Part shown: positions 1 through 31,020 of the stretch, one piece after another | How the letters are laid out: the number at the start of each line of letters is the position of its first letter | Position numbering within the stretch: the first letter of the stretch is position 1 | DNA from: Clostridia bacterium | GTDB taxonomy: Bacteria; Bacillota; Clostridia; Christensenellales; UBA1242 | Assembly: GCA_017964105.1 (NCBI GenBank) | Contig: JAGCSP010000003.1 | Coordinates: forward strand, 1-31,020 | Length of the DNA: 31,020 nucleotides | Direction: 5' to 3' | Notes under the pieces: generated by a model | Databases searched by the model: none | The model's input: only the letters and a program-made list of their open reading frames with translations | Told to the model about the DNA's origin: nothing | Translations under genes and position numbers: made by a program

Positions 1-2
1 TA

Positions 3-548
3 AAAATATATAAACCAAAAATCCCTGTGGTGTATAACACAAATGGATATGATGATGTGGAAACATTAATTAAACTTGCACCATATATTGATATATATCT
101 AACAGATTTGAAATACTTCGATAATAAACTTAGCCAAAAATATTCAAATTGTGCAGATTATTTTGAAAAGGCAACGTGTGCTATATTGCAAATGCGAAAA
201 AATCAACCAAAAGATGTTATTCGCGGTGGACTAATGAAAAAAGGTGTGATAATTCGTCATCTAGTTTTACCCACCCACACAGATGACACAATTCAAGTGA
301 TTGATTGGGTGGCAAACAATTTGGGTAATAAAACAATACTAAACTTAATGAGTCAATATGTGCCAATGTACAAAGCAGATGAGTACCCTGAAATAAACAG
401 AAAACTAAAACCACTAGAATATAAGCGAGTGGTGAGTTATATGATAGGAAAAGGTCTAACAAATGGATACACGCAAGAACTCAGTTCTGCCACAACAAAT
501 GAAACACCAAAATTTGATTTAAGCGGACTAGATGGGGTAATCGCTTGA
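3..548 (+). CDS. Radical SAM protein, PflX/PFL-activase-like, C-terminal part (5' end outside window)
   Basis: Frame is open from base 3 (KIYKPKIPVVYNTNGYD...). Motifs VVYNTNGY, IDIYLTDLKY, IIRHLVLP and NLMSQYVP are typical of the C-terminal half of PflX-like radical SAM proteins. The CxxxCxxC motif is not in the window. Confidence 0.8.
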   Translation, partial: KIYKPKIPVVYNTNGYDDVETLIKLAPYIDIYLTDLKYFDNKLSQKYSNCADYFEKATCAILQMRKNQPKDVIRGGLMKKGVIIRHLVLPTHTDDTIQVIDWVANNLGNKTILNLMSQYVPMYKADEYPEINRKLKPLEYKRVVSYMIGKGLTNGYTQELSSATTNETPKFDLSGLDGVIA

Positions 549-619
549 CCAACTACAAATAAAAGTACTAAAATATAATCTAGTGATAACTAGTTTATAT
601 TTTTTTGAGGAAATAGTTA

Positions 620-1990
620 ATGAAAGAAGCAAAAAATAAATGTTTAGCAAAAATTGATAGATTTTTTAGCATTTCAAAGCGCGGTGGCACATTTGGTAGA
701 GAATTTTTGGGTGGTCTTGTAAACTTCCTTGTTATGTCATACATAGCAATTCTTGTTCCAAGCTTGCTATCTGGCATGATTGGAAGTGAGTTATATAATG
801 CATTATTCTTGGGCACAATACTCTCAGTTGTTACTGCAACACTTGCAATGGGTATTTATGGTAACTTGCCAATTGTGTTGGCGCCAGGCCTTGGTGTTGT
901 GACTTATCTTATTTCACTTGTGCAAGCAGGTAAATATACATATCCACAAGTGTTAACAATTAGTCTTATTGCTGGTGTGATATTTATAATAGTTACTGTT
1001 TCTGGTGTGCGTGACAAAATTATTGCAGGTATGCCAGCAATAATTAAAACTAGCATGGGCGTTGGTATTGGTATGTTTATTGCATCCATTGGACTAAATA
1101 GTGATAATAGTCACATATTGGACTTTTTGTCAGGTAATTTTAGCAAAGAAGTCATTCTTGCTGCTGTTGTTGCAATATTTGGACTATTTGTAATGCTAAT
1201 CTTGAAACATTATAAAATTCGTTCAAACATATTTATTGGTATGCTTAGCGCAATTGTGCTAGATATAATTATCAAAGCATGTATGGGTGTAAACGCATTT
1301 GCAGGTTTATCAGAAGCATGGGGTAGCGATTTTAGTACATACGGTGGCAACTTCTTTAATTTTGATTTTGTCGGTATATTTAGTGGTGGTGCAGTGCATG
1401 TGTTTACCACGATACTTGTGATATTCAGTTTCTTCCTTGTAGATATGTTTGATACACTTGGCACGCTTTATAGTGTGTGCAAGCAAGGCAACTTGTATGA
1501 CGAGCATGGCAATATGATTAATGTAAAGCGTGCTATGATTGTGGATAGCAGTTCATCAGTAGTGGCAGCGCTATTTGGCCTTCCTACTTGCACATCGTTT
1601 GTAGAGAGTGCATCTGGTATTTCCAGCGGTGCAAAAACTGGTCTTGCAAGCATCGTTACAGGATTATGCTTTGTGCTAATGTTAGGCCTTAGCCCATTAC
1701 TTAGTTTAATTCCTTTGTATGTAACAGCACCAGCTTTGATTTATGTTGGCATGCTTATGCTTAGTGATGTTGTGAACTTGGATTTATCAAACTTTACAAA
1801 TCTTGCAACATCTATGGCAACCATTATCATTATGCCACTTACTGGCAACATTACTTATGGTATTGCAGCAGGTATGATAATTCATACTGTGCTACAAGTA
1901 TGTGCAGGAAAATACAAAGAAGTGAATGTATTTACTTACATTGTGACAATATTATTTATAATATTCTTTGCAACTCAAGGACTTGTGTAA
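620..1990 (+). CDS. NCS2 family (AzgA/PbuG-like) purine permease
   Basis: 456 aa, highly hydrophobic. Motifs APGLG, DMFDTLGTL, TSFVESASGISSGAKTGL and TAPALIYVG. Confidence 0.92.
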   Translation: MKEAKNKCLAKIDRFFSISKRGGTFGREFLGGLVNFLVMSYIAILVPSLLSGMIGSELYNALFLGTILSVVTATLAMGIYGNLPIVLAPGLGVVTYLISLVQAGKYTYPQVLTISLIAGVIFIIVTVSGVRDKIIAGMPAIIKTSMGVGIGMFIASIGLNSDNSHILDFLSGNFSKEVILAAVVAIFGLFVMLILKHYKIRSNIFIGMLSAIVLDIIIKACMGVNAFAGLSEAWGSDFSTYGGNFFNFDFVGIFSGGAVHVFTTILVIFSFFLVDMFDTLGTLYSVCKQGNLYDEHGNMINVKRAMIVDSSSSVVAALFGLPTCTSFVESASGISSGAKTGLASIVTGLCFVLMLGLSPLLSLIPLYVTAPALIYVGMLMLSDVVNLDLSNFTNLATSMATIIIMPLTGNITYGIAAGMIIHTVLQVCAGKYKEVNVFTYIVTILFIIFFATQGLV

Positions 1991-1994
1991 TTAA

Positions 1995-3275
1995 ATGAAA
2001 GATAAAGCATGGTACAAACTTGATAATGCAGCCAATATTTACCCACCTACCACAAATTCTGATAGGCAAGCAAATTTTGGACTTACTGCAGTTTTGACTG
2101 AGGCAATTGACCCCGTAGTTTTGTCGCATGCTGTAAATGAAGTATTAAAGAGATTTCCAACATACAAAACCAAATTGAAACGTGGTGTGTTTTGGTATTA
2201 TCTAGAAGAAAATACTAAGCCATTTGTAGTGCATGAGATGGAAGAAAATTATCTTGGCCACATAAATGAAAAAAAGAATAACAATTATTTGTTTAAGGTG
2301 TATTACAAAGATAGAACGCTTTGCCTTGTGGTGTATCACGCATTATCTGATGGCAATGGTGGGCTAGATGTATTTAAAGCACTAATTTATGAATACCTAA
2401 AACTCAGTGGTAAAAATGTAAAAACAGAAGGGATGGTGCAAAAATCAATGAATGCACCACATGTGCCTAGTGAATATGCCGACACATTTAATGCTGTGTA
2501 CAATTCAGGCGCTGGCAAAGTGAAAAAAGAGAAAAATGCATTCAAAACATATGGCTCACATTTTGCATATGATGGCTTTGGCGAAATTGTTGGTAAAATA
2601 AAAGTTGAAGATTTAAAACGCGTGGCAAAAGAAAAAGATTGCACAGTAACAGTACTGCTCAGTGCTGCAAGCTTGTACGCCACATATTTAGGTTTTATCA
2701 AAAATAAAAAAGTTAAAAATAAGTATGTTACAGCGCTAGTGCCTGTGGATATGCGCAAATGGTATCCTAGTGAAACAGTGCGAAATTTTGCTTTGTTTGT
2801 GCGACTTAGTCATGACTTTGAAAAAGAAGTTACACTTGACGATTGCATTGCAGAATGCAAAGAGCAAATGAAAGAATATCTCACAAAAGAAAATTTAGAT
2901 AAAATAATTACATTCAATGTAAAGCAAGAACGTAATGTGGCATTGAAACTTGTGCCATTATTCATAAAAGATGTGGCAATGCGAATTGTGTATAGGCACG
3001 TGGGAGATAACTTGCACAGTTATAATTTAAGTAACTTAGGTGTAGTAACTTTGCCAGATAGTGTGTCGAAATACGTTACAGATTTAAAATTTAGTTTGGC
3101 GCCAAGTTACAGTAACAACAATCATATTGCAATAGTTAGTTACAATGGCAATTGCTATATCACTTGCACAAGAAACATTGTTGAAAATTATTTGGAAAAA
3201 GAATTTTTCCGCATATTATCAGGATTTGGGCTCGATGTGGAATTGTATTCAAATTACTGGGAGGCAACACTATGA
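1995..3275 (+). CDS. Alcohol acetyltransferase / condensation-domain-like CoA-dependent acyltransferase
   Basis: N-terminal WYKLDNAANIYP, catalytic HxxxDG motif (HALSDG), PVDMR..SETVRNF and LSNLG motifs. Confidence 0.82.
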   Translation: MKDKAWYKLDNAANIYPPTTNSDRQANFGLTAVLTEAIDPVVLSHAVNEVLKRFPTYKTKLKRGVFWYYLEENTKPFVVHEMEENYLGHINEKKNNNYLFKVYYKDRTLCLVVYHALSDGNGGLDVFKALIYEYLKLSGKNVKTEGMVQKSMNAPHVPSEYADTFNAVYNSGAGKVKKEKNAFKTYGSHFAYDGFGEIVGKIKVEDLKRVAKEKDCTVTVLLSAASLYATYLGFIKNKKVKNKYVTALVPVDMRKWYPSETVRNFALFVRLSHDFEKEVTLDDCIAECKEQMKEYLTKENLDKIITFNVKQERNVALKLVPLFIKDVAMRIVYRHVGDNLHSYNLSNLGVVTLPDSVSKYVTDLKFSLAPSYSNNNHIAIVSYNGNCYITCTRNIVENYLEKEFFRILSGFGLDVELYSNYWEATL

Positions 3276-3949
3276 AAAAATGTGAAATTTGCAGTGTAAA
3301 AATTGCTTCCGACAAACATTATTGCCCATTATGTTATAACGACATAGATGGCGAAAATGCAAATGAATATCCACTAACAGAAATTAAAACGGCAGATGTT
3401 AAAACAAAGCACACTGGTAGATTTTTGGCAAAATTGTTTTTTATCATTTCGCTTGCCACATTTGGCATTTGTGTATTTGTAAATATTGAAAGCAAGGGAA
3501 GCTATTTGTGGAGCATGATTGTGCTAACAAGTATTGTGTACCTATGGATACTTGTAGCACATACAATATTGAGCAAGCGCAGTGTATTTGAAAAAATGTT
3601 GTTTCAGTTACTAGGTGTATTTGCAGTTGTCGCCACAACTTATGCGTTGTCACCTGTTGAGACAGATAATTGGCTAGTGCGCTATGTATATCCAGGTGTT
3701 AGCATGCTTGCAGTTGCTGTAATGTGCTTAATGAGTTTTATATCTAAAAACAGAAAATCACATCTATTTAGTTTTCTTGTGATATATATAGGATTGCTTG
3801 TAATATCAATCATTCTTGTGTTTACAATTGATAGTTACAAAACAATAAACAATGTAAATATGCTTGTAACTGCTATTGCAAGTGTGGGCACAGTACTTTT
3901 AGGATACAGGAGTATTCACAAAGAATTTGTAAAAGTTTTTCATTTATAA
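3272..3949 (+). CDS. DUF6320-like membrane protein with N-terminal zinc ribbon
   Basis: CxxC...CPLC at the N-terminus followed by ~6 hydrophobic segments. ATGA overlap with the upstream acyltransferase. Confidence 0.7.
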   Translation: MKKCEICSVKIASDKHYCPLCYNDIDGENANEYPLTEIKTADVKTKHTGRFLAKLFFIISLATFGICVFVNIESKGSYLWSMIVLTSIVYLWILVAHTILSKRSVFEKMLFQLLGVFAVVATTYALSPVETDNWLVRYVYPGVSMLAVAVMCLMSFISKNRKSHLFSFLVIYIGLLVISIILVFTIDSYKTINNVNMLVTAIASVGTVLLGYRSIHKEFVKVFHL

Positions 3950-3966
3950 AATGAAACAAATAAGAT

Positions 3967-3995
3967 TTGACACTATTTTGTTATTTTACTATACT
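3967..3995 (+). promoter_or_regulatory. Sigma70/SigA-type promoter for the panE-like/yqeY/PAP2 genes
   Basis: TTGACA (3967-3972), 17-nt spacer, TATACT (3990-3995). Confidence 0.7.
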
Positions 3996-4012
3996 GATGT
4001 AGGTAAGAAATT

Positions 4013-5050
4013 ATGGAAAAATTAAAAAACTTAAAAATTGGCGTAATAGGTGGTGGAGCCATTGGTGGAGTGATGGGAACATTGCTTTCATACAATGGAT
4101 ACGATGTGGAAATAAGCAAACGAATTGATTCAGAATTTGTTATTATTGATAATTCTGTACTCATGGAAATTACAGGACAATTTGGCGAAGTAAGTTGCTT
4201 AGTTCCTCACGTGGCAGATAATGAGTTTACTACCAAAAAAGATATTATCTTCTTGTGTATTAGTGCATACAACCTTAGTTGGTGTATGGAAAAAGCTCTA
4301 AAACAATTAAAGCCAAATGGTGTAATTGTTGCATTGCAACAAGTAATGTCGCTAGATGAACTAATGTCAAAAATACCAACAAATAAGTTATTTTTGCTAT
4401 ACAATGACTGGAATGCAGTGCGTCTTACCGGCAAAGATATATTTGTGTATGATAGTGGTGATATGCACCTTGGTGCTGTAAGCAACAAACTTGATATGCC
4501 ACTAAGCACAATTCAAAAAGTACTTTCTTGCATTACAGATGTTCAAATAGAAAATGACTTTTTAACATTCTTTTCATCAAGATTTATTCTTGATAACACA
4601 TTGCTTTGCATGGGTGCTGTTTGCGGATTGAATGTGGGTAAATTTTTAAGTTTGAAACAAGGTAAAAATATATTTATTCACTTGATTCAAGAGAACGTAA
4701 AAATATTACACAAAGCCAAGATGGAAATTGAACCATTTAATGGTGTGTTTGATTACGAACTATTTGCAAAAAATAGCATACCAGCATTAATTTATAGATC
4801 TAGAATGTTTAGGCGATTGATTATGCAAAATGGTCAAGTAGTATCAAGAATGCTAAGACGATTTGAAAATAATAAGAAAACAGAAGTGGATTACCTAATG
4901 GCAAAAGTGTGTGCATGGGGTAAAAAACTAAAAATAAAAACACCATATTCAGACGCAACAAACGAGATATTGCAACAAATTGCAGCAAAAGAACGTACAA
5001 TATGTGTAGAGAATTTTGAAGATGAATTATATACAAACATAAAGGGGTAG
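4013..5050 (+). CDS. Ketopantoate reductase (PanE/ApbA)-like protein, divergent
   Basis: Rossmann motif IGVIGGGAIGG and C-terminal KTEVDY. The expected catalytic K..N appears as R..D (see findings). Confidence 0.75.
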   Translation: MEKLKNLKIGVIGGGAIGGVMGTLLSYNGYDVEISKRIDSEFVIIDNSVLMEITGQFGEVSCLVPHVADNEFTTKKDIIFLCISAYNLSWCMEKALKQLKPNGVIVALQQVMSLDELMSKIPTNKLFLLYNDWNAVRLTGKDIFVYDSGDMHLGAVSNKLDMPLSTIQKVLSCITDVQIENDFLTFFSSRFILDNTLLCMGAVCGLNVGKFLSLKQGKNIFIHLIQENVKILHKAKMEIEPFNGVFDYELFAKNSIPALIYRSRMFRRLIMQNGQVVSRMLRRFENNKKTEVDYLMAKVCAWGKKLKIKTPYSDATNEILQQIAAKERTICVENFEDELYTNIKG

Positions 5051-5054
5051 GATT

Positions 5055-5477
5055 ATGATTATTGATGAAATCAAAAAGGCAAATGTGCAAGCAATGAAAG
5101 ATAAAGATGCAAATCTTCGCAGCATCTATTCAGTTGTAATAAATAAATATATGCTTGCCACAGTAGAAGCGCGCACCACAGGCAAAGAAGTGGACGATGC
5201 TCAAATGGTAAAAATCATTCAAAAAACCATTAAAGAATTAGAAGAAGAAAAGGCAAACTATGAGCGTGTTGGTCACACAGAAACTGCAAATAACATTGCA
5301 GCACAAAAGGCAGTGCTAGAAAAATATTTGCCACAACTTCTTGGCGAAGAAGAAATTAAGAAAATTATTTTGTCATTAGATGATAAAACAGTGCCAGCTG
5401 TAATGCGTCATTTTAAATCAAATTATAATGGCCAGGTGGACATGAAAACGGTTAGTGATGTATTAAAAACCATATAA
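5055..5477 (+). CDS. yqeY: GatB/YqeY domain protein
   Basis: 140 aa. Starts IIDEIKKANVQAMKDKD; contains LEKYLPQLL; ends GQVDMKTV. Confidence 0.9.
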   Translation: MIIDEIKKANVQAMKDKDANLRSIYSVVINKYMLATVEARTTGKEVDDAQMVKIIQKTIKELEEEKANYERVGHTETANNIAAQKAVLEKYLPQLLGEEEIKKIILSLDDKTVPAVMRHFKSNYNGQVDMKTVSDVLKTI

Positions 5478-5500
5478 AAATTAAGGATTTTACATAAAAA

Positions 5501-6244
5501 GTGGAGCAAAAAGAGAAAATATCTTTTGAAAAGAGCGGTATAAAACGCAGAGTAAAAAGCATATGGAATACAATTAAATATGGCGTAGTTCCGTTTTTGT
5601 GCCTTGCTGCTGCCAACGTGTTGTCTTGGGCAGGTAATCAATTGTTTGGAGCAAAACATGGAATGCAACCAAATATAGCTATGGACGCAAACATACCGTT
5701 TGTGTCTTGGTTTATTTTGTTTTATTATGTGTGTTTTCCTGTGGCTATTGTTGCATTATTTGTAGCATTTGCTAAAAATAGAAAGCGTGGATATGATGTT
5801 GCTTTTACGGTAACAATTGCACTATTAATCTCTGGACTTGTGTATTTATTTTGGCCAACAGAATTTCCATTAGAATGGAAGTATTCTTGGTTACCAGAAA
5901 ATATGAATTTTTTTGATAGATGGGTACGCTTACTTTGGAATACTGGAATTCCTACATGTTTGTTACCTAGCCAACACTGTTTTTTTGCTATTGCATGTAT
6001 AATCTCCGTGGTTGATTCAGATAATATGAGTTGGTGGTACAGGACAATTATGATTGTGTTTAATATTTGCGTGGTGCTTTCTACATTCTTTTTGAAACAA
6101 CATTTTATATTAGATTTTGTAACAAGCCTTGCAATTATGACAATCATTTACTTAATTGTGCGTCTATGTAAATTTGGAGATAAAATGGATAGCTGGATTA
6201 CGAAACGCGAAGTTATGAAACAAAATAAAAAAAGCACCAAATAA
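5501..6244 (+). CDS. PAP2/Aur1-Ipt1-like membrane phosphatase/phosphotransferase
   Basis: ~6 hydrophobic segments, with PSQH and STFFLKQHFILD matching the PAP2 C2/C3 motifs. GTG start is uncertain. Confidence 0.75.
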   Translation: MEQKEKISFEKSGIKRRVKSIWNTIKYGVVPFLCLAAANVLSWAGNQLFGAKHGMQPNIAMDANIPFVSWFILFYYVCFPVAIVALFVAFAKNRKRGYDVAFTVTIALLISGLVYLFWPTEFPLEWKYSWLPENMNFFDRWVRLLWNTGIPTCLLPSQHCFFAIACIISVVDSDNMSWWYRTIMIVFNICVVLSTFFLKQHFILDFVTSLAIMTIIYLIVRLCKFGDKMDSWITKREVMKQNKKSTK

Positions 6245-6258
6245 TCGGTGCCTTTTTT
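6228..6258. terminator. Bidirectional intrinsic terminator
   Basis: AAAAAAGCACC...GGTGCCTTTTTT between convergent genes. Confidence 0.75.
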
Positions 6259-6259
6259 G

Positions 6260-6694
6260 TTATCTGCGTTTGTTTGCAGGACTTTCGCTATACACTACAA
6301 TTCTTTCACCAAGTGAATAGATGATGATAGATAGGATGTTTATTGTAGCAACTAGTCCAATCATGCCACCATATAGGCCAAGCATTTCGGTAGGTATTAC
6401 GCCACCAACAGATAGCGAACTACCAAGTACCATGCTTACAATAATCACAGCGAAAGTGAGAATGTATAATATTATTCCAGATGTAAATTTACCACTGCCT
6501 GCAAATGTGCACACAATATCAAGTATGATATTTAGCACAAGTGCACTAATGAGTACATAGTAAGCTATTTCTGCCCATAGTGGTAGTGTGGTTGTTGTAA
6601 GTAAAATGTAAGCAAATACCACAAATGTAATCATAAATGCAATTAAGGCAAAGTATGTCATAACGGATAATACTTTCTTTTCACCAGTGTACAT
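6260..6694 (-). CDS. Hypothetical 4-TM membrane protein
   Basis: 144 aa with four hydrophobic segments. SD-like GGAGG (reverse complement of CCTCC) just upstream of the start. Confidence 0.75.
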   Translation of the reverse strand: MYTGEKKVLSVMTYFALIAFMITFVVFAYILLTTTTLPLWAEIAYYVLISALVLNIILDIVCTFAGSGKFTSGIILYILTFAVIIVSMVLGSSLSVGGVIPTEMLGLYGGMIGLVATINILSIIIYSLGERIVVYSESPANKRR

Positions 6695-6866
6695 GTTTTT
6701 CCTCCTTATATTTTGTTACTATTATTTTGTATCACTAGTACATTTATTATGCTGGTAAATATTTCTATGTATATATTTAGTATATAAAAAAGTTTATAAA
6801 AACACTTGATTTGTATGTAAGTGTATGTTATTACATAGTGTAAACATTTTTAGGAGATATAGTTTT

Positions 6867-7817
6867 ATGTGGGATATTTTGCTAGATGCATTAGTAGATT
6901 CCTTAAAGTTACTACCAATATTACTTGGTGTATATATCATCATTGAGTTAATAGAAGGGAAAACGTCAGGCAGATTAAAACATAATAAATATTTAAAGAA
7001 TGCATATGCACCTTTGATAGGTAGTGCAGTGGGCATTGTACCACAATGTGGTTTTAGTGTAATCGCTACAGATTTGTATACAAAAAAAGTGTTATCTGTG
7101 GGTACACTTCTTGCTGTATATATTGCAACTAGTGATGAAGCATTGCCAATAATGATAGCAAATCCAGGTAGTTATAAATATTTGTTACCAATGCTACTCA
7201 TCAAGTTTTTACTTGCACTAATTGTGGGATATGCTGCATATTTTATCACTCGTGGCAGAAAAGCCAAAAGTGTGTATGACGAAACACGCGTTGCAAAAAG
7301 TGGATATGTGGGTGCAACTCAACTACAACTAAAAGATATGCAGGTGGAATATGCGTATGTTGCTGCAGATATATATATGGACGAAGAACCAGACAGGGGT
7401 TGCTGTGGACATGATATTGAAACAAACAAATGGAAGCAATATTTACTTCATCCATTAATTCATAGCTTTAAAATATTTGTATATATTTTAATTGTGAATA
7501 TTGTGCTTGGATTTGTGATGCACTATGCAGAAAATGCAGTAACTGAATTTTTAAATTCAGCATATTATGCTCAGCCATTTATTGCTGCACTAGTTGGACT
7601 AATTCCAAATTGTGCATCTAGTGTAATTCTTACAGAACTATTCGTAGGCGGTGCAATTTCATTTGGTGCATGTATGGCAGGGCTAATTGTGAATGCGGGC
7701 ATTGCGCTTGCAGTACTTGTGAAAGACAACAAGAATAAATTAGATACAATTACAATAATTAGTAGTTTGTATTTAATTGGTAGCATTACAGGCCTTATTA
7801 TGAGTTTTATTTGGTAA
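6867..7817 (+). CDS. Putative manganese/metal transporter (ArsP_2-like permease)
   Basis: Start moved to the ATG at 6867 (AGGAG at 6852-6856). Duplicated motifs GIVPQCGFSV / GLIPNCASSV and ATSDEA. Central loop DEEPDRGCCGHD. Confidence 0.78.
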   Translation: MWDILLDALVDSLKLLPILLGVYIIIELIEGKTSGRLKHNKYLKNAYAPLIGSAVGIVPQCGFSVIATDLYTKKVLSVGTLLAVYIATSDEALPIMIANPGSYKYLLPMLLIKFLLALIVGYAAYFITRGRKAKSVYDETRVAKSGYVGATQLQLKDMQVEYAYVAADIYMDEEPDRGCCGHDIETNKWKQYLLHPLIHSFKIFVYILIVNIVLGFVMHYAENAVTEFLNSAYYAQPFIAALVGLIPNCASSVILTELFVGGAISFGACMAGLIVNAGIALAVLVKDNKNKLDTITIISSLYLIGSITGLIMSFIW

Positions 7818-7827
7818 GGTGGTGCGT

Positions 7828-8379
7828 ATGACAAAGAAAAAATTGTTGTTGCATAGTTGCTGTGGTCCATGTAGTAGTGGGGTGATTGAGGGGTTACTTG
7901 ATGAGTTTGATATGACAGTGTATTACTACAACCCAAATATTTATCCAAGAGAAGAATTTGATAAGCGTGCAAACGAACAACTAAAATACTTGCAAATTAT
8001 GAACCTTCCTTGTGTGGTGGGCGAGTATGATGACAAAGCATACTATACGGCAGTGAAAGGTTTAGAAAATGAGCCAGAGGGTGGCAAACGTTGTGCAGAG
8101 TGTTTTAAGCTTAGGTTGCTTGCCACTGCAAAGTATGCCAAAGAACATGGTTTTGATATATTTACAACAACTATGAGTGTGAGTCCACACAAAGATTTTG
8201 AACTACTAAATGAAATTGGGAAAGCAGTAAGTGAAGAAGTGGGCATAGATTACTTGTGGGCGAACTTTAAGAAAAAAGATGGATATCTAAAGAGTATTCG
8301 TAACAGTCAAAAGTATAATTTGTATCGTCAAAACTATTGTGGATGTGTATATTCACTTAATTCACGAGTGGAACATTAA
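7828..8379 (+). CDS. queH: Epoxyqueuosine reductase QueH
   Basis: LLLHSCCGPCS, YYYNPNIYP.EEF.KR, RCAEC..LRL, FTTTMSVSPHK, YRQNYCGC. ATG at 7828. Confidence 0.93.
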   Translation: MTKKKLLLHSCCGPCSSGVIEGLLDEFDMTVYYYNPNIYPREEFDKRANEQLKYLQIMNLPCVVGEYDDKAYYTAVKGLENEPEGGKRCAECFKLRLLATAKYAKEHGFDIFTTTMSVSPHKDFELLNEIGKAVSEEVGIDYLWANFKKKDGYLKSIRNSQKYNLYRQNYCGCVYSLNSRVEH

Positions 8380-8407
8380 AAAGACACTGAAATCGGGTGT
8401 CTTTTTT
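8379..8407 (+). terminator. Intrinsic terminator after queH
   Basis: AAAAGACACT...GGTGTCTTTTTT hairpin with U-tract. Confidence 0.7.
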
Positions 8408-8458
8408 GTTTGCTTTTTTGTGATATATGGTATAATATATAACTATAATAAATAATAT

Positions 8459-8534
8459 GGGCGATTAACTCAGCTGGTAGAGTGTCTCTTTGACGTGGAG
8501 GAAGTCACAGGTTCGAGTCCTGTATCGCCCACCA
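8459..8534 (+). tRNA. tRNA-Val(GAC)
   Basis: 76-nt cloverleaf. Acceptor GGGCGAT/ATCGCCC, D-stem ACTC/GAGT, anticodon GAC at 8492-8494, T-loop TTCGAGT, encoded CCA. Confidence 0.95.
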
Positions 8535-8549
8535 ACTAATGTGGAGTAT

Positions 8550-8625
8550 GGGATCATAGCTCAGTTGGTAGAGCGTTTGAATGGCATTCAAAAGGTCAGG
8601 AGTTCGAGACTCCTTGGCTCCACCA
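8550..8625 (+). tRNA. tRNA-Ala(GGC)
   Basis: 76-nt cloverleaf. Anticodon GGC at 8583-8585, G3:U70 and A73 alanine identity elements, encoded CCA. Acceptor stem has an A4xC69 mismatch. Confidence 0.93.
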
Positions 8626-8626
8626 A

Positions 8627-8671
8627 AATAAATCTAAACCCAATGTATTGAGTTTAGATTTATTATTTTTT
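8627..8671 (+). terminator. 18-bp inverted repeat (1 mismatch) with U-tract after the tRNA pair
   Basis: AATAAATCTAAACCCAAT (8627-8644) / ATTGAGTTTAGATTTATT (8647-8664), then ATTTTTT. Confidence 0.7.
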
Positions 8672-8787
8672 GCCCCTGATTTTATATAAAAAAGCATTTA
8701 AAACTAAAAAATTTTTAAAAATAAATGGCTATATGTAGGTGTTTTATGTTGGTTTATGTAAAATAATGAAAAAGTTGTAAAAAATTA

Positions 8788-8817
8788 TTGACAAATGATA
8801 TATCTATTTGATATTAT
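8788..8817 (+). promoter_or_regulatory. Sigma70-type promoter (extended -10) driving an ORF-free transcript
   Basis: TTGACA 8788-8793, TGaTATTAT 8809-8817 (18-nt spacer), A-tract-rich upstream region. Confidence 0.65.
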
Positions 8818-8823
8818 TATTGA

Positions 8824-9154
8824 ACATACATTAATTTGTATGTATCGGTTTACCGCTATGGTAAGTGGCGAGGATACTAATACTCGTGTGTGACCTACCA
8901 TCACTTAACACTATTAACCGATAGGCACCCCTTAAAGCTTGCACAGTCAGTACATTGTTTTTGAAAGTTTGATGTACTTATAAAATCTGAGCCTTCGTGG
9001 TAGTAAATAGGGTTGATAATGCTAATTACATTATTATTCTACGCAGCCAACTGATATCATTTTAGTTATTGACATTTGGTGATCATGTAATGGTTTATAT
9101 AGCGTAACAAACTTTCTTTTTTTGTGTAATTTAACACCCGCAAGGGTGTTTTTT
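8824..9154 (+). ncRNA. Candidate ~330-nt structured ncRNA; 3' ~180 nt is 6S RNA-like
   Basis: Own promoter and terminator and no credible ORF. Long-range helices: GAAAGTTTG 8963-8971 / CAAACTTTC 9108-9116; TGAGCC 8988-8993 / GGTTTA 9092-9097; 9012-9025 / 9062-9073. Separate 5' domain closed by TATCGGTT / AACCGATA. Folded by eye only. Confidence 0.55.
9133..9154 (+). terminator. Intrinsic terminator
   Basis: AACACCC-GCAA-GGGTGTT followed by a T-tract. Confidence 0.85.
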
Positions 9155-9173
9155 GTTTTTGTACTTAGAATAC

Positions 9174-9222
9174 TTGACAATATGAGTGAATATTCATATA
9201 CTATATGAGTAAACATTCATAT
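9174..9222 (+). promoter_or_regulatory. Promoter with two tandem ArsR/SmtB (CzrA-type) operators
   Basis: TTGACA 9174-9179, 17 nt, TATACT 9197-9202. Two ATATGA-N8-TCATAT palindromes at 9180-9199 and 9203-9222. Confidence 0.85.
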
Positions 9223-9235
9223 TGGAGAATATAAA

Positions 9236-9535
9236 ATGAAAAATATTCCTAGTGATAGAGATACTGACAACGTAATAGTAATATTGAAGATGCTTGCAGA
9301 TAAAACAAGATTAAAAATAGTGTATTCACTGATGTCTGGGGCAAAGTGTGTGAGTGAGATTGTGGCAGAAGTTGGCGAGAGCCAATCTGCAATTAGTCAT
9401 CAACTTGCAACAATGAAAGTAAGTAACTTAGTAAAGAGTGAAAGAGCAGGCAATAAAATAATATATAGCGTGGCAGATGAACATGTAAACAAAGTTGTAA
9501 AACTTTGCCTTGCGCATGCAAAGGAGCTAGAGTAA
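9236..9535 (+). CDS. ArsR/SmtB family metal-sensing repressor (alpha5-site, Zn-type)
   Basis: HTH motif SQSAISHQL. C-terminal DEHVNKVVKLCLAHAKE matches the DxHx10Hx2E alpha5 metal site of SmtB. Confidence 0.93.
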   Translation: MKNIPSDRDTDNVIVILKMLADKTRLKIVYSLMSGAKCVSEIVAEVGESQSAISHQLATMKVSNLVKSERAGNKIIYSVADEHVNKVVKLCLAHAKELE

Positions 9536-11673
9536 TGGACAAAAAGACATTTGACATAATTGACCTTGATTGCGCTGCATGTAGTGTAAAGATAGAAAAA
9601 GCAATTAATGGTTTTGACGACATTGATGAGTGTGTGCTAGATTTTATTGGCAAAAAATTATATGTTACACCTGCAAGAGAATTTGAAAGCGACGCTGCGC
9701 TTATTGAATGGCTAGAAGATATTGTACACATATTTGAATCAGAAGTACATTTGGTGCTTGCTGATGAAGAAACTAAACAAGAAAAGAAGAAAACAAATTT
9801 CTTTAAATCCCAAGCTTTTGAGTGGACCAAAATTGGTGTTGGTTTTGTGACTATTGTTTTATTGCTTACCCTAAACCTTAATTTTTGGATTCAACTTGGC
9901 GTAGGTCTTGCAGTATATTTGCTTGTTAGTTATGATGTAATTATAAAAACTTTTAAAAAGATAACAAAAGGCAACTTTTTAGATGAAAATTTCTTGATGA
10001 CTGTTGCCACCATCGGCGCACTTGCATTGCAAGAGTTTAGTGAAGCGCTAGGTGTCATGGTGCTATACAAAATTGGTGAGATATTCCAAGATTATGCATT
10101 GCAAAAAAGTAGAAAAAATATTATTGACTTAATTAACTTAAAGGCAGAACATGCAACATTACTTAGAGATGGCGAAGAGCATACTTGCAAACCAGAGAAA
10201 TTGCAAGTTGGCGATATAATCTTAATCAAAAAAGGTGAGCGTGTGCCTGTAAACTGTGCCGTTATTGGAGGTAGCACTTATGTAAACACAGTTGCACTTA
10301 CTGGCGAAACCAAATTAAAAACAGTATATCCAGATGATGTGCTCCTAGGAGGATACATTGTGGATGGGGCGCCTGTGCGTGCACGCGTGATTGCTGAATA
10401 CAAGAATAGTGCAGTGGCACGTATTTTGGACCTTGTGGAACATGCAACTAGCAAAAAAGCAAGAGCAGAAAAATTTATTAGTAAATTTGCTCGTGTGTAT
10501 ACACCAGTAGTAATGGGGCTTGCACTTGTTACAGCATTTATTCCACCAATTTTTGTGGGTAATATTAGTACTTGGATATATAGGGCATTATCATTCTTAG
10601 TAATTTCATGTCCATGTGCAATAGTGATATCTGTTCCGTTGACTTATTTTGGCGGCATAGGTATTAGTGCAAAAAATGGATTACTTATAAAAGGTGCAAG
10701 CACACTTGAAACTCTTGCATCAGTAGATACAGTAGTTGTAGATAAAACAGGAACACTTACAAAAGGTGTGTTTGAAGTGCAAGAAGTGTACAACACAGAT
10801 AGTTGCACGCGTGATAACTTAATTAAGTTTATGTGTTATGCAGAAAGTGGTAGTAACCACCCAATTGCAAAAAGCGTGATGAAACTATATTCAGGCAAAA
10901 TATTCCAAAGCAAAATATTTGAATACGACGAAGTAATTGGCCTTGGTATTATGGCAGTAATAGAAGGCAAACAAGTACTTTGTGGCAATGAAAAATTATT
11001 AAAGAAAAATAATATAAAGTTTAAAGCATGTGACAAGCCTGGCGTTGTTGTATATCTAGCAATAAATGGCGAATATGCAGGCTATGTGCTTATTTCAGAC
11101 GCATTAAAAGAAAATGTGAAATATGATATTGAAACTATTAAATCAGTTGGCGTAAAACACATAGTAATGCTAACAGGTGACACTGACGATATTGCAAGTA
11201 GTGTTTCTAAAGATCTTGGAATTAATGAGTATTATGCTAATTTATTGCCAGAAAACAAAGTGGAAATATTACAAAACATATTAAAAGACGGCAAGGGCAA
11301 AGTTGCATATGTTGGTGATGGTATTAATGATGCGCCTGTGCTTATGCTTAGTGACGTGGGTATTGCAATGGGTAAATTTGGTCAAGATGTTGCTATTGAA
11401 GCAGGTGATGTAGTGCTATTAAACGATACATTATCTAGCATCACTAGTGCAATTAAGATTGCAAAACGCACACGCCTTGTGAGTGTGGTAAATGTTGTGT
11501 TTGCCCTAGGTGTTAAGGTGGCCATCATGATAATGGGTGTATGTGGTATATCTAGTCTTTGGTGGGCAGTTATTGGCGATGTGGGTGTATCCATTGTGGC
11601 AATACTTAACGCAATGACAATGTTACTATATAAACCAAATAAACAACAAATACAAAAAGACACTAGCAAATAG
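9535..11673 (+). CDS. cadA: Heavy-metal P1B-2-type ATPase (Zn/Cd/Pb exporter, CadA/ZntA-like)
   Basis: Start at ATG 9535 overlapping the arsR stop (TAATG). CAAC metal-binding domain, TGE, CPC, DKTGTLT, HP and GDGINDAP motifs, plus K and DVG in the last two TMs. Confidence 0.93.
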   Translation: MDKKTFDIIDLDCAACSVKIEKAINGFDDIDECVLDFIGKKLYVTPAREFESDAALIEWLEDIVHIFESEVHLVLADEETKQEKKKTNFFKSQAFEWTKIGVGFVTIVLLLTLNLNFWIQLGVGLAVYLLVSYDVIIKTFKKITKGNFLDENFLMTVATIGALALQEFSEALGVMVLYKIGEIFQDYALQKSRKNIIDLINLKAEHATLLRDGEEHTCKPEKLQVGDIILIKKGERVPVNCAVIGGSTYVNTVALTGETKLKTVYPDDVLLGGYIVDGAPVRARVIAEYKNSAVARILDLVEHATSKKARAEKFISKFARVYTPVVMGLALVTAFIPPIFVGNISTWIYRALSFLVISCPCAIVISVPLTYFGGIGISAKNGLLIKGASTLETLASVDTVVVDKTGTLTKGVFEVQEVYNTDSCTRDNLIKFMCYAESGSNHPIAKSVMKLYSGKIFQSKIFEYDEVIGLGIMAVIEGKQVLCGNEKLLKKNNIKFKACDKPGVVVYLAINGEYAGYVLISDALKENVKYDIETIKSVGVKHIVMLTGDTDDIASSVSKDLGINEYYANLLPENKVEILQNILKDGKGKVAYVGDGINDAPVLMLSDVGIAMGKFGQDVAIEAGDVVLLNDTLSSITSAIKIAKRTRLVSVVNVVFALGVKVAIMIMGVCGISSLWWAVIGDVGVSIVAILNAMTMLLYKPNKQQIQKDTSK

Positions 11674-11683
11674 TGCCTTTTTT
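11654..11683 (+). terminator. Intrinsic terminator after the ATPase
   Basis: AAAAAGACACTA-GCAAA-TAGTGCCTTTTTT, overlapping the stop codon. Confidence 0.7.
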
Positions 11684-11687
11684 GTTG

Positions 11688-11716
11688 TTGACAAGATTGA
11701 GTCGTAGTGGTATTAT
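11688..11716 (+). promoter_or_regulatory. Sigma70-type promoter with extended -10, upstream of the leader peptide
   Basis: TTGACA 11688-11693, 17 nt, TGgTATTAT (-10 at 11711-11716). The predicted +1 falls at or next to the ATG at 11723. Confidence 0.8.
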
Positions 11717-11722
11717 TTAGGT

Positions 11723-11758
11723 ATGAAAAACATTAAATCCCAACAACAACAATACTAA
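11723..11758 (+). CDS. Putative leaderless attenuator leader peptide MKNIKSQQQQY
   Basis: ATG AAA AAC ATT AAA TCC CAA CAA CAA CAA TAC TAA. The ATG is 6 nt after the -10 box, and the Gln codons overlap segment 1 of the attenuator. Confidence 0.72.
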   Translation: MKNIKSQQQQY

Positions 11759-11858
11759 GCAAGTTGTGTATAAGAGTCCTTATGCATAACATTTTTGTTG
11801 TTTTAAGGATGATATAAATAAATTACTTTGTCCTTGAAACATGTTTCAAGGATTTTTT
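11737..11858 (+). promoter_or_regulatory. Transcription attenuator (1:2 pause hairpin, 2:3 antiterminator, 3:4 terminator)
   Basis: 1:2 = ATCC 11737-11740 / GGAT 11807-11810 plus AACAACAA / TTGTTGTT 11795-11802, enclosing a 12-bp hairpin (11763-11790). 2:3 = TGTTTTAAGGA 11799-11809 / TCCTTGAAACA 11831-11841 (11 bp, one G:U). 3:4 = 11831-11840 / 11843-11852 followed by TTTTTT. Confidence 0.78.
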
Positions 11859-11908
11859 GTTTGTAAAATATAATTATTTTGATAAAATAATTTATGTAGG
11901 AGTAAGAT

Positions 11909-13912
11909 ATGAAAAGTTTTAATGATGTAAAGCTAGAAAATATGATTGCACATCGTCCAAAATTTCCAAAGCGTGCAATGATTACATCTGGTATGCCAAA
12001 TGGCAATAAGTATTTGCATATTGGCCATGCAATGATGTGGGTGCACACTGATATTTTTGCACGTTTTATGCGTGATAGAATTGGGTATGACAATGTGTTA
12101 CATGTGTCTGGCACAGATAGCTTTGGAAGTCCTGTGGAAGAAGGATATCGCAAAGCTATAGAGGCTGGCGAGTTTAAGGGTACAATAAAAGAGTTTGCTT
12201 TATCCAAAAGACAATTTCAAAAAGATACATTTGAGAAATATGAAATTGGTATAAATTTGTATTCTGGTTCTTGCACAGATGAGGCAGTGCCTTTGCATGA
12301 AGAGACAGGTGCATGGATTTTTAATACTTTGCGTGAAAATGGTTTTATGAATAAACTTTCCACATATCAATTTTATGACGAAAAGTTAGGAATATTTCTT
12401 AATGGTAGGCAAGTAATTGGTAAGTGTCCAATAGATGGATGCACAGGTGAAAAAGGATATGCAGATGAATGTGACTTAGGTCATCAATATATGCCTAGCC
12501 AATTGATTGACCCTGTGAGTGTGTTGTCTGGTGAAAAACCAGTTTTGAAAAAAATTGACAACTGGTACTTTGACCTTCAAAATCACACAGATTTATTAAA
12601 AGATTGGGTAGAATATCTAAAAAAGAATACAAAAACACGTGAAAGCGTGATAAAAACAATTGAAGAGTTTTTAAAGAAACCAGAAATATATATCAAAAAA
12701 GAATACGAAAATGAATTTGAAAATGTAAAATTTTTGCTTCCAACTTTTGAATATAAAGATGATACAAAAAGTAGTTTTACCATTGTATTTGACAAGCTTG
12801 AAGATAGAGAAGTGGCATGCGAAATGCTTACAGATGCGGGCATTAGATATCGTACTGGCAAAACACTTGTACCATTTAGACTTACCGGCAACTGCGAGTG
12901 GGGTTTGAAATGTCCAAAAGAAGCGGGCGATAACTTGACATTTTGGGTGTGGCCAGAAAGTCTTTGGGCACCTATTACATTTACAAAGCAATGGTTAATA
13001 TCACAAGGTAAACCAAAAGAAGATTGGCGCAAATATTGGTGTGACAAAGATTGCCAAGTATATCAATTTATTGGTGAAGATAATATTTATTTCTATGGCC
13101 CTGCGCAAACTGCAATGTGGTTCTGCATGCAAGGAAAAAATCCTAGTGTAAATATACCAGATGGAAATTTAACAATTCCTCAAATTGTCAGTGATAAGCA
13201 CTTGTTGTTCTTAGGTAAAAAAGCAGGCAGCAGCAGTGCAGTAAAAGCACCACTTGCGCATGAATTATTGAATTATTACACTCCTGAGCAATTGCGTATG
13301 CACTTTATGGGTATGAATGTAATAAATAACCCAGCAAGCATATTCCCAAAACCATTAAACCCAGATGCTGATCCAAATGAAGTGGATCCTGTGGTACGAG
13401 AAGGCAATTTGCTTACAAATGTATTTAATAGAGTGCTTAGAAATCTTTGCTACACATGGCAAAAAGATTTTGATGGATTTATGCCATATGGCACACCAGA
13501 TGAAGATATAATTAAAGAAGGTGAACTTAGTTTACTAAAATATGAAAAACTTATGAGCGAGCAAAAACTTCATATGGTGAGCTATGAACTTGACACATAT
13601 ATTAGAAATATCAATAAGTATTGGGCAAAATATTCAGTGGAATTTGATAAAGACAAAGAGAAAGAAAAACAAGTAATAATCAATACACTTCACATGGTGC
13701 GTGTGGCAATGTTAGAATTACACCCAGTGGCACCTGTTGGTGTGGAAAATTTGGCTAAATTTATGGGAATTAGTAGTGAAGTGTTTAAATGGGAAAATGA
13801 AGACAAACTTATTTATGACTTTATTGAAAATCCAAAGCATCACAAACCAACATTCTTAAATCCAAGAGAAGATTTCTTTACCAAGCATCCAAGTCAATTT
13901 GAACAAGAATAA
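11909..13912 (+). CDS. Divergent class Ia aminoacyl-tRNA synthetase of the MetRS fold; amino-acid specificity uncertain
   Basis: HIGH motif, GTD..GSP, zinc knuckle CPIDGC...EC..GH, VW and FIGEDN motifs, KMSKS equivalent KKAGSSS, and N.FNR in the anticodon-binding helix bundle. AGGAG SD at 11898-11902. Confidence 0.85.
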   Translation: MKSFNDVKLENMIAHRPKFPKRAMITSGMPNGNKYLHIGHAMMWVHTDIFARFMRDRIGYDNVLHVSGTDSFGSPVEEGYRKAIEAGEFKGTIKEFALSKRQFQKDTFEKYEIGINLYSGSCTDEAVPLHEETGAWIFNTLRENGFMNKLSTYQFYDEKLGIFLNGRQVIGKCPIDGCTGEKGYADECDLGHQYMPSQLIDPVSVLSGEKPVLKKIDNWYFDLQNHTDLLKDWVEYLKKNTKTRESVIKTIEEFLKKPEIYIKKEYENEFENVKFLLPTFEYKDDTKSSFTIVFDKLEDREVACEMLTDAGIRYRTGKTLVPFRLTGNCEWGLKCPKEAGDNLTFWVWPESLWAPITFTKQWLISQGKPKEDWRKYWCDKDCQVYQFIGEDNIYFYGPAQTAMWFCMQGKNPSVNIPDGNLTIPQIVSDKHLLFLGKKAGSSSAVKAPLAHELLNYYTPEQLRMHFMGMNVINNPASIFPKPLNPDADPNEVDPVVREGNLLTNVFNRVLRNLCYTWQKDFDGFMPYGTPDEDIIKEGELSLLKYEKLMSEQKLHMVSYELDTYIRNINKYWAKYSVEFDKDKEKEKQVIINTLHMVRVAMLELHPVAPVGVENLAKFMGISSEVFKWENEDKLIYDFIENPKHHKPTFLNPREDFFTKHPSQFEQE

Positions 13913-13915
13913 TTT

Positions 13916-13942
13916 AAGACACATTTTATATGTGTCTTTTTT
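13916..13942 (+). terminator. Intrinsic terminator after the synthetase gene
   Basis: AAGACACAT-TTTAT-ATGTGTCTT followed by a T-tract. Confidence 0.8.
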
Positions 13943-14019
13943 GTGCTGTGTAAAATCATTTTGATAAGTTTAGTTTATGTGGTAAGATAGTACGTAGAGT
14001 TTATAACTTAAGGTGTAAA

Positions 14020-14757
14020 ATGAGACTAATAGATGAAATACAGTGCGGAAACATTATTTGTGGCGTAGCAAAAAATAAGGTAGACATTGAAGCTGCCGAA
14101 AAATTACGCTATGATATGCTTCTTATGGATTTTAATACAGAAAATACAAATACTAATGCTACAGATAAAAGTGAATATGATGATATCTGTGAGCATTTGA
14201 TTGCAATAGATACCGACACAAACGAAGTGGTTGGTACTTATAGAGTGCTAGCTAGCAACAAATTGCCAAAAGGTAAAATGTGGGTAACTGAGCATGAGTT
14301 TGATATTTCAAATTTAAGAAATTGTGGCGAAGGTATTGTGGAATTATCTAGGGCAGTAGTGCATACTGATTATCGTAATGGTTCAGTTATCAAAATGCTT
14401 TGGAAGGCATTATTTAACTACGCAGTAAAATATAATATTAGGTACTTGTTTGGTACAGCAAGTTATCATGGGGTAGATAAATCAAAGTACACCAACTCAT
14501 TTGCTTGGTTAAATGATAAATATTTAGTTGATGATGCTTTATCTTGCTCACCAATTGAACACACTGTTGCATTTGGCAATAGTTATGATTTGGAAAAGGC
14601 AAAAGATGAAACACCATCGCTTATCAAAGGATATCTTGCTATGGGCTCCAAGGTAACCAAAGGCGCATACATTGACTACGAGTTTGGTAGCATTGATGTG
14701 CTTACCATATTAGATTTGAAAAATGTAAGTAGGGTATTTGAGAGAATTATAAAATGA
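14020..14757 (+). CDS. OlsB-like GNAT N-acyltransferase (Acetyltransf_5; ornithine/amino-lipid synthase-like)
   Basis: LRY, D.YD..CEHL, VGTYR, EFD, ELSRAVVH..YR.G, LW, LFGTAS, P.LIKGYL..G and D.EFG..DV follow the OlsB pattern. Confidence 0.8.
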   Translation: MRLIDEIQCGNIICGVAKNKVDIEAAEKLRYDMLLMDFNTENTNTNATDKSEYDDICEHLIAIDTDTNEVVGTYRVLASNKLPKGKMWVTEHEFDISNLRNCGEGIVELSRAVVHTDYRNGSVIKMLWKALFNYAVKYNIRYLFGTASYHGVDKSKYTNSFAWLNDKYLVDDALSCSPIEHTVAFGNSYDLEKAKDETPSLIKGYLAMGSKVTKGAYIDYEFGSIDVLTILDLKNVSRVFERIIK

Positions 14758-16673
14758 AATACAACAAAAAGAAATTATACTTAATAATTCCAATAGTGCT
14801 ATTTTTGGGATTGCTTGCAATATTCATAAAAGATATTATTCAAATGCTCCCACTAATTAAAAACGCAGATGAAGAAAGTGTTCGTGCAGCGCTTAGCACA
14901 CTTGGGCCAAAAGGTGCAATTGTGATAGGTTGCATTGTGGCTGTGCAATTACTCATAGTATTTATGCCATGCGAATTTATGGAAATTATGAGTGGTGTGG
15001 CATATGGTCCATGGTGGGGCACACTAATTTGCCTAACTGGAGTAATAGTTGGTGCAAGCTTGATATATGCACTAATTAACGTGTTTAATGTCAAATTAGA
15101 GGTACTTTTTGCCAAAAGCAAAAGTTATGAAACAATTTCAAAATTGTCACGAAGTACAAAATCAATAGGTAAATTATTACTTATACTATTTTTCTTGCCT
15201 GCAATTCCACTTGGTGTAATATGTTATTTTGGTTCCACCACAAACCTAAAATATCATTGGTACATTCTAATAACTGCAATTGGTGCATTGCCAAGTATTG
15301 TTATTGATACTGTTCTTGGTCATGTGTTTGTGGCAGCAATTGGCAAGTACTTTTGGTGGATACTAATAGCAGTTGTGTTATTTGCAGTGATTGCAATGTG
15401 GCTTGTAAAACTCTACACAACAAAGAAAATGAATATTGCACTATATGGCACAAAAAACCCAACGGTAGATATGGTGCTAGATAATCATAAACCAAGCTCA
15501 CCAAAGGTAACACATATTTGGTTCTTAACAAGAGTGGCAAGACACCTAAAACGCAAATATAATGTAAAAGTAAATAATGAAGAAACAAAAAATCTAAAAG
15601 ATCCTTTTATTGTACTTAGTCCACATGGGTGTTGGGCAGATTTCTTGCTAACATTCCTTGCAATCAAACCTTACAAAACGCACATCATGATGAATGCATA
15701 TTACTTGTACAATAAAAAGACTCAGGGAATACTTCTTGATACAGGCGTAATTCCTAAAAAAATGTTTGCTAATGACTTAAAATCAATCAAAGATTGTATG
15801 GCTGTAGTAAAAAATGGTGAAAGCATTCTTATGATGCCAGAAGCACGACTAAGTATTGATGGAGCAAATCAACCATTTGCACATGGCCTTGGCAAACTTA
15901 TAAAGAAATTAAACATACCAGTAATTACAATTGAATCTCATGGCGCATACTTATCTATGGCAAAGTGGGTGGAAACAAAACGCAAAGGTGCAATTGAAAT
16001 TACCACACATTTAACCTTGACCCCAGAAAAGATACAAGAACTAAGTGCAGACGAAATTGATGATATTTGCGCAAAAGCACTTGCATTTAATGATTTTGAA
16101 TGGGTAAAAGATTCGCCATATGTGTTTAAGGGCAAAAACATGCTAGAAGGCGCAGAAAACCTAATATACAAGTGTCCAAAATGTGGTCATGAATATACTC
16201 TAATTGCAGATAAAAACACAATTACATGTACACACTGCGGTTTGCAAGTGAGTATGAATGGAAAGTATCAATTTATCAATCCATATGGCAATATTCACAA
16301 CTTGCAAGATTGGTATAAGTACCAAAGAGTAGAAGCACAAAAGGTATATGATAGTGGCAACTTCAAATTGGAAACAGAAGTGGTTTTGAAAACATATGAC
16401 GACTATGGTAAAGGTATAGTGCCAGTTGGCGAAGGAAAGTGCGTGCTAGATAAAGATGGCTTGCGTTATGATGGCACATTCAAAGGCGAAGAGCATCATT
16501 TAGCTATACCTGCCCACGCAATGCAAGCATTGCCATTTGGTTGCGGTGAAGATTTTGAAACGTATTGGGATAATATCTTTTATTATTTTGTTCCAAAAGA
16601 AAATAAAGCACAATGCGTGCAATGGGGAATATATAGCGACATTATGATACAAAATGCTAAAAAAGATGAATAG
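14754..16673 (+). CDS. Fusion protein: VTT/DedA (TVP38-like) membrane domain + PlsC-type acyltransferase + zinc ribbon
   Basis: N-terminal VTT pattern (P.E...I.SG..YGPWWG...G...GA.L.Y). HX4D motif (HGCWAD) and PEARLS block. CPKC...CTHC zinc ribbon. Confidence 0.8.
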   Translation: MKYNKKKLYLIIPIVLFLGLLAIFIKDIIQMLPLIKNADEESVRAALSTLGPKGAIVIGCIVAVQLLIVFMPCEFMEIMSGVAYGPWWGTLICLTGVIVGASLIYALINVFNVKLEVLFAKSKSYETISKLSRSTKSIGKLLLILFFLPAIPLGVICYFGSTTNLKYHWYILITAIGALPSIVIDTVLGHVFVAAIGKYFWWILIAVVLFAVIAMWLVKLYTTKKMNIALYGTKNPTVDMVLDNHKPSSPKVTHIWFLTRVARHLKRKYNVKVNNEETKNLKDPFIVLSPHGCWADFLLTFLAIKPYKTHIMMNAYYLYNKKTQGILLDTGVIPKKMFANDLKSIKDCMAVVKNGESILMMPEARLSIDGANQPFAHGLGKLIKKLNIPVITIESHGAYLSMAKWVETKRKGAIEITTHLTLTPEKIQELSADEIDDICAKALAFNDFEWVKDSPYVFKGKNMLEGAENLIYKCPKCGHEYTLIADKNTITCTHCGLQVSMNGKYQFINPYGNIHNLQDWYKYQRVEAQKVYDSGNFKLETEVVLKTYDDYGKGIVPVGEGKCVLDKDGLRYDGTFKGEEHHLAIPAHAMQALPFGCGEDFETYWDNIFYYFVPKENKAQCVQWGIYSDIMIQNAKKDE

Positions 16674-16694
16674 TTCATACTATTCATTTTTTTT
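16666..16694 (+). terminator. Intrinsic terminator
   Basis: ATGAATAG-TTCATA-CTATTCAT followed by a T-tract. Confidence 0.65.
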
Positions 16695-16775
16695 GTAAAA
16701 TTAGTAGATATATTTGCTAAATAAATTGCATAATGATATAATATGGTATAACTTAAATTTAAGGAGATGAATCAC

Positions 16776-16997
16776 ATGGCAGCAAAAAAGGATTATTTTG
16801 GTTTAGAGTGGATTGTTAGCTTAATTCTTGCTATTATCCCATTCACATCATGGATCTGTGGTGCTTTGACAAGATTCCAAGAGGGCAAACTTGTAGCAGG
16901 TATTATTCGTTTGTTCTTTGGTTTCACAATAATCTGGGTTCTAGATTTAGTATTCATGATTACACAACACCAAATCTGCAGACTTCTAAATGTTTAA
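16776..16997 (+). CDS. Small hydrophobic membrane protein (73 aa), function unknown
   Basis: AAGGAG SD 9 nt before ATG 16776. Own promoter (TTGCTA-17-TATAAT at 16714-16742) and terminator. Two hydrophobic segments. Confidence 0.8.
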   Translation: MAAKKDYFGLEWIVSLILAIIPFTSWICGALTRFQEGKLVAGIIRLFFGFTIIWVLDLVFMITQHQICRLLNV

Positions 16998-17007
16998 TTT
17001 AGTAAGC

Positions 17008-17039
17008 AAAAAAGCACACCGATAGGGTGTGTTTTTTTT
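17008..17039 (+). terminator. Intrinsic terminator
   Basis: AAAAAAGCACACC-GATAG-GGTGTGTTTTTTTT. Confidence 0.8.
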
Positions 17040-17142
17040 GACTTTATAAATAATATGAAAGAATATTATTTATGATTTACCAATAAAATGTGGTGCTATA
17101 TTGTTGTACAATAGACAGTTTTATTGTATTATATAGAAGTTT

Positions 17143-19392
17143 ATGGATAATTTTGTAAATTGGATAATGAGTCACAATACACTTTTGTATAGCATATTCT
17201 TTGGAATTATGCTTATTTTTGCTTGTGTGTTTATTGTGAGATATTACGTAACAAACAAAAGTAATTTGTCGGCAAAACAAATTGTGCCACTAGTAATTAC
17301 GCTTGTGCTATTTGCATATAGCTTCGAGCAAATTTCTTGGGGCCATTTTTACAAATTGCTTGGCTTCAATATGTTTACATTCTATTTCTTGCTAGCATTT
17401 TTGTATTACGACAAAATTAGCAAACGCAAAATTACAAATATTGCATTCTGGTTTTTGTTGCTATCATCCATTTTAACATTTATTCTTGGATTTATTCCAG
17501 TATTTGAACAATATTTCTGGTATGGGGCAGAACACAGATTTGCAGGCATTGTGGGTAATCCAAACACACTTCAATTTTGTGTGGCTGTTACTTTGGCTGC
17601 AACACTCACAATATTCTTTAAAGGTGGCATGGGCAGAGTGGAAATGTACTTTAAGTGCTTAACCCTTGCAGGCATTGGCCTACTCACCAAATCAAAAACC
17701 TTTATGGTGATATTTGTGTTACTACTACTTACATATCTAATTTTTGAATTCATTTACCATGCAAAAGTTGCTGCTATTGAGCTTGGCACAATACTAGTGG
17801 TATTTGGCGTGATATATCTCATTTGGGGTAGAGTAATTATAGATTCACTACTTTCTAGATTGTACCTTGACGACACCACATCATTTATCAATGGCATCAC
17901 ATCAGATAGATGGGAATTGTGGGGCAAGTACTTGGGTTCTTGGACAGAAGATACATGGGCACTACTATTTGGCCAAGGATTTAGTTCGCCAGACTTTATA
18001 TATGGTGGCACTCACAACGACTATATCTTTGTGCTATACAACCTTGGCATTATTGGTGGTGTGCTTGTGCTTGGTCTTGGCATATCATACATTGTGGCAT
18101 GCAAGGATAAATTCAAAAATTTCCGCATTTGGAACTTGGTGCCAGTAATTACAATAATTGCAATTTCTTGCACAGAGAATTTGCTAATTCGTGCATTCTC
18201 ACTGCTTAGTGTATTTTGCTTTATGTTCTTGCTTGATAGCGAGAATTACAAAAAGGTGTTTAAAAAATTAAGTGATAGCAAAGTAATGCTAATTTGCACA
18301 ACCGACAATATGATTTGGCAATTTTTATTGCCACATATCAAGGATATGCAAGACGCAGGTGCAGATGTGCATTTGGTTTGCCATAAAACGGGGTTCTGGT
18401 TTGACGAATTAAAAGATATGGGATTTACCATGCACAATATCAATATGAAACGCAATCCTGTAAATCTTACAAACATAATTGCATATTTCAAGTTGTGCAA
18501 GTTACAACGCAAAGAAAAATATGACCTTGTATATTGCCAGCAACCAGTTGGTGGAATGCTTGGCAGATTAGTTGGAGCAAGATTCCGCTTGCCAGTGATA
18601 TACACAGCACATGGATTATTCTTTTACAAGGGTAATAGTAAACTAAAAAATTTTGTGTATAGGTCTGCTGAACGCGTGCTTGCAAGTAGCACAGATGTAT
18701 TCATCACAATGAATGATGAAGATTATAATGCCACAATCAAGTGGCCACCAAAGTTTAAATACAAAATTCATGGCATTGGAATGAATCCAGATAAATATGA
18801 AAAAACAAAATTTATCAAAAATCAATTAAGACAACAGCTTGGCCTTAATGATGGAGATAGATTGGTGATATCTATTGGTGAATTTAGAGGCGTAAAAAAT
18901 TATCCAACCATGGCAAAAGTGATGCAAAAAGTTATGCAAAGTGAACCAGACGTAAAATGGTTAATTTGTGGTACTGGTGCAGATAAGCAAGACATAGAAA
19001 ATCTTGTAGCAGAGTTGGGAATAAAAGACAATGTGAAATTCCTAGGATATCGCAAAGACGTTGATAGAATTGTGCGCATTAGTGATATTATGCTTCACTC
19101 ATCATATCGTGAGGGGCTTACAATGAGTATTATGGAAGTAATGCATTTTGGTCTTCCGGTAGTAACCACAACTTCGCGTGGTAACAAAGATTTAATTGTG
19201 GATGGCGAGGGTGGATTTACTCTTGACCCATTTGATGTGGATGCGCAAAGCGAAGCAGTGATTAAGTTACTAAATAATCCAACGCTCAGAACAAAAATGG
19301 GCAACTTCAATAAACAAGAAGTAAAGAAATACTATTTAGATAATGTTCAAAGCGAACTAAAACAAATATATAAGGATTGTGATTTACTATGA
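17143..19392 (+). CDS. Fusion protein: O-antigen ligase/Wzy_C-like membrane domain + GT4 glycosyltransferase
   Basis: N-terminal ~365 aa is multi-TM with RFAGIVGNPN and HNDY. C-terminal GT-B/GT4 domain with SYREGL...IMEVM..GLPVV. Confidence 0.8.
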   Translation: MDNFVNWIMSHNTLLYSIFFGIMLIFACVFIVRYYVTNKSNLSAKQIVPLVITLVLFAYSFEQISWGHFYKLLGFNMFTFYFLLAFLYYDKISKRKITNIAFWFLLLSSILTFILGFIPVFEQYFWYGAEHRFAGIVGNPNTLQFCVAVTLAATLTIFFKGGMGRVEMYFKCLTLAGIGLLTKSKTFMVIFVLLLLTYLIFEFIYHAKVAAIELGTILVVFGVIYLIWGRVIIDSLLSRLYLDDTTSFINGITSDRWELWGKYLGSWTEDTWALLFGQGFSSPDFIYGGTHNDYIFVLYNLGIIGGVLVLGLGISYIVACKDKFKNFRIWNLVPVITIIAISCTENLLIRAFSLLSVFCFMFLLDSENYKKVFKKLSDSKVMLICTTDNMIWQFLLPHIKDMQDAGADVHLVCHKTGFWFDELKDMGFTMHNINMKRNPVNLTNIIAYFKLCKLQRKEKYDLVYCQQPVGGMLGRLVGARFRLPVIYTAHGLFFYKGNSKLKNFVYRSAERVLASSTDVFITMNDEDYNATIKWPPKFKYKIHGIGMNPDKYEKTKFIKNQLRQQLGLNDGDRLVISIGEFRGVKNYPTMAKVMQKVMQSEPDVKWLICGTGADKQDIENLVAELGIKDNVKFLGYRKDVDRIVRISDIMLHSSYREGLTMSIMEVMHFGLPVVTTTSRGNKDLIVDGEGGFTLDPFDVDAQSEAVIKLLNNPTLRTKMGNFNKQEVKKYYLDNVQSELKQIYKDCDLL

Positions 19393-20534
19393 TTATATAC
19401 TACTTATTATTTGTTATAATTTTGCTTTGTGGATTGTATTCCATTTATGTTAATACAAATGAATATGATAACACATACCATTCAAAAAGTGTTTTAAGAT
19501 TAGTATGTGACAAATTATTTAAGGATTATTTATTTGTCGTACTATTGTTAATTGTCTTTGGTGCATACAGAGGTTTTAGAGTTGGATTAGACAATCCAAT
19601 GTATCTTAGTTACTATCATGCACTTGAAGATAATTTTGCAGCAAACTGGTCACTATATGGATTTGAATTTGGTTATAGGGTAATCAATGCTTTTGCTTAT
19701 GGATTAAATATTGGTTATTTTGGTGTGCAACTTATTTGCACAACAATTATTGTATTGTCGTTTTATAGATTTATTAATACATTTTCACTAAATAAAACAA
19801 TTTCTTGGCTTTTGTTCTTGTGCCTTGGAATATATGCACAATCACTTTGTATAGTAAGGCAAATGCTTGCACTAAGTTTTGTTTTGCATGCAATCATAAG
19901 TTTATACAACAAAAAGTATTTTAGATATGTTATCTACACAATTATTGCTGTGTTATTTCACAAATCTGCGTTAATTACACTTGTGTATTTGCCACTAGCA
20001 TTTATACCTTTAAGTGAAATTAGTGTAGCAATATATACAGCTTGCGCAACACTTGTATCTGTTACATTTATTCCATTATTCAAGCTATTTGTAAAAATAT
20101 TTGATTCAAGGTATGCTTATTACATATTTGGTGACATTGGTGAATTTAATACACCTGTTAGTTTGCCAGATATGTTATTTACAATAGGTATGTTGGTACT
20201 ATTTATTGTTGTATTTCTATTTAAAGATAAATTATCAAAAACAGATCAACTAAACAATAACAAATTCTTAACATTATTTTTGTTTGTACCACTCATTAGA
20301 ATGTTTGGTGCATACATTCAATTTCCAACATTATCACAAAGAATTACACCTTATTTCTTCTTTTCAATAATTGTGATAGTACCATATTATTTAAAACTAA
20401 TTAAAGAAAAATATACCAAGTGGTATGTGCCCGCACTAGTTGTTACTATTGCCGGTGCGCTTGTGTACATGTACTTCTTGTACGCAGTAAAAGTAAGTTG
20501 TGGCGTTGTGCCATATAATTTTGAAATATTATAG
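19389..20534 (+). CDS. EpsG family polysaccharide polymerase (Wzy)
   Basis: R...GLDNPMY, EFGY, IVRQMLA and FHKSA motifs; ~10 hydrophobic segments. Confidence 0.85.
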   Translation: MIIYYLLFVIILLCGLYSIYVNTNEYDNTYHSKSVLRLVCDKLFKDYLFVVLLLIVFGAYRGFRVGLDNPMYLSYYHALEDNFAANWSLYGFEFGYRVINAFAYGLNIGYFGVQLICTTIIVLSFYRFINTFSLNKTISWLLFLCLGIYAQSLCIVRQMLALSFVLHAIISLYNKKYFRYVIYTIIAVLFHKSALITLVYLPLAFIPLSEISVAIYTACATLVSVTFIPLFKLFVKIFDSRYAYYIFGDIGEFNTPVSLPDMLFTIGMLVLFIVVFLFKDKLSKTDQLNNNKFLTLFLFVPLIRMFGAYIQFPTLSQRITPYFFFSIIVIVPYYLKLIKEKYTKWYVPALVVTIAGALVYMYFLYAVKVSCGVVPYNFEIL

Positions 20535-20542
20535 GAGAAAAA

Positions 20543-21262
20543 ATGATACCAAAGATTATTCACTACATTTGGCTAGGTAAAGGTGAAACACCGAAGGTGT
20601 TTGACAAGTGCCTTGCCTCATGGAAGAAATATTGCCCAGATTGGGAAATCAAGCGCTGGGATGAAAGTAATCTTAATATAGACTTGTGCCCATACGTACG
20701 CGAAGCATACGATGCACGCAAATTTGCATTTGCTTCTGACGTATTGCGCCTAGATGTGCTCAATCGCTTTGGTGGAGTATATTTAGATATAGATGTGGAA
20801 CTACTAAAACCCATTGACGAGTTTTTGGATGAGTACGCATTCACTGGCTTTGAAACAAGTGGCTTAATTGCGCCAGGACTAATTCTTGCATGCGAAAAAG
20901 AAAATTTGGATTTTGTAGCAATATTAAACAGTTACAAGTCTCGTCACTTTTTGGTGGACGGAGTGCAAGACACAAAAACCATTTGCCAAACATTTACAGA
21001 GTATTATGAGAAATTTGGTCTAAAAGCAGAGAATATAACTCAAAAAGTAAACAATTTTACTGTGTATGCTAGTGAATATTTTAGTCCATATGATGTAATA
21101 ACAAACAAAAAGAAAATAACATCTAAAACATATTCAATCCATTGGTATAATGCTAGTTGGTATACACCATGGCAAAAGTTTAAACGTGGTTGCAAAAAAT
21201 GCTTAAACTTTGTTTCATTTGGATTGTTTGGTAAAGTGTTACAAAAGGTAAGAAAGAAATAA
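20543..21262 (+). CDS. GT32 (Gly_transf_sug/OCH1-like) glycosyltransferase
   Basis: MIPKIIHYIW, FAFASD..R, GGVYLDIDVE (DxD) and YSIHW motifs. Confidence 0.9.
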   Translation: MIPKIIHYIWLGKGETPKVFDKCLASWKKYCPDWEIKRWDESNLNIDLCPYVREAYDARKFAFASDVLRLDVLNRFGGVYLDIDVELLKPIDEFLDEYAFTGFETSGLIAPGLILACEKENLDFVAILNSYKSRHFLVDGVQDTKTICQTFTEYYEKFGLKAENITQKVNNFTVYASEYFSPYDVITNKKKITSKTYSIHWYNASWYTPWQKFKRGCKKCLNFVSFGLFGKVLQKVRKK

Positions 21263-21469
21263 ATGAAAGATTTAATATCAGTCATTGTACCAGTGTACAA
21301 TGTAGAGAAATATCTTAATAGATGTGTAGATAGTATTTTAAACCAAACATACACAAATTTGGAAGTAATACTAGTGGATGATGGCAGCCCTGATGGCTGT
21401 CCTGCCATTTGCGATGCATACGCCAAGAAAGATAAACGTGTGAAAGTAATACATAAAGCAAATGGAGGG
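21263..21469 (+). repeat. Direct repeat copy 1 (5' 207 nt of GT2 gene)
   Basis: Manual codon comparison with 22262-22468 gives 23 mismatches in 207 nt (~89%) and 67/69 identical amino acids. Confidence 0.85.
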
Positions 21470-22249
21470 GTAAGCGATGCACGTAATATGGGCATTGATT
21501 CAAGCAAATCGGAATATTTAACATTTGTTGATAGTGATGATTGGCTTGAAAAAGATTATATTCAAACTTTAAGCAATTATGTGGATGCTGCGGATTATGT
21601 ATGCTGTGGGCTTACTTGCTGGCTAAATAATACTGGCAACAACTTTGATAATATTATTAGTGGAATTAAAGTAAATAAGAAAAATAACACTGTTATTCGC
21701 AAATGCAAAAAGTTTAGTGGGAACATGGAAAAACAAACAAAAAACTATTTTCGCGCATTTGAAAAAGCAGTAGTGCTTGGGCCAATGTCTAAAATTTATA
21801 AAAAATCTTTAATTACTACTAATTTTATCGTTGGTAGAAAGAAGGGCGAAGATGTGCTATTTAACGTTGCATATTTGAAAAATTGTAAAACAATTTGTAA
21901 TATAGATTATGCTGGCTATAATTATGAGTGCAGAAATGAAAATTCAGCAATACATACAATAAAATTACAAAGTAAAGACGATGATGAGTTTATTGCGGGT
22001 ATACAATCTTTGGCGGATGTGTTTGGCACAAAAGCAAACAAGTATATCAATTCATTTGTTGTGATTGATGCTTTTAAAACTATGTGTGCAGATAATATAG
22101 TGTTAGCATACAAGGATTATTATGCTGCAAACAAGCAAATTATCAAAAATTCAAAAGCAATATTGCTTAAAAATAAAATTTTGCTTTATCTAATAAAGCA
22201 TAGGCACTTTAAATTACTTGCAAAATTAGTAAGACGTAAATTTTCGTAA
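21263..22249 (+). CDS. GT2 family glycosyltransferase
   Basis: ISVIVPVYNVEKYL..C, VDDGSPD, NGGVS.ARN and FVDSDD. Confidence 0.92.
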   Translation: MKDLISVIVPVYNVEKYLNRCVDSILNQTYTNLEVILVDDGSPDGCPAICDAYAKKDKRVKVIHKANGGVSDARNMGIDSSKSEYLTFVDSDDWLEKDYIQTLSNYVDAADYVCCGLTCWLNNTGNNFDNIISGIKVNKKNNTVIRKCKKFSGNMEKQTKNYFRAFEKAVVLGPMSKIYKKSLITTNFIVGRKKGEDVLFNVAYLKNCKTICNIDYAGYNYECRNENSAIHTIKLQSKDDDEFIAGIQSLADVFGTKANKYINSFVVIDAFKTMCADNIVLAYKDYYAANKQIIKNSKAILLKNKILLYLIKHRHFKLLAKLVRRKFS

Positions 22250-22261
22250 AAAGGAAATAAA

Positions 22262-22468
22262 ATGAAAGATTTAATATCAGTCATTGTACCTGTGTACAAT
22301 GTAGAGAAATATCTTAATAGATGTGTAGATAGTATACTTGCCCAAACATACACAAATTTGGAAGTGATACTAGTAGACGATGGCAGTCCAGATGGCTGTC
22401 CTGCTATTTGTGATGCGTATGTAAAGAAAGATAAACGTGTGAAAGTTATTCACAAGGCGAATGGTGGG
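22262..22468 (+). repeat. Direct repeat copy 2 (5' 207 nt of GT2 gene)
   Basis: Partner of 21263-21469, offset by 999 nt. Confidence 0.85.
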
Positions 22469-23194
22469 CAAGGTACCGCACGCAATGCAGGTCTTGATAT
22501 TGCAAAAGGGGATTATATTTCGCTTATTGATTCTGATGATTGGATAGAAAAAGATTTTATTAAAATATTGCATAATTACATTATAAATAATGATGCCGAT
22601 TTAGTTATTTGTAATTATAATGAAGTTAATGAACAAGATCAAATTATAAAACACAGCAATTTACAATATAAAGTATACAAATCAAATAAGTTTGATTTAT
22701 TATTTAATCAAATTGATACTGTACCAGTTATTGTTCCATGGAATAAGTTGTATAAAAAATCCGTGTTTAGCAATTTAAGATATGCTGATACTAGAATATA
22801 TGAAGATGAAGGTATTGCATATCAACTAATTAATAATTGCAAAAAAATAATTGTTGTTAATGATGTTCTTAATAATTATATGATAAGAAGTGGTAGCACC
22901 ATGGATAAGTCGTTGGTGAATGAGCGAATGTTAGGTGTTATTAAAATAATGGAAGAAAGATTAAATTATGTGAAGAATACAGAGTATGAACAATCTGCCA
23001 CAAAAATGTTTTTGTATTCTATATTTTTATCATACATGCGCGTTTACAAAGATAAAGAATTGCGTAATTTAGTATATAAAATTTTTATTGATAATTATAA
23101 ATTTGTAAAAAAATTACCAGTTAAGGATAGATTTAAATATAAAATGTTTAGATTATTTCCTAAAATTATTGTAAATATTAAAAGGAGTCGATGA
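22262..23194 (+). CDS. GT2 family glycosyltransferase
   Basis: Same N-terminal GT2 motifs, plus LIDSDD, PWNKLYK and YEDE. Confidence 0.92.
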   Translation: MKDLISVIVPVYNVEKYLNRCVDSILAQTYTNLEVILVDDGSPDGCPAICDAYVKKDKRVKVIHKANGGQGTARNAGLDIAKGDYISLIDSDDWIEKDFIKILHNYIINNDADLVICNYNEVNEQDQIIKHSNLQYKVYKSNKFDLLFNQIDTVPVIVPWNKLYKKSVFSNLRYADTRIYEDEGIAYQLINNCKKIIVVNDVLNNYMIRSGSTMDKSLVNERMLGVIKIMEERLNYVKNTEYEQSATKMFLYSIFLSYMRVYKDKELRNLVYKIFIDNYKFVKKLPVKDRFKYKMFRLFPKIIVNIKRSR

Positions 23195-24039
23195 TGAATA
23201 TTTTAATGTGCATAAATAATGGTTATGTACACCCAGCGATTAATTTAATGTATTCAATAAGACAGTATACTGAATGTGATATTGATTTGTTTATATTATC
23301 CACTGGTTTAAATGATAATAGTCTAAACGAATTGCAAAAAAAATTAGAAGCAATATCAATCAATGTACATACTTATATATCTAAGGATATTGATATGGAA
23401 CTCAATATAGGAAATAATCATTATAGTGTTGATATGTTTTTAAGGATATTGTCCTTTGGTATTTTACCTAAAAATATTGAAAAGATATTATATTTAGATG
23501 CAGATATTATAGCTTTAGATAATATAGAATTGTTGTATAATCAAAATTTGGGCAATAAACTCCTAGGCGTAGTTGAGGATATAAAAGGAAGTTCAAACAA
23601 AAATGCTGAATATATAAAAACAATAAATATTCAACATAAGTATTTTAATTCCGGTGTAATGCTAATGAATCTATCTGCCATTAGAAAAGAGTGGGATATT
23701 AAAAAAATTAAAGATTACATTTTTCATAATTCTTCAAAGTATAGATATCCAGATCAAGACATGTTAAATGTTTTATGTTCTAATAAGCAATTACAATTTT
23801 TAGATATAAAATTTAATTATCAAATAAGACACAATGAAAGCATAGATATAGATAATGTTGTCATATTACATTATGTGGACAGATTAAAACCTTGGAATGT
23901 TTTTATTATTAAACCTCACGAAAAACTATTTTGGGAAAATTATAAGCTTATAAAATCAAAAGAATTATATCGAATTAGAAAATGTTTTTTAAAGAAAAGA
24001 TTGATTGGAAAGATTAGAAAAGTATTACATTTAAAGTAA
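23191..24039 (+). CDS. GT8 family glycosyltransferase
   Basis: RIL, KILYLDADII, YFNSGVMLMNL, PDQD.LN and ILHY...KPW. Confidence 0.92.
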   Translation: MMNILMCINNGYVHPAINLMYSIRQYTECDIDLFILSTGLNDNSLNELQKKLEAISINVHTYISKDIDMELNIGNNHYSVDMFLRILSFGILPKNIEKILYLDADIIALDNIELLYNQNLGNKLLGVVEDIKGSSNKNAEYIKTINIQHKYFNSGVMLMNLSAIRKEWDIKKIKDYIFHNSSKYRYPDQDMLNVLCSNKQLQFLDIKFNYQIRHNESIDIDNVVILHYVDRLKPWNVFIIKPHEKLFWENYKLIKSKELYRIRKCFLKKRLIGKIRKVLHLK

Positions 24040-24043
24040 ATAT

Positions 24044-25594
24044 ATGGAAAACGAAAGAGTAAAAAATATTAAACGCAATTTAATATTTAATGTTATTAAA
24101 TATGGGGTGGACCTAGTATTTAAGTTTGTTTTGCGCACTGTAATGATTTATTATCTTGGTGTGCAATATTTGGGACTAAATGGACTATTTAGTAACATTT
24201 TTACTTTTCTTAACCTTGCCGACCTTGGTATTGGCACAGCAATAGTATTTAGCATGTACAAGCCAGTGGCAGAAAACGACATAGAAAAAATTAAAACTTT
24301 GCAAAATATATACAAAAAGTTTTATTTGATAGTAAGTATAATAATACTTGCACTCGGTGGAATAGTGACGCCATTTATAAAATCATTTATCAATGGTGAA
24401 AGCCCAAGTGATATAAACTTGTATTTGCTTTTTGGTATGTACCTAATTAATGCTGTGTGTGGATACCTATTTGCACACAAACGATCCCTTCTATTTGCAT
24501 ACCAACGCAACGATATTGAAAACAAGATTAAGTCCGTTTGCACAATAGTTATGTCTGGCTTGCAAGTTGCAGCAATTGTGATATTTAAGAATTACTACAT
24601 ATATTATGCAATCACAATAGTATTTACTATTGTGGATGCCCTTTGGGTGTATCTTGTTGCAAAGAAATATTATCCAGAGATATCGGGCCCATCAAATAAG
24701 CTTGATGATGATACCAAGAGAGAGATAACTAGAAATATAACAGCTATAAGTATGCATAAAGTAGGCGGTGCGATAGTATTCTCCACAGATAATATACTTA
24801 TTTCCGCATTTATTAGCCTTACTGTGCTTGGAGCATATTCTAACTATGCATTAATTTTTACCACCTTGGGCACGTTGTATATATTACTTAACAATGCATT
24901 AACGAGTAGTTTGGGTAACATGGTTGCTAGTTGTGATGTAGAATACTGCTATAAAAGATTTAGGTTGGTAAATTTCTCTTACTCATATTTAACTGCGTTT
25001 ACAACTATATGTATGTTTGTGTTATTCCAACCATTTATCAAAATGTGGACATCAAACAACCCTGATTATTTGCTTAATGTGTATACAGTGATGTTATTAT
25101 GCATTAGTTATTATTTAACGCGCATGCGCACATCAGTTATATTGTTTAGAGATGTAACAGGTTTATTTTGGAACGATAGATGGAAACCAATTGTGGAATC
25201 TGTGGTAAACCTTGTGGCATCACTACTACTTGTAAAACCACTTGGATTAAATGGTATAATACTTGGAACTATTATTAGCACAGTGATTGCACCATTATGG
25301 GTAGAGCCACTAGTGCTATACAAACATTACTTTAAAAAGCCGCTTGTAAAATACTTTACACGCTATGCAATAGACACAATTATTATGGTGGCGGCAGGTG
25401 TGGCATGTTACTTTATTTGCGCACTAATTCCAGAAGGTGGAATATGGTGGCTACTACTTAGATTTGGTGTGTGTGCAGTAAGTTGTGCATTGTTCTTATT
25501 CATATTAAATCTACTTACACCAGAAGGCAGAAGTGTGATAGGTTATGCAAAAAGATTATTTAAAAAGAAAAGTGATGAAAACACAGCTAAGTAA
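24044..25594 (+). CDS. Wzx-type oligosaccharide flippase (MOP superfamily)
   Basis: 516 aa with 12-14 hydrophobic segments. LG..YLGLNGLF, LADLGIG and TDNILIS...LG.YSNY motifs. Confidence 0.88.
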   Translation: MENERVKNIKRNLIFNVIKYGVDLVFKFVLRTVMIYYLGVQYLGLNGLFSNIFTFLNLADLGIGTAIVFSMYKPVAENDIEKIKTLQNIYKKFYLIVSIIILALGGIVTPFIKSFINGESPSDINLYLLFGMYLINAVCGYLFAHKRSLLFAYQRNDIENKIKSVCTIVMSGLQVAAIVIFKNYYIYYAITIVFTIVDALWVYLVAKKYYPEISGPSNKLDDDTKREITRNITAISMHKVGGAIVFSTDNILISAFISLTVLGAYSNYALIFTTLGTLYILLNNALTSSLGNMVASCDVEYCYKRFRLVNFSYSYLTAFTTICMFVLFQPFIKMWTSNNPDYLLNVYTVMLLCISYYLTRMRTSVILFRDVTGLFWNDRWKPIVESVVNLVASLLLVKPLGLNGIILGTIISTVIAPLWVEPLVLYKHYFKKPLVKYFTRYAIDTIIMVAAGVACYFICALIPEGGIWWLLLRFGVCAVSCALFLFILNLLTPEGRSVIGYAKRLFKKKSDENTAK

Positions 25595-25607
25595 TAGTTG
25601 TGTTTTT
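25578..25607 (+). terminator. Intrinsic terminator at the end of the flippase gene
   Basis: AAAACACAGCTA-AGTAA-TAGTTGTGTTTTT. Confidence 0.65.
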
Positions 25608-25671
25608 ATTTTTGTTCCAATAATAAAAGGTGTATAATTGTTATTATACTTAGGAGAAATGATAGATAATT

Positions 25672-26463
25672 ATGTACGCATTTTTTAAGAGAACTTTTGA
25701 TATATGTTTTAGTGCAGTAATGCTAATACTACTTAGCCCTGTGATGGCGGTTACTGCGTTACTTGTAAGAATTAAACTTGGCGGACCTGTGATATTTGTA
25801 AATTACAGGCCAGGCAAAAATGGCAAGGTGTTTGCTTTATACAAATTTCGTAGCATGAGTAATGCTAGGGACGAAAATGGTGACTTACTTCCAGACGAAA
25901 AACGTTTTACTAAGTTTGGCAAATTACTTCGTGCCACATCACTTGACGAGTTGCCACAATTGTGGAATATTTTGAAGGGTGACATGAGTCTTATTGGTCC
26001 ACGCCCAAGACTAATTAAAGATGCATTATATTTTGGCATAGAAGGAAATAAAATATATAGTTTGGCAGTACGTCCAGGTTTATCAGGGCGCAGCCAAGTG
26101 TATGGCAGAAATGACAACACATGGGACAAGATATTTGAGCACGATAAGTATTATTGTGAGCATTTTGGGTTTTGGCAAGATTTTAAGATATTCTTCCGCA
26201 CATTTTATGTTGTGCTAAGTCACAAATCAATAGAAAAAGAAGAGTTTAAGTATTACAATGATTATTGCTTTGCTAAGGGTTTGATTGATGAGAATGAATA
26301 CAAACGTGGCCTTGCAGAGCACAAAGCGATGGAGCATAATTGCGATCTTGGAATCACACAATATGTAACCGTAAAAGGTGAAATTCCAAAACTAACTAAG
26401 GCAAAACAAACTAAACAAAATGTTGTTGTGGATGATGAAGAATTGAAAACCGCAAACGAATAA
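25672..26463 (+). CDS. Priming phosphoglycosyltransferase (Bac_transf family)
   Basis: KRTFDI, RPG.NGK.F.LYKFRSM, LRATSLDELPQLWNILKGDMSLIGPRP and VRPGLSG..QV.GR. Confidence 0.93.
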   Translation: MYAFFKRTFDICFSAVMLILLSPVMAVTALLVRIKLGGPVIFVNYRPGKNGKVFALYKFRSMSNARDENGDLLPDEKRFTKFGKLLRATSLDELPQLWNILKGDMSLIGPRPRLIKDALYFGIEGNKIYSLAVRPGLSGRSQVYGRNDNTWDKIFEHDKYYCEHFGFWQDFKIFFRTFYVVLSHKSIEKEEFKYYNDYCFAKGLIDENEYKRGLAEHKAMEHNCDLGITQYVTVKGEIPKLTKAKQTKQNVVVDDEELKTANE

Positions 26464-26464
26464 T

Positions 26465-26487
26465 AAAGCACCGACATGGTGCTTTTT
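26465..26487 (+). terminator. Intrinsic terminator
   Basis: AAAGCACC-GACAT-GGTGCTTTTT. Confidence 0.75.
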
Positions 26488-26552
26488 ATTTTTAGGTATT
26501 GAAAATAAAATAATGTAGTGGTATAATAATAATTGTAACGAGGTGGTAATTT

Positions 26553-27407
26553 ATGAGTGTTGAAAGAGAGTTGAAGCATAAATTTTTTGATAGAAACGAG
26601 TACAAATATTATTTGATATCTGTATTGAACAGGCGCTACAAAGAGTATGATGGTAAAGATTTTACACGCGCACTTGTGCAAACAATGGAAGGTCAATTTA
26701 TTGATTTTATGAAACATGAAGAGTTTTTGGATAAAAAACTTGGCGATGTGGAAAAAACTTTTAATAGCAGAATATTAGAAGGCAAAAAGTTTAGTGGTGA
26801 AGAAAAAGATAATTTGCTAAATTATTTATTTAAATCACGCATTTATCAAAATAGCCTTGTAAACTTGTATTGCGCATGCGAAATTGAGTGTGAGCGCAAA
26901 GCAGAGTTGGAAGTAAAACCATATAAGTTATTTATAGAAAACTTGCGTGCAATATGTTCGCAAAGGAAAGATGAAGATTTTTTGGAATATGAATTGAACT
27001 TTGATAAAAAGGCAGTGGAGCGTGTGCTTATGCTTACTCCTGAGCAAATGTGCGGATTAGAGCCAGTGCAATGTAGATATGAATACAAAATTGTGAATGG
27101 CGAACAAGAGATTATTTCTGAAAAGAAAATGAAATTTTTGCCAGTATCTGCAAAGGGCTATAAAAAGTTAAAAGAAAGTGGATACAAAGCTTCTTGTTAT
27201 GAAGAGCTTGGTGAGAAGTTTAATTCAAAATACAACAAAGTGTTGAAAACTTCTGATGAAGAAAAACTTTTAAATGAAAAATTGGAAGAAGAATACAAAA
27301 TGCTAAATCCACACACTTACCTTATGGATTCCAAAATTGAAGAAGGCAAGAGAATTGCAAAAGCTTTTGAAGAAAAACATCCACATTTGTTTGATAAAAC
27401 AATGTAA
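26553..27407 (+). CDS. Hypothetical K/E-rich soluble protein (paralog A)
   Basis: 284 aa. GAGGTG SD, own promoter (TTGAAA-17-TATAAT at 26499-26527) and terminator. No family recognised. Confidence 0.8.
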   Translation: MSVERELKHKFFDRNEYKYYLISVLNRRYKEYDGKDFTRALVQTMEGQFIDFMKHEEFLDKKLGDVEKTFNSRILEGKKFSGEEKDNLLNYLFKSRIYQNSLVNLYCACEIECERKAELEVKPYKLFIENLRAICSQRKDEDFLEYELNFDKKAVERVLMLTPEQMCGLEPVQCRYEYKIVNGEQEIISEKKMKFLPVSAKGYKKLKESGYKASCYEELGEKFNSKYNKVLKTSDEEKLLNEKLEEEYKMLNPHTYLMDSKIEEGKRIAKAFEEKHPHLFDKTM

Positions 27408-27413
27408 ATAATT

Positions 27414-27441
27414 AAAGTAGGTCAAAAGTGGCCTACTTTTA
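27414..27441 (+). terminator. Intrinsic terminator
   Basis: AAAGTAGGTC...GGCCTACTTTT. Confidence 0.7.
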
Positions 27442-27512
27442 TTTATTTTGGGTATTGTAAGTTTAACTAATATGTGATAAAATAGCTTTGTATTAAACAA
27501 TAGAGGTGCAAA

Positions 27513-28355
27513 ATGAAAGAAGATTTTTTATACACAATGGGCAGTGAATACAATTACAGAGTAAAAGGACATTTGTTCCACGAGGATAATTATTACTATT
27601 ATCTATTGCAAAAAAGAGAGTATTATAAAGATTCAACTTTCGCAGGTATTTACAACAATACATGTGAAAAAATTGCAGCAATTGAAGCAAACAAAGAAAA
27701 ATTTGATGCAATAACAGCATTGATGCATGATTTCTTTGAAAAATATCTTGGTTTTGGTACAACCAAAGAAGCAGTTGAAAAAAGACAAGCAATAATGGAA
27801 TCAGACCCAAGTGCATTTGAAAACAACAGAGATATTGCAAAAATGCTTATGCACACACGCCTTTACAGAGAGCAAATGGTTAATTTGTTTGTTGCAGCAA
27901 AAGAATCAATTCCAAGTGGCACAAAAAATGAATTTGAAGCACTATGCAAATTGATAAGAGACAACTTATTTGCATTGAGCGTACAAGAGAAAGATCATTT
28001 CTGGTCTGATGCAGTGCAAGTGATGCCAAAAAATAAAATTTGCTTAATGTTATCTAGTGATGATGCAAAGAATGTTGTGCTACCAGTAAGCTATGAAGAT
28101 AGTGTAAAATTAAATTTTGATAAAATCGCAGAGGGTGACAAAGTAAGAACAGTAAAAAGATTGGCAAGATCCTTTGAAGCCAAATTGGAACATGTTGTTA
28201 CTAAATTTGAAAAAGAAACCGGCAAGGATTTCTATGAAGTAAACAAAGAAAACTTGACTATTTCTGACATGGCATGTGACCCACGCAGATATGGCAGAGA
28301 AACAGAAGTAAATAAGGGTAAAGAAATTGCCGAACGTGAAGAAAGAGTTTGTTAA
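27513..28355 (+). CDS. Hypothetical K/E-rich soluble protein (paralog B)
   Basis: 280 aa. GAGGTG SD and own promoter (TTGTAA-17-TAAAAT at 27455-27483). Collinear motif similarity to 26553-27407. Confidence 0.8.
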   Translation: MKEDFLYTMGSEYNYRVKGHLFHEDNYYYYLLQKREYYKDSTFAGIYNNTCEKIAAIEANKEKFDAITALMHDFFEKYLGFGTTKEAVEKRQAIMESDPSAFENNRDIAKMLMHTRLYREQMVNLFVAAKESIPSGTKNEFEALCKLIRDNLFALSVQEKDHFWSDAVQVMPKNKICLMLSSDDAKNVVLPVSYEDSVKLNFDKIAEGDKVRTVKRLARSFEAKLEHVVTKFEKETGKDFYEVNKENLTISDMACDPRRYGRETEVNKGKEIAEREERVC

Positions 28356-28365
28356 TTTAAACATT

Positions 28366-28395
28366 AAAAAAACCACGATTATTCGTGGTTTTTTT
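28366..28395. terminator. Bidirectional intrinsic terminator
   Basis: AAAAAAACCACGA-TTAT-TCGTGGTTTTTTT between convergent genes. Confidence 0.85.
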
Positions 28396-28399
28396 GTGT

Positions 28400-28897
28400 T
28401 TATTTAATATCGTTTTGTTCCTTTGACGCTTTCTTTTTTTCTGCTTGGCGCTTGGCAAGTTCGTTTGTGTTTTCTTGTCCTCTAAACACAACAAATTTGC
28501 ACCACAAAAATTCAGTTACAAAGTTTAGCGCCATCATAATGCCTGTTACTATTGTTCCATTCCAACCAATGTATTCTAGGGCGTCGCCACCAAATACGGA
28601 AGCAGGGGTAAATGCACAATAATATAGAAATACTAGCGACATTGCAATTGGCACATTGTTTGCTGATTTAAAAGTAAACTTTCTATTGAAAGTAAAATTC
28701 CAAACGACTGATAATGTAAGACTTATCAAATATGTTGCCCACCATGATTTCCAACCAATAATGTCATACATGAGCTCAAATGAGGCGATTTGAATAAGCC
28801 CTGCGGATATTGAAAAAAGAGTAAACTTTGCTGATTGCCAAAGTGTTTCTTTTACTTTTTCTTGTTTTTCAATTTTTTTGTCTTTATTTTCTTCCAT
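28400..28897 (-). CDS. GtrA family membrane protein
   Basis: KFTLFSISAG, SVVWNFTFNRKFTF and NFV..FLW.KFVVF; four hydrophobic segments. Confidence 0.88.
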   Translation of the reverse strand: MEENKDKKIEKQEKVKETLWQSAKFTLFSISAGLIQIASFELMYDIIGWKSWWATYLISLTLSVVWNFTFNRKFTFKSANNVPIAMSLVFLYYCAFTPASVFGGDALEYIGWNGTIVTGIMMALNFVTEFLWCKFVVFRGQENTNELAKRQAEKKKASKEQNDIK

Positions 28898-28949
28898 AAT
28901 TTAAACCCACACTAATTATCACAATTATATAACAAATATATGTATTATC

Positions 28950-28983
28950 AAAACAAAAAACGACTAAATAAATTTAGTCGTTT
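28950..28983 (-). terminator. Intrinsic terminator of the minus-strand CYTH-like gene
   Basis: AAACGACTAAAT / ATTTAGTCGTTT inverted repeat with an A-tract on its left. Confidence 0.7.
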
Positions 28984-29659
28984 ATTTTGCTGTGAGATCT
29001 ATACCAAGATTTAAATCGCTTGATTGCGTTTCTATAAGAGTAGGGAATTCAAATTTAACTAGTTTATTAAATGTTGGCCAGAATTCGTGATTGCCAGAAT
29101 CGCTTTGGAATTCCAAAACTTCCACTTTGCTGCGTTTCTTGTTTAGTTGGTTTGAATAAGTGGAGTAGCTAAATGACATAATGGTTTTGAATCCATTTGC
29201 ATTAATTGCTCTAAATCTTTCGCGTTTTTTCTCCACAATCATAATTGGCTGAATTGTTTTTAATAATGCTTCAACGTCTGCACTAATCCCATTTGGAATA
29301 AGTTCATATACTGCACTAGTGATAAATTTAATGTGGTCACTTATTCTGCTTCTTGGATTGATTTTAATTGAGAATGTGTCTGGAATGTTTGTTAAAAACA
29401 TAATTCTGTTTACACCGGAATTAAATCTAACCACAAGTTCGCCACCTTCTTTACGTTTGTTTATGTTGATGGTGATGCCAACTTGATTGAAAAAGCAATC
29501 TGGCGTGTCATAATATGTTTTGGTTATGATACCTTTTTCATAAATAGTGATGCCATATCCTTTCAAAAATTGTCCACGTAAGATTTGAACTTTTTGTTTT
29601 TTTAAGTTGTCCATTAGGTACTTGGAACCCAAGTAACTGCTTTTTACTGTATCTTCCAT
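28982..29659 (-). CDS. Hypothetical protein, possible degenerate CYTH-like (triphosphate tunnel) fold
   Basis: TKTYYDTP, EKKRERF and VEVLEF recall CYTH strands, but the N-terminal ExExK motif is absent. Confidence 0.55.
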   Translation of the reverse strand: MEDTVKSSYLGSKYLMDNLKKQKVQILRGQFLKGYGITIYEKGIITKTYYDTPDCFFNQVGITININKRKEGGELVVRFNSGVNRIMFLTNIPDTFSIKINPRSRISDHIKFITSAVYELIPNGISADVEALLKTIQPIMIVEKKRERFRAINANGFKTIMSFSYSTYSNQLNKKRSKVEVLEFQSDSGNHEFWPTFNKLVKFEFPTLIETQSSDLNLGIDLTAK

Positions 29660-29822
29660 AACAATATATTATATTACAATTTTTTGTAATAATCAACTTT
29701 AAATCAAGGTCATAATACAAAATTATTTGTCAAAATTAAAGAGTAAGTCATTGTATAGCAAATTTATTGAATTATTTAATAAAATTAGTTATAATAAATA
29801 TGATATTATAGGAGGTGTGCGC

Positions 29823-30722
29823 ATGAAAAGATTTTTAAGTGTCATTATTTTTGTGTTGTGCACCACTATACTCTTTGGTTGCGCAACAATTGAATATCAA
29901 CATTGGATGCATCCAGACGGCAGTATCGAAGACATTATGATTTTTGAAATTGACCAAGATGTAGATAGAACTGTGGCAACAAACATCATAAATGATGTTT
30001 TCCGTGATGTTCAAAACTATTATGCAAAGCCTTTAATTGCTCAACGTGACCAATATGGCGATATCAATATTAGAGATGGTATTACAGTGCAAGTGCTTTC
30101 AAACAACGACATTGACCCAAAGTTTAGATATGTCAAAGTTGTCACAAGGTGTGAGACGCAAGAATTGTTTGAACTACTTAATACAAACATTTTGCCACAT
30201 GTGTATCAGGCAAATGTGATTGACTTAAATAAAGATACAGACAAAGACAAATCGGGATATAGCGTAAGTGCATTTATCATTAAATACATTGAAAAAACAT
30301 CTAATGCATTTGGAGATATCTCTAACTTTAGTTTGGAACTAAAAGATGATAGCCAACCAGTAAAAAACTTTACTGAAGTGTATGCAGAAAAATATGCAGA
30401 TGGTGAGTTTAAGGCAAGTGATATTAAGCTTAGACAAATGTTTGTAACTACTGATTTAAGGTTAAAGAGTGATGCAGATGCTATAATGGAACAAGATGGA
30501 TACAAATATCACTTGTGGGAACTAGATACATCTAATCCTGATCAAGAATTGATGTTTTATTATCAAACTGCAAATTCCACAGGATGGTATTATCTAGCCC
30601 TTGGAATTACATTTGTAATTATGTTTTTACTCATTATGACGTATGGCGTAAGAGTGGGTAAAACAAAACATGCAACATCTGATGAAGATGTACAAATTGA
30701 TGAAGATGACAAAGATTTATGA
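29823..30722 (+). CDS. Predicted lipoprotein with a C-terminal TM anchor and acidic tail
   Basis: Start moved to ATG 29823 (GGAGG SD). Signal peptide ends in lipobox LFGC. C-terminal hydrophobic helix, then DEDVQIDEDDKDL. Confidence 0.8.
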   Translation: MKRFLSVIIFVLCTTILFGCATIEYQHWMHPDGSIEDIMIFEIDQDVDRTVATNIINDVFRDVQNYYAKPLIAQRDQYGDINIRDGITVQVLSNNDIDPKFRYVKVVTRCETQELFELLNTNILPHVYQANVIDLNKDTDKDKSGYSVSAFIIKYIEKTSNAFGDISNFSLELKDDSQPVKNFTEVYAEKYADGEFKASDIKLRQMFVTTDLRLKSDADAIMEQDGYKYHLWELDTSNPDQELMFYYQTANSTGWYYLALGITFVIMFLLIMTYGVRVGKTKHATSDEDVQIDEDDKDL

Positions 30723-30768
30723 AAAATGTTATTGAAAATAACAGTTTTTGTGATAATATAAGTGTATT

Positions 30769-31020
30769 ATGAGTAGAGATAGATATTTTTTTGATAAACG
30801 TGTAATAAAAAAAGGATTAATTAAATACGGCATTATGTTTGTAATTGCACTACCTATTCTTATTGTGCTAAACATATACGTATTTGATAAATTGTCTTTT
30901 TGGGGTGCAACACTTCTTGATTGTGTTGTGTTACTTGCTGTTGTTGCAGTATGTCTTGTTGTATATAACAAGATTGAAGCACGCAAAGCACAAAAAGAAC
31001 AAGAAGAGATAGAACGCCAA
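30769..31020 (+). CDS. Hypothetical membrane protein, 3'-partial (not in the ORF track)
   Basis: Open frame from ATG 30769 to the window end: MSRDRYFFDKRVIKKGLIKYGIMFVIALPILIVLNIYVFDKLSFWGATLLDCVVLLAVVAVCLVVYNKIEARK..., with two hydrophobic segments. Confidence 0.7.
   Translation, partial: MSRDRYFFDKRVIKKGLIKYGIMFVIALPILIVLNIYVFDKLSFWGATLLDCVVLLAVVAVCLVVYNKIEARKAQKEQEEIERQ

Follow-up and report, generated by a model that had tools for sequence, protein, structure and literature searches.

Why should a gene for a protein with the fold of methionyl-tRNA synthetase (MetRS) lie behind a leader rich in glutamine codons? Gln-tRNA(Gln) is known to be made by two routes, either directly by GlnRS or in two steps by a non-discriminating GluRS and then GatCAB or GatDE, and neither involves MetRS. 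The locus in question lies in a 31,020-nt stretch of DNA from a Clostridia bacterium (contig JAGCSP010000003.1), referred to as the window, and its product, encoded at 11909-13912, is given the working name MetX here together with its family. A sequence-only reading of the window had suggested that this MetRS-fold protein may charge tRNA(Gln). Comparative genomics supports that suggestion by the complementary distribution of MetX and the known routes, by leaders with Gln codons and by T-boxes that read Gln. MetX probably aminoacylates tRNA-Gln with glutamine and would thus be a class Ia analogue of GlnRS, its substrates being deduced from distribution and regulation. No prior description of the family was found in the literature searched.

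The MetX locus

The promoter, the leader with Gln codons, the attenuator and the MetRS-like gene with altered specificity residues described in the sequence-only reading were all recovered (Table 1). The promoter matches 11 of 12 consensus positions and is the top site within 11500-14100 in a promoter scan. The neighbours of MetX in the window are the ATPase gene and genes for lipid acyltransferases (Pfam). As a terminator follows its 3' end, the MetX gene is monocistronic. A conserved operon with the genes for an N-acyl amino acid synthase and an acyltransferase that lie downstream was considered and rejected, as neither is conserved beside orthologues and the terminator separates both from MetX. 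Recoding of TGA (code 4/25) was considered because it raises ORF coverage and was also rejected: of 357 long ORFs, 29 end in TGA, and code 11 reads through MetX and its neighbours without interruption.

Table 1. Features of the MetX locus (positions within the window)
Feature	Position	Strand	Basis
Heavy-metal P-type ATPase gene, upstream neighbour	9505-11673		Pfam E1-E2_ATPase/HMA
Terminator of the ATPase gene; hairpin with U-runs on both flanks	11654-11682	.	Terminator scan
Sigma-70-type promoter: TTGACA (11688-11693), 17 nt, TG-extended TATTAT (11711-11716)	11688-11716	+	
Leader ORF, 11 codons, MKNIKSQQQQY*	11723-11758	+	Sequence; orthologous leaders at 7 further loci
Segment 1 of attenuator: four tandem CAA (Gln) codons, proposed ribosome stalling site	11741-11752	+	Sequence
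Stable 12-bp hairpin, then AUUUUUG	11763-11790	+	Folds, terminator scan; equivalents in loci L137, L138, L055 and L057
Segment 2, U/G-rich	11791-11813	+	Prefix folds, masked folds, duplex energies versus shuffles
Leader intrinsic terminator: 10-bp stem (11830-11853) and U-run	11827-11859	+	Folds, terminator scan
Shine-Dalgarno sequence of MetX gene, AGGAG	11898-11902	+	Sequence
MetX gene: 667-aa MetRS-fold class Ia synthetase paralogue, probable tRNA-Gln-charging enzyme	11909-13912	+	
Family-specific insertion in MetX, residues about 258-325	12680-12883	+	Alignment gap versus MetRS structures, model secondary structure
Bidirectional terminator 3' of MetX	13916-13938	.	Terminator scan

Structure and sequence of MetX

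The fold of MetX is that of MetRS. The AF2 model has a pLDDT of 91, the best PDB matches in a Foldseek search are the MetRS of E. coli and Pyrococcus abyssi (E 1e-34), and profiles of the MetRS type are the only ones matched. The scores nevertheless fall below the MetRS equivalog cutoffs (225 versus 587 bits for NF001100 and 172 versus 336 bits for TIGR00398), and the NCBI annotation is either ‘class I tRNA ligase family protein’ or a mislabelled MetRS. In a phylogenetic tree the members form one monophyletic clade, set apart by a long stem (support 100/100). The best explanation, and one that we consider quite probable, is that MetX derives from a zinc-knuckle MetRS of the E. coli/archaeal type and has lost specificity for Met and tRNA-Met.

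Several features of MetRS persist. The HIGH motif lies at residues 37-40, with HxGH invariant in the family, the Asp that binds the alpha-amino group (D70) is retained, and there is a zinc-knuckle region at 173-192. The Met pocket is altered: among the positions equivalent to E. coli W253, A256, P257, Y260, I297 and H301, the W, A and P are kept, but a 3-aa insert (SLW) gives WPESLWAP (residues 348-355), Y260 is replaced by F and the MetRS His, H301, by Y (Y396), all invariant in 66 family members. The helical anticodon-binding domain (~494 to 640) is without the ‘PW’ motif of MetRS; N569 and K570 of the N-x-Y...P-W motif, by which the CAU anticodon is recognized, are kept, but the MetX profile has a gap where PW would lie. 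The KMSKS position reads KAGSS (438-442) in the window protein and KASSS in the family. As P. abyssi MetRS has KFSTS here, loss of the second Lys is compatible with activity. The altered specificity residues pointed out in the sequence-only reading are conserved family-wide; the degenerate KMSKS taken alone is no evidence against catalysis of the MetRS type.

The family-specific insertion of about 65 aa has a ferredoxin-like beta-alpha-beta-beta-alpha-beta arrangement in the model and carries, in the alignment, a conserved basic motif, GIRYRTGKTLVPFR. A fold search gave no specific PDB relative of this insert, its matches being generic ferredoxin-like, ACT or PII domains with E of at least 0.03. 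The insert may help to bind tRNA.

Complementarity with GlnRS and GatB

MetX is not the only MetRS homologue in its genome, which encodes a separate canonical MetRS scoring 800 bits against NF008900 (cutoff 598). The single GluRS is the only PF00749 protein, and no glnS, GatA or GatB was found in this assembly, which is 87% complete. Near-complete relatives show the same lack of known Gln-tRNA routes with a canonical metG present, the combination that the sequence-only reading had singled out as strong support. Canonical MetRS was found in 10 of 10 tested genomes that have MetX and lack both GlnRS and GatB.

The predicted anti-correlation with glnS and gatAB is strong. It was measured in a class sample of 300 Clostridia genomes, of which 33 carry MetX and 267 do not. 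GlnRS is absent from 31 of the 33 carriers versus 73 of the 267 other genomes; conversely, glnS is present in 2/33 and 194/267, respectively. The Fisher P-value (5e-14) overstates the association because related genomes are not independent. Many of the genomes compared are MAGs. Ten genomes of the sample have neither GlnRS nor GatB, and MetX is present in nine of them. Within the window's genus, glnS is absent from all 27 genomes with MetX and present in 13 of the 14 without it; 11 of the carriers are also without GatB, and seven of these are at least 92% complete. The switch between MetX and glnS recurs inside at least four genera (g1, g18, g42 and g87), and one genome, G231, carries both MetX and GlnRS.

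Another route besides MetX is conceivable in some carriers, since GatB is retained in 22 of the 31 that lack GlnRS. GatB also accompanies a true GlnRS in 123 of 194 genomes. A missing AsnRS was considered as the reason for GatB in MetX carriers and discarded, as almost all of these have AsnRS. MetX carriers have tiny genomes, in which the gene lies in housekeeping contexts. The gene is also found in cultured Ruminococcus albus and R. flavefaciens, which makes the function of MetX testable.

The leader peptide and attenuator

With its ATG exactly 6 nt past the -10 box and no Shine-Dalgarno sequence before it, the leader ORF is probably translated from a leaderless mRNA. The -35/17 nt/-10/6 nt/ATG layout is repeated in L138, L137, L055 and L057, and the leader is apparently leaderless in six of eight loci. 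These eight loci have leader ORFs with Gln runs, in the same layout, upstream of MetX orthologues of 56-97% identity. In each, QQQ or QQQQ lies 1-4 codons ahead of the stop, and a hairpin, a UUGUUG segment and a terminator come next. Only the stretch of 3-4 CAA/CAG codons is conserved among the eight peptides, which vary elsewhere. Its recurrence before MetX orthologues, in peptides that otherwise differ, shows that the Gln run is more than a chance feature. Against Rfam, the window leader matched neither a T-box nor a riboswitch and showed nothing above noise. The assembly, which is 87% complete, lacks the tRNA-Gln(UUG) expected to read the leader CAA codons.

Within segment 2, UUGUUGUU (11795-11802) is complementary to the CAA run and UUUUAAGGAUGAU (11801-11813) to the 5' arm of the terminator, the latter pairing constituting an antiterminator. 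Duplex energies in the window compared with shuffles give z = -4.1 for the 1:2 pairing and -5.1 for 2:3; across the eight loci the z-values for complementarity of segment 2 to its two partners range from -1.1 to -5.8. The sequence holds two hallmarks of an attenuator, a tandem-codon ORF conserved in orthologues and a terminator with a mutually exclusive antiterminator, the latter also supported by prefix and masked folds. Folding of prefixes shows that the 1:2 helix forms in the first 92-110 nt of the window leader. At equilibrium the antiterminator is favoured even without a ribosome, so the terminator outcome in the window depends on folding kinetics. A clean switch between terminator and antiterminator appears in minimum-free-energy folds of the whole leader only for L137, and some other loci are ambiguous. 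The hairpin that separates segments 1 and 2 may act as a pause site or serve as a spacer. RNA sequencing runs containing this DNA were sought, and none was found.

T-boxes upstream of MetX

Ten other Clostridia loci have a full-length T-box (RF00230) immediately ahead of MetX and in the same orientation, with scores at or above the Rfam gathering threshold. No such T-box is present in the window or at 11 orthologues in its genus; the window's genome has three T-boxes in all. The specifier loops of the ten read GAA-CAG, GAA-A-CAA/CAG or GAA-G-CAA, and only Gln fits all ten; none reads AUG. The codon register shifts by one base among T-boxes, and five of the ten loops can also be read as ACA (Thr), a choice settled through the discriminator base alone. 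Reading a fixed specifier position from the Rfam alignment was abandoned because two thrS T-boxes lie one base apart in register, and the discriminator base was used instead. The MetX T-boxes carry UGGC (eight loci) or UGGU (two loci) at the discriminator-pairing base, matching the G73 of tRNA-Gln found in genomes G000, G123, G151 and G231. The tRNA-Thr of these genomes and of G278 has U73, and thrS T-boxes carry UGGA. Judged by specifier and discriminator sequence, the MetX T-boxes are specific for Gln.

The conservation of Gln-linked regulation in orthologues, which the sequence-only reading had proposed as a test, is borne out by eight loci with Gln-run leaders and ten with T-boxes that read Gln. 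It does not extend to the family at large, as roughly 100 of ~125 orthologous loci examined have neither leader nor T-box.

Proposed mechanism

Control of MetX in the window would be ribosome-mediated transcription attenuation. Transcription would start at or beside the ATG of the 11-codon leader ORF. With ample Gln-tRNA(Gln), the ribosome would clear the four CAA codons and depart; the CAA run would then pair with UUGUUGUU...AAGG of segment 2, allowing the terminator (11830-11859) to form and transcription to end. When Gln-tRNA(Gln) is scarce, the ribosome would stall on the CAA run and leave segment 2 unpaired, free to form the antiterminator with the 5' arm of the terminator, and RNA polymerase would continue into MetX. 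The order of these folding events is our deduction from the pairings. Equivalent logic would operate through the Gln-specific T-box in other Clostridia. Where GlnRS and GatCAB are both absent, Gln-tRNA(Gln) would come from MetX alone.

Alternative functions

The regulatory evidence could also arise if MetX misacylates tRNA-Gln with Glu, as GluRS2 of Helicobacter pylori does, and an amidotransferase then makes Gln-tRNA(Gln). The T-boxes and leaders reveal only that tRNA-Gln is sensed, not which amino acid is attached, and most carriers without GlnRS keep GatB. Furthermore, a MetRS-like domain that activates Glu exists in PyrN (PDB 9l8v; PMC8664883). However, GatB is just as frequent beside a true GlnRS, and a GluRS is already present in carrier genomes. 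MetX also occurs without GatB in nine genomes of the class sample and 11 of the genus, mostly 92-100% complete, and Glu-tRNA(Gln) would be a toxic dead end there. Misacylation with Glu is, on balance, quite improbable. It is very unlikely that MetX acts without tRNA, as an amino-acid ligase like the MetRS-like domains of hydrazine synthetases or in another role in glutamine metabolism, with the GlnRS pattern a lineage effect. Activation of Glu, Gly, Ser, Ala or Tyr without tRNA is known for MetRS-like proteins (PMC8664883), PyrN is among the structural matches of MetX, and the degenerate KMSKS would suit such a role. Against this, the Lys/Orn N-hydroxylase (PF13434) was not found in the window's genome, the carriers have tiny genomes with MetX in housekeeping contexts, and the helical anticodon-binding domain is retained. 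Such a ligase would leave nine of the ten genomes without either known route lacking any source of Gln-tRNA, and a lineage effect fits poorly with a switch that recurs within genera.

A second, divergent MetRS, for example an inhibitor-resistant or stress isoform with incidental Gln-linked regulation, would account for the fold, for best sequence matches to MetRS and for the retention of HIGH and D70, and the second Lys of KMSKS is missing from P. abyssi MetRS too. We regard this as extremely unlikely, since the Met-pocket and anticodon motifs are replaced family-wide, a canonical MetRS is present in every tested carrier, and all ten T-boxes fit Gln, with agreeing discriminator pairing, and none AUG. 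It would also leave the complementarity with GlnRS and GatB unexplained. Charging of tRNA-Gln with glutamine is therefore the reading that we prefer. It is fairly likely, from these comparisons of genomes and leaders, that MetX provides a third route to Gln-tRNA(Gln): a MetRS-derived class Ia GlnRS, independent of the GluRS-derived enzyme, that many Clostridia of gut and rumen would have as their only route and that would be governed by two unrelated sensors of tRNA-Gln, a Gln T-box and a leaderless Gln-codon attenuator.

Significance and comparison with known systems

New synthetase families are rare, the examples being class I LysRS, PylRS and SepRS. A MetRS-derived GlnRS, if confirmed, would be another. 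It would mean that a scaffold of class Ia can change its substrate from a hydrophobic thioether to a polar amide and its anticodon from CAU to YUG, and it would account for genomes annotated without any route for charging with Gln. It would also offer a natural, orthogonal-looking pair relevant to genetic-code engineering, bear on metabolic reconstruction of rumen and gut Clostridia and on narrow-spectrum synthetase inhibitors, and extend the attenuator repertoire to Gln codons, in Firmicutes.

The closest known structures are the canonical zinc-knuckle MetRS of E. coli (1QQT) and P. abyssi (1RQG), with which MetX shares the Rossmann core, the CP/zinc-knuckle and the helical anticodon-binding domain (TM-score 0.67-0.70 by query and 0.81-0.85 by target, at about 20% sequence identity). 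MetX differs in having WPESLWAPISF for WFDAPIGY and GEDNIYFY for GKDNIVFH, in its added ferredoxin-like domain, in lacking a C-terminal Trbp111-like domain and in its apparent regulation by tRNA-Gln rather than tRNA-Met. The closest functional parallel is the class Ib GlnRS (glnS, TIGR00440), which has the function proposed for MetX, direct formation of Gln-tRNA(Gln), and occupies the same phyletic slot across Clostridia, with similar GatB co-occurrence and mutual exclusion (exceptions 2/33). GlnRS is GluRS-derived and has beta-barrel anticodon-binding domains; its homology to the MetRS-derived MetX is limited to the class I core.

The trp, his and pheST/pheM attenuators of E. coli have a short ORF with tandem codons, alternative 1:2, 2:3 or 3:4 pairing and a terminator before the gene, as does the MetX leader, and pheST shows that a synthetase gene can be under such control. 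The MetX leader differs in its Gln codons, in the stable hairpin between segments 1 and 2 and in its apparently leaderless ORF, and it is found in a Firmicute lineage that otherwise uses T-boxes. We know of no Gln-codon attenuator described so far.

The class I and class II LysRS, both proven biochemically, are unrelated families that serve one amino acid in a complementary distribution. They set a precedent for non-orthologous synthetases, MetX by contrast being a prediction. T-box control of class I LysRS is the subject of PMC2916919. Synthetase T-boxes (RF00230) are shared by ten MetX orthologues, with Gln as the specifier, whereas a survey found no T-box upstream of the amidotransferase genes that replace GlnRS or AsnRS (PMC2494555).

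[quoted passage not shown] Among these domains (PyrN, Spb40 and Tri28; PDB 9L8V), PyrN matches MetX structurally with E 2e-23. They act independently of tRNA, within biosynthetic clusters in which a cupin domain and an N-hydroxylase are their partners, whereas MetX stands alone.

The MetX transcription unit and its leader

The gene for MetX, as we term the 667-aa MetRS-fold protein of the window and its family, forms a monocistronic unit (11688-13912) bounded by terminators on both sides. The promoter, leader ORF with four Gln codons, attenuator and MetRS-like gene described in the sequence-only reading are all confirmed in the window sequence; an Rfam scan of the leader gave no known RNA family.

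Features of the MetX unit and its neighbours in the window
Feature	Position	Detail
Metal-resistance block	6825-11673	upstream of MetX
ArsP_2-like exporter		within the block
QueH epoxyqueuosine reductase	7819-8379	
ArsR-family repressor	9236-9535	
Heavy-metal P-type ATPase	9505-11673	
Upstream terminator	11654-11682	
Promoter	11688-11716	TTGACA / 17 nt / TG-extended TATTAT; 11/12 positions match, best of region
Leader ORF	11723-11758	MKNIKSQQQQY*; ATG six bases past -10 box
Four CAA codons	11741-11752	within leader ORF (segment 1)
Attenuator hairpin	11763-11790	12 bp
U/G-rich segment	11791-11813	segment 2
Leader intrinsic terminator	11830-11853	stem, then U-run; 5' arm is segment 3
MetX gene	11909-13912	667-aa ORF; AGGAG Shine-Dalgarno in front
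Downstream terminator	13916-13938	
Acyl synthase/fusion pair	14020-16673	4-nt overlap
Exopolysaccharide-type cluster	17143-21262	downstream

Prefix folding of the nascent transcript at 92-110 nt yields a helix between the CAA run and UUGUUGUU, which also buries AAGG. When the first 40 nt of the leader are masked, a 13-bp antiterminator forms instead; the mask would mimic a stalled ribosome, and stalling would lead to antitermination. As equilibrium folds are not clean at every locus, we infer that the choice between terminator and antiterminator is a kinetic switch.

Gln-run leaders occur at eight MetX loci, whose proteins share only 56-97% pairwise identity. Beside that of the window, the peptides are MTNIKSQQQY* (L013, genome G007), MKNMIFQQQQY* (L138), MKTLVILQQQW* (L137), MNSILLQQQQNIIF* (L134), MIRFLLQQQQNF* (L139), MKINFKEFQQQS* (L055) and MSKFFNKVQQQR* (L057). 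Behind the leader ORF, all eight have the same series of elements: hairpin, UUGUUG(C) segment, terminator. The ATG lies exactly 6 nt past the -10 box in six of the eight, a spacing that suggests leaderless translation starts there; a Shine-Dalgarno sequence is found in two loci. Segment 2 of L055 and L057, GUUGCUUG, is fully complementary to the Gln codons as well as to CAAGCAAC, which lies within the 5' arm and loop of the terminator. Tested over all eight loci, segment 2 outperforms its own shuffles against either partner (z -1.1 to -4.7 for the 1:2 pairing and -2.4 to -5.8 for 2:3). No leader was found at ten other orthologues of the genus, nor at four more located behind rpmB.

Source genome and neighbouring genes

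The source genome (G000) is a 795-kb, 34% GC, 87% complete assembly with the standard code, and DNA of the window occurs in bovine and other gut metagenomes. A bona fide MetRS is encoded elsewhere (C38; NF008900, 800 bits against a 598 cutoff), and there is one GluRS; no GlnRS, GatA or GatB was found in this 87% complete assembly. ARAGORN detects only 20 tRNA genes in the whole assembly, among them tRNA-Gln(CUG). The assembly lacks the tRNA-Gln(UUG) that the leader's CAA codons require; in relatives this tRNA sits in a His-Gln-Lys cluster (L147, L148, L149). T-boxes do occur elsewhere in the genome, at thrS, pheS and one more gene.

The P-type ATPase gene precedes MetX in L138 too, and synteny is kept to that extent. 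Downstream, a 245-aa FeeM/PF13444 N-acyl amino acid synthase overlaps a 639-aa fusion protein that joins a VTT/DedA-type domain to a PlsC acyltransferase and a zinc ribbon. This OlsB/OlsA-like pair suggests aminolipid synthesis and is not conserved beside MetX orthologues. The cluster beyond it encodes a 749-aa GT4 glycosyltransferase, an EpsG-family polymerase and a DXD glycosyltransferase similar to the TcdA/TcdB catalytic domain fold.

The MetX protein

MetX matches Pfam tRNA-synt_1g (207 bits) and falls far under the curated cutoffs of the MetRS equivalog models (225 bits where 587 are required, 172 where 336 are). With 66 family members as input, AlphaFold2 gave a model (mean pLDDT 91) whose best PDB matches are E. 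coli and P. abyssi MetRS (E 1e-34 to 2e-30, ~20% identity). The changes relative to canonical MetRS are invariant throughout the family.

Motifs of canonical MetRS and the MetX family
Element	Canonical MetRS	MetX family
HIGH	HxGH	HxGH, kept
Alpha-amino-binding Asp	present	D70, kept
N-terminal pocket motif	ALPYANG	GMPYGNK (window protein GMPNGNK)
Met-pocket loop	WFDAPIGY	WPESLWAPISF; 3-residue insert, Tyr to Phe
Second pocket motif	GKDNIVFH	GEDNIYFY; sulfur-contacting His to Tyr
KMSKS	KMSKS	KASSS (window protein KAGSS)
Anticodon motif	GNKY...PW	without PW

P. abyssi MetRS itself has KFSTS in place of KMSKS, and a degenerate loop is therefore no argument against catalysis. Residues from about 258 to 325 form an extra ferredoxin-like domain with a conserved basic motif, GIRYRTGKTLVPFR; a structure search with this domain gave no specific relative. 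Maximum-likelihood phylogeny recovers the family as monophyletic (support 100/100) on a long stem, its sister being a small KMSKS-keeping group, and both lie apart from canonical MetRS. The sister clade (P0146, P0160, P0178, P0192 and L160:1484-3493; 28-34% identity to MetX) has WPESL(I)AP and the His-to-Tyr change in common with MetX and keeps KMSKS and GMPYANG; one member adjoins an RluA-like pseudouridine synthase and Lgt, a housekeeping context. It may be another re-targeted MetRS-like synthetase. The nearest named relatives of MetX are from Clostridia and Christensenellales MAGs.

T-boxes of MetX orthologues

In other Clostridia, ten MetX orthologues are directly preceded, on the same strand, by a complete T-box that reaches or exceeds the Rfam gathering score. 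On its 3' side the specifier loop has GAA-CAG-G or GAA-CAG-U in four (L041, L100, L074, L086), GAA-A-CAG-G in two (L050, L051), GAA-A-CAA-G in three (L052, L103, L121) and GAA-G-CAA-G in L036. The codon register relative to GAA varies (GAA-ACC in one thrS T-box, GAA-A-ACC in another), which leaves ACA (Thr) as a second possible reading of five loops; no amino acid other than Gln (CAA/CAG) suits all ten. Thr is ruled out by the discriminator base, the bulge being UGGC in eight MetX loci and UGGU in two, against UGGA in thrS T-boxes. tRNA-Gln ends in G73-CCA (G000, G123, G151, G231) and tRNA-Thr in U73-CCA (the same four genomes and G278). From specifier and discriminator together, uncharged tRNA-Gln is the predicted inducer of MetX in these Clostridia. 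Around position 930 of L088, the sequence GGTGGCAACACG, conserved in T-boxes, lies upstream of a MetX orthologue with no Rfam match at the gathering score, and may mark an eleventh, divergent T-box.

Phyletic distribution

MetX is carried by 27 of 41 genomes of the window's genus, none of which has glnS; of the 14 others, 13 have glnS and the remaining one GatB. Eleven MetX genomes of the genus lack both glnS and GatB, seven of them 92-98% complete and one in 2 contigs. The class was sampled by an even draw of 300 genomes, all at least 90% complete except G000.

Gln-tRNA genes in the class sample
MetX	GlnRS	GatB	Genomes
no	no	no	1
no	no	yes	72
no	yes	no	71
no	yes	yes	123
yes	no	no	9
yes	no	yes	22
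yes	yes	no	1
yes	yes	yes	1

Thus glnS is present in 2/33 MetX carriers against 194/267 non-carriers, and MetX in nine of the only 10 genomes with neither glnS nor GatB; kinship among the genomes inflates any p-value for this association. The alternation recurs within single genera (g1, g18, g42, g87) and so does not reflect one deep split. Canonical metG scored above cutoff in 10/10 tested genomes with MetX and neither glnS nor GatB. GatB is about as frequent beside MetX as beside glnS (22/31 and 123/194), and its retention for Asn-tRNA is rejected, as AsnRS is present in nearly all MetX carriers.

In the class sample, MetX and GlnRS coexist only in G242 (L036) and G231 (L052). The MetX frame of G242 has an in-frame TGA with the Gln T-box still upstream, and looks like a decaying redundant copy; in G231 both genes are intact, with the T-box on MetX. 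In g18 (0.8-1.0-Mb genomes; G100 and G185 versus G158, G211 and G331) two gene sets alternate: either GlnRS and GatB are present and AsnRS is absent, or MetX and AsnRS are present and GatB is absent. The routes for charging Gln and Asn thus seem to have been exchanged jointly. G310 (99% complete) is the one sampled genome with none of MetX, GlnRS and GatB.

Role of MetX

Three independent lines support a role for MetX in supplying Gln-tRNA(Gln): its specificity determinants are replaced in a genome that keeps an intact MetRS, tRNA-Gln charging is reported by two cis-regulatory devices of unrelated kind, and MetX fills the GlnRS/GatCAB gap in phyletic profiles. The sequence-only reading, possibly a Gln-tRNA-forming rather than a methionine enzyme, is supported by the altered residues, by the separate metG of G000, where no glnS, GatA or GatB was found, by the anti-correlation with glnS/gatAB, and by the Gln-linked regulation (ten T-boxes, eight leader loci). 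That MetX is a second MetRS would suit its fold and is a weaker reading beside the altered Met pocket and the metG found elsewhere. Also weaker is a tRNA-independent, PyrN-like ligase (PMC8664883). Misacylation with Glu, completed by an unknown transamidase, would likewise feed Gln-tRNA and is again weaker; direct charging with Gln seems the simplest reading, because many carriers are without amidotransferase.

Full-text literature searches, with subscription journals outside their coverage, found no description of the family. Its presence in cultured Ruminococcus albus 8 and R. flavefaciens makes the prediction directly testable. Among the Firmicute genomes to hand in 2008, a survey found the amidotransferase in every GlnRS-less species (PMC2494555); the evidence here supports MetX as a class I synthetase of new specificity, with a new Gln-codon attenuator.

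Follow-up and report, generated by a model that had tools for sequence, protein, structure and literature searches.

A probable glutamine-codon attenuator with an apparently leaderless leader peptide upstream of a MetRS-like gene in Clostridia

In Bacillota and Clostridia, the T-box is the expected control of synthetase genes. How, then, is a tRNA ligase gene controlled when it is preceded by a short ORF with a run of glutamine codons? This question was raised by a MetRS-like gene of a Clostridia bacterium (UBA1242, Christensenellales). The window, that is, the whole stretch of 31,020 nt that was analysed, corresponded to positions 1–31,020 of contig JAGCSP010000003.1 (assembly GCA_017964105.1, forward strand), and all positions below are those of the window.

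A first-pass annotation of the sequence had pointed out that no T-box motif was visible at this locus, in a lineage expected to use T-boxes, and had proposed ribosome-mediated attenuation from a leaderless micro-ORF. Searches with RF00230 and with all Rfam families gave no match at the locus; this was so for the gathering score and also when E values up to 10 were admitted. Three T-boxes were present in the window genome, two of them before thrS and pheST. The proposal of ribosome-mediated attenuation was supported by comparison with related genomes, through a coding signature, alternative helices, and an association with Gln-tRNA genes. Judged from these sequence comparisons, the leader is very probably a transcription attenuator in which the ribosome senses glutamine codons.

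Promoters, leader ORF and alternative pairings

The gene upstream of the leader encoded a heavy-metal P-type ATPase (stop codon 11671–11673) and ended in a terminator-like hairpin (11654–11682, + strand). This hairpin, a palindrome between T runs that was listed on the - strand, parts the ATPase gene from the leader promoter. Its stem was retained with altered bases in genome G007. The leader promoter (11688–11716, + strand) consisted of TTGACA (11688–11693), a 17-nt spacer, and a TG-extended -10 element (TGgTATTAT, hexamer at 11711–11716); it scored 11/12 in the promoter scan, with the TG present. From this geometry, transcription was predicted to start at or adjacent to A11723.

The first-pass annotation had described an ATG lying 6 nt after the -10 hexamer, without a Shine-Dalgarno (SD) sequence, and opening the peptide MKNIKSQQQQY*. 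This ATG was located at 11723, and there was no space for an SD. The 5′ leader therefore held a short ORF with start signals, namely the ATG and its spacing from the -10 hexamer. The ORF (11723–11758, + strand) would have no 5′ UTR and comprised 11 codons (ATG AAA AAC ATT AAA TCC CAA CAA CAA CAA TAC TAA), including four CAA codons (11741–11752, + strand) as the proposed sensing codons.

The window genome was scanned for further cases of this geometry. When a promoter was defined as a match to TTGAYW-N16-18-TAnnnT ending 6 nt before an ORF, strong promoters at this distance opened six ORFs of at least 100 aa, versus 1–3 at neighbouring distances. This small sample hints that leaderless genes exist in the genome. 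The six ORFs, of 153–716 aa, lay exactly 6 nt past the promoter match on contigs C12, C27, C46, C60, C77, and C81 of G000, and their transcripts are candidates for leaderless mRNAs. Among the micro-ORFs lying 6 nt after strong promoters in the genome, no second convincing leader peptide was found, and the genome scan for further Gln-run micro-ORFs was swamped by out-of-frame runs within genes.

The RNA pairings described in the first pass were all recovered. Segment 1 (11737–11752, + strand) was formed by ATCC (11737–11740) and the CAA run (11741–11752). Segment 2, UUGUUGUUUUAAGGAU (11795–11810, + strand), could serve as partner either of segment 1 (anti-antiterminator) or of the terminator 5′ arm (antiterminator). 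Pairing of the CAA run with TTGTTGTT (11795–11802) and of ATCC with GGAT (11807–11810) had been claimed, and both pairings were possible as stated. The claimed 11-bp antiterminator, between GTTTTAAGGAT (11800–11810) and GTCCTTGAAAC (11830–11840), contained 11 pairs including three G-U pairs. The terminator stem of 10 bp was also present; it spanned 11830–11853, was followed by TTTTTT, and had its 5′ arm, segment 3, at 11830–11840. An intrinsic terminator (10-pair stem and U tract, 11830–11859, + strand; -9.2 kcal/mol alone) thus separated the leader ORF from the structural gene, and an AU-rich spacer lay between segment 2 and this terminator.

Between segments 1 and 2 lay a 12-pair hairpin, unmentioned in the first pass, followed by a U-rich run, AUUUUUGUUG (11763–11790, + strand). 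The 3′ arm of this middle hairpin, UCCUUAUGCAU, was invariant in the type A leaders (the window, G007, L062, L083, L080, and L079) and similar to the terminator 5′ arm (UCCUUG). A role of the hairpin and U run as a first terminator was set aside, the 3′ arm being invariant and the hairpin lying in every type within the 1:2 helix; pausing, or action as a decoy, would be the better fit. In the model, the hairpin may cause pausing. It could also be melted by a ribosome that has reached the stop codon, freeing UCCUUAUGCAU as a decoy to capture AAGGAU.

The 150-nt leader was strongly structured, with a folding energy of -39.7 kcal/mol versus -21.5 ± 3.3 kcal/mol for 200 shuffles (z = -5.6).

Conservation of the leader in related genomes

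Including that of the window, 22 leaders of this design were found in MAGs of Clostridia from rumen and gut, whose genomes measure about 1 Mb. Besides the type A leaders, they comprised the type B leaders, which carried an SD (L078, L066, L210, L081, L216, and L218), and the further leaders L249, L250, L252/L304, L253/L308, L289, L302, L306, L309, L310, and L254. The further leaders were located by scanning of upstream regions and by covariance model R1, which was built from six leaders and run on 150 family genomes. Most genes encoding proteins 62–89% identical to the window's MetRS-like protein in other assemblies were preceded by a leader built in this way, and the neighbourhoods of these genes were unrelated. 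In the family sample, a Gln-run ORF was present in 9/22 readable upstream regions of the paralog.

All 22 leaders had a start codon, an ORF of 9–14 codons with 3–5 in-frame Gln codons near its end, and a stop 0–4 codons after the run. The related leader peptides included MKTMKIQQQQQR, MKNVKIQQQQR, MKTLVILQQQW, MNSILLQQQQNIIF, MTIVLLQQQQSF, MKVKNIFKQQQQF, MINFAQQQQQ, and MKITFKFQQQQSF. The non-Gln residues and most of the RNA sequence differed among the relatives, and only the Gln run near the end of the ORF was constant. Within the run, CAA and CAG interchanged at several positions (for example CAA CAA CAG CAA CAG, CAG CAG CAG CAA, and CAA CAG CAA CAA CAA); therefore it is the amino acid or its tRNA that is conserved and not the CAA repeat. 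No Gln-run ORF was found before 30 glnS genes of the family or before 26 other paralog loci of the window's genus. Such an ORF was present in 22/22 leaders, with the run conserved as codons, versus 0/56 control upstream regions. The canonical glnS genes of congeners also lacked a Gln-run ORF upstream; together with the 30 family glnS genes, this showed that the leader is not general for glnS. It had been stated in advance that orthologous leaders keeping the pairing and losing the frame and the Gln codons would speak against attenuation, and the opposite was seen. The expectation that Gln codons and three alternative helices would recur in orthologous upstream regions was borne out despite differing sequences.

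The start signals varied while the ORF was kept. In 13/22 leaders the -10 hexamer lay exactly 6 nt before the start codon, without an SD, and the -35 hexamer was usually 17 nt farther upstream; the six intervening bases varied (ttaggt, ttacgt, agaatc, caaagt, catagt, aaagtt, and others). The start codon was ATG in 12 of these leaders and GTG in one (L310), the latter a point against the reading. Seven of the 22 leaders had a 5′ UTR of 20–25 nt that carried GGAG or AGGAG at a typical spacing, and two were assigned to neither start class. Translation of the ORF is indicated most strongly by this exchange of leaderless and SD-led starts around a retained ORF.

These observations bear on a very improbable reading, in which the CAA run and its partners form an RNA-only switch whose direct binding partner is a ligand, a protein, or, in the manner of a T-box specifier, tRNA-Gln, and the ORF is incidental and untranslated. 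The double use of the CAA run as a pairing partner, the strong structure of the leader (z = -5.6), and the tRNA-binding T-box used by the orthologs of genus g29 are in keeping with such a switch. It would leave the coding features unaccounted for: the start, in-frame Gln run, and nearby stop in 22/22 leaders, the SD acquired at the right distance in seven, the fixed spacing of 6 nt between -10 hexamer and start codon in 13, and the CAA/CAG changes that preserve the amino acid. The consensus fold of type B left part of the invariant run unpaired in a loop, and thus pairing alone cannot explain the conservation of the run. No T-box sequence or other Rfam family was detected in the leader. Translation of a glutamine-coding ORF is therefore the preferred reading.

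The alternative helices were conserved in outline. RNAalifold, applied to types A and B separately, gave an "off" state consisting of the segment 1:2 helix, the middle hairpin, and the terminator, with compensatory pairs in the middle hairpin (alignment pairs 41/72 and 45/70) and in the terminator (124/133 and 126/131). The antiterminator core AAGGAU:AUCCUU was present in 6/6 type A leaders with only wobble-compatible changes. The logic was plainest in type C, where two copies of CAAGCAAC, one within the ORF and one in the terminator arm, were alternative partners for GUUGCUUG.

Switching was modelled by folding transcripts that ended before the terminator 3′ arm, with or without a ribosome footprint masking the Gln run. 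As naked RNA, most type B and type C leaders retained the 1:2 helix. With the footprint on the Gln run, segment 2 moved to the terminator arm in both of these types, as it did in the leader of the glnS gene at L254. This switch between anti-antiterminator and antiterminator occurred in most relatives, and L083, L080, L079, and type C folded as the attenuation model requires. In the window leader, mutually exclusive antiterminator and anti-antiterminator structures involving the regulatory codons could form, and the most stable fold of the naked RNA included the antiterminator from the outset; default termination would therefore have to depend on folding order and not on stability, which weakens the case at this locus.

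A second promoter-like site, TTGTAA-16-TGaTAAAAT (11861–11888, + strand; 9/12, TG present), likewise unmentioned in the first pass, lay between the terminator and the MetRS-like gene and was similar to the plain promoters of leader-free congeners. It may provide basal expression of the gene independent of the switch, and it could leave the switch as a minor contributor at the window locus. Together with the completeness of the unit upstream (promoter, about 135 nt, and terminator), this site would suit an independent small RNA or micro-protein unit, with the MetRS-like gene expressed only from 11861–11888. Such an arrangement is highly unlikely. In L062, in L083, in types B and C, and before glnS, only 10–30 nt parted the terminator from the SD of the regulated gene; for L062, L083, and type B in particular, a site like 11861–11888 had no room. 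These leaders must be the only 5′ region of their genes, because no promoter would fit between terminator and SD. The leader always preceded a Gln-tRNA-related synthetase gene, in differing neighbourhoods, its peptide was not conserved outside the Gln run, and an antiterminator overlapping the terminator would be useless in a free-standing gene. A regulatory leader of the downstream gene is thus favoured.

The distribution of the leader was narrow, which counts against the attenuation reading. Most paralog genes lacked it, including those of all congeners except G007. Within the window's genus, it was found beyond the window only in near-identical G007, with three CAA codons versus four, and a DNA similarity search with the leader in 41 genus genomes returned this genome only. 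Because G007 differed by one CAA unit, the length of the Gln run varies among close strains. A loose pattern scan of species genomes gave at least 120 chance matches, none of them upstream of a MetRS-like gene, and a stricter scan of species representatives gave only two type A genomes that were already known. The sampled sequence words of this DNA were absent from the listed metatranscriptome runs. Contigs from four sequencing runs over the leader showed no indels and a few single-base strain differences, with A>T at 11761 in one strain. In one metagenome run, the contigs broke between the CAA run and its UUGUUG partner (window 11751–11805).

A weak covariance-model match (E 1e-5) was obtained at L251 (G245:C2, reverse strand, about 1500–1640). 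Here an ORF of leaderless geometry, MEFRNLNQQEF, and a terminator preceded two genes, one for a DppA-like aminopeptidase and one whose product faintly resembled glutamine synthetase. L251 may represent a divergent form of the leader or a chance match.

The MetRS-like paralog and its link to tRNA-Gln

Downstream of the leader, an SD (AGGAG, 11898–11902, + strand) preceded the gene of a 667-aa MetRS-like class I tRNA ligase paralog (11909–13912, + strand). The protein scored 225 bits (cut-off 587) and 172 bits (cut-off 336) against the metG models, below both cut-offs, while the canonical MetRS of the same genome, on contig C38, scored 499.6 bits, above the cut-off. The two proteins were 27.5% identical. 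The paralog carried the MetRS-type Pfam domain PF09334 and an intact HIGH motif; the KMSKS position was degenerate, KKAGSSS, within GKKAGSSSAVKA (residues about 436–447). Compared with the MetRS of the same genome, it had an insertion of ~80 residues (about 240–320) and retained the zinc-knuckle cysteines. Its relatives were annotated as "class I tRNA ligase family protein" of uncultured Clostridia. Searching the whole genome with the glnS model TIGR00440 gave a sole match (E 5.9e-6, 45 model positions), on contig C17 and not to the paralog. The first-pass reading was corrected on one point: by sequence, the regulated gene was no recognisable Gln enzyme, and it was a MetRS-like paralog.

After a gap of 107 nt, the MetRS-like gene was followed by an OlsB-like N-acyltransferase and a PlsC-like acyltransferase fusion (window 14020–16673). 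The neighbours of the paralog in relatives were very different (rpmB, tmk, and YitT-like genes), and therefore the aminolipid genes at 14020–16673 probably have no functional tie to the paralog.

Three lines of evidence, which are independent of the leader's own reading, tied the paralog to tRNA-Gln. First, a canonical GlnRS gene (TIGR00440, 490 bits; cut-off 425.8) of genome G285 was preceded by L254, a leader located via the covariance model. L254 was leaderless, encoded MKKLQQQQQ, and could form the same set of alternative helices.

Second, the paralogs of g29, a GC-rich genus, had a T-box upstream, which scored 69–78 bits (E 1e-13 to 1e-15), below the Rfam gathering score. At loci L225–L229, it lay about 260 nt upstream of the paralog (for example L226:1159–1415). 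The specifier loop read GAA-CAG-G, and its closing stem covaried (AAGG:CCUU versus GAGG:CCUC). The specifier reading was calibrated on T-boxes of the window genome, where thrS gave ACC and pheST gave a Phe codon (UUU/UUC). To our knowledge, glutamine-specific T-boxes have rarely if ever been described.

Third, GlnRS and the paralog excluded each other. Among 41 genomes of the genus, 27 had the paralog, 13 had GlnRS, and none had both; in the family sample of 151 genomes from 58 genera, the paralog was present in 49, GlnRS in 74, both in none, and neither in 28, and as related genomes are not independent, no P value is given for these counts. At least 13 genera of the family contained both GlnRS species and paralog species. 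Across the order, GlnRS was nearly universal (188/201). Predictions made for nine genomes of the genus from the GlnRS and GatB results held in 9/9 cases. GatB was missing in eleven paralog genomes of the genus, and several paralog genomes that were 95–100% complete had no GatB; in g18, four paralog genomes of 99–100% completeness had neither GlnRS nor GatB. Two genomes with neither GlnRS nor the paralog were checked for GatB, and both had it. The exception was g29, in which the paralog, GlnRS, and at least one GatB occurred together. In the window genome, no GlnRS or GatB was found in the assembled 87%.

Through the glnS gene with the same leader, the CAG T-box, and the exclusivity of GlnRS and paralog, the regulated gene was thus indirectly connected with charging of the sensed amino acid. 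The paralog is probably the enzyme serving tRNA-Gln in the window genome. The degenerate KMSKS position and the presence of GlnRS beside the paralog in g29 speak against this. Beyond this genome, it is rather likely that the MetRS-fold paralog represents a third route to Gln-tRNA(Gln), in which a class I, MetRS-derived enzyme charges tRNA-Gln directly and has displaced GlnRS many times, with the leader or the CAG T-box as feedback sensor. The setting of this displacement appears to be one family of small-genome rumen and gut Clostridia.

The same evidence bears on what the attenuator would sense. The tRNA that reads CAA usually has a modified wobble uridine. An attenuator that responded to translation capacity or to wobble modification of tRNA(UUG), and not to Gln-tRNA charging, would draw on this modification and on the fact that any slowing of ribosomes on the ORF would yield read-through. 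Very little weight was given to this alternative: the run was specifically Gln, it tolerated CAG, a codon that another tRNA can read, the regulated genes were GlnRS or its apparent substitute, and the T-box of the orthologs by design senses uncharged tRNA-Gln. Sensing of Gln-tRNA charging is hence retained.

The canonical glnS genes of three congeners (L233, L234, and L244, in G017, G006, and G009) had a conserved leader of ~120 nt with strong self-complementarity, GGGGUAAGUUU ... AAACUUACCCC, in which no T-box and no Gln-run ORF was found. This leader may be another cis-regulatory RNA.

Proposed mechanism and comparison with known systems

From these comparisons we infer the transcription start, translation of the ORF, leaderless initiation, ribosome stalling, the part played by the middle hairpin, the response to Gln-tRNA, and the activity of the enzyme. 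In the proposed mechanism, the RNA would start at or adjacent to the A of the AUG at 11723, would thus be leaderless, and would have its 11-codon ORF translated. With ample Gln-tRNA(Gln), the ribosome would clear the four CAA codons, reach the UAA, and leave, after which segment 1 (AUCC and the CAA run) would bind segment 2 (UUGUUGUU...GGAU). The 1:2 helix would allow the terminator at 11830–11853 to form, and most transcripts would end near 11859. With charged tRNA-Gln scarce, the ribosome would stall on the CAA codons and cover segment 1; segment 2 would then pair with the terminator 5′ arm (11 pairs), and read-through into the MetRS-like gene would follow. The timing of release would matter, because the CAA run stays covered for as long as the ribosome sits on the stop codon. 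The product of the MetRS-like gene would most likely supply Gln-tRNA(Gln), closing a homeostatic loop, as pheM does for pheST.

The mechanism is of a known kind (pheM, trpL), and its glutamine version, its leaderless form in Clostridia, and its target are new to the literature searched. That search, which did not cover all journals, revealed no glutamine-codon attenuator, no leaderless leader-peptide attenuator in Clostridia and none with a MetRS-like target, and no MetRS-like GlnRS or Gln-specific T-box on glnS.

If the reading holds, glutamine would be added to the amino acids read by leader-peptide attenuation, and such a device would stand before a synthetase gene in Clostridia, where T-boxes are expected. 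One gene family would be controlled in three ways, by a T-box or by a leader peptide that is either SD-led or leaderless; this series would be natural material for the study of how regulatory solutions are exchanged in evolution. Taken together, the leader, the CAG T-box, and the exclusivity with GlnRS also label genes annotated as "class I tRNA ligase family protein" as probable Gln-tRNA-forming enzymes, in genomes that otherwise appear to be without one.

In E. coli pheM/pheST, a short Phe-codon-rich leader ORF, alternative hairpins, and an intrinsic terminator control a synthetase gene. The window leader resembled this system in its codon run of one amino acid, its hairpins, and its terminator before a tRNA-charging gene. 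It differed in its Gln codons, its low-GC Clostridia host, the MetRS fold of the enzyme, and an ORF that apparently opens the RNA, with no SD before it. With trpL, hisL, leuL, thrL, and ilvL of Proteobacteria it shared the 1:2, 2:3, 3:4 logic with regulatory codons in segment 1 and a possible pause hairpin, whereas its target was a tRNA-charging gene and not a biosynthetic operon, and an extra hairpin lay between segments 1 and 2.

Leaderless short-ORF attenuators are described for Actinobacteria, namely the mycobacterial polycysteine sORFs (bioRxiv 10.1101/834739) and the uORF of Corynebacterium ilvBNC (PMC10272879, PMC11857589). There, a codon run in an ORF at the transcript 5′ end is reported to control downstream genes by amino-acid supply. 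Those lineages use leaderless mRNA very widely, whereas the window lineage belongs to Clostridia, its relatives swap leaderless and SD-led versions, and termination would proceed via a clear intrinsic terminator.

With the T-box (RF00230), which is carried by the g29 orthologs, the leader shared its apparent purpose of providing more synthetase when the cognate tRNA is uncharged. The window leader differed in having no Stem I, specifier loop, or T-box sequence, and its sensing is proposed to operate through the ribosome and not by direct binding of tRNA.

Follow-up and report, generated by a model that had tools for sequence, protein, structure and literature searches.

A stretch of Clostridia bacterium DNA (the window, all 31,020 nucleotides analyzed here) encodes a protein that resembles methionyl-tRNA synthetase (MetRS), and the canonical MetRS of the same genome (G000) is encoded by a separate gene on contig C38. 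Which amino acid, and which tRNA, does the second protein serve? The original prediction, made from the letters of the window, was that it is an active adenylating enzyme with altered specificity for both substrates. Comparative evidence supports the change of both specificities and points to glutamine and tRNA-Gln, presumably in a catalytically active enzyme.

The window encodes a MetRS-like protein that falls below MetRS family cut-offs

The open reading frame is intact and genuine, and all motifs that the original prediction quoted for its product, P0001, are present in the window sequence (Table 1). The AF2 model of P0001 (pLDDT 90) has E. coli MetRS as its top structural match (target-normalised TM 0.84), and the class I Rossmann fold, HIGH, D52, W253 and zinc knuckle that characterize MetRS are all present. 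PF09334 and PF00133 are the only Pfam matches. Though PF09334 is matched, P0001 scores well below the cut-offs of the curated MetRS equivalogs (225 bits against 587 for NF001100, and 172 bits against 336 for TIGR00398). Neither does it have the PF00749 plus PF03950 beta-barrel architecture of canonical glutaminyl-tRNA synthetase (GlnRS). The genome, which is 87% complete, contains a single PF00749 domain and no match to PF03950, GatB or GatA, and so appears without a canonical GlnRS.

Downstream within the window lie genes for a GNAT N-acyl amino acid synthase (OlsB-like) and an acyltransferase (VTT-PlsC). A functional tie to these two genes was considered and rejected, since they are not kept beside orthologues, which occupy housekeeping contexts such as rpmB-X-tmk, and since the synthetase gene is bounded by a promoter and a terminator of its own.

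Table 1. Features of the synthetase locus, in window coordinates (residue numbers refer to P0001; arrows and substitutions start from E. coli MetRS)
Feature	Position	Strand	Basis or remark
Sigma-70-type promoter: TTGACA, 17-nt spacer, TG-extended TATTAT	11688..11716	+	11/12 consensus positions
Leader peptide ORF MKNIKSQQQQY*, four consecutive CAA (Gln) codons	11723..11758	+	read from sequence
Attenuator RNA: hairpin 11763-11790, terminator hairpin 11830-11853 and T run	11763..11863	+	terminator-like sites
Shine-Dalgarno AGGAG, 6 nt before ATG	11898..11902	+	read from sequence
CDS, MetRS-derived synthetase, proposed glutaminyl-tRNA synthetase	11909..13912	+	667 aa, P0001
TSGMPNGNKYLHIGH, residues 26-40: A12G, L13M, Y15N (subclade-specific), HIGH retained (H37-H40)	11984..12028	+	alignment
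Zinc knuckle C173-P-x3-C178 ... C188-D-L-G-H192	12425..12484	+	aligns with E. coli knuckle
Family-specific inserted domain, residues ~256-326, ending in invariant RYRTGKTLVPFRLTGN	12674..12886	+	no E. coli MetRS counterpart
WPESLWAPITF, residues 348-358: W253 kept, 3-residue insert, Y260 replaced	12950..12982	+	alignment
GEDNIYFYGPAQ, residues 389-400: K295E, H301Y, W305Q	13073..13108	+	alignment
Degraded KMSKS loop KKAGSSS, residues 437-443; K438 aligns with K332, kept	13217..13237	+	alignment
First anticodon-domain helix NLLTNVFNRVLRN, residues 500-512: N391 -> R508, R395 -> N512	13406..13444	+	alignment
RNINKYW, residues 566-572, W461-carrying region of MetRS; no P-W motif	13604..13624	+	alignment
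Intrinsic terminator after CDS	13916..13938	+	

The methionine pocket is remodelled on a conserved catalytic scaffold

We aligned P0001 with E. coli MetRS, P. abyssi MetRS and 20 other MetRSs using HMMER, hhalign and MAFFT (E. coli MetRS numbering omits Met1). As predicted, HIGH, D52 (D70 in P0001), W253 (W348) and the zinc knuckle are retained, with no variation in the family at C173, C178, C188 or H192. The alignments also bore out A12G and L13M in TSGMPNGNK and the three substitutions read in GEDNIYFYGPAQ. Y396, which replaces H301, is invariant in P0001's clade (clade A) and in a sister clade (clade B), while the position is His in all 20 MetRSs compared; both H301 and W/F305 are present in all 20. 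Y15N, read as part of the same remodelling, is real in P0001 and does not hold as a family trait: it occurs in 8/121 close homologues, and the family consensus keeps Tyr. I297N is already found in the nearest true MetRSs, as GKDN.

The segment WPESLWAP had been read as A256S, P257L and Y260P, and here the prediction survived in part. In the hhalign alignment PES is a 3-residue insert and A354-P355-I356-T357-F358 pairs with A256-P257-I258-G259-Y260, a register that restores A256 and P257 and makes Y260 Phe; gap-free alignments give Y260P instead. In the AF2 model a helix begins at A354, and the corresponding helix of E. coli MetRS begins at A256/P257. A256 and P257 are probably kept behind the insert, the register being ambiguous, and as aligned the hydroxyl of Tyr260 is gone under both registers. 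The clade B counterpart reads WPESLIAPISF. Where MetRS has L13, Y260, H301 and W/F305, P0001 has M29, F358 or P355, Y396 and Q400. No new basic residue suited to carboxylate binding is evident among the signature positions shared by the family.

The KMSKS loop is degraded, as had been noticed, and reads K-A-G-S-S in P0001. Loss of its second lysine does not set the family apart, since this site already reads K-x-S-T-S in the nearest true MetRSs. A change that the original prediction had passed over is R233 to Gly in clade A (ITRD to LTGN). In E. coli MetRS, R233 and KMSKS are both important in catalysis. Clade B retains both; in clade A, the R233 loss together with a KMSKS reduced to K-A-S/G-S-S counts against a GlnRS function.

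An extra insertion, described as lying before the WG motif, proved to be a conserved insert of ~70 aa (residues 256-326) that takes the place of the WDISRD region. Its model (pLDDT 83) has beta-alpha-beta-beta-alpha-beta topology, and a search of the PDB returned no specific structural neighbour of the insert, only generic ferredoxin-like folds (best E-value 0.03).

The residues that read the CAU anticodon are replaced in the alignments

Loss of the W461 equivalent was borne out, as the P-W461 motif is missing (NKYWAKYSVE). The N391 and R395 equivalents had been thought to be kept; they are kept in no alignment, and R508 and N512 stand in their places. As judged by alignment, P0001 would therefore have none of the three CAU readers N391, R395 and W461. 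Clades A and B have in common a derived Asn, N507 in P0001, which corresponds to position 390 of E. coli MetRS. The anticodon-domain helices of the two clades differ from each other, which counts against the GlnRS reading. P0001 has no C-terminal Trbp111 domain.

The altered residues define a monophyletic family within MetRS

The motifs of P0001 are invariant or nearly so over 121 homologues of 55-88% identity, and on this sequence evidence the changes in them are not chance. Conservation is strict for HIGH, D52, K332, the zinc knuckle and the entire anticodon domain. The clade A signature, consisting of GMP-x-GNK-x-LH-x-GH, RYRTGKTLVPFRLTGN, WPESLWAPISF, GEDN-x-YFYGPAQ, K-A-S/G-S-S and NLLTNV-x-N, is found in full in P0001 and is (nearly) invariant in the same 121 sequences.

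Clade A is monophyletic (100/100) and groups with clade B at 100/100; the pair branches from within MetRS on a long stem, nested among GKDN-type MetRSs. The two clades have derived pocket and anticodon-domain residues in common that are absent from the 20 MetRSs; none of the 20 nearest true MetRSs has A12G, L13M, H301Y, W305Q or loss of W461. Among the canonical pocket residues and the anticodon-reading Trp, a better alignment brought back A256 and P257 only.

Gene expression appears to be controlled by tRNA-Gln

Six nucleotides separate the end of the promoter from the ATG of the leader, so the leader-peptide mRNA would be leaderless. The leader, with its four Gln codons, is followed by an attenuator with a predicted fold of -39.7 kcal/mol (z = -6.0), in which a segment, UUGUUGUU/AAGGAU, has two alternative predicted pairing partners, the CAA run and the 5' arm of the terminator. 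The orthologue in G007 (97% identical) has the leader MTNIKSQQQY*, with one CAA deleted in frame, and 94% identity in the attenuator region. We rejected the QQQQ leader as a family-wide trait: it is missing from the orthologues L009 (60% identical) and L010 (75%), and only the G007 copy shares it.

Eight other orthologues, from five taxonomic families (G313, G205, G125, G364, G252, G216, G386 and G156), are immediately preceded by T-box leaders in sense orientation (RF00230, 87-106 bits). The specifier is CAA or CAG in 8/8, within a loop of the form GAA-(N)-CAR-G-stem; the N before CAR varies (A, G, C or none), so that the Gln frame alone is constant. The T-box bulge UGGC matches a G73 discriminator, and the tRNA-Gln of the window's genome has U1:A72 and G73. 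A search in front of canonical glnS in five sister genomes turned up no T-box, and these genomes therefore provide no positive control for specifier reading. A comparison of eight tRNA-Gln sequences from carriers and GlnRS-bearing congeners found no systematic difference indicative of co-evolution with the enzyme.

The QQQQ leader and terminator in the window and the Gln-specifier T-boxes at eight orthologues, a predicted switch in both forms, correspond to the autoregulation of aminoacyl-tRNA synthetase (aaRS) genes. In E. coli pheM/pheST an aaRS gene is controlled via leader-peptide codons, and there, as with Firmicute T-box leaders, control is by charging of the enzyme's own tRNA; in the phylum of the window's organism, it is uncommon for a leader peptide to control an aaRS gene.

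Carriers of the family mostly lack GlnRS, and some also lack GatB

Among 31 relatives, GlnRS is present in 0/12 carriers of the paralogue versus 17/19 non-carriers. Across 399 genomes of the class, it is present in 3/41 carriers versus 261/358 non-carriers, that is, missing from 38/41 and 97/358, respectively (uncorrected Fisher p 1e-16, a value that overstates the case because related genomes are statistically non-independent). Both states, paralogue or GlnRS, are found within each of five genera (g1, g14, g40, g143 and g85). The three genomes having both comprise one with an intact copy (G205), one whose copy contains TGA (G216) and one whose copy is a fragment (G347). In Bdellovibrionota, where clade B occurs, 31/121 genomes are carriers and 16/121 have GlnRS, with an overlap of 0. 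A point against the GlnRS reading is that Bacteriovorax marinus SJ is listed with GlnRS in a survey from 2014 (PMC4206432 Table S1).

GatB, too, is missing in the class sample from 11/38 GlnRS-less carriers versus 2/97 GlnRS-less non-carriers, so genomes without both are ~15-fold enriched among carriers. They include G132 and G185 (100% complete) and G305, G407, G112 and G215 (99%); in the set of relatives, G008 (97% complete) and G012 (95%) are likewise without GatB. GatA is missing as well from G000, G008, G012, G132 and G185, each of which has only one Glu/GlnRS catalytic domain. In clade B, 13/31 carriers also have no GatB. About 70% of carriers keep GatB, and the enzyme could there be redundant or do something else tied to tRNA-Gln. 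A need to compensate for absent AsnRS was ruled out as the reason for keeping GatB, since AsnRS is present in 51/52 carriers.

None of the three routes is present in one non-carrier, G284 (99% complete), so there must be other solutions or gaps in detection. No divergent paralogue was found in G284 or in G342, the non-carriers without GlnRS and GatB; G342 comes from a carrier genus, and its assembly is in fragments.

P0001 is probably a MetRS-derived glutaminyl-tRNA synthetase

The fold, motif states, regulatory elements, phyletic pattern and phylogeny of the family lead us to infer glutamine activation, tRNA-Gln charging and a role for each altered residue. On these genomic grounds we regard P0001 as probably a MetRS-derived glutaminyl-tRNA synthetase. 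The broader reading, which we consider probable, is a third route to Gln-tRNA-Gln: a class Ia family of single MetRS origin, with both specificities switched to glutamine, that has spread to at least two phyla (Clostridia and Bdellovibrionota), has repeatedly displaced canonical GlnRS and is the sole Gln-charging enzyme in some genomes, including that of cultured Halobacteriovorax.

An archaeal-type (GKDN) MetRS would have been the ancestor of what is now the cell's class Ia glutaminyl-tRNA synthetase. Glutamine would be activated with ATP in a side-chain pocket remodelled by A12G, L13M, Y260 to F or P, H301Y, W305Q and the 3-residue insert after W253, with the retained D52 holding the alpha-amino group, and would then be transferred to tRNA-Gln. 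Recognition of that tRNA would fall to the rebuilt anticodon domain (N391, R395 and W461 replaced, new Asn at 390), to which the ferredoxin-like insert in the connective-peptide region may add. In the window's organism, expression would be set through translation of the QQQQ leader peptide, such that scarce Gln-tRNA-Gln stalls the ribosome and prevents formation of the terminator; the Gln-specifier T-boxes of other lineages would serve the same purpose.

The protein could instead have another function linked to tRNA-Gln or glutamine, as a GluQRS-like tRNA modifier, a factor in editing or regulation, or a pseudo-synthetase that senses Gln, with Gln-tRNA-Gln coming from an unrecognised source. 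The clade A changes in R233 and KMSKS could mean weaker aminoacylation chemistry, and G284 shows that a genome can be without the three recognised routes. We nonetheless find this unlikely, as it leaves unexplained both the mutual exclusion with GlnRS within genera and the enrichment of GlnRS- and GatB-less genomes among carriers, and the strict conservation of the catalytic residues, knuckle and anticodon domain, together with the KMSKS and R233 of clade B, speaks against it.

A quite unlikely possibility is that glutamate is placed onto tRNA-Gln, by a non-discriminating or GluRS2-like enzyme that feeds GatCAB transamidation. Regulation by tRNA-Gln fits this equally well, most carriers keep GatB, and there is a MetRS-like domain, that of PyrN (9l8v, the rank 32 structural match), to which a glutamyl-adenylate analogue binds. 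However, GatB is missing from at least 11 high-quality Clostridia and 13 Bdellovibrionota carriers, and GatA from the five checked, so Glu-tRNA-Gln would not be convertible there; moreover, the exclusion concerns GlnRS rather than GatB, and the shared signature positions offer no evident carboxylate-binding basic residue.

We think it very unlikely that P0001 is a tRNA-independent amino-acid ligase acting on a metabolite or lipid, whether hydrazine-synthetase-like or a partner of the OlsB-like and PlsC-like aminolipid genes. Natural-product pathways do contain MetRS-like adenylating domains, and the GNAT and acyltransferase genes adjoin it downstream, but this adjacency is not kept, with orthologues flanked by rpmB and tmk or placed in other surroundings, P0001 has no cupin domain, a separate promoter, attenuator and terminator serve the gene, and the anticodon-binding domain is complete and conserved in a family under T-box control. 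Finally, a second, divergent but genuine MetRS, such as an isoform for stress or inhibitor resistance comparable to MetRS2 in Gram-positive pathogens, would account for the MetRS fold and has parallels in well-known antibiotic-resistance aaRS duplicates (PMC5388404), but is extremely unlikely given T-box specifiers that are Gln codons and not AUG, alteration of L13, Y260, H301, W305 and every CAU reader, scores below the equivalog cut-offs, and the lack of any reason for a MetRS to exclude GlnRS.

The proposed enzyme differs from each known system it resembles

Features that P0001 has in common with archaeal/type-2 MetRS bearing the zinc knuckle (P. abyssi 1RQG, E. coli 1QQT) are the Rossmann fold, HIGH, D52, W253, F300, the knuckle, K332 and a helical anticodon-binding domain. 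It differs in the pocket (A12G, L13M, Y260F/P, H301Y, W305Q and the PES insert), in R233 to Gly and K-A-G/S-S-S, in its replaced N391, R395 and W461, in the extra ~70-aa ferredoxin-like domain and in having no Trbp111, and it coexists with a canonical MetRS in a family regulated by tRNA-Gln.

Canonical GlnRS (class Ib; PF00749 plus PF03950) has the function proposed for P0001 and the same phyletic niche, in which the two are mutually exclusive and occur with or without GatCAB. The tRNA-Gln encountered is alike for both, with U1:A72, G73 and a YUG anticodon. P0001, by contrast, is of subclass Ia with a helical anticodon domain, where GlnRS has beta-barrel domains, and shows no sequence or domain homology to it beyond the class I Rossmann core; it is at most a functional analogue of GlnRS and no member of its family. 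The GatCAB route (non-discriminating GluRS plus amidotransferase) is likewise an alternative source of Gln-tRNA-Gln in GlnRS-less bacteria, whereas the P0001 family is a single aaRS-fold protein found also where GatB and GatA are not detected.

The MetRS-like domains of hydrazine synthetases (PyrN C-terminal domain, 9L8V) set a precedent for re-specifying the MetRS fold to other amino acids, including Glu; these domains are cupin-fused and tRNA-free, use hydroxylamine acceptors and belong to biosynthetic clusters (PMC8664883, PMC12376268). P0001 differs in lacking a cupin, in its housekeeping or unrelated contexts and in its regulatory tie to tRNA-Gln. Class I and class II LysRS (PMC1475646), a case of non-orthologous displacement of an aaRS, similarly represent two unrelated or distantly related synthetases for one amino acid with a patchy, mostly exclusive distribution. 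In the present case, both Gln enzymes are class I, and the putative substitute derives from the synthetase of another amino acid.

Implications

The textbooks and surveys consulted give two routes to Gln-tRNA-Gln, GlnRS or GatCAB, and the surveys have all GlnRS-less prokaryotes using transamidation (PMC5388404, PMC2330236, PMC4206432), and a 2024 aaRS catalogue contains no MetRS-derived Gln enzyme (PMC11580382). We found no description of such a family in the openly searchable full-text literature. If our reading is true, the family would be a previously undescribed third supply of glutamine for protein synthesis and a natural synthetase in which both amino acid and tRNA have changed, with class I LysRS and SepRS as the closest precedents in significance. 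Thousands of entries now named 'class I tRNA ligase family protein' or 'methionine--tRNA ligase' would need re-annotation. For synthetase engineering, the enzyme and its tRNA would offer a natural orthogonal pair, and the pocket a blueprint; the family would also be a test case for the evolution of the machinery that assigns the genetic code. Because cultured carriers exist, the hypothesis is directly testable, and, if it holds, the family would explain genomes that apparently have no means of decoding Gln codons.

P0001 is a paralogue of MetRS

P0001, the product of a methionyl-tRNA synthetase (MetRS)-like gene with its own promoter and terminator, matches a single Pfam family, PF09334 (the MetRS catalytic family; E = 6e-61), and falls far below the NCBI curated MetRS equivalog cut-offs (225 bits versus 587, and 172 versus 336). 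An AlphaFold2 model built with 48 homologues was confident (pLDDT 90), and its top structural matches were E. coli MetRS structures (target-normalised TM 0.83-0.84). The source genome (0.79 Mb, 94 contigs, 87% complete) separately encodes, on contig C38, a canonical MetRS in which PIYY, WIDALTNY, RFHAMIWP, KISKS and TTPW are all present and which ends in a C-terminal tRNA-binding domain; P0001 is therefore a paralogue and not the cell's MetRS.

Features of the P0001 gene in the window
Feature	Position	Strand	Basis
Strong promoter, the gene's own	11688-11716	+	sequence
Ribosome-binding site AGGAG, ahead of the CDS		+	sequence
CDS of P0001	11909-13912	+	ORF, 667 aa
Terminator after the CDS	13916-13938	+	sequence

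The original prediction listed motif changes by eye. We aligned P0001 by HMMER, by hhalign (matching the family profile to E. coli MetRS) and by MAFFT (with 20 other MetRSs), and these alignments uphold A12G, L13M, K295E, H301Y and W305Q (E. coli numbering without Met1), the change of KMSKS to K-A-G-S-S, the absence of the P-W461 motif, and the presence of HIGH, D52, W253 and the zinc knuckle. Y15N is true of P0001 but not of its family, in which the residue is Tyr and Asn occurs in 8 of 121 close homologues. Tyr260 is lost under either alignment, but the proposed change of WLDAPIGY to WPESLWAP comes from gap-free alignments; hhalign instead places a 3-residue insert, PES, and pairs A354-P355-I356-T357-F358 of P0001, where a helix starts in the model (at A354), with A256-P257-I258-G259-Y260. 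N391 and R395, thought to be retained, align instead to R508 and N512, and the adjacent N507 is both derived and conserved. The by-eye reading missed a change of R233 to Gly. Because the nearest genuine MetRSs already show I297N (GKDN) and lack the second KMSKS lysine (K-x-S-T-S), neither change is diagnostic. The extra insert noted earlier is real (residues about 256-326), strongly conserved and closed by an invariant RYRTGKTLVPFRLTGN; the model shows a domain of beta-alpha-beta-beta-alpha-beta topology, for which a structure search found no specific relative.

A word-indexed protein search returned at least 120 full-length homologues (55-88% identity; clade A) from Clostridia and Christensenellales MAGs, mostly unnamed or annotated "class I tRNA ligase family protein", across which the signature motifs are invariant. 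Since orthologues elsewhere lie in housekeeping neighbourhoods (e.g., rpmB-X-tmk-SDR, or downstream of guanylate kinase), the lipid genes downstream of P0001 are incidental. These two overlapping genes (14020-16673), whose position beside the synthetase is not conserved in other genomes, together look like an aminolipid synthesis module: the first encodes a GNAT (PF13444) of the same type as the N-acyl amino acid synthases OlsB and FeeM, and the second joins VTT/DedA, PlsC acyltransferase and zinc-ribbon domains in one protein. The window also holds a long same-strand glycosyltransferase cluster (17143-26463; GT4, EpsG, two GT2, GT8 and a sugar transferase), probably an exopolysaccharide or capsule locus and possibly acquired in part, with a G+C dip to 0.26 at 22001-24000. 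The tRNA-related gene for QueH (epoxyqueuosine reductase; 7819-8379), about 3.5 kb upstream of the P0001 gene, is probably unrelated to it.

Complementary distribution of the paralogue and GlnRS

Among 31 relatives the paralogue is present in 12, none of which encodes GlnRS (scored by PF03950); 17 of the 19 non-carriers have GlnRS and the remaining two have GatB. In 399 genomes drawn evenly from the class, each at least 90% complete, the paralogue occurs in 41, across about 13 families, and GlnRS is absent from 38 of these 41 versus 97 of 358 non-carriers. The three genomes with both have a paralogue copy with a stop codon (G216), a fragment (G347) or an intact, T-box-controlled gene (G205). 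Carriers and GlnRS-bearers occur together inside genera g1, g14, g40, g143 and g85, implying several independent swaps. Fisher tests of complementarity are very significant but make the evidence look stronger than it is, since related genomes are not independent samples.

GatB, of the GatCAB transamidation route, is present in 95 of the 97 GlnRS-less non-carriers versus only 27 of the 38 GlnRS-less carriers (tables cross-checked by hand), leaving eleven carriers without either known route, including G132 and G185 (both 100% complete) as well as G305, G407, G112 and G215 (each 99%). In five carriers lacking GlnRS and GatB, GatA was not found either, and each has a single Glu/GlnRS catalytic domain. 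Most carriers retain GatB, which co-occurs about equally often with the paralogue as with GlnRS; Asn-tRNA needs alone do not explain this retention, given that 51 of 52 carriers encode AsnRS. In one non-carrier of the class sample (G284; 99% complete, 20 contigs), GlnRS, GatB and the paralogue were all not found.

Leader RNAs of the paralogue

Rfam searches of 40 orthologue upstream regions identified, in eight (G313, G205, G125, G364, G252, G216, G386 and G156), a T-box leader that lies immediately before the gene and on its sense strand; the eight span families f61, f49, f48, f31 and f65. All eight specifier loops read GAA-(N)-CAA/CAG-G-stem, and the nucleotide ahead of the codon differs (A, G, C or none); Gln is therefore the sole constant frame. 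The antiterminator bulge is UGGC in all eight, predicting a G73 discriminator, and the source genome's tRNA-Gln(CUG) has U1:A72 and G73. Canonical glnS in five sister genomes showed no T-box upstream and thus offers no same-clade positive control for the specifier reading. Together, regulation of the family points to tRNA-Gln. A further T-box leader in G266 (L012, 507-701, +) faces away from the paralogue, toward a divergently transcribed neighbour cut by the locus end.

In the window, a leader ATG six bases past the -10 element opens MKNIKSQQQQY*, with four CAA codons, followed by two hairpins; the latter, with its T run, is a terminator (z = -6 for the leader RNA fold). The CAA run can pair with the downstream UUGUUGUU, and the adjacent AAGGAU with the 5' arm of the terminator; judged from sequence, these alternative pairings may act as an attenuator. 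G007 (97% identical) retains the device, minus one CAA, in frame; it was not found in more distant orthologues. The genus holds two paralogue lineages: the copy in G000 (the source genome) and G007, with its leader-peptide attenuator and a different neighbourhood, is only 54-57% identical to that of the other species (G002, G004, G005, G008 and G011-G016), suggesting that horizontal transfer brought in a replacement. G005 and G016 each have a partial copy besides a full one (G005:C20:5772-7034, residues 1-420; G016:C178:1116-1937, residues 1-275); assembly fragmentation, pseudogenes and strain variation are possible explanations.

A sister clade in Bdellovibrionota

In an exhaustive phmmer search over 1.8 billion representatives, the family grades into a second clade, B (P0148, P0162, P0180 and P0194), with true MetRSs next at about 140 bits. 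Clade B, likewise below the MetRS cut-offs, retains KMSKS, R233 and PYANG-LHLGH, and, like clade A, shows WPESL-APISF and G-x-DN-x-YFY...Q, carries an insert in the corresponding place and lacks W461. It is widespread in Bdellovibrionota (the cultured Halobacteriovorax marinus, Bacteriovorax stolpii and Oligoflexus tunisiensis, plus many MAGs; loci L052-L131, genomes G428-G432) and occurs in some Polyangiaceae. Five clade B genomes each have a canonical MetRS, one full-length GluRS and no GlnRS, with GatB in Oligoflexus only. Among 121 Bdellovibrionota genomes, clade B is present in 31 and GlnRS in 16, with zero overlap, and 13 of the 31 also lack GatB. A 2014 survey scored Bacteriovorax marinus SJ as GlnRS-positive, giving no accession (PMC4206432).

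In a maximum-likelihood tree, clades A and B, each monophyletic, are joined at 100/100; their stem is long and arises within the GKDN-type MetRSs. Common to both clades and absent from 20 MetRSs are G28 (A12), the PES..AP segment, Q386 (H291), Y396 (H301), H431 (Y325) and N507 (position 390); the anticodon-domain helices are unlike between the clades.

A candidate glutaminyl-tRNA synthetase of MetRS origin

P0001 would be the organism's glutaminyl-tRNA synthetase, its gene autoregulated via Gln-tRNA-Gln availability. Identity-relevant tRNA-Gln features are the same in carriers and GlnRS-bearing congeners; the new enzyme must therefore recognise an unchanged tRNA. We can only infer which residues bind the amide and how clade A copes with the loss of R233 and of the second lysine of KMSKS; the insert may read the acceptor end of the tRNA. 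Deinococcus GlnRS carries a fused YqeY domain that aids tRNA-Gln binding; at 5055-5477 the window encodes a YqeY-like protein (PF09424) that stands alone, is related to the GatB tRNA-binding tail, and might assist the new enzyme or be incidental.

A MetRS-derived Gln enzyme looks undescribed, within the limits of a search of open-access full text, which found no description; it is not among the entries of the 2024 AARS Online catalogue (PMC11580382), and transamidation was reported for every prokaryote without GlnRS in a survey spanning about 2,500 genomes (PMC5388404). Known MetRS-like enzymes are cupin-fused hydrazine synthetases (PMC8664883, PMC12376268), which differ from P0001 in architecture, context and their tRNA independence. 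The findings are most economically explained by a duplicated MetRS that gained glutamine and tRNA-Gln specificity once and later displaced GlnRS in many lineages, a scenario for which the cultured clade B organisms provide an experimental system.

Follow-up and report, generated by a model that had tools for sequence, protein, structure and literature searches.

A coupled OlsB-like N-acyltransferase gene and VTT-acyltransferase fusion gene in a rumen Clostridia genome, a candidate locus for amino-acid lipid synthesis

An OlsB-like N-acyltransferase, a PlsC-type acyltransferase and a VTT/DedA membrane domain recur together in Clostridia genomes, both fused and split, and so this trio probably makes an amino-acid lipid and perhaps flips lipid too. 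In the window, that is the whole stretch of 31,020 nucleotides analysed here, the three components are carried by two coupled genes, ORF A and ORF B, of a very small rumen Clostridia genome (a MAG of a monoderm lineage, G000). There is about an even chance that the two genes, as one transcription unit, use scavenged fatty acids to build an amino-acid lipid with two chains. Exogenous fatty acid would be converted to acyl-ACP via FakA/FakB and PlsX, ORF A would N-acylate an amino acid, ornithine most likely or another basic one, with the chain carried by acyl-ACP, and the PlsC-type domain of ORF B, predicted to be cytoplasmic and carrying the HX4D motif, would put a second acyl chain on the lyso-intermediate. 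The fused VTT/DedA domain would keep the acyltransferase at the membrane and most likely would also move lipid, either the product or its lyso-form, across the bilayer. Computed here were the domains, their intact motifs, the coupling of the genes, the conserved way in which the three components are linked, and the lack of FASII; which amino acid forms the head group, where the second chain goes, what donates the acyl groups and whether lipid is flipped are inferences. The locus is a compact, expressible two-gene aminolipid candidate for Bacillota.

The locus and its two proteins

The features of the locus are as follows.

13916..13938, + strand: terminator-like hairpin (9-bp stem) and T-run, at the 3' end of the upstream MetRS-like gene
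13961..13988, + strand: promoter-like site TTGATA, 16 nt, TAAGAT, with a TG extension; consensus match only
14010..14015, + strand: ribosome-binding site AAGGTG, 4 nt 5' of the ORF A ATG, read from sequence
14020..14757, + strand: ORF A, 245 aa, OlsB-like PF13444 N-acyltransferase (N-acyl amino acid synthase fold)
14754..16673, + strand: ORF B, 639 aa, VTT/DedA + PlsC-type acyltransferase + zinc ribbon + PH-like fusion
14754..15458, + strand: VTT/DedA membrane domain, about residues 1-235 of ORF B (PF09335, AF2 helices, hydrophobic stretches)
15486..16088, + strand: PlsC-type acyltransferase domain, about residues 245-445 (PF01553, 5KYM)
15624-15641, + strand: HX4D motif, H291/D296, within the acyltransferase domain
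16161..16253, + strand: Cys4 zinc ribbon, about residues 470-500 (C474, C477, C492, C495)
16356..16670, + strand: PH-like beta-sandwich and closing helix, about residues 535-639 (AF2, Foldseek)
16660..16693, + strand: A/U-rich hairpin then T-run, -13.6 kcal/mol, z -5.7

The stop of ORF A and the start of ORF B overlap as ATGA, with both frames open (table 11). The hairpin at 13916-13938 marks the 5' boundary of the two-gene unit and that at 16660-16693 is likely its intrinsic terminator, one that a GC-based terminator scan did not call; matches to the promoter consensus, of which the site at 13961 is one, are no more frequent in the window than in shuffled sequence. A single transcription unit with terminators on both sides is the best explanation of this layout.

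ORF A matches PF13444 with an E-value of 1.8e-23 (83.6 bits, cut-off 22.4) and also the FeeM family PF21926. Its best NCBIfam models are two OlsB equivalogs, NF052554 at 171.4 bits and NF052555 at 140 bits, neither of which reaches its cut-off (350 and 320 respectively), and it matches the C-terminal half of OlsF weakly (44 bits). The AF2 model has a pLDDT of 93 and Foldseek leads from it to GNAT proteins, AHL synthases and FeeM, a sequence search of the PDB having given no useful match. All twelve residues that are invariant among 30 homologues are retained.

The N-terminal part of ORF B matches VTT_dom PF09335 over residues 72-190 (56.8 bits, cut-off 33.9) and is modelled by AF2 as multiple helices with short re-entrant-like segments. 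NCBIfam holds no model matching this domain, Foldseek returned no informative match to it, and its VTT motifs are conserved across fusions in an alignment of homologues. The N-terminus is lysine-rich and a KK pair follows the last VTT helix, so that the positive-inside rule would place both VTT ends, and with them the acyltransferase, on the cytoplasmic side.

The acyltransferase domain matches PF01553 over residues 271-393 (38.3 bits, cut-off 23). H291, D296 and G370 are invariant in 50 ORF B homologues and K335, P362, E363 and S367 nearly so, and a PEGR-like block is conserved. The closest solved structure is the PlsC of T. maritima, 5KYM (profile E 1.2e-11; Foldseek E 2.4e-5, target TM 0.64). 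Among NCBIfam models the best match is to the Aas-type acyl-ACP:phospholipid O-acyltransferase PRK08633 (E 3.9e-8), at 31.5 bits against a cut-off of 1221, and the AGPAT model TIGR00530 is matched at 23 bits against a cut-off of 103. Beyond this domain the four cysteines of the zinc ribbon are invariant in the same number of homologues, Pfam zinc-ribbon models matching residues 472-502 below their cut-offs, and the C-terminal PH-like domain, for which there is no Pfam family, is modelled with a pLDDT above 90. Foldseek relates this last domain to PH, EVH1, RanBD and PTB folds (E about 0.03-0.1, probability 0.97-1.0, target TM up to 0.68). ORF B is a member of a distinct acyltransferase, zinc-ribbon and PH-like family and is not an OlsA orthologue.

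The first-pass annotation had described two coupled genes with their own terminator, an OlsB-pattern GNAT and a protein joining a VTT/DedA domain to an HX4D acyltransferase and a zinc ribbon. The ATGA overlap and the hairpin with T-run at 16660-16693 bear out the first point, the PF13444 match and the two OlsB equivalogs the second, and above-cut-off matches to PF09335 and PF01553 with an invariant Cys4 the third.

Recurrence of the three components

OlsB-like genes are rare, being found in 10 of 401 genomes of the order, in 9 of 301 of the family and in none of 379 other genomes of the class, so that the class-level census gave no further architectures. Where present, they adjoin a member of the acyltransferase, zinc-ribbon and PH-like family in six of the ten order-sample genomes and seven of the nine family-sample genomes, both counts taking in G000 itself. 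The two family-sample cases without an adjoining acyltransferase are G484, where a contig end cuts the locus, and G664, where a non-acyltransferase gene follows the OlsB-like gene and a contig end lies close behind.

Four arrangements of the pairing occur. The OlsB-like gene precedes the fusion in G000, G007, G554, G520 and G433; the fusion comes first in G419; the OlsB-like gene precedes an unfused acyltransferase in G150, G215, G233 and G300; and it is divergent from an unfused acyltransferase, itself followed by a separate VTT gene, in G538, G605 and G509. Intergenic gaps, measured at six of the paired loci, lie between -17 and +33 nt. In G345 the acyltransferase is likewise followed by a separate VTT gene, the OlsB-like gene there adjoining a DegV gene, and the placing of a separate VTT gene directly 3' of the acyltransferase is retained in two families. 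The split arrangement, a Rosetta-stone case, shows that the VTT protein, the acyltransferase and the OlsB-like protein work together, and the pair, which the first-pass annotation had held could fail by not being conserved, is conserved. In the acyltransferase tree the subclade of the window's protein comprises 15 rows (SH-aLRT 99); its members with known context are OlsB-paired in five of five cases, and the unfused OlsB-paired acyltransferases nest among fused forms. Another candidate context, a conserved four-gene operon (f42) in which the pair is preceded by two genes of the dnaB/dnaI replication type, was put down to synteny and not to function.

The predicted flippase or scramblase role of the VTT domain in ORF B is drawn from family membership, and the split form in G538, G605, G509 and G345 gives it genetic support. 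It is rather improbable that the domain is a mere membrane anchor or scaffold without transport, with the lipid crossing otherwise or staying in the inner leaflet and the unfused relatives using an amphipathic N-terminal helix for membrane placement. In favour of such an anchor are the acyltransferases that pair with OlsB-like genes without any VTT domain (G150, G215, G233, G300), which, being nested among the fused forms, indicate that the VTT domain is dispensable for the chemistry. A separate VTT gene right after the acyltransferase in two families fits an anchor poorly, however, as does the keeping of the VTT motifs across fusions, and the VTT/DedA proteins studied to date are lipid scramblases or flippases (PMC8386813).

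The fusion is itself no assembly artefact, since it recurs both in about 45-50 representative clusters of full-length VTT and acyltransferase proteins (50% identity, 1.84-billion-protein library) and in 14 of the 401 genomes of the order. A scan of public genome contigs gave one locus, in a Clostridia MAG from water-buffalo rumen. The unfused acyltransferase family without OlsB is common (165 of the 401 genomes of the order). Of the 15 fusion loci elsewhere that were mapped in full, 13 have a YfcC-like transporter gene next, and a PF13444 gene is absent from the five YfcC-paired fusion genomes searched, so that a function of the fusion independent of OlsB exists and the fusion cannot be taken as an OlsA equivalent and nothing else. 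No homologue of the YfcC-like partner was found in G000.

This spread bears on a second alternative, that ORF A and ORF B have separate substrates, which we regard as unlikely, if worth keeping in mind. ORF A would then make a mono-chain N-acyl amino acid or amine, serving as a signal, a surfactant or a lipoamino acid of the 'hemolysin' type, and ORF B would be a lysolipid salvage and repair machine in which the VTT domain brings lysolipid from the outer to the inner leaflet and the acyltransferase then draws on scavenged fatty acid to re-acylate it; such a machine would be the DedA-based counterpart of LplT-Aas and could be useful to a rumen fatty-acid auxotroph. It gains from the Aas-type PRK08633 being the best NCBIfam match of the acyltransferase domain, from most fusions lying in genomes without an OlsB homologue and from the organisms lacking FASII; LplT-Aas is moreover a flippase-acyltransferase complex that is fused in some bacteria (PMC11416262), and some characterised N-acyl synthases of the human microbiome yield mono-acyl amides (PMC11271093). 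But it leaves unexplained why so rare an OlsB-like gene pairs with the acyltransferase in four arrangements, the two genes overlapping or almost touching and VTT-less cases included, and the YfcC-like partner carries small solutes, not lysolipids.

Fatty acid supply and the candidate product

In the canonical ornithine-lipid scheme a 3-hydroxyacyl amide is made first and an ester is then formed on its 3-OH. Neither FabF/FabB nor FabZ/FabA was found in eight genomes bearing the pair or the fusion (G000 and seven relatives); completeness is 92% or more in six of the eight. Without ketoacyl synthase and FabZ, the 3-hydroxyacyl-ACP for canonical ornithine lipids is not made endogenously, and so the product is probably non-canonical and no 3-acyloxyacyl ornithine lipid. 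As an endogenous source of hydroxy fatty acid, oleate hydratase was not found in the five genomes searched, G000 included, and the SDR of G520 and G433 was set aside as generic; in both genomes this SDR gene comes after the fusion, with suf and radical-SAM genes behind it. Retained despite the lack of FASII are ACP, PlsX and several copies of FakB (DegV, four to five copies), and in g219 a fakB-plsX-fakA cluster abuts the module.

The head group is suggested by G433, the one genome with an arginase link, where an arginase-like gene (175 bits to the rocF model, 47-54 to agmatinase models) heads the operon, with 4 nt between it and the OlsB-like gene that follows, and so points to ornithine, which fits as head group. 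A homologue of this arginase-like protein (44%) is found elsewhere in G000.

G000 also carries a separate canonical short PlsC on contig C44 (a 239-aa frame, 99.5 bits to PF01553) and another PF01553 protein besides this and ORF B, and with two other PF01553 genes present a role for ORF B as the sole or housekeeping PlsC of the genome was rejected. The same genes weigh against a third alternative, by which ORF B would be a PlsC/GPAT paralogue of the glycerolipid pathway, with lysophosphatidic acid or a precursor of glycolipids as its substrate, and its adjacency to ORF A would be incidental. PlsC as the closest solved structure, the weak match to the generic AGPAT model and the glycosyltransferase genes downstream of ORF B all lean that way, yet a terminator and a promoter lie between ORF B and the glycosyltransferase cluster, the fusion is sporadic across the order, and the adjacency to OlsB-like genes is both conserved and re-invented, making this alternative very improbable.

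The preferred reading, a two-chain amino-acid lipid built from scavenged fatty acids, keeps only part of what the first-pass annotation had proposed. Its aminolipid module gains from the linkage, the motifs and the ornithine hint and loses the canonical 3-hydroxyacyl scheme, there being no FASII; its assignment of the second acylation to ORF B agrees with HX4D and the OlsB pairing and is weakened by ORF B being no OlsA orthologue and by the YfcC pairing elsewhere; and a phosphorus-free replacement-lipid role finds no support at the locus. A bolder form, which we hold as tentative and on the whole doubtful, is a synthase-flippase machine for a new lipid class, a diacyl aminolipid independent of 3-hydroxy fatty acid that fatty-acid-auxotrophic rumen Clostridia would make from scavenged fatty acids and ornithine or lysine, with the VTT domain as dedicated flippase; the second chain might join the side-chain amine or a scavenged hydroxy fatty acid. 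If this were true, it would give a bacterial DedA/VTT subfamily its first defined lipid substrate other than C55-P, and an MprF-like device assembled from unrelated parts. The absence of FASII forces chemistry unlike that of textbook ornithine lipids, and could reveal a new lipid structure, one that would concern abundant, uncultured rumen and gut bacteria.

Comparison with known systems

The two-step OlsB/OlsA ornithine-lipid pathway is known from Sinorhizobium, Rhodobacter and Brucella, with GlsB/GlsA and GluB as relatives, and for Bacillota a 2026 review has unexplained OlsB homologues only and describes no aminolipid (PMC12971839). As in that pathway, a PF13444 N-acyltransferase gene is here coupled to a gene for an HX4D acyltransferase of the PlsC superfamily. 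The differences are that ORF A scores at most about half of the OlsB equivalog cut-offs, that ORF B, at 639 aa, includes VTT, zinc-ribbon and PH-like parts in contrast to the single domain of about 300 aa in OlsA, and that the host is a Clostridia MAG of monoderm lineage in which, without FASII, the 3-hydroxyacyl-ACP donor is missing. With OlsF the locus shares N- and O-acyltransferase functions in one system, but whereas the two acyltransferases of OlsF are fused together, here they lie in separate genes and the fusion partner is a transporter-type membrane domain.

MprF is an aminoacyl-phosphatidylglycerol synthase fused to a flippase, and uses aminoacyl-tRNA and phosphatidylglycerol. ORF B may resemble it in logic, in that a lipid-modifying enzyme on the cytoplasmic side is joined to a membrane domain which would move an amino-acid lipid outward, although no homologous domains are shared. 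A comparable analogy may hold with LplT-Aas, where an acyl-ACP-dependent acyltransferase of the PlsC superfamily is teamed with a lipid transporter, as a separate or a fused protein (PMC11416262); LplT, however, belongs to the MFS and not to VTT, the domain order differs, and the acyl-ACP synthetase domain of Aas is absent from ORF B.

Bacterial DedA proteins include C55-P flippases. The DedA/VTT family takes in E. coli YqjA/YghB, the C55-P flippases UptA and the eukaryotic TMEM41B/VMP1 scramblases (PMC8386813). ORF B matches PF09335 above cut-off like these and unlike them has the domain fused to, or in its relatives adjoining, an acyltransferase, zinc-ribbon and PH-like module, which gives the locus some relevance for a family in which few bacterial members have an established role. 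The zinc-ribbon and PH-like module is also found alone, in other phyla; it is a widespread and so far unrecognised module without a Pfam family.

Boundaries and products of the two-gene unit

The OlsB-like gene (ORF A) and the gene downstream of it, in which a VTT/DedA domain is joined to an acyltransferase, a zinc ribbon and a PH-like domain (ORF B), share an ATGA overlap of stop and start in the window sequence.

Features of the pair and of the gene that follows it
13916-13938, plus strand: hairpin and T-run, end of the upstream MetRS-like gene
13961-13988, plus strand: promoter-like site 5' of ORF A
14020-14757, plus strand: ORF A, open frame of 245 amino acids
14754-16673, plus strand: ORF B, open frame of 639 amino acids
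16660-16693, plus strand: A/U-rich hairpin and T-run 3' of ORF B (-13.6 kcal/mol, z -5.7)
16714-16742: strong promoter-like site of the 76-aa ORF, TG-extended TATAAT
16767-16997: two-helix membrane ORF of 76 amino acids, no family match
17015-17031: GC-rich hairpin after the 76-aa ORF, scored on the minus strand, with a T-run on the plus strand too

An AAGGTG site was also read 5' of ORF A. Since hairpins bracket the pair and the next gene, the 76-aa membrane ORF, has its own promoter-like site and terminator to itself, ORF A and ORF B form a self-contained unit, as the first-pass annotation had proposed. Further downstream a run of glycosyltransferase genes (17143-24039: GT4, EpsG-like polymerase, DXD sugar transferase and two GT2) is an exopolysaccharide-type cluster, and in the composition profile GC content is 0.23 in 23001-24000.

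ORF A matches PF13444 (E 1.8e-23) and also FeeM in Pfam; its two best NCBIfam models, both OlsB equivalogs, give 171 and 140 bits, half or less of their cut-offs, and GlsB and OlsF match weakly. [quoted passage not shown] ORF A is an intact OlsB-type N-acyltransferase, although its sequence does not reveal the amine that it acylates.

In ORF B the Pfam VTT_dom (residues 72-190) and Acyltransferase (271-393) models score above cut-off, and zinc-ribbon models below it. Across 50 homologues H291 and D296 (HX4D), G370, G561 and four cysteines (C474, C477, C492, C495) are invariant, and the IPK and PE(G/A)RLS blocks nearly so. In the confident AF2 model (pLDDT 89.8) PlsC of T. maritima (5KYM) is a Foldseek match for the middle domain, and a profile search of PDB sequences recovers it again (E 1.2e-11); the last ~100 residues are matched to PH, EVH1, RanBD and PTB folds (target TM up to 0.68), with weak E-values and high probabilities. 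Lysines are frequent at the N-terminus, and a KK pair comes after the last VTT helix; by the positive-inside rule the VTT domain would begin and end on the cytoplasmic side, where the acyltransferase would lie as well. No Pfam family covers the zinc-ribbon and PH-like module (residues 440-639, window 16071-16670), which in the ESM Atlas occurs both in fused proteins and in unfused acyltransferases of ~400 aa, and also as stand-alone proteins of ~250-270 aa, the last in Bacillota, Thermotogota and Spirochaetota clusters. ORF B as the housekeeping PlsC was rejected, since the genome carrying the window encodes two other PF01553 proteins, one of them a canonical short PlsC.

Conservation of the pairing

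OlsB-like genes are rare: they occur in 10 of the 401 genomes sampled from the order and in 9 of the 301 from the family, and none was found in 379 others of the class. The acyltransferase-zinc-ribbon-PH family is widespread (165/401 order genomes at E ≤ 1e-25, often in several copies), and the full VTT fusion occurs in 14 of the 401. An OlsB-like gene adjoins a member of this family in 6/10 genomes of the order sample and 7/9 of the family sample, both counts including the genome of the window and related genomes not being independent samples. In the two other family-sample genomes the locus is cut by the contig end (G484), or the OlsB-like gene is followed by something other than an acyltransferase, shortly before the contig end (G664).

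Arrangements of the OlsB-like and acyltransferase genes, by genome (G000 carries the window)
OlsB then fusion: G000, G007, G554, G520, G433
Fusion then OlsB: G419
OlsB then unfused acyltransferase: G150, G215, G233, G300
OlsB divergent from an unfused acyltransferase followed by a separate 282-aa VTT gene: G538, G605, G509

At six measured loci the gap between the two genes is -17 to +33 nt. In G345 the unfused acyltransferase directly precedes a separate VTT gene, and the OlsB-like gene lies beside a DegV gene at a distance of 210 kb. A tree built on the acyltransferase region places ORF B within a 15-row clade (SH-aLRT 99), the five members of which with known context are all OlsB-paired; across the whole tree OlsB adjacency is seen in at least four separate lineages. 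Conservation of the pair is thus borne out by adjacency and by four architectures, too varied to go back to a single inherited accident. The split form with its separate VTT gene suggests, by a Rosetta-stone argument, that VTT domain, acyltransferase and OlsB-like protein act together.

Acyl supply and candidate head group

The window comes from a 0.79-Mb MAG, 87% complete, with a Clostridia MAG from water-buffalo reticulum as its nearest public relative. Neither ketoacyl synthase (PF00109) nor FabZ/FabA (PF07977) was found in G000, G007, G015, G419, G215, G554, G520 or G433 (six of the eight at least 92% complete, control searches positive); ACP and PlsX were found, with four to five DegV/FakB genes. 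From this the ~1-Mb rumen Clostridia of G000 and its relatives appear to be fatty-acid auxotrophs, or obligate scavengers, using Fak and PlsX activation. Canonical OlsB uses 3-hydroxyacyl-ACP, and OlsA esterifies its 3-OH (PMC12971839); with FASII genes absent, and no oleate hydratase found in the five genomes searched (G000 among them), that substrate is not made endogenously.

The sole head-group clue found is an arginase-family gene 4 nt upstream of the OlsB-like gene of G433 (L086:6775-7713), which in turn overlaps its fusion by 1 nt. This gene scores 175 bits with the rocF model (below the cut-off of 228) and 47-54 with agmatinase models, and a 44% identical homologue lies on another contig of G000. 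A fakB(DegV)-plsX-fakA cluster abuts the split acyltransferase-VTT/OlsB module in genus g219 (L087:275-3845 in G538; also L088 and L089). An ornithine head group, with the arginase link seen in one genome, and acyl chains drawn from scavenged fatty acids would fit these neighbourhoods.

The fusion outside OlsB pairs and the proposed lipid product

At 13 of 15 fully mapped loci outside OlsB pairs, a gene for a DcuC-superfamily (YfcC-like) transporter follows the fusion, often overlapping it (L003, L004, L052-L054, L056-L058, L060-L066; e.g. L004:3364-4830); this is the commoner context of the fusion. None of five tested genomes with a transporter-paired fusion has a PF13444 gene, so the fusion also functions where the cell makes no OlsB product, and no homologue of the transporter was found in G000. 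In C. difficile YfcC, an uncharacterised protein, lies behind a lysine riboswitch (PMC11477304), and basic amino acids are a possible, if speculative, theme common to both kinds of partner. A serious rival is that the fusion serves lysolipid salvage: the best NCBIfam match of its acyltransferase domain is of the Aas type, and LplT and Aas, which some bacteria have as a single fused protein, are an established pairing of flippase and acyltransferase (PMC11416262).

The best reading, to which we would give an even chance, is that ORF A and ORF B make an amino-acid lipid with two chains; given the absence of FASII the structure of this lipid is probably non-canonical. Flipping by the VTT domain is predicted, and plausible on genetic support. 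Of the aminolipid synthesis and flipping module proposed at first, the observation is confirmed, the pairing is conserved and the interpretation finds partial support; the fusions with a YfcC-like partner sit badly with a simple OlsB/OlsA reading. The logic is common to OlsB/OlsA, although the second enzyme, ORF B, differs. For Bacillota a 2026 review has unexplained OlsB homologues only and no aminolipid described (PMC12971839), and no description of a VTT/DedA-acyltransferase fusion was found in the literature searched, of which full-text coverage was incomplete. A different cluster in G484 (L090:70-3541), with genes for a GT2 glycosyltransferase, a short PlsC-type acyltransferase, a CrtO-like acyltransferase and, last before the contig breaks off, an OlsB-like protein, in this order, may be another lipid pathway with the same N-acyltransferase.
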